Shown here: positions 1 through 15,643 of the stretch, piece after piece
Layout: every line of letters begins with the position of its first letter
Position numbering within the stretch: the stretch's first letter is position 1
IMG/VR virus record: IMGVR_UViG_2925919700_000004
Coordinates: 1-15,643 of that record
Direction: 5' to 3' (one strand)
Origin: a virus
Lineage: Duplodnaviria > Heunggongvirae > Uroviricota > Caudoviricetes
Length of the DNA: 15,643 bases
Notes under the pieces: model-generated
Databases searched by the model: none
Told to the model about the DNA's origin: nothing
The model's input: only the letters and a program-made list of their open reading frames with translations
Position numbers and translations under genes: made by a program

Positions 1-1074
1 TCATTTGTCGATTTCAATTTTGTCCCATTCCCGTCCACGGCTGTCCCTATACCGCGCCGCCATTGAATCTGATTTATGCCCGAGAAGACGTTGAGCAAAC
101 TTATCGCCAATCTGGTTCCGGTATAGCCTCGCTGACAGGCTACGCAGTTCATGGAATGTTGGCGGGTTTCCATCAAATGAGAGGCCAGATGCATTTCTCG
201 CCTTTGTAAAATACTTTGATACTGTTTTCGGGGAAAGCGGATCGTGATGCTTTGATGCGATTATAGTTTCACTGCTGCTGGCCTCCCTGCATTTCTGTAG
301 TGTATCAGCCAATGAGATATTGAGCGCGTCAATCGTTAGCGTTAGCGGAATGGCGAGTTTAGCCCCTGTTTTACTCTGTTTAATGTGAAGATGGTTGTCG
401 TTTATGTCTGACCATTTCATTCTGCACAAATCGCCGACTCTCTGCCCTGTAACGACGGCCAAATCCATCGCCAGCCTTAGCCAGATAGGGAGAGGTTCGG
501 CTGCATGGTAAATCTCGACATACTCATTAGCTGTCAGCCTTGAGCGCCTTACTTCTGACTTTGCTGTACGGGTTGCTGTTACCGGATTCGTTGCCACATG
601 CCCCTCGGCTATTGCTTCACGAAAAACGTCAACAAGGGTTGACCTGATTAATTTTGCGGAAGCTGCTTTACCTTCTGCTACGTAGGTGTTTAGCATTGCT
701 GCCACTTCTTTCGTTGATATGTCAGTGAGCGGTTTGTCCGGCAATTTTCTTCGGATTGCCCTGATTTTGCTGGCGTAGTCGAGTAGAGTTTTCGGCCTGA
801 TCCCCCTTTCGGTGAGGATTGTTTCATATCGGTCAAGCCACACATGAAGAGTGATTGCGTCACCGCCTTTAATTCTGTCTATCAGTGATTTGCGTCCGCT
901 GTCTGAGAGTAACTCAATATTGGCCTGTATTGCTTCAGTGATTGCTATCCTCCTGTCTCGGCCTAATCCAAACTCTTTACCCGTCCTTGGGTCCCTGTAG
1001 CAGTAATATCCATTGTTTCTTATATAAAGGTTAGGGGGTAAATCCCGGCGCTCATGACTTCGCCTTCTTCCCAT
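1..1074 (-). CDS. int: Phage integrase, tyrosine recombinase (lambda/HK022-type Int); complete, stop codon at positions 1-3
   Basis: 357-aa ORF. The first ~55 residues (MGRRRSHERRDLPPNLYIRNNGYYCYRDPRTGKEFGLGRDRRIAITEAIQANIEL) match the lambda Int arm-binding domain as I recall it. The C-terminal region has the tyrosine-recombinase catalytic context (PTFHELRSLSARLY ... LLGHKSDSMAARYRD). It overlaps xis by 23 nt as in lambda. Confidence 0.95.
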   Translation of the reverse strand: MGRRRSHERRDLPPNLYIRNNGYYCYRDPRTGKEFGLGRDRRIAITEAIQANIELLSDSGRKSLIDRIKGGDAITLHVWLDRYETILTERGIRPKTLLDYASKIRAIRRKLPDKPLTDISTKEVAAMLNTYVAEGKAASAKLIRSTLVDVFREAIAEGHVATNPVTATRTAKSEVRRSRLTANEYVEIYHAAEPLPIWLRLAMDLAVVTGQRVGDLCRMKWSDINDNHLHIKQSKTGAKLAIPLTLTIDALNISLADTLQKCREASSSETIIASKHHDPLSPKTVSKYFTKARNASGLSFDGNPPTFHELRSLSARLYRNQIGDKFAQRLLGHKSDSMAARYRDSRGREWDKIEIDK

Positions 1075-1270
1075 TTCTGATCCTCTTCAAAAGGCTACCT
1101 GTTACTGGTCGATTTAAGTCAACCTTTACCGCTGATTCGTGGAACAGATACTCTCTTCCATCCTTAACCGGAGGAGGGAATATCCTGCACTCGCGTACCC
1201 ATCGACGAACTGTTTCAAGGCTTCTTGGGCGTCGCTGGCGTGCGTTCCACTCCTGAAGTGTCAAGTACAT
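1052..1270 (-). CDS. xis: Excisionase Xis (lambda-type)
   Basis: 72-aa ORF MYLTLQEWNARQRRPRSLETVRRWVRECRIFPPPVKDGREYLFHESAVKVDLNRPVTG..LLKRIRNGKKAKS, essentially identical (one substitution by my recollection) to lambda Xis. Sits immediately upstream of and overlapping int. Confidence 0.92.
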   Translation of the reverse strand: MYLTLQEWNARQRRPRSLETVRRWVRECRIFPPPVKDGREYLFHESAVKVDLNRPVTGSLLKRIRNGKKAKS

Positions 1271-1295
1271 CGCAAAGTCTCCGCAATTACACGCA

Positions 1296-1317
1296 AGAAA
1301 AAACCGCCATCAGGCGG
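1296..1317 (-). terminator. Candidate Rho-independent terminator on the minus strand, upstream of xis
   Basis: Plus-strand CCGCC-atca-GGCGG (1304-1317) preceded by agaaaaaa. On the minus strand this is a GC stem-loop followed by UUUUUUCUUG. Confidence 0.5.
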
Positions 1318-1490
1318 CTTGGTGTTCTTTCAGTTCTTCAATTCGAATATTGGTTACGTCTGCATGTGCTATCTGCGCCCACAGCATCCAGTGGTCATAG
1401 CAGTCGCTGATGTTCTCGGCTTCGATAACTCTGTTGAATGGTTCTCCATTCCATTCACCTGTAACTCGGAAGTGCATTTATCATCTCCAT

Positions 1491-1515
1491 AAAACAAAAC
1501 TCGCCGTAGCGAGTT
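1491..1515 (-). terminator. Candidate Rho-independent terminator on the minus strand, downstream of the Ea8.5-like gene
   Basis: Perfect 7-bp stem AACTCGC/GCGAGTT (1498-1504 and 1509-1515) with a 4-nt loop. The minus-strand transcript continues into UUGUUUUAU (plus-strand aaaacaaaa at 1491-1499). Confidence 0.5.
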
Positions 1516-1565
1516 CAGATAAAAGAAATCCCCGCGAGTGCGAGGATAGTTACTTGTTCATATTA

Positions 1566-2108
1566 TTAATCGTCAATGTATTTTGAGCATTGTGGGCAAT
1601 CATCGATCCCACAATACGATTCATATGCATCCTTTATTGCGTCGCGGGCTTCAGTAAGAGTATTGAATAAGTTGCAGCTATTATCTTTTTGATATAGGTA
1701 AGTTCCTAATTTATAAGCAGAAGAAGCATCATTTCCGCTGTCTAAAATTACATCGTTATGGATTCTGCACCTTGCAAGAACTCCTGATCCCATATCGGTA
1801 ATTCTTATTCCTTCGCTACCATCCATTGGAGGCCATCCTTCCTGACCATTTCCATCATTCCAGTCGAACTCACACACAACACCATATGCATTTAAGTCGC
1901 TTGAAATTGCTATAAGCAGAGCATGTTGCGCCAGCATGATTAATACAGCATTTAATACAGAGCCGTGTTTATTGAGTCGGTATTCAGAGTCTGACCAGAA
2001 ATTATTAATCTGGTGAAGTTTTTCCTCTGTCATTACGTCATGGTCGATTTCAATTTCAATTGATGCTTTCCAGTCGTAATCAATGATGTATTTTTTGATG
2101 TTTGACAC
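1566..2108 (-). CDS. Ea8.5-like early-left protein with C-terminal Cys-x2-Cys zinc-binding motif and an N-terminal extension
   Basis: 180-aa ORF with GTG start at 2108 and a GAGGA Shine-Dalgarno about 9 nt upstream. The C-terminus (...SSAYKLGTYLYQKD...YESYCGIDDCPQCSKYIDD) resembles the C-terminus of lambda Ea8.5 as I recall it (...CPLCTKHIDD). It occupies the same position (first gene leftward of xis) with the same ~295-bp spacing as lambda ea8.5. AT-rich. Confidence 0.6.
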   Translation of the reverse strand: MSNIKKYIIDYDWKASIEIEIDHDVMTEEKLHQINNFWSDSEYRLNKHGSVLNAVLIMLAQHALLIAISSDLNAYGVVCEFDWNDGNGQEGWPPMDGSEGIRITDMGSGVLARCRIHNDVILDSGNDASSAYKLGTYLYQKDNSCNLFNTLTEARDAIKDAYESYCGIDDCPQCSKYIDD

Positions 2109-2126
2109 CTATTCATATCCTCATAG

Positions 2127-2154
2127 ATAAAAAATCGCCCTCACACTGGAGGGC
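2127..2154 (-). terminator. Candidate Rho-independent terminator on the minus strand
   Basis: 6-bp GC-rich stem GCCCTC/GAGGGC (2137-2142 and 2149-2154) with loop acactg. The minus-strand transcript continues GAUUUUUUAU (plus-strand ataaaaaat at 2127-2135). Confidence 0.5.
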
Positions 2155-2290
2155 AAAGAAGATTTCCAATAATCAGAACAAATCGGCTCCTGTTTAGTTA
2201 CGAGCGACATTGCTCCGTGTATTCACTCGTTGGAATGAATACACAGTGCAGTGTTTATTCTGTTATTTATGCCAAAAATAAAGGCCACTA

Positions 2291-2491
2291 TCAGGCAGCC
2301 TTGTTATTCTGTTTACCAAGTTCTCTGGCAATCATTGCCGTAGTTCGTATTGCCCATTTATCGACATATTTCCCATCCTCCATTACAGGAAACATTTCTT
2401 CAGGCTTAACCATGCATTCCGATTGCAGCTTGCATCCATTGCATCGCTTGAATTGTCCACACCATTGATTCTTATCAATAGTCGTAGTCAT
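2291..2491 (-). CDS. Small Cys-rich hypothetical protein (possible zinc-binding, 66 aa)
   Basis: ORF MTTTIDKNQWCGQFKRCNGCKLQSECMVKPEE... with a C-x5-C-x2-C-x5-C arrangement. Lies in the leftward operon between the Ea8.5-like gene and the basic protein gene. No family assignment possible without a search. Confidence 0.5.
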   Translation of the reverse strand: MTTTIDKNQWCGQFKRCNGCKLQSECMVKPEEMFPVMEDGKYVDKWAIRTTAMIARELGKQNNKAA

Positions 2492-2561
2492 ACGGATAGT
2501 CCTGGTATTGTTCCATCACATCCTGCGGATGCTCTTCGAACTCTTCAAATTCTTCTTCCAT
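2475..2561 (-). CDS. Very small acidic peptide ORF (28 aa, MEEEFEEFEEHPQDVMEQYQDYPYDYDY)
   Basis: ATG at 2561 preceded by GAGGTG. Stop TGA (2475-2477) overlaps the ATG of the downstream Cys-rich gene by 17 nt. Below the ORF-track size cutoff; may or may not be translated. Confidence 0.3.
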   Translation of the reverse strand: MEEEFEEFEEHPQDVMEQYQDYPYDYDY

Positions 2562-2569
2562 ATATCACC

Positions 2570-2896
2570 TCAAATAAGTGGTTTGCTGCCTAATTTCATT
2601 TTCTGGCGACCAACACAAGTCACACCCATTTCACTGCGTGGCTTGCTGTACCATGTGCGCTGATTCTTGCGCTCAATACGTTGCAGGTTGCTTTCAATCT
2701 GTTCGTGGTATTCAGACAGCACTGTAAGGTCTATCGGATTCAGTGCGCTTTCTACTCGTGATTTCGGTTTGCGATTCAGCGAGAGAATAGGGCGGTTAAC
2801 TGGTTTTGCGCTTACCCCAACCAACAGGGGATTTGCTGCTTTCCATTGAGCCTGTTTCTCTGCGCGACGTTCGCGGCGGCGTGTTTGTGCATCCAT
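2570..2896 (-). CDS. Hypothetical basic protein (108 aa, Arg/Lys-rich N-terminus)
   Basis: The track ORF 2570..2947 has an internal ATG at 2896 preceded by a strong AGGAG about 8 nt upstream (plus-strand ctcctgt at 2908-2914). N-terminus MDAQTRRRERRAEKQAQWKAANP is highly basic, which might indicate nucleic-acid binding. Confidence 0.5.
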   Translation of the reverse strand: MDAQTRRRERRAEKQAQWKAANPLLVGVSAKPVNRPILSLNRKPKSRVESALNPIDLTVLSEYHEQIESNLQRIERKNQRTWYSKPRSEMGVTCVGRQKMKLGSKPLI

Positions 2897-2983
2897 CTTT
2901 ATTCTCCTGTCAGTTAGCTTTGGTGGTGTGGTAGGTGGGAGACCCATTTCGACCTGCTTCGGCCGACTTCAATTCGGCAATAG

Positions 2984-3295
2984 TTCCGCAGGCCTCGCCG
3001 CTTTACGTGCGACATATTCCCACTCGATGCTAAATACACCGGAGAACTAGCTGATGCGAAAAAGCAGCTTGATGATCTGCAGCGTTGTGTTCGCACTGGC
3101 AAGTGTGGGCTGCACTTCAATGCCCGATGTCCAGCGAGCGGAAAGACCGGCACCGGCAGCTTGGGCGATGCTTCCAGCCCCGGACTTACTGACTCCGCTG
3201 AACGGGATTATTTCACCCTCAGAGAGCGAATCGTCACAGTGACGAAGCAGGTCGGCTACTTGCAGGACTACATCAAAGAGCAGTGTTCAAATTAG
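2984..3295 (+). pseudogene. Rz: 5'-truncated Rz (i-spanin) remnant; no start codon, N-terminal transmembrane domain missing
   Basis: Reading frame open from 2984 to stop TAG at 3293-3295 with no ATG/GTG/TTG start. Translation ...LDAKYTGELADAKKQL...DASSPGLTDSAERDYFTLREAIVTVTKQVGYLQDYIKEQCSN aligns with the C-terminal ~90 residues of lambda Rz (...LDAKYTKELADAKAEND...NAASPRLADTAERDYFTLRERLITMQKQLEGTQKYINEQCR, from memory). Confidence 0.8.
3054..3242 (+). CDS. Rz1: Rz1 (o-spanin) outer-membrane lipoprotein, embedded in the +1 frame of the Rz remnant
   Basis: 62-aa ORF MRKSSLMICSVVFALASVGCTSMPDVQRAERPAPAAWAMLPAPDLLTPLNGIISPSESESSQ, with a signal peptide ending in a lipobox-like SVGC and a proline-rich mature region. 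Strongly resembles lambda Rz1 (...VVGCTSK...PPPPPAWIMQPPPDWQTPLNGIISPSERG, from memory). Confidence 0.8.
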   Translation: MRKSSLMICSVVFALASVGCTSMPDVQRAERPAPAAWAMLPAPDLLTPLNGIISPSESESSQ

Positions 3296-3353
3296 TGTTA
3301 ATGAAGAATTTTAAGGGTAATATTATCTCTATTTCTCAGGATGGAGGTAATTT

Positions 3354-3761
3354 ATGCAGACCGATCTGGAATACTTGAAGGGAATGTTAGGGGTCTTTAT
3401 TAAGGCTGGCGGACCATTGATATCAGCTAATGACCTTAAAAAAGCTGGATACGAAATAAGCAGCGATAAAGGACTCTTTCATTACTACCAATTGATTGAG
3501 AGAGGTTATATTAGTAACCATTTTCTAGAAATAGGCGATCCTAAGAAATTAGGACTTACTATTGGGCTTAATGAAATCCGTGAATGGCCAGCCAATGTAA
3601 GACTCACGTCATCAGGCCAAGAGTTTGCAGAAACCCTTCAACAAAAGGCTGTTTTTGAGAAGCTAAAAACAATTAGCGATCAACCATTATCGGTATTGAA
3701 AGATGTTGGTGTAGAGCTTCTAAAATCCTACGCAAAAAAGAAATTTGGTCTTTCAGATTAA
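3354..3761 (+). CDS. Hypothetical cytoplasmic protein (135 aa), cargo gene of unknown function
   Basis: ATG at 3354 with GGAGG about 8 nt upstream. AT-rich compared with the flanking Rz and terminase genes. No transmembrane segment evident and no recognisable motif. Followed by a terminator-like hairpin. Confidence 0.6.
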   Translation: MQTDLEYLKGMLGVFIKAGGPLISANDLKKAGYEISSDKGLFHYYQLIERGYISNHFLEIGDPKKLGLTIGLNEIREWPANVRLTSSGQEFAETLQQKAVFEKLKTISDQPLSVLKDVGVELLKSYAKKKFGLSD

Positions 3762-3783
3762 CTGCCTATGGGCGGTTTTTATT
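3762..3783 (+). terminator. Candidate Rho-independent terminator
   Basis: CTGCC-tatg-GGCGG stem (one G-U pair) followed by TTTTTATT, immediately after the stop codon at 3759-3761. Confidence 0.45.
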
Positions 3784-3875
3784 GCCATTACGATGATTCT
3801 CCCCATCGTGATGGCAGTATCCCCTACAGAGGATAATTAACCATATATCCCCACAAGCGGATAAAGAGGCTCTCA

Positions 3876-3989
3876 ATGTCCGACATCTACCAAACCCAAA
3901 CAGGCGAAACCTTTACGGGCAAGACGTCACGACGTCAGCCTGATCTGGTTAATGGCTTTATGCAGCTGGCTACCGAGACGGGCGAGTAA
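3876..3989 (+). CDS. Possible small ORF (37 aa, MSDIYQTQTGETFTGKTSRRQPDLVNGFMQLATETGE)
   Basis: ATG at 3876 preceded by AAAGAGG about 5 nt upstream. GC content higher than surrounding AT-rich DNA. Too short to assess, so it may be a gene fragment. Confidence 0.25.
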   Translation: MSDIYQTQTGETFTGKTSRRQPDLVNGFMQLATETGE

Positions 3990-4077
3990 ATAACTCCATT
4001 AGGAGAATGTGGAACCATTACACTTTGAGCCGTTAACTGATATTGATAAAGGTAAATAATATCTTGGTTAAGGTTTT

Positions 4078-4350
4078 CTAATAGCCAGCCATTTGCAAAA
4101 TCACAGTTGCAGCAGCAGCGAAAGCTGCATATGAGTTATATTTAGACTGTAACCGCGCAGTTAAGAAAAATTCGTGAAGATCTACATTTTTTTTGGGATC
4201 ATCAAATGTAATTGCTACAACGGTGCTTCTACCTGTTTTGACTTTGGCTGTTGCTGATTTGATCCATAACCCAGCCGATAAAAACCCAAAGAAAATCGAT
4301 AGTGCATGATGGTCAATTAACCAGTTTTTAATTAGTAATAAATCACTCAT
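4078..4350 (-). CDS. Small hypothetical membrane protein (about 90 aa) antisense to the late operon, at the bor-equivalent position
   Basis: Track ORF 4078..4395 trimmed to the internal ATG at 4350 (MSDLLLIKNWLIDHHALSIFFGFLSAGLWI...). One clear and one weaker hydrophobic segment. AT-rich. Convergent with the 3354..3761 gene. Not similar to lambda Bor as I recall it. Confidence 0.45.
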   Translation of the reverse strand: MSDLLLIKNWLIDHHALSIFFGFLSAGLWIKSATAKVKTGRSTVVAITFDDPKKNVDLHEFFLTARLQSKYNSYAAFAAAATVILQMAGY

Positions 4351-4374
4351 TTTCAATCCAATTGAGACTTTGTC

Positions 4375-4926
4375 ATGGCACTCACCGACAAACAAGAGAT
4401 GTTCTGTCGCGAGTACCTCATCGATTTAAACGCCACGCAAGCGGCTATTCGGGCGGGGTACAGCGCAAAGACAGCTAACCGTACCGCATCCGAAAACCTG
4501 TCAAAACCTGACATCAAGTTAAGAATCGCCGAACTGAAAGCACAACGCAATGATCTTGTTGGTATTAATGCAGAATATGTACTTAATCGCCTTATTGAAA
4601 TCGACCAGATGGATGTGCTCGACATTCTCCTGCAAAACGGTGAGTTAAAGCCCATTAAAGACTGGCCTAAGGTATGGCGCACAACGCTATCAGGAATGGA
4701 TGTCGTGGAGATGGCATCCGCAGATAGCGCCGCACTTCTGAAGAAAATCAAATGGCCTGATAAGGTCAAAAACCTTGAGTTGCTCGGGCGTCATGTTTCT
4801 GTTCAGGCGTTTAAAGACAATGTCAAAAATGAAGTGACTGGCGCTGATGGAGGACCAGTCAGAACAGAAATTACCAACTTAACGCCGGAGCAGGCTGCAG
4901 AAGTGTATAAAAAAATGATGGGCTAA
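4375..4926 (+). CDS. terS: Terminase small subunit (Terminase_2 / P27-like family)
   Basis: 183-aa ORF starting [34 protein letters not shown]..., a characteristic N-terminal signature of this terminase small subunit family. Directly precedes the large subunit gene. Confidence 0.9.
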
Positions 4927-4928
4927 GT

Positions 4929-6551
4929 ATGCCGTTACCATTCCCCTTCGATTTTAAACATCCTGATTACCAGATGGTTTTTGAATGGCGGATGGAACGC
5001 CTACAGCGCATTCGCCAGAACCCTGAAATATTGCCAGCACTAAAACAGTTTTACCGAACCAACCCGGCTCAGTTCATCATCGACTGGGGCATGACAACGG
5101 ACCCGCGTAATATTGATTATGGCCTGCCGGTGACCATTCCGTTTTTACTCTTCCCTAAGCAGGAGGAGTGGATCCACTGGATTATGGAACGCTGGGGTAA
5201 TCGGGAGAATGGTATTACCGAAAAATCCCGTGAAATGGGGCTCAGTTGGACCGCGATCGGACTGGCCTGCTCGCTTTGTCTCTTCAACAAAGAAATGGTT
5301 ATCGGTTTCGGCTCCCGTAAAGAGGAATACGTCGACAGCACCGGTGACCCGAAAGCATTGTTCTGGAAGGCGCGCAAGTTCGTGGAAACGCTACCTGTAG
5401 AGTTTCGCGGTTCGTGGAGCGAGAAGAAGCACGCGCCATATATGCGTGTTGAGTTTCCTGAAACTGGTGCCGTTATCAAAGGCGAGGCTGGCGATAATAT
5501 TGGTCGTGGTGACCGTACCACGCTTTATCTGGTTGATGAGGCTGCATTCCTTCAGCGTCCTCTGCTGATTGATGCTGCGTTGTCACAAACGACGCGTTGC
5601 CGTATTGACCTGAGTTCAGTTAACGGCATGGCGAACCCGTTCGCTCAGAAGCGTCATGGCGGGAAGATACCGGTATTCACATTCCACTGGCGGGATGATC
5701 CTCGCAAGGATGAAGAGTGGTATCGCAGGGAATGCGAGAAAATCGATAATCCGGTGGTGGTGGCACAGGAACTTGATCTGAACTACAGCGCATCTGCGGA
5801 AGGCGTCCTGATCCCGTCCGACTGGGTACAGGCTGCCGTCGACGCACATATCAAACTTGGTATTCAGCCAACGGGCAAGCGACTGGGCGCGATGGACGTC
5901 GCCGACGAAGGCCGGGACAAAAATGCCTTTTCGACCCGTCACGGCTTCCTTCTGGAGAACGTGCGTGAATGGTCCGGCGTTGGCAGCGACATTTACCAGT
6001 CTGTTGAGAAGGTCTTCGGCTTTTGCGAACAGGACAACCTCGAAGAGTTTCGCTTTGACGAGGACGGGCTGGGCGCTGGCGTTCGCGGCGATGCACGCGC
6101 TATCAACGAACTGCGTAACGCTGCGCGCCGACCGTCAATACTCGCAACACCGTTTCGAGGTAGTGGCGCGGTATTTGATCCGGATGATGAAGCGGTGCGC
6201 GGTGACAACGGACAGGCCGCCCGCCTGAACAAGGACTTCTTCGCTAACGCCAAAGCCCAGAGCTGGTGGCGGTTACGTAAACTTTTTCAGAATACCTGGC
6301 GCGCCGTGGTCGAAGGTATGGCTTACAACCCGGACGAAATCATCTCAATCAGCAGTAGCATGGCACTCAAAGATAAACTCATCATCGAGCTTTCGCAGCC
6401 GACCTATTCCATTAATGGTATGGGAAAAATCGTTATTGATAAACAGCCTGATGGAACCCGGTCGCCAAACCTTGCCGACTCGGTGATGATCAACTATGCC
6501 CCAATGAATTCAGCCCTGAACATCTGGGAGCTGCTAGGGAGACAGGCCTGA
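4929..6551 (+). CDS. terL: Terminase large subunit (ATPase and nuclease)
   Basis: 540-aa ORF. Has a lambda gpA-like deviant P-loop (KSREMGLS, compare lambda KSARVGYS), a Walker B-like LYLVDEAAF motif and acidic nuclease-type motifs ([11 protein letters not shown]). Start is 2 nt after the terS stop; its stop overlaps the portal start (TGATG). Confidence 0.9.
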
Positions 6552-8017
6552 TGGCACGAAACAAACAAGCCACGCGGCGAACGGCACAGGCCACCGCTGA
6601 TGGCTATGAGAACTTTGTTGCCCGCGTGGGGATGCAGACGCCTAACCAGCACTCAGCATCGACCTACCGGGCTAACTTCACCAGTCGTAACCGCATGCTG
6701 GTGGAATGGTCCTATCGTTCGTCCTGGATCATCGGCGAAGCGGTCGACGCTATCCCGGATGATATGACCCGCAAAGGCATTCGCATCACTTCGGAAATTG
6801 ATGCAAAAGATCGTGGCATTCTCGAATCACAACTGGATGAGTTGCAAATCTGGGATGCGCTGAATGACGTGCTGAAATGGTCGCGCCTCTATGGCGGCGC
6901 GGTGGGTTTCATCATGATTGAGGGGCAGGCACCAATGACCCCGCTGCGACCCGAAACCATCGGTAAGGGCAAGTTTAAGGGGATTCTCCCGCTCGACCGC
7001 TGGATGATCGACCCGGTACTGACCCGCCGCATTAAAGATATGGGGCCGGACCTGGGTAAACCTGAGTTTTACGATGTGGTGACCACAGCAACGGGAATTC
7101 CTGCCTGGCGCATTCATCACAGTCGACTGATTCGCTTTGATGGCGTCACGCTGCCATTTCAGCAGAAGATGACTGAGAACGAATGGGGAATGTCGGTTGT
7201 AGAGCGTATCTGGGATCGTCTTACCGCGTTCGACAGCGCTACTGTCGGCGCGGCGCAGCTGGTCTACAAAGCGCATCTGCGGACCTACAAGGTGGAAAAA
7301 CTTCGTGAGCTTATTGCGCTGGGCGGCCAGGCATTCGAGGCGCTGCTGAAAAACATTGATCTGATTCGACAGTTTCAGAGCAATGAAGGCATGACACTAA
7401 TGGATGCCAAAGATACCTTCGAAACCCACCAGTACAGCTTCAGTGGTCTGGATGACATTCTTTCGCAGTTCGCTGAGCAGATCAGCGGTGCCGTCGGCAT
7501 CCCGCTGGTACGCCTGTTTGGTCAATCCCCGAAAGGCTTCTCAACTGGTGACGCAGACCTCGCCAACTATTACGACCGGGTGAGTTCATTGCAGGAGCGA
7601 CGATTACGGCTGCCGATGCGCCGGATACTGGACATTATGCACCGCTCGGAACTCGGTAAGCCGCTGCCGGACGATTTCACGTTTGAGTTTAACCCGCTCT
7701 GGCAAATGTCTGATGTCGATCGTTCAACGGTGGCGTTAAATACCACCAACGCAATCAGTACAGCGCTGGGTGATGGTCTGATGACACTGAAAGCCGCTAT
7801 GACTGATTTGCGCGAAAATTCTGACGTAACCGGCATCGGGGCATCCATTACCGACGAGGACATAGAGAATGCCGAAGACGAAGCGCCGCCAGGCATCCGC
7901 GAACCTGATGACGAACCGCAGGAGCCGTCAGGCGGAAATCCGCTATCGAACCAGCCTACGCAGGATAGCGCGGGCGGTCGGAGACATCGTAAATGGTCAC
8001 TACGATGGTTCAAATGA
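6551..8017 (+). CDS. Portal protein
   Basis: 488-aa ORF immediately downstream of and translationally coupled to terL, preceded by GGGAGA. Size, position and acidic C-terminal tail are typical of portal proteins in Mu-like or SPP1-like head modules. Followed by a Mu-F-like gene. Confidence 0.8.
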   Translation: MARNKQATRRTAQATADGYENFVARVGMQTPNQHSASTYRANFTSRNRMLVEWSYRSSWIIGEAVDAIPDDMTRKGIRITSEIDAKDRGILESQLDELQIWDALNDVLKWSRLYGGAVGFIMIEGQAPMTPLRPETIGKGKFKGILPLDRWMIDPVLTRRIKDMGPDLGKPEFYDVVTTATGIPAWRIHHSRLIRFDGVTLPFQQKMTENEWGMSVVERIWDRLTAFDSATVGAAQLVYKAHLRTYKVEKLRELIALGGQAFEALLKNIDLIRQFQSNEGMTLMDAKDTFETHQYSFSGLDDILSQFAEQISGAVGIPLVRLFGQSPKGFSTGDADLANYYDRVSSLQERRLRLPMRRILDIMHRSELGKPLPDDFTFEFNPLWQMSDVDRSTVALNTTNAISTALGDGLMTLKAAMTDLRENSDVTGIGASITDEDIENAEDEAPPGIREPDDEPQEPSGGNPLSNQPTQDSAGGRRHRKWSLRWFK

Positions 8018-8492
8018 TAGCGTTACCGAAATAATGGATGCGCTGGAGCGCTACAGCGAAATCATCACCCCCTGGGCGACGAAGGTTGCTGAGAACTTTA
8101 CCGCCGACATTGCACGCCAGAATGAAAAGCAGTGGCGTCAGTACAGCCGGAACATCAGCGCAGAGCTGCGCAACATGGTCGACCGCGCCCCGGTAGGCCA
8201 GGTGATGAAATCCATCGTCGCCGAGCAAATTAAGTACATCAAGTCACTGCCTCTTGAGGCCGCCGATCGGGTGTATGACATTCAGAACAAGGCCATCGAG
8301 GCCGTTGTGTCTGGTGGCCGCGCTGAACCATTCGCGAAAGAGATAGCAGCGTCCGGTGACGTGTCACGCTCACGAGCGAACCTTATCGCCCGTACCGAGC
8401 TTGGACGTGCAACCGGCGCACTCGATCAGGCGCGTGCGCTGTCAATCGGCTCGAATGGTTATAACGTGGCGTCATTACTGGGAGGCGGCTAA
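7869..8492 (+). CDS. Head morphogenesis protein, Mu F / SPP1 gp7-like minor head protein
   Basis: 207-aa ORF containing the ...SRANLIARTELGRA... motif typical of the Phage_Mu_F domain. ATG at 7869 has GAGGA about 8 nt upstream but overlaps the portal gene by 149 nt; alternative in-frame starts are at 7908 and 8034. Confidence 0.75.
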   Translation: MPKTKRRQASANLMTNRRSRQAEIRYRTSLRRIARAVGDIVNGHYDGSNDSVTEIMDALERYSEIITPWATKVAENFTADIARQNEKQWRQYSRNISAELRNMVDRAPVGQVMKSIVAEQIKYIKSLPLEAADRVYDIQNKAIEAVVSGGRAEPFAKEIAASGDVSRSRANLIARTELGRATGALDQARALSIGSNGYNVASLLGGG

Positions 8493-8794
8493 TGACAATT
8501 CAGGAAATTCCGCTGACAGCGGACAACCAGCAGTTCAGCATCGTCCTGGGTGGTGTCACCTGGCGGATTAGCATCATATGGCGAGATCCTTACTGGATTA
8601 TGGACCTGCAGAACGACAGAGGGGAGCCGGTAATCTCCGGTATTCCTCTCGTCACTGGCGCTGATCTGCTGGCGCAGTACGCCTGTATGGGGCTTGGTTT
8701 TAAGCTGGTGGTGGTCTGCGATGACAACACACAGGATTACCCCACAAAAACTGATCTTGGCGGCCGCAGTCATTTACTGGTATCAACGGAGTAA
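8492..8794 (+). CDS. Hypothetical structural-module protein (100 aa)
   Basis: Start overlaps the previous stop (TAATG) with a GGGAGG Shine-Dalgarno, and the next gene starts 3 nt after its stop, indicating translational coupling within the late operon. Function not recognisable. Confidence 0.5.
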   Translation: MTIQEIPLTADNQQFSIVLGGVTWRISIIWRDPYWIMDLQNDRGEPVISGIPLVTGADLLAQYACMGLGFKLVVVCDDNTQDYPTKTDLGGRSHLLVSTE

Positions 8795-8796
8795 GC

Positions 8797-9861
8797 ATGT
8801 CACAGAACTGGATGAGACATTTCGAGCTGCAGCTTGTGGACGGGAACGGTCAGGGAATTGAGCTAAGTGATTTCAAAGTCACCTTTACGATCGACTGGTT
8901 CAACATCAGCAGCGCGTCCCGGGTAGGGACTATCAAAATTTATAACCTCTCGGCAGATACTGTGAACCGAATCACCGGGCAGGAATTTTCGAAAGTGCGT
9001 CTGATTGCCGGTTACGACGGTATCGCGCCGGAGGTGTCAGCAAGCGACGTAGGGACCGTGCGGGAAGTTGACGCGGCGGACGTGGGCCAGAGAGATGGCC
9101 GCAACTACGGACTGATTTTCAGCGGTGAAATTCGCTACTCGGTCACAGGAAAAGACAGTCCGGTTGATACCTACGTCCTGATTCAGGCAGCAGATACTGA
9201 TCTGGCTTTTGCCACCAGTATAACCTCACAGACGCTGGCTGCCGGTTACACGGTCGCTGATGTGAACCGTGCGCTGATGAAAGACTTCGAAGCCAAAGGC
9301 GCGACCGAAGGCCTGACGCCTGAAATGCCTGCTACTGTATTCCCCCGGGGGCGGGTACTCTTTGGCATGACGCGGCATCTTATGGATAACGTAGCTGGTC
9401 AATGTGGTGCAACATGGCAATTCGTGGACGGTCAACGCCAGATGGTGGCGAATAACGAATATGTTCATGAAGCGATTGTGCTCAACAGCGCCACCGGGCT
9501 TATCGGCATGCCGCAGCAGACTATCGGCAACGGTGTAAACGTCCGTGCGCTGATTAATCCGAACATCCGGGTTAACGGGCTTATTCAGCTGGATCAGGCT
9601 TCCGTGTACCGCACCGCGCTGTCGAACAATGATATCGCGATGGCTGGTGGTCAGATCACCGACCAGAACACGGACGGAAATATCACGCTAAGCGGCACCA
9701 CAGCACAACCTGCCAGCATCGCAACGGATGGCGTTTATATTGTGCGCGGGATTATGTACACTGGAGATACAAGGGGCCAGGCGTGGTACATGGATATGAT
9801 GTGCGAAGCGCGTGGCGCGGCGGATCTTCAAAGTCAAGGAGCAATGAATCGGTGGGGATAA
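8797..9861 (+). CDS. Putative baseplate hub protein (gpD / Mu gp44-like); assignment by position and size only
   Basis: 354-aa ORF with ACGGAG Shine-Dalgarno. It is the last core gene before the spike-wedge-J-gp48 baseplate set, which is where Mu-like and P2-like modules place the hub. No diagnostic motif recognised, so the functional call is weak. Confidence 0.4.
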   Translation: MSQNWMRHFELQLVDGNGQGIELSDFKVTFTIDWFNISSASRVGTIKIYNLSADTVNRITGQEFSKVRLIAGYDGIAPEVSASDVGTVREVDAADVGQRDGRNYGLIFSGEIRYSVTGKDSPVDTYVLIQAADTDLAFATSITSQTLAAGYTVADVNRALMKDFEAKGATEGLTPEMPATVFPRGRVLFGMTRHLMDNVAGQCGATWQFVDGQRQMVANNEYVHEAIVLNSATGLIGMPQQTIGNGVNVRALINPNIRVNGLIQLDQASVYRTALSNNDIAMAGGQITDQNTDGNITLSGTTAQPASIATDGVYIVRGIMYTGDTRGQAWYMDMMCEARGAADLQSQGAMNRWG

Positions 9862-9863
9862 GA

Positions 9864-10328
9864 TTGAATAAGAAAGCCATTTTTATTGCAATAATTTTAC
9901 TTGTTCCGATGTCGGGATTAGCCGCTCCTGGGAAGTATGAAAAAATGGCTGTTGATTTAATGGATCAGCAAAAGTTTACGCAGTGGCAACATTACGCCTC
10001 TGCTACTCCTTTTTTCGCTATGAATGGTCGCAGATTCGCCATGACCATTGATGATTTCGCGGATATAGTCAGCAACTCCTTTCAAGAATGCGAAGATCTG
10101 GATTCCTACACCAATCGGAAAGGAACTACGGATGATTGTAAGTCCTATGTTTACAAAGGCATAAAGGAGTGGGTAAACCTCTCTCAAGATAAGTCTGTTA
10201 GCGATACAGCATGGAAAATGGGCCAGCGCTATGCCTTCAACACACGTAATCCTATTGCCCATAAAAACGCATGGGATTTCAATGGGATGGCGGCCGGTAT
10301 TCGCGTTGCTAAATCTCAAGGTTATTAA
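9864..10328 (+). CDS. Hypothetical secreted protein (about 155 aa) with N-terminal signal peptide; cargo gene
   Basis: I prefer the TTG start at 9864 (MNKKAIFIAIILLVPMSGLAAPGKYEK...), which gives a classic signal peptide with a positively charged n-region, hydrophobic core and small residues before the cleavage site. The track start (GTG 9783) would overlap the upstream gene. Two cysteines in the mature part. Markedly AT-rich. Confidence 0.55.
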   Translation: MNKKAIFIAIILLVPMSGLAAPGKYEKMAVDLMDQQKFTQWQHYASATPFFAMNGRRFAMTIDDFADIVSNSFQECEDLDSYTNRKGTTDDCKSYVYKGIKEWVNLSQDKSVSDTAWKMGQRYAFNTRNPIAHKNAWDFNGMAAGIRVAKSQGY

Positions 10329-10553
10329 GTCATGGATGCGCCGAAAATCATCGGATCTTTCCCTTGTAAAAAAGTGGCTGGGCGATGATTTTTGACGTCC
10401 ATAATATTATGGATGAACTGTTGCCAATTGCGCTAATTTTAACAAAATAATACTGGTTAACGCATTTTTTGAACCATCTGTACACAGTAGTTGTCTATAC
10501 TTTACCTTAAAGGTAAACTCTGCGCTCCACTGATGTTCACTATGGGAGGGGAT

Positions 10554-10793
10554 ATGAGGAAAATCGTTAATCGTTACTTAGCCGCTGCCGGTAGTGTTAT
10601 GGACATTATGCCGACTACAGATTACTGGCAATATGCTGCTTCTGGATCTGATTGTCGGGCAATAAGAAGTGATGTTAAAGTCATTGCAAGTGACATGAAC
10701 AGAGTTATCAGGTATGAGTTCAAAACCCCGCAAGCAGGCGGCCGTTCTCAAAAAGCATCAGGAAAACAAAGCGTCGCAAAAAACCGTTCCTGA
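10554..10793 (+). CDS. Small hypothetical protein (80 aa)
   Basis: Track ORF 10491..10793 trimmed to the ATG at 10554, which has a strong GGGAGGGG Shine-Dalgarno 4-5 nt upstream. The 3' end overlaps the next ORF by 80 nt in another frame. Confidence 0.35.
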   Translation: MRKIVNRYLAAAGSVMDIMPTTDYWQYAASGSDCRAIRSDVKVIASDMNRVIRYEFKTPQAGGRSQKASGKQSVAKNRS

Positions 10794-11286
10794 TTCGGAT
10801 GGTATCGACGAAGATATTGATTCCTCGGAATATGATGAGTCTCAGGAAGTAGTGGAAAAGCTGTCTGCAGTTGCCAACCTTGATCCTGAGCTAAAATCGA
10901 AGTTAACACCTGAACTTCTTGAGAGAGTTTCTAAGAACCCGAAGGTTATTGCCATGTTTCAGCAGGAGTCTTTTCAGGGACCACTCCCACCTCCTGCTAT
11001 GCTCTTACAATATAATCAAATATTACCCGGCGGCGCTGAGAGAATTTTCAGGCTAACCGAAAAAGAGCAAGAGCATAGGCATAAGACGCAAAGTGATGCA
11101 TTACTTGGTGCGGTTTCACGCGACAAACGTGGGCAATGGATGGGATTTTGCATTGCAATGGTAGTGCTTATAATGGCTGCGTTTTTTGCTAATCGCGGTA
11201 ACACTTGGTTCGCAGGTACTCTTGCTACTTTAGATCTCGTAGGATTAACTACAGTGTTTGTTTATGGTAGGAAGAAACCTAAATAA
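10714..11286 (+). CDS. Hypothetical membrane protein with C-terminal paired transmembrane helices (possibly DUF2335-like)
   Basis: 190-aa ORF with an acidic/charged N-terminal half, a conserved-looking LPPPAMLLQYNQILPGGAERIF segment, and two C-terminal hydrophobic segments (MGFCIAMVVLIMAAFFA and FAGTLATLDLVGLTTVFVY). The family name is from memory and unverified. Confidence 0.55.
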   Translation: MSSKPRKQAAVLKKHQENKASQKTVPDSDGIDEDIDSSEYDESQEVVEKLSAVANLDPELKSKLTPELLERVSKNPKVIAMFQQESFQGPLPPPAMLLQYNQILPGGAERIFRLTEKEQEHRHKTQSDALLGAVSRDKRGQWMGFCIAMVVLIMAAFFANRGNTWFAGTLATLDLVGLTTVFVYGRKKPK

Positions 11287-11302
11287 TCCATACATCCTTT
11301 CA

Positions 11303-11325
11303 AACCCGCTTCGGCGGGTTTTTTG
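11303..11325 (+). terminator. Rho-independent terminator
   Basis: AACCCGC-ttcg-GCGGGTT stem-loop followed by TTTTTTG, 17 nt after the stop of the membrane-protein gene. Confidence 0.65.
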
Positions 11326-11343
11326 CTTTCTGGAGCCTACTAA

Positions 11344-12096
11344 ATGGCAGTATCTGACCAGACCCGCAGCGGCGACCTTGCCGAAACATTCAAATCTGAA
11401 CGGGAAACAACAAAGAACCAGATACGTGTTGCTTTGCCTGGCATCGTCCAGTCATTCGATCCTGATGCGGTGACAGCGGTTGTGCAGCCTGCGATCCGTT
11501 CGGTTGAGAAGGATAATGACGGCAACCGCATTACCCAAAATTACCCATTGCTGGTGGATGTGCCAGTGGTATTCCCGCGTGGCGGAGGATGTACGCTAAC
11601 GTTTCCGATTAAAGCCGGGGATGAGTGTTTGGTGATTTTTGCCGATCGTTGTATTGATTTCTGGTGGCAGAGCGGCGGGATACAGGAGCCGGTTGATGAC
11701 AGAATGCATGATTTATCGGATGCGTTTTGTATTGTCGGTCCCCAGTCGCAGGCAAGGAAGATTAGCGGTATTAATACCAGTGCCACACAGTTGCGTAGTG
11801 ACGACGGCAGCACCTATTTTGAGCTTAATCCTGATACCAGGAAAATTAAAATTGTCGCTCCGGGGGGGCTTGATGTGGTTGCCCCCCTGGCTGATTTTTC
11901 TGAGAAAGTAACCATTCATGGCCTGTTAACCTGGATGGGGGGCATGGTGGGGTCTGTTGTTTCTGGTGTGGCTTCAAAAATCACTGGTGCTGTTGAGTTT
12001 TTGGGTAGCGTGAAGGCTAACGGCAAGCCAATCGATGATACGCACACTCATGGTGGTGTTCAGCGCGGTGGAAGCAATACTGACGGAGTAAACTGA
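11344..12096 (+). CDS. Baseplate central spike / baseplate assembly protein V-like (Mu gp45 / P2 gpV-type)
   Basis: 250-aa ORF with GGAG Shine-Dalgarno. The Gly-rich C-terminus has a His-x-His motif (DDTHTHGGVQRGGSNTDG) of the kind found at the metal-binding apex of phage spike proteins. Immediately precedes wedge-like and J-like genes. Confidence 0.75.
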   Translation: MAVSDQTRSGDLAETFKSERETTKNQIRVALPGIVQSFDPDAVTAVVQPAIRSVEKDNDGNRITQNYPLLVDVPVVFPRGGGCTLTFPIKAGDECLVIFADRCIDFWWQSGGIQEPVDDRMHDLSDAFCIVGPQSQARKISGINTSATQLRSDDGSTYFELNPDTRKIKIVAPGGLDVVAPLADFSEKVTIHGLLTWMGGMVGSVVSGVASKITGAVEFLGSVKANGKPIDDTHTHGGVQRGGSNTDGVN

Positions 12097-12449
12097 TGCG
12101 ATACAGACGTGAAGACGCCGATGGCGATTACACCTTTGGCAGCGGTGATGACACCTGGCTGATTAACTCACCGGAGGCCGTGGCGCAGGCGGTAAAAACG
12201 CGATTCGAATTGTGGTATGGGCAATGGTTTCTCGACACCACCGAGGGGACTCCGTGGATCCAGTCCGTACTCGGTAAGCAGAAGCCGGAAACCTACAACC
12301 TGGCGATCCGTAAGCGCATCCTCGAAACGCGGGGCGTTAAATCAATCCTCTCTTTCAATACGACGGTGGATACCACGACCCGACGTGTCATGTTTTCCGC
12401 TGAAATCGACACTCTTTATGGAATAACGACTGTTACATCGGAGGCGTAA
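12096..12449 (+). CDS. Small baseplate protein (Mu gp46 / gpW-like position)
   Basis: 117-aa ORF translationally coupled on both sides (TGATG at 12094-12098, TAATG at 12447-12451), between the spike and baseplate J genes. Assignment is by size and synteny. Confidence 0.55.
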   Translation: MRYRREDADGDYTFGSGDDTWLINSPEAVAQAVKTRFELWYGQWFLDTTEGTPWIQSVLGKQKPETYNLAIRKRILETRGVKSILSFNTTVDTTTRRVMFSAEIDTLYGITTVTSEA

Positions 12450-13648
12450 TGGCTCTGAACCTTGATTCTCTCGGTTTATCTGCAAAGGTAACCGCGGAGG
12501 GGATCAGTGCGCCTGATTATCAGACGATACTCAGCACCCTGATTAGCTATTTTCAGCAGATTTATGGCAGTGATGCCTACCTCGAACCGGACAGCAAAGA
12601 CGGCCAGATGGTGGCTCTGATGGCGCTGGCGATTCATGATGCCAATAATATGGCGATAACTGTCTACAACTGTTTTTCACCGGCAACCGGCTATGGGGCT
12701 GCACTGACCAGTAACGTGAAAATAAATGGTATTTCACGTAAAGGCGCGACGAACTCTACGGTTGATTTGCTTCTTACAGGAACTGCCGGAACAACCATCA
12801 TTAATGGCAGCGTGAAAGACAGTAATAATGTGATATGGCGTTTGCCTGCTTCAGTGGTGGTCGGCGTGGATGGTACAGTGATGGCGACCGCAACATGTTC
12901 CGTCAGTGGTGCAGTGGCGGCGCTGGCTGGAACTATCACTGAAATTAATACGCCAACCCGTGGCTGGGTTTCGGTAACCAATCCTGCTGCAGCTACTGTG
13001 GGCACTCCGGCAGAAACTGACGCGGAGTTACGTATCCGCCAGTCGCAGAGTGTTGCGCTGCCATCAATAACCCCATTTGAAGCACTGGATGGTGCTGTTT
13101 CTAATGTTACCGGTGTAACCCGCCACAAACTCTATGAAAACGATACTGGTTCGGAGGACGGTAACGGGTTACCGCCACACTCTGTTGCTGTAATTGTGGA
13201 TGGCGGTGATGTGACGGATATTGCTCAGGCTATCAGAGGGAATAAAGGTCAGGGGACAGCCACTCACGGCACAACATCCGTTACGGTTCCGGATAAATAC
13301 GGCAATCCCCATGTAATCAAATTCTCGCGTTCCAGTGATGTACCTGTTTATGCCCGGATTAAATTAAAAGTTTTTACGGGTTATACCTCACAGATAGGGC
13401 AGCAGATCCAGCAGGCTATTTCCGACTATATCAATAGTCTGACGATTGGTGATTCGGTCCTTTTAAGTCGCATTTACTCACCGGCGAATCTTGGCGTGGT
13501 GAGTGGCGGGAATGCACGCTATTACGATATTCAGGAACTGACGATTGGGAAATCCCCGGGGGCTTTGTCGTCATCAAACATTGATATCAGATACAACGAA
13601 TCTGCGTCCTGTACACCGGAAAATATCGTTATAACGGTGGAGTCATGA
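12449..13648 (+). CDS. Baseplate J-like protein (Mu gp47 / P2 gpJ family)
   Basis: 399-aa ORF. Size and position (after the wedge-like gene, before the gp48-like gene) and overall sequence character fit the baseplate J family. Confidence 0.8.
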   Translation: MALNLDSLGLSAKVTAEGISAPDYQTILSTLISYFQQIYGSDAYLEPDSKDGQMVALMALAIHDANNMAITVYNCFSPATGYGAALTSNVKINGISRKGATNSTVDLLLTGTAGTTIINGSVKDSNNVIWRLPASVVVGVDGTVMATATCSVSGAVAALAGTITEINTPTRGWVSVTNPAAATVGTPAETDAELRIRQSQSVALPSITPFEALDGAVSNVTGVTRHKLYENDTGSEDGNGLPPHSVAVIVDGGDVTDIAQAIRGNKGQGTATHGTTSVTVPDKYGNPHVIKFSRSSDVPVYARIKLKVFTGYTSQIGQQIQQAISDYINSLTIGDSVLLSRIYSPANLGVVSGGNARYYDIQELTIGKSPGALSSSNIDIRYNESASCTPENIVITVES

Positions 13649-14325
13649 GCAAATACACCGAACTGATCACGAACTACCACGCCACCAAACCTAAATTTCT
13701 TGCACATGTTGATCTGATGACCCGGCCGCTTATTGATGTTGCGGCTGCCACCAGAGGGCTGATTACTGCATTTGATATTGACTCTGCGGTTGGTGTGCAA
13801 CTTGACATTCTTGGATTGTGGATCGGACGCAGCCGTGTTGTCAGCCAGCCGATCTCAGGTGTCTATTTCAGCTGGGATACCGACGGGCTTGGATATGATC
13901 AGGGTGTATGGCAGGGGCCATACGATCCTGATTCCGGATACATGTACCTCAGCGATGAAACTTATCGTGTCATCCTTAAAGCGAAGATTGCGATTAATAA
14001 CTGGGACGGACGGAATGATTCGCTTCCAGCAATTCTTGACGCTGCAACATCAGGATCCGGGCTGCGAATGCAGATAGTCGATAACCAGGACATGACGATA
14101 TCGGTCTGGGTCTTTCCTGATACTGATATTTCAGATGTATCGCGTGAGTTAATTGCGGCAATTAAACAGGGGTATCTCACAGTAAAAGCCGCCGGGGTGT
14201 GGGCGGGTGGCATTGAAACGCCTTCGGTGGAAACCCCATCTGAAGGCTCAAAATTTTTTGGTTTTGATATGGATAACGAATTCATCAGTGGTTTTGATGT
14301 AGGAGCATGGGGAGTATTACTCTGA
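13645..14325 (+). CDS. Tail protein, Mu gp48-like / e14 YmfQ-like
   Basis: 226-aa ORF whose start overlaps the J-like stop (ATGA). It occupies the gp48/gpI-equivalent position between baseplate J and the tail fibre gene. Confidence 0.65.
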   Translation: MSKYTELITNYHATKPKFLAHVDLMTRPLIDVAAATRGLITAFDIDSAVGVQLDILGLWIGRSRVVSQPISGVYFSWDTDGLGYDQGVWQGPYDPDSGYMYLSDETYRVILKAKIAINNWDGRNDSLPAILDAATSGSGLRMQIVDNQDMTISVWVFPDTDISDVSRELIAAIKQGYLTVKAAGVWAGGIETPSVETPSEGSKFFGFDMDNEFISGFDVGAWGVLL

Positions 14326-15224
14326 TGACGAAAAATGACTTTAAAGCGTTTGCAACGGATCGAAATGCCAATGTTATGTCGCAGGAGGAATGGGAAGCGT
14401 TGCCTGCGCTTTTATCCGGATTTACAGCAGGGAAAGCATCCAGTGCGCAAATCAATAAGGTTATTCGACAGGCCAGCTTTATTGCGGCAGCGCTTGCGCA
14501 GTACACAGCCAACAAAAGTGGGCTGGACGTGCTTGATGATGGTGACCTGAACGGGTTTATCTCCAAAATGGGAACCGCTTTTGGGAAGGATTTCCAGGCC
14601 CTTGATGCCACGCTGACGGCATTAGCTGGGCTGGAAACCGGTGCAAATAAACTCCCGTATTTCACTGGAAATGATACAGCTGCGCAGACTGATTTGACTT
14701 CTGTTGGCCGTGACATTATCGGGAAAAAGACTATTGCTGACATTCTCACATACCTTGGTTTGGGAGAAACAATAAATAAAGCCTCCGGAGCTATGCAGAA
14801 ATCGGCTAATGGAGCTGATATTTCTGATGTATCAGCCTTCCGAAATGCGCTCCAGTTAGGGACCGCTGCAACACGAGATGTTGGAGCAGATAATGCCTCG
14901 AAGTTACTGGATTTAGACAGCTTCAGGTCAATGATGTCAGGGAATGGCTACATCTACATTCCATGCATTGCGACGACAGGAAACCCGGTGAAACTTATGT
15001 TGCAGTGGGGAACGGTGGCAACACAAAAGGGAGCTGATGCTGGATATGCCTTACCATTTGCTTTTCCCTATGCAGGCTTATTTGCGACCGGAAACCGTGG
15101 AACATCTGGCTACAATGCCGCGATGAATGTGCGTATTGCCAGCAGAACGCATATCAGTATTCAGAACTGGTCGCCATCCGGAGAGGGCACCGAAGATTGT
15201 TGTTTTATCGCGCTGGGGTATTAA
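14325..15224 (+). CDS. Tail fibre protein
   Basis: ATG at 14325 overlaps the upstream stop (TGATG), with GGGGAG about 10 nt upstream. This is preferred over the track start at 14307, whose AGGAG is only 1 nt from the ATG. 299-aa protein followed by a tail-fibre assembly gene. The C-terminal half is visibly AT-richer than the N-terminal half. Confidence 0.7.
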   Translation: MTKNDFKAFATDRNANVMSQEEWEALPALLSGFTAGKASSAQINKVIRQASFIAAALAQYTANKSGLDVLDDGDLNGFISKMGTAFGKDFQALDATLTALAGLETGANKLPYFTGNDTAAQTDLTSVGRDIIGKKTIADILTYLGLGETINKASGAMQKSANGADISDVSAFRNALQLGTAATRDVGADNASKLLDLDSFRSMMSGNGYIYIPCIATTGNPVKLMLQWGTVATQKGADAGYALPFAFPYAGLFATGNRGTSGYNAAMNVRIASRTHISIQNWSPSGEGTEDCCFIALGY

Positions 15225-15226
15225 GA

Positions 15227-15643
15227 ATGAATAAATTTTATAAAGGCTCTTTCTATCCGAAAGCACTAAAAGAGGTATATATCAGCGCCGGTTCATGGCC
15301 TGAAAATGGCGTTGATGTTGATGATGAAACAATGGCAATTTACACAGGCGTAGCGCCACAAGGCAAAACGCTGGGGGCTGATAAAAATGGTAATCCTGCG
15401 TGGATTGATATCCCGCCACTCTCCGCTGAACAACAGATTATTCAGGCTGAACAGAAAAGAACGGTATTGCGCTCTATGGCTGATAAGGAAATAGTCTGGA
15501 GACAGGATGCTTTTGATGCGGAAATCGCGACGGCAGAAGAAACCGCCGCGTTATCTGAATGGAAAAAATACCGGGTCTTGCTGATGCGCGTTGATACATC
15601 AAATCCCGTCTGGCCTACGCCTCCGGGGGAGCAGGCCAATTGA
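15227..15643 (+). CDS. tfa: Tail fibre assembly protein (Tfa family chaperone)
   Basis: Track ORF trimmed to the ATG at 15227 (MNKFYKGSFYPK...), 2 nt after the tail fibre stop. The C-terminal motif ...EWKKYRVLLMRVDTSNPVWPTPP matches the conserved Tfa C-terminus. Stop at 15641-15643. Confidence 0.8.
   Translation: MNKFYKGSFYPKALKEVYISAGSWPENGVDVDDETMAIYTGVAPQGKTLGADKNGNPAWIDIPPLSAEQQIIQAEQKRTVLRSMADKEIVWRQDAFDAEIATAEETAALSEWKKYRVLLMRVDTSNPVWPTPPGEQAN

Follow-up and report, generated by a model that had tools for sequence, protein, structure and literature searches.

How does an early-left gene of a lambdoid prophage come to lie next to a gene for a lysis protein, and what is to be made of a complete lipoprotein gene embedded in that lysis gene when the latter has lost its own beginning? 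Did the intervening DNA drop out of one prophage, did two phage genomes recombine, or is the junction an artifact of assembly? Given that the embedded gene is whole, is it there by chance, or is it kept because it does something for the host? The locus that raises these questions lies in the window, i.e., the whole 15,643-nt stretch of DNA that was analysed. A preliminary description of this DNA placed a minus-strand gene starting at 2896 near an Rz reading frame; that gene is N, and the plus-strand frame beyond it is open from 2984. The features discussed below are collected in Table 1.

Table 1. Positions in the 15,643-nt window of the genes, gene remnants and junctions discussed in the text
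Feature	Position	Strand	Remarks
Fusion gene DUF2528::Ea8.5, in frame, 180 aa (junction j1)	1566..2108	-	Junction ATA 1792-1794, 3-bp microhomology
Lambda-type antitermination gene N	2570..2896	-	108 aa; Pfam N36 E=1.6e-26
Surviving N leader, 126 nt including Shine-Dalgarno	2897..3022	-	nutL and pL missing
Deletion junction j2	3021..3022		CA dinucleotide present in both parents, i.e., 2-bp microhomology
Rz (i-spanin) remnant, 5'-truncated	3023..3295	+	Codons 64-153; no start codon, no transmembrane segment
Rz1, o-spanin lipoprotein precursor, complete, 62 aa	3054..3242	+	+1 frame of Rz; Pfam Rz1
ORF135, 135 aa, unknown function	3354..3761	+	38% G+C; PHROG 585
90-aa ORF	4078-4350	-	PHROG 14357
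Truncated Mu-F-like minor head gene (junction j3)	7869..8492	+	Junction TA 8462-8463, 2-bp microhomology

The window is the whole remnant of a lambdoid prophage of ~41 kb, sited between torS and torT in Escherichia coli. It is exactly identical to positions 5073-20715 of one carrier locus (L040) and runs from the int stop codon on the torS side to the tail-fibre assembly gene on the torT side, its first and last positions coinciding exactly with the stop of each gene. In the chromosome, torS adjoins int and torT adjoins the tail-fibre assembly gene, both flanks being collinear, and 4.85 kb of the chromosomal flank match E. coli B7A at 100% identity. The site holds other prophages in other strains, e.g., B7A and EC5502. 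No direct repeat of at least 10 nt that could represent the att core occurs in the immediate flanks examined (L040 4979-5072 and 20716-21066). Profile searches of the window found no repressor, replication, Q, holin, endolysin, capsid, sheath, tube or tape-measure genes. With normal chromosomal flanks at an attachment site and the essential modules absent, the element has the properties of a defective prophage, and it has lost the capacity for replication, lysis and particle assembly.

What is left of Rz? The plus-strand frame is open over 2984-3295 and is preceded by a TAG at 2981-2983, and no ATG, GTG or TTG occurs in it between this stop and an internal TTG at 3161, i.e., there is no full-length Rz. 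From 3023 onward, the translation matches positions 36-125 of the 126 in Pfam Phage_lysis (PF03245; E=1.2e-26), so that the identification as Rz, made at first from the letters, holds in a real search. In intact prophages Rz has 153 aa; the remnant retains nt 190-462 (codons 64-153), and residues 1-63, including the hydrophobic N-terminal anchor MSRVTAIISALVICIIVCLSWAV, are missing from the window, as expected if the N-terminal transmembrane half of the protein has gone. No difference from the intact Rz regions falls inside Rz, and the window is 99.8-99.9% identical to them over 3021-4000. Thus, the homology to the periplasmic domain of the family is there, and the N-terminal transmembrane domain and the start codon are not. 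Spanin action needs both subunits, and Rz requires an N-terminal membrane anchor with type II inner-membrane topology (PMC5295617). Because the remnant is without a start codon, no i-spanin would be made from it, and judged from its sequence, the Rz frame is a gene remnant rather than a working member of the family.

The frame was initially read as Rz from 2984 on. That it is open and startless from there is correct; the Rz-derived DNA itself begins at 3021-3023, and 2984-3020 is DNA of the N leader that happens by chance to be open in the Rz frame. This follows from a megablast search with positions 2500-3800 against 5,426 complete E. coli genomes and 50,697 phage records, which returned two disjoint sets of matches. 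The left set covers 2500-3029 (N and its leader) and the right set 3021-3800 (the 3' part of Rz, Rz1 and the 135-aa ORF). These BLAST extents recur in thousands of E. coli genomes and in hundreds of phages, and none of the 5,426 genomes or 50,697 phage records spans the junction, which we call j2. When six left parents (L001, L031-L033, L035 and L036) were each paired with the right parent L020 and compared with the window column by column, all six were identical to it through 3022 and wholly divergent beyond, and L020 was identical from 3021 and unrelated before. In BLAST, the match to the window begins at 3021 in all ten right parents (L002, L004, L020-L023 and L025-L028). A deletion with one end inside Rz had been predicted at roughly 2984-3022, and alignment to intact relatives places the breakpoint at 3021-3022, at the right-hand edge of that range; a search for microhomology there turned up the two shared base pairs and no more. 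With both flanks agreeing with independent sequences at 99.8-100% as far as the junction itself, coincidence is ruled out as the source of the feature. The alignments demonstrate the junction and the identity of its two flanks, together with the losses described below. In an exact scan, a 24-mer across j2 had no match in GTDB species representatives, IMG/VR or JGI metagenome contigs; ten carrier loci (L006-L009, L024, L030, L034 and L040-L042) do contain the junction, at 100% identity.

How much DNA is missing at j2? On the left, six loci (L031, L033 and L035-L038) match window positions 1792-3022 with zero mismatches; the 99.84% that BLAST reports over 1792-3029 counts divergent bases past the junction. 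Three of these loci (L031, L033 and L035) carry the exact N of the window and continue through pL, a gene for an SDH-type protease, cI, cro, cII, O, DnaB, nin and Q, and L033 and L035 extend further, to holin and lysozyme. In its overlap with L035 (the lysis-Q-nin region and the immunity region), L028 is 99.9-100% identical, and it runs on into the stretch from Rz through ORF135 to the terminase as found in the window. On the composite of L035 and L028, the deletion at j2 measures 10,493 bp. The spacing of 15-20 kb between early-left genes and Rz that had been assumed is therefore too large for this phage type, in which ~10.5 kb was lost. The idea of a deletion between the early-left genes and Rz stands, with the addition that its left end lies in the N leader, so that nutL and pL went too. 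Holin and endolysin were said not to precede Rz, and indeed neither is found anywhere in the window.

Based on these comparisons, we propose an illegitimate deletion of ~10.5 kb, guided by microhomology only, inside a lambdoid prophage between torS and torT. In this model, one end of the deletion would lie 126 nt upstream of the start codon of N and the other at Rz nt 188-190, with the loss of nutL, pL, the immunity region, the replication genes, nin, Q, holin, endolysin and codons 1-63 of Rz. Two more deletions of the same kind (5.3 kb and 9.8 kb) would, with j2, have cut the ~41-kb prophage down to 15.6 kb. Taken as a whole, i.e., a deletion scar within a single prophage accompanied by two sister deletions, this is the best explanation of the locus, and we hold it with high confidence. 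Since no single contig among the retrieved loci has both undeleted flanks at ~100% identity and the ancestor is pieced together from L035 and L028, we infer the exact size of the deletion and its origin in a single prophage.

Could the junction instead have arisen by illegitimate recombination between two phage genomes, either tandem prophages at torS/torT or a resident prophage and an infecting phage? The exact left flank (the N leader) and the exact right flank (the Rz allele) never occur together on one retrieved locus, as such an origin would have it. Candidates for the undeleted ancestor were also rejected one after another. B7A has the identical chromosomal flank but a different lambda-like prophage at the site. 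STEC346 (L045), the complete genome that comes closest in immunity region and N, carries P22-like late genes, and a search for a sibling through the exact TerL of the window led to the deleted form in 20 of 20 contigs, with no undeleted sibling carrying the head module of the window; both of these outcomes would also fit two parental phages. However, L022 and L028 combine lambda-type early regions with the Rz and late module of the window in single prophages; on L022 in particular, lambda-type N, immunity, replication, Q and lysis genes and the window-type Rz and late module all lie on a single contig. The close agreement between L035 and L028 in their overlap points the same way. Moreover, the order and orientation of the flanks are exactly as in one prophage, the chromosomal flanks on the torS and torT sides are both collinear, and the two other scars are each accounted for by one intact relative. 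We therefore favour loss within one prophage and consider an origin from two phages improbable.

j2 does not stand alone: the element bears three deletion scars, the others lying at 1792-1794 (j1) and 8462-8463 (j3). At all three, domains recognised by Pfam and PHROG are truncated, and at all three, intact relatives carry the two flanks collinearly, with additional DNA in between. At j1, the N terminus of a DUF2528 protein is joined to the C terminus of Ea8.5 (Pfam DUF2528 at residues 16-110 and Lambda_ea8_5 at residues 106-180; PHROG 646 and PHROG 6325). Window positions 1-1794 are 100% identical to the int-xis-ea8.5 region of the torS-adjacent EC5502 prophage (L005), which also matches 1792-2259, 5,334 bp further on; relative to that prophage, exo, bet, gam, kil and cIII are lost. 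Gene callers differ on the j1 product, some giving a 180-aa protein and others an Ea8.5 fragment of 75 aa. At j3, the Mu-F-like head gene, which keeps only positions 2-50 of the 112 in Pfam Phage_Mu_F, is joined to a baseplate-plug gene (8492-8794), and 9,758 bp are missing relative to the intact L003, comprising scaffold, cement, capsid, neck, sheath, tube, chaperone and tape-measure genes. Three further loci (L014, L018 and L019) have an undeleted tail module, share the torT flank and carry the baseplate module of the window at 99.94-100% identity. Over the three deletions, ~25.6 kb of the ~41-kb prophage was lost. Some imperfect similarity surrounds the TA microhomology at j3, and terminase and portal persist in the remnant without a capsid. 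In the exact-protein look-up, the truncated Mu-F fusion protein had no record, and the 305-aa tail-fibre ORF returned only short unrelated contigs.

What of the gene on the left of the junction? The translation of N starts MDAQTRRRERRAEKQAQW; the Pfam N36 match spans residues 2-36, and the arginine-rich N-terminal peptide that binds boxB is present. Sequence matching it is annotated as "antitermination protein N" in E. coli genomes. Gene callers are split over its start, between ATG 2947 (125 aa, a frequent call) and ATG 2896 (108 aa), the latter having a GGAG upstream. The 108-aa start fits the experimentally known N terminus of lambda N, and the 125-aa call parallels the old 133-aa annotation in lambda record J02459. 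Up to base 3022, the leader is 99.8-100% identical to that of intact prophages (L001, L031-L033 and L035-L036). In the intact left parents, boxB (GCCCTGAAGAAGGGC) begins 47 nt past the junction, followed by a boxA-like element and a lambda-like pL start. In the window, the nut site (boxA/boxB) and pL upstream of N are both deleted, and N is therefore without its own promoter and nut site.

On the other side of the junction, Rz1 is complete in the +1 frame, as the preliminary description had it: it scores 56.4 bits against Pfam Rz1 (PF06085; cut-off 27.9, E=2.5e-15), is 100% identical to the Rz1 embedded in an intact parent (L002) and is called as a gene in three carriers (L024, L030 and L040). 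A ribosome-binding GGAG lies at 3041-3044, 9 nt upstream of the start. Read from the translation, the product has a signal peptide, a lipobox cysteine and a short proline-rich mature part (MRKSSLMICSVVFALASVG-C-TS...RPAPAAWAMLPAPD), with lipid modification being predicted. As in lambda, whose Rz1 is contained entirely within the +1 frame of Rz (PMC5295617), the embedding is preserved, and the window's Rz1 shares with lambda Rz1 a proline-rich core and the conserved C terminus TPLNGIISPSE. The C-terminal periplasmic part of Rz is likewise conserved between the two. In contrast to lambda, the i-spanin of the window has neither start codon nor transmembrane domain and is missing most of the first coiled coil, so that no spanin complex would be able to form; that is, the cognate partner of Rz1 is truncated and a functional pair is absent. 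Also unlike lambda, the window has no holin, no endolysin and no late transcription unit of the pR'/Q type.

Can Rz1 still be expressed? A promoter scan of 2.1 kb yielded 3 sites, where 4.0 would be expected by chance, and no sigma-70-like site on the plus strand from 2400 to the Rz1 start at 3054. Leftward transcription into N could start from two promoter-like sites on the minus strand (4376->4349 and 3715->3686). The lack of a consensus promoter does not by itself mean that Rz1 or N is untranscribed, and Rz1 still has its ribosome-binding site. Nonetheless, because the late promoter, Q and the i-spanin partner are lost, Rz1 is most likely silent, or at least functionless, a recent passenger of the deletion. 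It would have been spared solely through the breakpoint falling 32 nt upstream of its start codon. Given that the flanks are 99.8-100% identical to those of intact relatives, the deletions are recent and decay by point mutation has not yet begun; an intact Rz1 is therefore no evidence of selection.

A different reading would have Rz1 kept by selection, with the orphan o-spanin being expressed and serving the host and with the position of the breakpoint just upstream of Rz1 reflecting that selection. The gene is 100% intact, with the Shine-Dalgarno sequence, the signal peptide and the cysteine of the lipobox all in place, and an independent remnant, the Rac prophage of K-12, keeps an intact rzoR beside a dead rzpR. 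However, the carriers are all 100% identical and their flanks 99.8-100% identical to intact prophages, leaving no time for selection to become visible; there is no promoter-like site upstream; and a spanin works only with both subunits (PMC5295617). Furthermore, Rz1 begins at nt 221 of the 462 of Rz, so that a breakpoint falling anywhere inside Rz would by chance leave it whole about half of the time, and many other genes of the remnant are just as intact and have no obvious use. We consider selection on Rz1 very unlikely. The same low credence extends to the broader idea that orphan o-spanins, such as this Rz1 and the rzoR of Rac, are preferentially spared when lysis cassettes are lost, the lipoprotein being expressed alone and benefiting the host as a domesticated half of a spanin. 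The orphan Rz1 would matter only if this were true, i.e., if it were expressed and selectively retained across many remnants. Passive survival of Rz1 at a recent breakpoint remains the reading that we adopt.

Is an orphan Rz1 unusual, as the preliminary description supposed? It is not, since a scar of the same kind, with an intact Rz1-type gene beside a dead Rz, lies in the best-studied bacterial genome. In the Rac prophage of E. coli K-12 (L039, NC_000913.3 1422752-1423644), ydaW, a DUF1627 fragment, is followed by the rzpR pseudogene with an intact embedded rzoR, and trkG lies beyond. As in the window, a fragment of an early-region gene abuts a dead Rz with an intact embedded gene of Rz1 type, and holin, endolysin and the late antiterminator are missing. 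The ydaW/rzpR/rzoR arrangement is itself a deletion junction, joining a DUF1627 gene to the 5' end of Rz. Compared with a Rac-like intact prophage (L004), ~7.1 kb is absent from Rac, including a Q-like gene, hokD, holin and endolysin, among others. The two scars differ in being independent events: the left partner in Rac comes from the early-right replication region rather than from the N leader, the breakpoint in Rz is at about nt 21 rather than nt 188-190, and the Rz/Rz1 alleles have ~79% DNA identity. Rac is also old and widespread, whereas the element described here is confined to isolates in which it is 100% identical. A literature search returned nothing on the function of rzoR or rzpR.

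More generally, defective lambdoid prophages of E. coli resemble the window in having lost replication, lysis and virion genes to multiple internal deletions, in keeping intact genes here and there at a normal att site and in showing microhomology of 2-3 bp at the junctions. There is no difference in kind; the window is unusually clean, with three deletions and no decay by point mutation. The feature is thus a real but ordinary deletion scar, one case of prophage decay by deletion. Its value is mostly one of annotation: the "Rz1" and "N" called in carriers are leftovers that have no promoter, partner or target site. It also offers a clean, datable case of a lambdoid prophage disabled by a few microhomology-mediated deletions before point-mutational decay.

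The scar is inherited in many isolates. Exact-protein look-ups placed the element in five NCBI assemblies (GCA_014746555.1, GCA_012700065.1, GCA_013370385.1, GCA_013370735.1 and GCA_033267405.1) and in several Logan-assembled runs. These copies match the window at 100% identity over as much as 15,643 nt, and every contig that extends to one of the junctions has it; a single Logan contig carrying the N-leader::Rz junction is common to 7 samples, and contigs of up to 263 kb hold the element in normal chromosomal flanks. The suspicion that j2 is an assembly or sequencing chimera of two unrelated prophage fragments, which its absence from the complete E. coli genomes, the phage collection, GTDB representatives, IMG/VR and JGI metagenomes might arouse, can be dismissed as almost certainly wrong, given the identical junctions in at least five independent NCBI assemblies and several independently assembled runs, the long contigs in normal flanks and an overlap of 2 bp, which cannot produce a k-mer misjoin. 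An unusual but functional phage gene order was likewise rejected for the N-leader::Rz arrangement.

To the right of Rz, the order Rz, ORF135, small terminase gene also occurs in L002, L004 and L020-L029; since ORF135 follows Rz in these intact relatives, the right flank of the junction is the normal continuation of the late region. ORF135 has no Pfam match, and neither it nor the neighbouring ORFs have a PADLOC match, their PHROGs being of "unknown function" only. The DNA between Rz and the small terminase gene forms a low-G+C island (3300-4400; 37-38% versus 49% overall), conserved across many intact relatives, which has the look of a moron cassette. A terminator-like hairpin follows ORF135, at 3760-3777. 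The baseplate module has a mosaic patch (9827-10331) that is unmatched in the otherwise 97%-identical L003 and encodes a 154-aa ORF (9864-10328) with no family match, and a predicted membrane protein of the DUF2335 family (10714-11286) is encoded among the baseplate genes.

Follow-up and report, generated by a model that had tools for sequence, protein, structure and literature searches.

What lies where the lysis genes of this prophage meet its packaging genes, and do the two genes found there belong together? The DNA analysed, referred to below as the window, is a stretch of 15,643 nucleotides (IMG/VR record IMGVR_UViG_2925919700_000004), and the interval in question, 3296-4374, is bounded by the stop codon of Rz (3295) and the start codon of terS (4375). 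It holds three reading frames, P135, orf37 and P90 (Table 1). The first-pass annotation of the sequence had seen here an AT-rich cargo island, placed where lambdoid phages carry genes such as bor, in which a 135-aa cytoplasmic protein is convergent with a small membrane protein. That description is correct apart from small details, one being the left border, which is the end of Rz and not, as had been written, the Rz1 frame that Rz contains. The interval is an ordinary lambdoid cargo slot with two conserved accessory genes of uncharacterised function. We regard as established its anatomy, the reality of the genes, their independence from one another, the conservation of their positions and, for P135, the class of fold.

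Table 1. Features at the boundary between lysis and packaging genes (positions in the window)
Feature	Position	Strand	Basis or remark
Rz 3' fragment (i-spanin)	3021..3295	+	left border of the slot
Rz1 (o-spanin lipoprotein), intact, 62 aa, embedded in Rz	3054..3242	+	ORF, translation MRKSSLMICSVVFALASVGC...
P135 leader, AT-rich, GC 0.28	3296..3353	+	GGAGG 3342-3346; weak sigma-70-like match
P135, soluble winged-helix protein, 135 aa, C-terminal helical extension	3354..3761	+	phrog_585; sub-threshold DUF2513 relative
P135 intrinsic terminator	3760..3785	+	stem CTGCC/GGCGG, loop TATG, then T-run; hairpin 3760-3777
orf37, 5' remnant of a 69-aa phage gene (phrog_6581)	3876..3989	+	match covers positions 1-41 of 66
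P90, 90 aa, two hydrophobic helices	4078..4350	-	phrog_14357 5.3e-62; antisense to late genes
Spacer, 24 nt, separating the divergent P90 and terS start codons	4351..4374	.	sequence
terS, Terminase_2 small subunit	4375..4926	+	right border of the slot; Pfam PF03592 7.1e-40

The prophage in the window is a remnant, lambda-like and heavily deleted. On the minus strand it retains int (1-1074), xis, an ea8.5/DUF2528-type gene and lambda N, and at 3021-3029 the leader of lambda N is fused into the middle of Rz; homology to the N leader reaches 3029, which gives an overlap of 9 nt at the junction. The fusion has removed the immunity, replication, Q, holin and endolysin genes together with the late promoter, and it is found in none of 5426 complete E. 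coli genomes. Further on, at about 8462-8472, another junction joins a truncated minor head gene to baseplate genes. Rz has lost about the first 62 codons, the fragment has no usable start before a TTG at 3161, and matches to intact prophages begin at window position 3021. The counterpart in locus L001 is a 153-aa 'lysis protein' (locus positions 5814-6275), within which the match to the window begins at 6001; Rz1 falls within the region that is 99% identical to this lysis gene, and on the far side of the slot the L001 annotation likewise names terS as terminase small subunit. Because Rz is truncated at its 5' end and the late promoter region is deleted, the 'late operon' of the window is a remnant only, and P135 and P90 can here be expressed only autonomously. 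It is important to point out that the intactness of the two frames tells us little, because apparently complete prophages carry copies with which both are 99-100% identical.

The interval stands out by its composition. Its GC content is 0.39 compared with a window mean of 0.49 (0.488), which places it in the lowest 0.1% of same-size windows, and P135 (0.38) and P90 (0.37) are each in the lowest 2% of windows. GC is 0.54 in the Rz fragment, 0.47 in terS and 0.53 in terL. The two genes are thus compositionally foreign, as had been proposed, and both they and the interval as a whole are AT-richer than the flanks; this does not extend to the middle of the interval (3762-4077, 316 nt), which at a GC of 0.45 is not AT-rich and in which orf37 reaches 0.53. 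A search of 2900-4700 against Rfam returned no RNA family, and a repeat search of the island returned short chance repeats only.

P135 has the anatomy of a self-contained gene. The strong Shine-Dalgarno sequence and the terminator of its own that had been ascribed to it are both present, the former 7 nt before the ATG and the latter as a hairpin that overlaps the stop codon and is followed by a T-run. The standard promoter scan found no promoter in the leader, and a relaxed scan returned TTAATG-17-TATTAT at 3298-3326, a weak match (8/12). The stem of the terminator is conserved between the window, L002 and L021, where the loop differs, and P135 relatives in other contexts are followed at the equivalent place by unrelated hairpin plus T-run terminators. 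Across the family these terminators comprise at least four unrelated sequences and are present in nearly all contexts. The protein has no hydrophobic segment (maximum KD19 1.04), in agreement with its description as cytoplasmic, and full-length relatives with 49-99% identity occur in Escherichia, Citrobacter, Klebsiella, Hafnia, Serratia, Pantoea and Pectobacterium. Pairwise dN/dS values against relatives are 0.04-0.09.

By sequence, P135 belongs to phrog_585 (2.3e-26), a family to which no function is assigned, and is distantly related to Pfam DUF2513 (PF10711), with a score of 15.4 bits (E 0.025) that is below the gathering threshold of 29.6 bits. Weak matches to DUF2513 recur in 29 of 34 relatives, the best at E 3.7e-05, and several of these carry the NCBI name 'DUF2513 domain-containing protein'. 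An AlphaFold model built on 34 sequences (pLDDT 92.9) consists of a winged helix and a C-terminal extension: three helices are followed by a beta wing with an insertion of about 25 residues and then by three more helices, the last of which (residues 112-130) shows the highest conservation within the family. DUF2513 and MarR/PadR-type proteins likewise combine a winged-helix fold with C-terminal helices. Foldseek against the PDB ranks MarR and PecS at E ~0.03 with a TM-score of ~0.4, and against viral predicted structures it returns nothing at E <= 0.001; on these grounds the model makes P135 a winged-helix protein of its own subtype. Family-level matches to MarR/PadR transcription regulators are absent in both sequence and structure, and the P135 profile has chance matches only against PDB sequences (E >= 0.2). 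DNA binding is not assured, because the recognition helix is poor in basic residues. P22 ORF201, which occupies the same slot, was considered as a relative and rejected; the two proteins are unrelated. Literature searches returned a single, unrelated paper for DUF2513 and nothing under the protein accessions or PHROG numbers.

P90 is the convergent membrane protein of about 90 aa that had been described antisense to the late operon. The mechanically called frame is 105 aa long because it begins at a TTG, which is not used as a start in relatives. Two hydrophobic segments, at about residues 10-35 and 73-90, are found family-wide and are separated by a hydrophilic loop of about 39 aa; with hardly any net charge on this loop throughout the family, the topology is only weakly indicated. 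The protein has no cysteine, lipobox or signal peptide, and a lipobox-like motif occurs in one of 58 family members. Conservation of the protein extends down to 30% identity, with W29 and Q68 invariant, and centres on two motifs, LSAxLWxxSA in the first helix, which contains the invariant Trp, and LQSKWNSxAA, which as T..LQSKWNSxAA forms a conserved juxtamembrane motif ahead of the second helix. Relatives at intermediate distances give a dN/dS of 0.11-0.18.

The P90 family grew with the depth of the search. An initial search yielded four clusters and made P90 look nearly orphan, an exhaustive HMMER search yielded 15 representatives, and a profile search yielded 147 clusters of proteins of about 90 aa from across the Proteobacteria, namely from the Enterobacterales, Pseudomonas, Ralstonia, Herbaspirillum and Bradyrhizobium, as well as from metagenomes. 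A tblastn search of 50,697 deposited phage genomes gave no match to P90, and the profile did not score below E 1.4 against PDB sequences. Searches of Pfam, NCBIfam and PADLOC gave nothing consistent, even across 15-58 relatives, and no homology to annotated PHROG, Pfam or PADLOC families was detected. Permissive Pfam and PADLOC searches of the relatives pointed neither to SLATT nor to any other family of two-helix effectors. A Pfam match of P90 to Cas_Csa4 was discarded as a single chance match, and one weak match to KwaA among 15 relatives (E 0.021) was judged to be chance as well. AlphaFold on a five-sequence alignment gave an unusable model (pLDDT 49.9), the alignment being too shallow. A PADLOC-DB 2.0 scan of P135, P90 and orf37 returned no matches. 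The opinion that neither protein resembles a family that can be named is therefore superseded, since P135 is a winged-helix protein of phrog_585 with an affinity to DUF2513, and P90 is a member of phrog_14357.

As regards expression of P90, the promoter scan found no acceptable promoter upstream, and the single consensus match (4376-4349) overlaps the ATG; the terminator scan found none for this gene. Because the start codons of P90 and terS are 24 nt apart, the promoter and 5' UTR of P90 must fall inside the 5' end of terS, in antisense orientation.

The association between the two genes was examined by running both family profiles against 106 loci, among them 55 viral contigs that carry a relative of P135 and 25 that carry one of P90. 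P135 and P90 co-occur only in one near-identical island, where their spacing is always equal; P135 is found alone in 57 of the loci and P90 alone in 27, and in L003, L081 and L090-94 copies of P90 are 98-100% identical yet lack P135. The whole island is present in 9 of 5426 complete E. coli genomes, P135 in 11 and P90 in 10 of the same number of complete chromosomes; lysogens with an intact island include E. coli IGC_RcoliRes_1.1, R1 and MS 119-7. Two copies of the island have one gene disrupted and the other intact, P135 being the broken gene in L033/L085 and P90 in L028/L099; since each gene is broken in one of its roughly 11 copies, both are dispensable to the prophage.

The structure of the interval between the genes points in the same direction. 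The frame orf37 comprises the first 37 codons of a 69-aa gene that is full-length in L002 and L021. Homology to these full-length genes ends at the orf37 stop, at ~3987, and it is there that the block of P90 and terS starts, as can be seen from the boundaries of two matches (H35, 3023-3987; H37, 3811-4600). We place at ~3987 the recombination joint between a P135 module and a P90-terS module, and P135 and P90 are accordingly independent cassettes that recombination has brought together, not a functional pair.

Each cassette has a preferred place. The gene directly upstream of P135 is a spanin gene in about 46 of 70 loci, and these spanins represent no fewer than four unrelated types (lambda Rz-like, DUF2570-like, another coiled-coil i-spanin, and o-spanin lipoproteins). 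P135 starts 48-64 nt after the spanin stop across many loci whose spanins are unrelated. In L002 a P135 relative stands after Rz; next come the 69-aa gene in full length, a 112-aa gene that is antisense and unrelated, and a different terminase, and P90 is absent. Distant relatives of P135 are found in other settings, namely in a phage-plasmid (beside ParB genes), in an accessory region of Yersinia phage vB_YpM_39 and in the early-left operon of phage Chlobot.

P90 in phage late-operon contexts is always antisense to its neighbours and adjoins terminase genes. The conserved block consists of P90 and about 270 nt of the terS 5' end; the terS genes to which it is attached vary in length (175, 183 and 195 aa), and in L013 and L014 it is a fragment detached from a working terS. 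Divergent relatives (46-58% identity) lie beside other terminases; in Ralstonia, Pseudomonas and Herbaspirillum they reside in integrase-proximal islands, not beside terminase genes. In L008 the gap to terS measures 77 nt.

The space between spanin and P90 has a changing content. A Rha regulator takes the place of P135 in L003, where P90 stands beside the same terS, and a protease does so in L090. Besides P135 and Rha, the occupants of the slot across phages are a 294-aa trypsin-like protease that corresponds to the PADLOC candidate PDC-S45 (1.1e-100), another trypsin-like protease, RnlA/RnlB, a colicin-immunity-like gene and an FtsK-gamma protein. Because different phages carry different genes between spanin and P90, the slot behaves as an accessory or defence hot spot. 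That the position is one for cargo, as had been proposed, is borne out by related prophages that carry different genes there next to the same lysis or terminase genes, and among the occupants in relatives are known or candidate defence genes (RnlA/RnlB, PDC-S45).

How, then, should the two genes be understood? The first-pass annotation had treated them as a pair, and one model would make of this a single two-component system of a defence or toxin-antitoxin-like kind, with P135 as regulator or sensor and P90 as membrane effector. A winged-helix sensor coupled to a small membrane effector is a plausible design, and the genes are adjacent, convergent and AT-rich both in the window and in about 11 other island copies, but their co-occurrence is confined to one near-identical lineage with 57 and 27 loci holding one gene alone; moreover, a truncated gene and a terminator separate them, either partner persists intact where the other is broken, and the PADLOC scan offers no match for a defence system. 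The model has been largely refuted by the co-occurrence test and is now very improbable. Even less credit can be given to the notion that the frames are decaying or chance ORFs in the junk DNA of a dead prophage. The heavy deletion of this prophage and the one disrupted copy in about 11 of each gene would fit it, but dN/dS is well under 1 for both genes, full-length relatives exist in many genera, P135 has a high-confidence fold, and both frames are intact and nearly identical to those of apparently complete prophages; the conservation analysis refutes this reading, and we give it next to no weight.

The constant placement of P135 after spanin genes could mean a role late in the phage cycle rather than cargo. 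P135 would then be part of the lysis and packaging transcript and serve, for example, as a DNA-binding packaging helper or a modulator of lysis timing. This would account for its orientation with the late operon, the recurrent distance from unrelated spanins, the lack of a convincing promoter of its own and the strong constraint on its sequence, and a relative is present in an isolated phage, vB_YpM_39. Against it stand prophages whose lysis and terminase modules are essentially the same but which lack P135 or carry other genes (L003 with Rha, L090 with a protease), the rarity of the gene in E. coli, the placement of distant relatives in the Chlobot early-left operon and beside ParB genes in phage-plasmids, a terminator after P135 in nearly all contexts and a GC content foreign to the flanks; on balance we deem a late-cycle role unlikely, though the least improbable of these alternatives. 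For P90 it can be argued that the conserved unit is the junction with terS, in that P90 mRNA would begin inside terS, cover the terS ribosome-binding site in antisense with its 5' end and so keep leaky expression of the terminase silent in the lysogen, the peptide being secondary, or else that P90 acts as a toxin of the membrane or resembles a holin. The short distance between the start codons, the movement of P90 and the terS 5' end as a block across terS genes of three lengths and into the L013/L014 fragment, and the terminase genes next to distant relatives speak for such a unit; the conservation of the protein to 30% identity with two invariant residues, the purifying selection on it, the island relatives of Ralstonia, Pseudomonas and Herbaspirillum away from terminase genes, the room for an intergenic promoter in the 77-nt gap of L008 and the lack of an Rfam match speak against it, and we consider it improbable.

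The reading that we prefer, and hold to be probable, is that of a mosaic moron slot at the boundary of lysis and packaging genes, which contains two independent single-gene cassettes and the stump of a third gene. A moron has been defined as an independently expressed gene that seems to have been inserted into an operon when related phages are compared (PMC2629481). P135 and P90 share with morons their presence or absence between conserved flanks (L001-L003) and their distinct composition, and P135 has its own terminator; they differ in that the promoter scans gave only a weak match for P135 and no usable one for P90, and in their location, which is the spanin-terS slot rather than the 'ant moron' site of PMC2629481.

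Expression in lysogens and a function for each gene can be proposed as follows. The first cassette, P135, is a unit with its own ribosome-binding site and intrinsic terminator, co-oriented with the late genes. Its product may use the winged helix to bind nucleic acid or another protein and may pair through the strongly conserved C-terminal helices. Tentatively, P135 could act as an accessory regulator or sensor that takes no part in lysis or packaging. The second cassette, P90, is read against the late genes, lies right next to terS and encodes a small protein predicted to form a hairpin in the inner membrane; it would be made from the repressed prophage by way of a promoter inside the terS 5' end. 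With slightly greater reserve than for P135, we suggest that P90 may act at the inner membrane, in which case exclusion or abortion of superinfecting phages is the activity we would expect.

The nearest positional counterpart of P90 is bor of phage lambda, a serum-resistance lipoprotein gene that is expressed in lysogens. Both genes follow the spanin genes, precede the packaging end and lie on the strand opposite to the late genes, and they are of similar size (90 aa for P90, 97 aa for Bor, the latter a minus-strand ORF directly after Rz). The likeness does not extend to the proteins, since BLASTP gives E 0.026 over 35 residues and hhalign a probability of 0.2%; Bor is an outer-membrane lipoprotein and P90 a predicted two-helix inner-membrane protein. 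Membership of P90 in the Bor family was rejected, there being neither homology nor a lipobox cysteine, and a bor-like position without resemblance to Bor is just what had been reported from the sequence. By analogy only, P90 can be compared with the small membrane proteins by which phages exclude superinfecting phages, T4 Imm, HK97 gp15 and P22 SieA (for SieA, PMC10883804), in that it is a small prophage protein predicted for the inner membrane, and it sits where a gene would be shielded from late transcription.

Should P90 prove to exclude phages or abort their infection, the membrane defences encoded by prophages would gain a family that is small, widely distributed and as yet unannotated, and its fixed place by terS would help to locate the neighbouring variable defence slot (RnlAB, PDC-S45 and others). 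P135 would offer a first functional handle on the DUF2513-like winged-helix proteins, a common component of the accessory regions of phages with no known role. The interest of the locus is modest and lies in the unannotated, positionally constrained P90 family; no long-standing question is opened by it.

A bolder, and in our view unlikely, proposal is that the P90 family constitutes a widespread, undescribed group of prophage membrane proteins that is expressed against the direction of the late operon next to terminase genes, represents a new superinfection-exclusion or abortive-infection effector and may work with nearby trypsin-like proteases, PDC-S45 among them. Trypsin-like proteases are associated with the P90 family in 10 of 49 loci, compared with 0 of 57, and stand-alone proteases of this kind occur near P90 relatives in four unrelated contexts.

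The antisense gene for P90, the 90-aa protein with two hydrophobic segments, adjoins the terminase small subunit gene terS. In terS genes of 175, 183 and 195 aa, the first 270 nt are nearly identical while the later parts differ, a pattern which indicates that these terS genes are mosaics, in which a common N-terminal domain is combined with exchangeable C-terminal parts. A detached terS 5′-end fragment of at least 200 nt accompanies P90 in L013 and L014, about 1.5 kb away from the working terminase genes; P90 and the start of terS thus move as one block.

Stand-alone trypsin-like proteases (245–294 aa) are encoded 0.1–3.2 kb from P90-family genes in four unrelated contexts. A protease is found near P90 in 10 of the 49 P90 loci, compared with none of the 57 loci that carry only P135, the 135-aa winged-helix protein gene; the window itself has no protease. 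These proteases are only distantly related to each other, and one of them is the PADLOC candidate defence protease PDC-S45. Elsewhere, an RnlA/RnlB toxin–antitoxin pair immediately adjoins a P90 relative of 58% identity. A further neighbour, seen in the context of L101–L103 only, is a gene in the same orientation 375 nt downstream of a P90 relative; its 153-aa product has two central hydrophobic helices and found no match in Pfam and PADLOC searches. In P135-bearing prophages without P90, the antisense position is occupied by a gene for a Cys/His-rich 112-aa protein that is unrelated to P90 and likewise has no match in Pfam and PADLOC searches.

Two copies of the island between the spanin gene Rz and terS are disrupted, one by a frameshift that splits P90 and leaves P135 intact (L028/L099), the other with P135 split and P90 intact (L033/L085).

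Coordinates of the features discussed (L numbers, related prophage or viral loci)
Feature	Position	Strand	Remark
180-aa gene	window 1566-2108	-	DUF2528 and lambda ea8.5-related domains; within the low-GC stretch
N leader-Rz deletion junction	window 2570-3029 and 3021-3295		9-nt overlap where the two parts meet
Second internal junction	window ~8462-8472		11-nt overlap between matches
Truncated minor head gene (207 aa)	window 7869-8492		
terS genes compared	L081, L084, L090, L091 (upstream of P90); window 4375-4640		
Detached terS fragment	L013, L014 ~4790-5000		
Protease-bearing P90 loci	L005-7, L008/9, L012, L090/92/93/94		
RnlA/RnlB pair	L096/L097 141-1680	-	
112-aa Cys/His-rich protein gene	L002 4110-4448; L021-23 5789-6127	-	

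In the window prophage, a deletion leads from the lambda N leader into the middle of Rz, and the immunity, replication, Q, holin and endolysin genes are gone together with the late promoter; this junction was found in none of 5426 complete E. coli genomes. Capsid and tail-tube genes are also missing, and the second junction fuses the truncated minor head gene with a module of baseplate and tail-fibre genes that has 97% identity to vB_EcoM-type phages. A second low-GC stretch (window 1400-2300; GC 0.38–0.41), adjoining xis, is another accessory region.

Follow-up and report, generated by a model that had tools for sequence, protein, structure and literature searches.

The locus described here raises the question of why a phage late operon should hold packaging, baseplate and tail fibre genes while the genes for the capsid and for most of the tail are missing. 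The window, i.e. the whole stretch of DNA that was analysed (15,643 nt), had been read in a first-pass annotation in two ways: either as a streamlined, e14-like element kept by selection, serving as a domesticated module or relying on a helper phage, or as the outcome of a deletion. We consider it very probable that the locus is the product of ordinary decay of an E. coli prophage by two deletions, and not a purpose-built module.

Gene content of the late operon

The late genes all lie on the plus strand. The packaging end consists of the small terminase gene terS (4375..4926; Pfam Terminase_2, E=7e-40), the large terminase gene terL (4929..6551; PHROG 2, E=3.6e-32), a portal gene of the DUF1073/Phage_portal_3 type (6551..8017; Pfam Phage_portal_3, E=7e-108) and a Mu-F-like ORF (7908..8492; PHROG 324 head morphogenesis, E=1.5e-51). 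Between this ORF and the spike gene there are four ORFs, not only two as originally counted: a 100-aa baseplate plug (8492..8794; Pfam Pam3_gp18, E=4.8e-25), a 354-aa baseplate hub (8797..9861; PHROG 196, E=4.5e-89; PDB 7yfz, Pam3 hub gp19, E=2.4e-12), a conserved 154-aa ORF of the baseplate cluster that has no family match (9864..10328), and a moron encoding a DUF2335 membrane protein, recognized by profile matches (10714..11286). The moron occupies a variable, low-GC slot between hub and spike which holds other genes in the relatives L002 and L008, and is followed on its 3' side by a terminator-like hairpin (11302-11321). The baseplate cluster continues with the membrane-puncturing spike (11344..12096; Pfam PF18352 spike N-terminal domain, E=1.4e-44, plus an Apex motif), a gp25-like sheath initiator or wedge subunit (12096..12449; PHROG 120, PF10934), Baseplate_J (12449..13648; Pfam) and a DUF2612 baseplate wedge 1 protein (13645..14325; Pfam), and it ends with a tail fibre gene with a Gp53-like C-terminus (14325..15224; Pfam and the annotation of the source contig) and the tail fibre assembly gene tfa (15227..15643).

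The proteins of 100 and 354 aa had been singled out for a profile search, since a major capsid protein at 8797..9861 would have changed the picture; the search, together with the PDB sequence match, identifies them as plug and hub, and neither is a capsid protein. The absence of capsid, scaffold, connector, sheath, tube and tape measure genes from an operon with packaging and baseplate/fibre genes is thus borne out by profiles and by tblastn in all frames: 16 proteins that the intact relative L008 has and the element lacks gave no match in any frame of the window at E<=1e-3. Among these 16 are DUF2213, cement, the DUF2184 major capsid, connectors, the DUF3383 sheath, the DUF3277 tube, chaperones and the tape measure. 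An R-type tailocin, or another domesticated contractile tail, was also considered and rejected, as sheath, tube and tape measure are absent and the lysis genes are reduced to a 3' fragment of Rz and to Rz1.

Ends of the element and attachment site

The window covers practically all of a defective prophage of ~16 kb that lies between torS and torT in an E. coli clone. It corresponds to positions 5073-20715 of the source contig (L003), in which the order is torS-attL-int ... tfa-attR-torT, and it begins at the int stop codon and stops at the Tfa stop codon. In the source contig the attL core is CTTAAGGTGAATAAG and the attR core is CTTTAGGTGAAAAAG; compared with the empty torS-torT site of K-12, the core matches. 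The inspection of the right flank that had been proposed did find attR: the Tfa stop codon is followed by a P arm of the lambda/HK022 type, the attR core and then torT. Structural genes to the right of the window, the other finding that could have overturned the picture, are accordingly not there, since attL and attR bound the element at the HK022 attachment site. A third deletion joining tfa to attR was considered and rejected, because tfa-attR-torT is also the right-hand end of an intact relative integrated at this site.

The left end carries a 357-aa tyrosine integrase of the HK022 type (1..1074, minus strand; Pfam Phage_integrase and Arm-DNA-bind_1) and a 72-aa excisionase (1052..1270, minus strand; precomputed Pfam PF07825 Exc on the identical contig L003). 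The 3' end of int together with the P' arm is 98.8% identical to HK022. With an HK022-like Int, and with its att core between torS and torT, the element has an HK022-type integration module, and it shares with HK022 the torS-torT insertion, the same core sequence and a distance of ~72 bp from the int stop codon to the junction. There the likeness ends: HK022 is a siphovirus whose 40.7 kb hold a full set of genes, whereas the element has 16 kb, carries myovirus-type baseplate genes and should be incapable of making virions.

The right deletion

The closest intact relatives of the late operon are phage vB_EcoM-606R2 (ON470579; L002) and a prophage of E. coli TUM12357 (NZ_CP134370; L008). Gene order, gene spacings and overlaps are the same in these relatives as in the element, and nucleotide identity is 93-99% over terS-terL-portal and over plug-hub-spike-gp25-J-wedge; they differ in carrying ~9.75 kb between the minor head and plug genes, and in having lysis and regulatory genes. 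Both are intact and have a Brunovirus/SEN34-like virion module; the TUM12357 prophage is located at the lambda att site. The retained genes of the element are full length with 98-100% amino-acid identity to L008 (99.4% for terL, and 98.7% for the 154-aa ORF, which lies at the same position in both), the exception being the truncated minor head gene. The order DUF1073 portal, Mu-F-like protein, Pam3-type plug and hub, spike, gp25-like protein, J and DUF2612 wedge is that of the Brunovirus/SEN34-like module; its DUF2184 capsid, DUF3383 sheath, DUF3277 tube and SLT-domain tape measure belong to the deleted segment.

Alignment against both relatives places the right deletion scar at 8462..8463, at a TA microhomology of 2 bp. 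Compared with vB_EcoM-606R2, ~9,755 bp are absent (L002 5248-15002). The comparison of the region between the F-like and hub genes, which had been suggested as a check, thus reveals 13 genes plus most of a 14th in the intact relatives; what is missing starts at codon 185 in the minor head gene and stops 9 codons short of the end of the gene preceding the plug. A deletion had been suspected early on with its scar at 8492-8797; the deletion is real, and its scar lies 29 bp further left, inside the 3' end of the Mu-F-like ORF.

The "Mu-F-like" ORF of 194 or 207 aa (starts at 7908 and 7869) is a fusion pseudogene. In it, residues 1-185 of the 244-aa minor head protein run on in frame into NVASLLGGG, the C-terminal 9 residues of a 195-aa baseplate protein; the Pfam Mu_F match spans just profile positions 2-50 of 112, and the native TAATG overlap with the plug gene is kept at the end of the ORF. 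Exact-protein look-ups from both starts gave no match; the NCBI gene calls have no protein here, while Logan calls a 152-aa version from 8034. The minor head fragment is a divergent allele, with 82% nucleotide identity to the intact relatives and 86% amino-acid identity to L008. Decay of the fragment after the deletion was rejected as the cause in favour of a mosaic allele (dS ~0.85, dN/dS 0.09).

We also considered whether the missing genes reflect an assembly artefact, or are located elsewhere beside the element. The window does end exactly at gene boundaries, which hides the flanks from anyone who sees the window alone; in the source contig the left flank is torS, and attR and torT follow on the right. 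The right junction is the same in at least five independently assembled NCBI/Logan contigs, one of them 263 kb long, and a microhomology of just 2 bp means that the junction is not a collapsed repeat. The chance of either is practically nil.

The left deletion

The early region contains an accessory gene related to DUF2528/lambda Ea8.5 (1566..2108, minus strand; Pfam), a 66-aa ral-like gene (2291..2491, minus strand; PF11058 Ral on L003) and the gene for the 108-aa antiterminator N (2570..2896, minus strand; Pfam N36). The N region is 98% identical to phages vB_EcoP-683R2 and CL707 up to window position 3022, and the N leader is reduced to ~125 nt that include neither nutL nor pL. At this point lies the left deletion scar (3021..3022), with a 2-bp CA microhomology that joins the N leader to codon ~64 of Rz; it was mapped by a three-way alignment with sequences of both parental types (L012 and L001) and by mapping of Rz. 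Beyond the scar, the last ~90 of the 153 codons of Rz remain (3021..3295, plus strand; identical over 300 of 300 nt to the 3' region of Rz in L001), with the ORF of Rz1 embedded intact in the fragment (3054-3242, plus strand; PF06085 Rz1).

What was lost at the left scar are nutL, pL, the repressor, the replication genes, Q/pR', the holin and the endolysin, and the ORF inventory of the window contains no gene for repressor, replication, Q, holin or endolysin. With pL, nutL, the repressor, Q/pR' and most lysis genes gone, the late genes are left without a known promoter; in the sequence upstream of terS and in the moron slot, scans picked up no more promoter-like or terminator-like sites than in shuffled sequence. 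Between Rz and terS lie two ORFs of PHROG families that have no assigned function: ORF135 of 135 aa (3354..3761, plus strand; PHROG 585), with a terminator-like hairpin at its 3' side (3760-3777), and a 90-aa ORF (4078..4350, minus strand; PHROG 14357, also in the L003 annotation). PADLOC found no defence-system match among eight accessory ORFs.

Probable decay of a hybrid prophage

Bounded by attL and attR, collinear with intact relatives on either side of both mappable breakpoints (L002 and L008 on the right, L012 and L001 on the left) and stripped of essentials for lytic growth, the element has the hallmarks of a defective prophage. Its progenitor was probably a hybrid temperate phage which combined a lambdoid early region (HK022-type int/xis, N and lambda-type lysis genes) with a Brunovirus/SEN34-like contractile-tail module resembling the virion module of vB_EcoM-606R2. 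Two illegitimate deletions at 2-bp microhomologies, most likely in the prophage state, gave the present gene set. One extends from a point 125 nt upstream of N into mid-Rz; the other, of ~9.75 kb, took DUF2213 (scaffold/protease-like), cement, the DUF2184 capsid, connectors, sheath, tube, chaperones and tape measure as well as most of a baseplate protein. From this gene set we infer an element that should be incapable of induction, replication, packaging and assembly, whose remaining late genes are presumably unexpressed passengers, intact only because the deletions are recent.

A related defective prophage in E. coli 300709 (NZ_CP025903, L001) is 94.7% identical in the terS-to-minor-head region, and suffered an independent, different deletion: it kept DUF2213, cement, capsid and connector genes and lost sheath through wedge. 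That head genes were kept and tail genes lost in one relative points to haphazard decay.

Alternative readings: selection, satellites and use in trans

It might be argued that the packaging and baseplate/fibre genes form a domesticated module under selection, for instance with an e14-like benefit to the host exerted through structural genes. None of the 11 retained late genes is shortened, dN/dS against the intact relatives is low (0.01-0.2), and the fusion is in frame. This low dN/dS, however, is measured as divergence from intact phages and reflects a history as a working phage, so that it is uninformative on selection after the deletion. The recovered copies, from one E. coli clone and from independent NCBI and Logan assemblies, are all 100% identical; nothing has accumulated since the deletion, and without variation among the copies selection cannot be inferred. 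The right junction occurs in none of 5,426 complete E. coli genomes, a 25-mer across it has no match in GTDB species representatives, and an 18-mer gave five genome and three metagenome matches, all due to chance and without further similarity to the window. With the scar limited to one clone, a quite different deletion in the relative, the late promoter and activator gone, and no known functional particle to be made from terminase and portal without capsid or from a baseplate without tube, sheath and tape measure, we regard domestication as very unlikely.

The tight translational coupling of the remaining genes, which had also been pointed out, is real in that there are TAATG, TGATG and ATGA overlaps, but it is nothing special: the spacings equal those of intact L008 wherever both have the junction, and the overlaps were thus inherited. 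That all late ORFs are intact, and that the right deletion is in frame with the TAATG coupling kept, would also be expected if downstream expression mattered. These observations weigh little against decay, as the frame is kept with a chance of 1 in 3 and intactness is expected after a recent event.

A helper-dependent satellite, which would bring its own packaging and host-recognition parts and rely on a related helper phage for capsid and tail tube/sheath, could draw on the retained int, xis, both att sites, terS/terL/portal and fibre/Tfa. Satellites of the PICI, cf-PICI and P4-like kinds have a replication initiator or primase and a helper-responsive regulator; neither was found with Pfam, PHROGs and PADLOC in the main ORFs, i.e. 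all but a few short or nested ones, and the ORF inventory likewise has no replication module, repressor, helper-sensing regulator or capsid-remodelling gene. The loss of pL, nutL and cII leaves int/xis without a known inducible promoter. Two deletions from a standard phage account for the architecture base for base, as opposed to a conserved satellite layout, and no diverged family of such elements was found in complete E. coli genomes, GTDB representatives or metagenome contigs. We hold a satellite to be extremely improbable. It is likewise highly improbable that the terS-terL-portal and baseplate-fibre-Tfa blocks act in trans during infection by, or induction of, a related Brunovirus-like phage, the remnant being kept as a host-range or defence resource. 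Such blocks might contribute other fibres or baseplate parts, through recombination or phenotypic mixing, or might interfere with the packaging of the invading phage; this analysis found nothing in support of their use in trans. Neither selection nor helper reliance, as first proposed, is thus supported, given the second deletion, the identical copies and the impossibility of a head or tail.

Comparison with e14

e14, a cryptic lambdoid prophage of E. coli K-12, is an old, widespread element with known host-active genes. Like e14 and the other cryptic lambdoid prophages of K-12, the element is a remnant of ~15-16 kb with int/xis at one end and fibre/Tfa at the other, from which most morphogenetic and regulatory genes are gone. 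It differs from e14 in attachment site and phage lineage, is known from one clone only, and its retained genes look pristine. Decay of the prophage by two microhomology-mediated deletions makes it a clean case of its kind, with both scars mapped to the base. An annotation should list it neither as a tailocin nor as a satellite or intact prophage; beyond annotation this matters little.

Possible persistence through the attachment site or accessory genes

The remnant might instead persist through parts other than its late genes, either the P'-arm promoter by int or the morons (DUF2335, ORF135, ral and the ea8.5-like gene), to which the terminator-like hairpins belong. In HK022 lysogens the P'-arm promoter drives torS, and aerobic torCAD expression is shut off (PMC6814406). 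The near identity of the attL P' arm and int end to HK022 fits this idea, as do the prophages that ~5% of E. coli have at the HK022 site (Carey et al. 2019, PMC6814406) and the same torS-int junction as in the element in 189 of 5,426 complete E. coli genomes. It would account for the attL end, however, and says nothing specific on the late genes, while neutral persistence of a recently crippled prophage suffices; we thus consider such a role unlikely. Since the remnant keeps the HK022-type attL end that rewires torS/torCAD in HK022 lysogens, crippled prophages at this site may still change host respiration.

Gene content of the window

The ORF inventory and family scans divide the window into two blocks, with early genes running leftward and late genes running rightward. 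The early block, on the minus strand, comprises an HK022/lambda-type integrase (1-1074), an excisionase (1052-1270), an Ea8.5-related gene (1566-2108), ral (2291-2491) and antiterminator N (2570-2896). The plus strand then carries a 3' fragment of Rz (3021-3295), enclosing an intact 62-aa Rz1 ORF (3054-3242). Between Rz and terS lie two small conserved phage ORFs of unassigned function, 3354-3761 (plus strand, PHROG 585), followed by a terminator-like hairpin (3760-3777), and 4078-4350 (minus strand, PHROG 14357); PADLOC gave no match for either.

The late genes, all on the plus strand, are terS (from 4375), terL (from 4929), portal (from 6551), a Mu-F-like ORF (ending at 8492), a baseplate plug (8492-8794), a baseplate hub (8797-9861), a conserved 154-aa ORF, a DUF2335 membrane-protein moron (10714-11286; PHROG 3996, moron category), spike (from 11344), a gp25-like sheath initiator (from 12096), baseplate J (from 12449), a DUF2612 wedge (from 13645), fibre (from 14325) and Tfa (15227-15643). 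The inventory and scans thus bear out the first-pass annotation that this operon has no capsid, tube, sheath or tape-measure gene. That annotation had proposed a profile or structure search of the two ORFs at 8492-8794 and 8797-9861, and had left room for a capsid identity of the second. Neither is a capsid gene; they match the Pam3 gp18 plug family (E=4.8e-25), and PHROG 196 "baseplate hub" (E=4.5e-89) together with the solved Pam3 hub gp19 (E=2.4e-12), respectively.

The slot between hub and spike (9828-11312) is variable and low in GC (0.43-0.46), and is occupied by other genes in two intact relatives, phage vB_EcoM-606R2 (ON470579) and the prophage of E. coli TUM12357 (NZ_CP134370). A terminator-like hairpin (11302-11321) accompanies the moron in this slot, and a short ORF matching PHROG 26284 (10491-10793) overlaps the DUF2335 start. 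Similarity of the fibre gene to 606R2 ends at ~14558, the fibre C-terminus and Tfa (14558-15643) being a different cassette; the invertase and inverted alternative fibre segment present in 606R2 are absent near the window's fibre and Tfa genes.

A deletion removed the capsid, sheath, tube and tape-measure genes

In BLAST searches of phage and E. coli collections the matches split abruptly at ~8462-8472, where those to the left stop and those to the right begin. In both intact relatives the window's retained genes occur in the same order, with further genes between minor head and plug: DUF2213, a Gp24-like cement protein, a DUF2184 major capsid protein, five connector/neck genes, DUF3383 sheath, DUF3277 tube, two chaperone genes, a tape measure with an SLT domain and a baseplate protein of 195 aa. 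Window positions 8463 and 8464 correspond to 606R2 positions 5247 and 15003, so ~9,755 bp are absent from the window; the parental sequences have only TA in common at the junction. The fusion ORF joins minor head residues 1-185 (of 244 aa) in frame to NVASLLGGG, the final nine residues of the baseplate protein, and terminates where that gene natively overlaps the plug gene (TAATG); the C-terminal 59 residues of the minor head protein (IWRTAEDGDVRHSHREMEG...CRCY...) are missing. An in-frame fusion arises by chance in one case in three.

With tblastn, 16 proteins found only in the TUM12357 prophage (14 from the deleted segment and its two alternative morons) gave zero matches in the window. The ten shared proteins did align, nine of them at full length with 98-100% identity; for the truncated minor head protein the alignment spans residues 1-185 at 86%. 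Judged by this mapping, the deletion proposed in the first-pass annotation is correct, though its scar lies at 8462/8463, 29 bp left of where it had been placed.

The minor head fragment (7908-8462) has 82% nucleotide identity to relatives, while its neighbours have 93-99%. With dS ~0.85 and dN/dS 0.09 it is a divergent allele and not a decaying gene, and it marks the edge of a mosaic allele close to the 3' end of portal.

A second scar and loss of the control region

Over 2560-3022 the window aligns at 98% identity with the N gene and leader of phages vB_EcoP-683R2 and CL707, and from 3021 on it matches the 3' 275 nt of an Rz gene without a difference. A three-way alignment shows the N leader joined to mid-Rz at a CA microhomology (3021-3022), with the nutL boxB/boxA sequences of the intact leader immediately past the breakpoint. 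By comparison with related sequences, the prophages of E. coli 300709 and TUM12357 among them, this deletion took out nutL, pL, the cI/cro/cII region, the replication genes, Q with pR', holin, endolysin and the first ~63 codons of Rz, and so leaves N and the late genes without a known promoter; shuffled sequence showed promoter-like sites at least as often as the region upstream of terS.

Boundaries and attachment site

An exact look-up of the terL protein found 20 contigs. Positions 5073-20715 of one, a 263-kb contig of GCA_013370385.1, are the window at 100% identity, and the four others that were compared are 100% identical to it across their entire shared length. In the 263-kb contig the element sits between torS and torT, and alignment with the empty K-12 site gives an att core of ~15 bp (attL CTTAAGGTGAATAAG, attR CTTTAGGTGAAAAAG); the attL core differs from that of attR/attB at 2 of 15 positions. 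The P' arm adjoining int is 98.8% identical to HK022 and lies with the attL core at contig positions 4988-5072, directly left of window position 1, while a P arm of lambda/HK022 type separates the Tfa stop from attR. The element is thus ~16 kb long, and only its att arms fall outside the window. The structural genes that might have lain to the right are not there: Tfa is followed by the P arm, attR and torT. A third deletion at this end was considered and rejected, since E. coli Z1323CEC0009 has at this site an intact, more distant relative with the same tfa-attR-torT ending, which makes the right end native. The torS flank matches E. coli at 99.6% identity, and the same torS-int junction occurs with other prophage bodies in 189 of 5,426 complete genomes.

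Carey et al. reported prophages at the HK022 site in ~5% of E. coli, and that HK022 integration sets a phage promoter upstream of torS; in lysogens the promoter of a 73-bp arm drives torS and shuts off aerobic torCAD expression (PMC6814406). This HK022-type arm is conserved in the element, just outside the window, and the remnant probably still exerts the same effect on torS and torCAD. The arm is the best candidate for any host effect of the remnant, and is unrelated to the late genes.

Age, selection and origin of the element

The element derives from a hybrid of an HK022-type integration and early region with a Brunovirus (SEN34)-like virion module, and in size and layout it is a defective prophage like e14. 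Its 8462/8463 junction was found in none of 5,426 complete E. coli genomes, nor in any GTDB species representative or metagenome contig, the few 18-mer matches being due to chance. As all recovered copies are also identical, the scar identifies a single clone and is probably of recent date. This identity also means zero post-deletion variation from which selection could be gauged.

The retained genes have dN/dS of 0.01-0.2 against intact relatives, and their coupling spacings equal those of the TUM12357 prophage wherever a junction occurs in both, so that the couplings are inherited; the low dN/dS reflects divergence between working phages. The suggestions that the late genes are a domesticated module kept by selection, or that the element depends on a helper, are unsupported. 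The gene set has terminase and portal but no capsid, and baseplate but no tube, sheath or tape measure, and contractile-tail assembly is not known to yield any particle from such parts. Among the main ORFs, family scans and PADLOC turned up neither a replication gene nor a repressor or satellite-type gene. All this points to an ordinary, recently crippled prophage.

A defective relative in E. coli 300709 (NZ_CP025903) has a different deletion, keeping the capsid genes and losing sheath through wedge, which is consistent with haphazard decay. In the region 21099-24650 of that sequence, this independent deletion runs from a connector gene to the wedge C-terminus; after it come pieces of LexA-like repressor, integrase and Tfa genes and an acyltransferase. 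The 300709 prophage is thus a further member of this phage group that has decayed.

Follow-up and report, generated by a model that had tools for sequence, protein, structure and literature searches.

The interval at 9862–11343 of the window (the whole 15,643-nt stretch of phage DNA analysed here) separates a baseplate hub gene from the central spike gene and is, with a probability of roughly 0.7, a lineage-specific accessory-gene ('moron') hotspot of SEN34/Brunovirus-type lambdoid myoviruses, with two independently exchanged slots. Slot 1 holds a gene for an exported protein (ORF A) and slot 2 a two-gene cassette (ORFs B and C). The window DNA, 100% identical to NZ_CP018840.1, comes from E. 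coli KSC64, where it forms a defective, lambda-regulated myovirus prophage of the SEN34 type: a remnant sited between torS and torT whose repressor, Q and lysis genes are gone.

The hub–spike interval

The original prediction set the interval between a hub gene ending at 9861 and a spike gene starting at 11344, and both flanks are upheld. The hub assignment comes from PHROG, and the Pfam match of the same gene to E217_GP41, at 23.6 bits, lies under the cut-off; the spike gene is named 'membrane-puncturing spike protein' in RefSeq and is preceded by a Shine–Dalgarno sequence, GGAG, at 11332–11335. The interval is AT-rich, as had been stated, with 42.8% GC versus 52.9% in hub plus spike, and thus differs from the surrounding phage genes in the way that marks a moron. 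The predicted contents are also present, namely a secreted protein, a small protein behind a strong Shine–Dalgarno sequence, a membrane protein with, in the structure model, two C-terminal membrane helices, and a Rho-independent terminator ahead of the spike Shine–Dalgarno. The features are as follows.

8797–9861, + strand: baseplate hub gene, left flank (phrog_196 'baseplate hub', E 4.5e-89)
9828–10330, + strand: slot-1 exchange module, comprising ORF A and the final 34 nt of the hub gene (blastn breakpoints)
9864–10328, + strand: ORF A, 154-aa exported protein, 'type II' slot-1 allele (WP_140394813.1)
10332–10388, + strand: final 18 codons (MDAPKIIGSFPCKKVAGR and stop) left over from the common 'type I' slot-1 gene, with the same C-terminus as full-length type I proteins
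10398–10413, no strand: perfect 16-bp palindrome TCCATAATATTATGGA, start of the slot-2 module
10501–10517, no strand: perfect 17-bp palindrome TTTACCTTAAAGGTAAA, 53 nt upstream of ORF B
10554–10793, + strand: ORF B, 79-aa protein, partner of the DUF2335 gene (phrog_26284, E 2e-12)
10714–11286, + strand: ORF C, 190-aa DUF2335 protein (PF10097, E 1.9e-18; phrog_3996, E 1.1e-46)
11302–11329, + strand: intrinsic terminator (stem 11302–11321 plus T-run), right hotspot border, conserved backbone element
11344–12096, + strand: central spike gene, right flank (PF18352, 150.6 bits; GpV apex motif PF18946)

Site occupancy and cargo in related phages

Among 85 related hub-plus-spike loci, 68 are occupied and 17 are empty between the same flanking genes, the presence/absence pattern that defines a moron. 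Whether relatives have hub and spike genes side by side had been proposed as a check, and some do: the hub stop abuts the spike ATG in loci L083, L035, L031, L034, L082 and L100. The cargo of the 68 occupied loci ranges from 352 to 2817 nt, with a median of 1305 nt, and its mean GC content lies 10.6 points under that of hub plus spike. The place had been called an uncommon cargo site; it is instead the standard hotspot of this phage lineage, carried by about 6.5% of complete E. coli genomes and recurring across Enterobacterales. Morons within tail operons are a known kind, and the feature itself is ordinary for its lineage.

Nor is the cargo a single insertion. Breakpoints in blastn comparisons, at 9828, 10330/10385 and about 11300, delimit two independently exchanged modules. 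The stretch 9828–10330 is common to the type II loci L003, L004, L023 and L009 at 76–98% (in L005 up to 10321) and missing in the type I loci L002, L006, L008 and L007, and the stretch 10331–10385, common to both, forms a conserved junction between slots 1 and 2 and is backbone rather than the imported DNA it had been counted as. Of 5426 complete E. coli genomes, 353 have the backbone, 16 the B–C cassette and 9 this ORF A allele; ORF A and B–C occur together in KSC64 only. Neither flanking direct or inverted repeats nor a transposase ORF were found, and a transposon origin was rejected on the lack of terminal repeats.

The hotspot holds more than 50 cargo families, most of them unannotated. 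Slot 2 of relatives is occupied by, among others, a PD-Lambda-1-like protein (E 4.8e-83), T4 Imm_superinfect (54 bits), PDC-S42, YafO, Fic/Doc with Phd, a HEPN-like pair and P22 Ant with Arc.

A conserved terminator closes the interval

The right border of the interval is the hairpin AAACCCGC-TTCG-GCGGGTTT followed by a T-run, 22 nt before the spike ATG. Previously taken as part of the inserted DNA, this terminator is a backbone element older than the cargo: it is present in 65 of the 68 occupied loci and also in some cargo-free ones, and cross-locus homology begins exactly at its stem. Compensatory changes affect 5 of the 8 stem pairs, and the observed values were reached in none of 500 shuffles. 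As is characteristic of morons, a terminator thus lies downstream of the cargo, although here it belongs to the backbone and occurs without cargo too. A hidden non-coding RNA was also considered and rejected, the only Rfam match being a sub-threshold one to rsmX that coincides with the terminator hairpin.

Slot 1 and its two alleles

ORF A starts at a TTG codon 3 nt past the hub stop, the same start that RefSeq annotates, and its N-terminus, MNKKAIFIAIILLVPMSGLAA/PG, is a typical Sec signal, identified by eye. Alignments show two invariant cysteines, and the structure model has a pLDDT of 82 and a pTM of 0.75. Only 26 relatives were found among 1.84 billion cluster representatives, and there was no match in Pfam, NCBIfam, PHROG or PADLOC; the earlier statement that no family could be named holds for this protein and fails for ORF C, which belongs to DUF2335. 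The signal ends in LAA/PG and has no lipobox cysteine, so ORF A does not qualify as a receptor-blocking lipoprotein of the Cor/Llp type; in some distant relatives the domain follows a lipoprotein N-terminus. Searched by fold against the PDB, ORF A gave no Spackle-, Imm- or Sim-type protein among the matches listed. An antisense ORF at 9957–10319 was treated as a shadow of ORF A.

Slot 1 adjoins the hub stop codon and contains a gene of the exported-protein slot-1 family in 64 of the 68 occupied loci; in 63 of these 64 the gene starts at −16 to +23 nt relative to the hub stop. Because it starts within a few bases of that stop, the slot-1 gene is presumably co-transcribed with the late operon and translationally coupled to it. 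Of two alleles that look unrelated, ORF A is the rarer; it displaced the common type I allele, whose 3′ end stayed behind as the scar at 10332–10388. The type I family has BLAST matches in 55 loci from many genera and a PHROG of its own, phrog_3443. One N-terminal lipoprotein domain is also found joined to a C-terminal type I domain in L032/L090 and to a C-terminal type II domain in L063, and L075 carries four tandem diverged slot-1 paralogues. A Spackle-like immunity function was probed by comparing slot-1 type with the C-terminus of the tape-measure/transglycosylase gene, and no co-variation was seen.

Slot 2 and the B–C cassette

ORF B, preceded by the Shine–Dalgarno sequence GGGAGGGG at 10544–10551, has no RefSeq annotation in this record and a conserved N-terminal motif, RRYLxAxGSxxDIxPxxDY. 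A search of the called proteins in a collection of 5.8 billion clusters returned no homologue, and relatives surfaced only when the DNA upstream of DUF2335 genes was read: in 9 enterobacterial contexts a homologous ORF of 64–74 aa either immediately precedes a DUF2335 gene or overlaps with it, and in Xenorhabdus the ORF B motif is fused to DUF2335. This partner is specific to the Enterobacterales copies of DUF2335; Streptococcus copies have a different small upstream ORF.

ORF C overlaps ORF B by 80 nt and is a clear member of DUF2335 (PF10097), which it matches over profile positions 1–50 of 50 at 66.5 bits (cut-off 25). Its structure model, with helices at 107–160 and 164–187, shows a helical domain, predicted to be cytoplasmic, and at the C-terminus a membrane hairpin of two helices; phrog_3996 is annotated as 'membrane protein, moron category'. 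Members of DUF2335 are found in prophages of Proteobacteria, Firmicutes, Actinobacteria, Leptospira and Porphyromonas. A literature search for DUF2335 function or for the hub–spike hotspot turned up nothing specific; the 'DUF2335 phospholipase' of papers on T6SS effectors is almost certainly a mix-up with DUF2235 and does not apply to ORF C.

A 165-nt AT-rich non-coding gap, which holds the two palindromes and weak promoter-like hexamers, precedes ORF B. The 17-bp palindrome (an arm of 8 or more arose in 1.8% of shuffles) is a candidate operator next to these hexamers, and analogous palindromes lie upstream of the Citrobacter and Yersinia B–C cassettes. A promoter scan for B–C gave weak consensus matches only, no more than in shuffles. 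Outside this prophage, the pair follows a cI-type repressor gene in Proteus, is part of siphovirus tail operons in Providencia and Klebsiella phage RAH1, adjoins gtr (O-antigen modification) genes in Citrobacter, and occupies the hub–spike site again in Yersinia and Photorhabdus. B and C travel together from the cargo site of one prophage to that of another.

A model for exchange and expression

In the arrangement that we propose, the hotspot is bounded on the left by the hub stop codon and on the right by the backbone terminator, about 20 nt before the spike gene. Slot 2 is a self-contained swappable cassette, here a two-gene operon in which ORF B overlaps ORF C, and cassettes would be swapped by homologous recombination between the conserved junction (10331–10385) and the terminator plus the 5′ end of the spike gene. 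In SEN34, a Q-like antiterminator precedes a single late operon; in intact relatives, Q-type antitermination would carry late transcription through the terminator, and in the lysogen the terminator would insulate the tail genes from cassette transcription.

Possible function and alternative explanations

Our best guess, which we hold at a little under even odds, is that the products keep other phages out by acting at the cell envelope, ORF A as a periplasmic exclusion factor and B–C as a membrane-anchored exclusion or abortive-infection pair. This choice is made because relatives fill slot 2 with PD-Lambda-1-like, T4 Imm-family, YafO, Doc/Phd and HEPN-like genes. A role at the envelope or in defence had been suggested earlier, and it fits the cargo found at the same site elsewhere. 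At the level of families, ORFs A, B and C gave no match to PADLOC-DB 2.0 component models at E up to 0.01, to NCBIfam or to a solved structure, and no HMM match to the T4 Imm superinfection immunity family PF14373; B and C match no toxin–antitoxin family in Pfam, NCBIfam or PADLOC. Location is a weak guide to function, and the hotspot also holds toxin–antitoxin and regulatory genes.

A more tentative, and possible, extension is that ORF B and the DUF2335 protein form a previously unrecognised two-component membrane-anchored anti-phage system, working by superinfection exclusion or abortive infection, that hops among the cargo slots of many enterobacterial prophages, with the slot-1 proteins (ORF A and the phrog_3443 family) as polymorphic periplasmic exclusion factors tied to the tail module.

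The baseplate itself offers no ready home for these proteins: ORF A begins with a signal peptide, ORF C carries membrane helices, and the genes for A, B and C are each missing from most relatives. Homology to tail proteins, one observation that was said to speak against a cargo island, was not found, ORFs A and C having no tail-family match. The other, that relatives carry the genes as conserved structural components, is borne out to the extent that slot 1 is filled by an exported protein in nearly all occupied loci, and the signal peptide argues against a part of the virion. That same near-constancy raises a different prospect, which we consider rather unlikely, that slot 1 is a quasi-core gene serving the phage's own lytic cycle and not cargo of benefit to the host, for example as a late periplasmic factor that prevents progeny from re-adsorbing to or injecting into lysing cells, or that modulates the tail-associated transglycosylase. 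The wide spread of type I would suit such a gene, and related tape-measure genes do carry a lytic transglycosylase annotation. The start at the hub stop also leaves slot 1 no room for a promoter of its own, so it may be expressed only late, and such expression would suit a function in the phage's own cycle as well as protection of the lysogen. The exchange of two unrelated-looking alleles and the four diverged paralogues of L075 are, however, more typical of specificity or arms-race genes, the gene is missing in 4 occupied and all 17 empty loci, and slot-1 type does not follow the tape-measure C-terminus.

For slot 2, an alternative is that B–C has no anti-phage role: it would stabilise the prophage as an addiction-type toxin–antitoxin pair, or adjust lysis as a pair of membrane proteins that time it. 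The small upstream gene that overlaps a larger one, the perfect palindrome upstream here and in the Citrobacter and Yersinia copies, the resemblance of the ORF C hairpin to many small membrane toxins and holins, and the frequency of toxin–antitoxin pairs such as YafO and Doc/Phd in the same slot all lean this way. We nonetheless regard it as improbable: neither toxin–antitoxin nor holin families are matched, the Xenorhabdus fusion would be unusual for a classical antitoxin–toxin pair, and the cassette lies away from lysis genes in most contexts. Very improbable, too, is a Bor- or Lom-like role in lysogenic conversion, in which the genes would serve interaction with the host, for example through serum resistance, adhesion or colonisation, rather than phage–phage conflict; the exported and membrane products, the isolation of cassette carriers from animals, humans and soil, and the O-antigen modification genes beside the Citrobacter cassette agree with it, whereas no virulence or adhesin family is similar, the carriers share no common niche and the neighbouring cargo consists mostly of defence and toxin–antitoxin genes. 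Hardly any credence is left for the original prediction of a one-off three-gene island at an unusual place in a baseplate operon. The foreign composition and the single occurrence of the ORF A plus B–C combination speak for it, but the site is filled in 68 of 85 relatives, the two modules have separate histories with a conserved junction between them, repeats of the transposon type do not flank it, and the terminator is backbone.

Relation to known systems

The moron concept of Juhala and Hendrix has its examples in lambdoid late operons, among them HK97 gp15 and lambda lom and bor; gp15 is a membrane protein encoded inside the tail operon that blocks DNA entry. The present interval is similar in that genes of deviant composition, followed by a terminator, separate two late genes that relatives have side by side, within a Q-antiterminated late operon. 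It departs from lambdoid morons in that the terminator is backbone and predates the cargo, in being a two-slot hotspot with more than 50 cargo families and not a single moron, and in that the window proteins have no sequence similarity to gp15, Lom or Bor.

Lambda rexA–rexB is a prophage-expressed two-gene module that includes a membrane protein. In Proteus prophages B–C comes right after a cI-type repressor gene, just where rexAB sits in lambda, but B–C has no sequence or fold similarity to rexAB, ORF C has 2 membrane helices versus 4 in RexB, and ORF B is far smaller than RexA. T4 Spackle, T4 Imm and P1 Sim, which act in superinfection exclusion, are small proteins with a signal peptide or a place in the membrane, and the step that they block comes later than adsorption. 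In Photorhabdus the hotspot itself holds a true member of the Imm family (PF14373, at L062:4401–4694); ORFs A, B and C themselves are unlike Imm in having no PF14373 match, and slot 1 is unlike Spackle-type exclusion in not co-varying with the tail transglycosylase region.

A further parallel in layout is offered by the defence hotspots of P2-like phages and P4 satellites (Rousset et al. 2022; the P2 Z/fun and old/tin loci), as described in bioRxiv 10.1101/2024.10.15.618418, which also cites the moron concept. The likeness lies in a fixed position between conserved structural genes and in quickly exchanged defence, toxin–antitoxin and unknown genes, one P2 hotspot also being placed among tail and baseplate genes. 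The present hotspot differs in its lambda-regulated SEN34-type myovirus lineage, in its position from hub to spike, in its additional quasi-fixed slot for an exported protein, and in that the three window proteins match no known defence protein in PADLOC-DB 2.0.

Phage-borne hotspots are a productive source of new immune systems, and this one is easily recognised by its two flanks, the hub gene on one side and the conserved terminator followed by the spike gene on the other. If the anti-phage reading is true, the hub–spike site would offer a new place to look for defence genes, much as the P2 and P4 hotspots do. Through ORF B, the widespread DUF2335 family gains its first consistent partner and a genomic logic.

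Composition of the hub–spike interval

The stretch between the end of the baseplate hub gene (9861) and the start of the spike gene (11344) is a real cargo feature with a GC content of 42.8%, against 52.9% for hub plus spike. Its borders, low GC, three ORFs and terminator are all present as originally predicted.

9864–10328: ORF A, TTG start, 154 amino acids, Sec-type signal MNKKAIFIAIILLVPMSGLAA/PG
10554–10793: ORF B, 79 amino acids, Shine–Dalgarno sequence GGGAGGGG upstream
10714–11286: ORF C, 190 amino acids, two membrane helices at its end, overlapping ORF B by 80 nt
11302–11321: clean intrinsic terminator, 22 nt before the spike ATG

The statement that no family could be named for the three proteins holds for ORF A, which has no match in Pfam, NCBIfam, PHROGs or PADLOC, but not for the other two. 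ORF C is a DUF2335 protein (PF10097, 66.5 bits against a cut-off of 25; also phrog_3996), and ORF B, which carries no RefSeq annotation in the window record, matches phrog_26284 (E = 2e-12). The structural model of ORF A is of good confidence (pLDDT 82, pTM 0.75) and places a helix, a small three-stranded sheet and a helical bundle after the signal peptide; two cysteines are invariant in family alignments. The family is very small: of 1.84 billion cluster representatives, 26 belong to it, and some of its members are found as C-terminal domains in lipoproteins or in a Sel1-repeat protein.

A defective SEN34-type prophage

The 15,643 bases are identical to positions 3475384–3491026 of NZ_CP018840.1, the chromosome of E. 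coli KSC64, where torS and torT flank the prophage. The gene order starts with integrase, excisionase, a DUF2528/ea8.5 protein, Ral, N and then Rz1, continues with small and large terminase, portal and a truncated head-morphogenesis pseudogene, and ends with baseplate plug, hub, interval, spike, gp25-like protein, baseplate J, DUF2612, tail fibre and fibre assembly. This list lacks immunity and replication genes, Q and most of the lysis genes, and it has no head, sheath, tube or tape-measure genes; the prophage is therefore defective, a remnant with two large internal deletions.

2570–2896, minus strand: N
3054–3242: Rz1
7908–8462: truncated head-morphogenesis pseudogene

With N almost directly before Rz1, the prophage has lost its repressor, its replication genes, Q, holin and endolysin; where the pseudogene abuts the plug gene (8492), the genes for capsid, sheath, tube and tape measure are missing. 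The remnant shares its structural module with Salmonella phage SEN34 (Brunovirus) and with related phages of E. coli, Klebsiella, Hafnia and Yersinia. SEN34 is a myovirus under lambda-like control (PMC5261728), and its genome has a Q-like antiterminator, then lysis genes and then one long late operon. Two more AT-rich ORFs (36–42% GC) without a family, at 3354–3761 and 4078–4350 between Rz1 and the small terminase gene, may be a further cargo site of this prophage. RefSeq is inconsistent about the gp25-like gene that follows the spike (12096–12449), calling near-identical copies ‘hypothetical protein’, ‘thioredoxin domain-containing protein’ or ‘contractile injection system sheath initiator’.

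The hub–spike site across relatives

All the annotated relatives examined have a set of two or three non-structural genes at this position, and the set varies from phage to phage. The spike protein was used to fetch 80 loci, one genome per species, and hub and spike were located in each locus by tblastn; the fetched loci, the window and ten annotated records together gave 85 loci with both genes. In 68 of them, 352–2,817 nt (median 1,305) separate hub and spike, with a cargo GC on average 10.6 points under that of the flanking genes. The remaining 17 have hub and spike adjacent, with gaps of −14 to +86 nt, the arrangement that the original prediction had proposed looking for, and these empty sites prove that the interval is inserted material. 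An occupancy of 80% shows that the site is the lineage's normal place for cargo, contrary to its description as an uncommon one. The backbone was found in 353 of 5,426 complete E. coli genomes, and our literature search found no paper on this hotspot.

The terminator that closes the island is present, but it is part of the backbone and also occurs in cargo-free loci. A hairpin of the form AACCCGC-loop-GCGGGTT followed by a T-run lies 15–25 nt before the spike ATG in 65 of the 68 occupied loci, whatever the cargo, and in an alignment of 51 pre-spike regions similarity starts exactly at the stem. In that alignment 90% of cells pair and both sides have changed in 5 of 8 pairs, values reached in none of 500 shuffles. 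Seven loci (L055, L057, L074, L095, L086, L098 and L091) have a cargo-free hairpin between hub and spike, in gaps of 38–86 nt, and in the empty loci L083, L035, L082 and L100 the hub stop abuts the spike ATG with no hairpin. The terminator is therefore older than the cargo and shows where insertions are tolerated; an intrinsic terminator within the baseplate operon is thus ancestral to the hotspot.

Two slots and modular exchange

Slot 1, which adjoins the hub, is occupied by one linked gene family in 64 of the 68 occupied loci, with a gene start from 16 nt before to 23 nt after the hub stop in 63 of the 64. Most of these genes are type I, encoding signal-peptide proteins of 110–120 amino acids (phrog_3443; BLAST matches in 55 loci). 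The rarer type II, to which ORF A belongs, occurs in the window, L003, L004, L005, L009 (Hafnia phage yong1), L023 and, more distantly, L053. The two types are interchangeable despite having no detectable similarity: in L032 and L090 an N-terminal lipoprotein domain is joined to a type I domain, and in L063 the same lipoprotein domain is joined to a type II domain. Past ORF A, 57 nt (10332–10388) still code for MDAPKIIGSFPCKKVAGR and a stop, the C-terminus of a type I protein; this remnant is kept in all type II loci compared, and in the type I loci L002 and L006 it aligns with the 3′ end of a gene that is still whole. In Pseudescherichia vulneris (L075:629–2849), four tandem, diverged type I paralogues lie between hub and spike, an arrangement like that of immunity-gene arrays.

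Slot 2, the stretch from the remnant to the terminator, is highly variable, with 53 non-slot-1 clusters in the 68 loci, a count from greedy ORF selection that may include some spurious ORFs. Its contents in relatives include the following.

L038:3407–4636 (Erwinia oleae): PD-Lambda-1-like protein, 409 amino acids; two more loci in the same cluster
L062: T4 Imm-family superinfection immunity protein, 54 bits
L003:3239–4398, L005:3203–4355 and about 8 further loci: HEPN-like pair, the commonest slot-2 cargo
Relatives: PDC-S42, a PADLOC candidate
Relatives: YafO; Doc with Phd
Relatives: P22 Ant with Arc

The C-terminal 215 residues of the L038 protein match the validated defence protein PD-Lambda-1 (E = 4.8e-83, last part of the model only) and its N-terminus is hydrophobic and coiled-coil-like, an assessment made on L039, a close relative in sequence; the protein may represent a variant architecture. 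The HEPN-like cassette encodes a protein of 243–263 amino acids and a HEPN-like protein of 126–165 amino acids with the motif RNAISRAYY...H; its match to PADLOC HEPN_IX is marginal (E = 0.0094), but the cassette has PHROGs of its own (22649 and 5176).

The breakpoints seen in pairwise blastn lie at 9827/9828, inside the hub 3′ end, at 10330/10331, at about 10385 and at about 11299–11312. Positions 9828–10330 are common to type II loci only, 10386–11298 (ORFs B and C) to L002-type loci only, at 98% identity; all compared loci have the short junction and the sequence that starts with the terminator. Among 5,426 complete E. coli genomes, the B–C cassette occurs in 16, at ≥99.7% identity and always at the hub–spike site, the window's ORF A allele in 9, and the two together only in KSC64. 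These separate breakpoints and distributions indicate that the ‘island’ is a recombinant that combines two modules already in existence. The interval has neither terminal repeats nor a transposase, as would fit an exchange in which homologous recombination uses the conserved junction and the terminator/spike border.

ORFs B and C as a unit

Enterobacterales homologues of ORF C have 150–190 amino acids, and in every context read an ORF of 64–74 amino acids lies directly upstream of or overlaps them. The small ORF next to ORF C homologues carries the ORF B motif M..RRYL.A.GS..DI.P..DY.

Citrobacter koseri (L012): beside gtr-type genes
Proteus mirabilis prophages: immediately downstream of an S24-type repressor gene
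Providencia rettgeri prophage (L101): siphovirus tail operon, next to colicin-type DNase/immunity genes
Pluralibacter gergoviae, and a Logan contig: B–C present
Yersinia artesiana, Photorhabdus luminescens: same hub–spike site, sequences markedly different from the window's
Klebsiella phage RAH1: tail operon, small ORF unannotated
Uetakevirus BUCT711: divergent copy

The Providencia locus has, just upstream of B–C and the tape-measure gene, a colicin/pyocin-type DNase (Cloacin and Col-Pyo_DNase domains) with its immunity gene (L101:1236–3319). In Xenorhabdus, a single polypeptide has the ORF B motif joined to the N-terminal end of the DUF2335 core, and this pattern of fusion and fission argues that the products of B and C work together physically. 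ORF B and its homologues have escaped annotation: in the 16 E. coli copies the DUF2335 gene is the only one listed under the cassette, the homologues in the GenBank records of RAH1 and BUCT711 (L106:3150–3520, L107:3020–3470) are unannotated, and a search of 5.8 billion called protein clusters gave no match.

A perfect palindrome, TTTACCTTAAAGGTAAA (10501–10517), lies upstream of ORF B; the Citrobacter copy also has a perfect one and the Yersinia copy a shorter one. An arm of 8 or more arises in 1.8% of shuffles of the window's ORF B upstream region. These palindromes suggest that B–C expression is regulated and autonomous, but a consensus promoter scan was not above background.

Function

P2-like phages and P4 satellites carry defence hotspots and HK97 gp15 is a moron inside a tail operon; the feature between hub and spike works like both. 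Moron and defence-hotspot concepts have been summarised (bioRxiv 10.1101/2024.10.15.618418). Three defining properties of a moron apply to the interval: relatives exist that lack it, its composition differs from that of its surroundings, and a terminator lies downstream of its genes. On the fourth, an own promoter, the palindromes upstream of ORF B stand beside a promoter scan at background level. Our literature search found no function for DUF2335; the ‘DUF2335 phospholipase’ toxin domain of two T6SS effector papers is probably a misprint for DUF2235, since DUF2335 is a small membrane protein family.

The position of the genes, the slot-2 contents of relatives and the places that B–C takes elsewhere, which are those typical of cargo expressed in lysogens, for instance downstream of cI, lead us to favour envelope-level phage exclusion, at a probability of roughly 0.4–0.5, and the envelope-level function first proposed was a reasonable guess. 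The main competing account for slot 1 is that it serves the phage's own late cycle, consistent with its lack of an own promoter and its near fixation in the lineage. A test of a Spackle-like immunity idea found no co-variation of slot-1 type with the tape-measure C-terminus. For B–C, the main alternative is an addiction or lysis-modulating pair. Under phage exclusion, ORF A would be a periplasmic exclusion factor and B–C a membrane-anchored exclusion or abortive-infection pair. In lambda, Q-type antitermination lets late transcripts read through terminators, and so in intact relatives with a Q-type antiterminator late transcription would be expected to pass through the hub–spike terminator; in a lysogen, the terminator would halt transcripts coming from the cassette.
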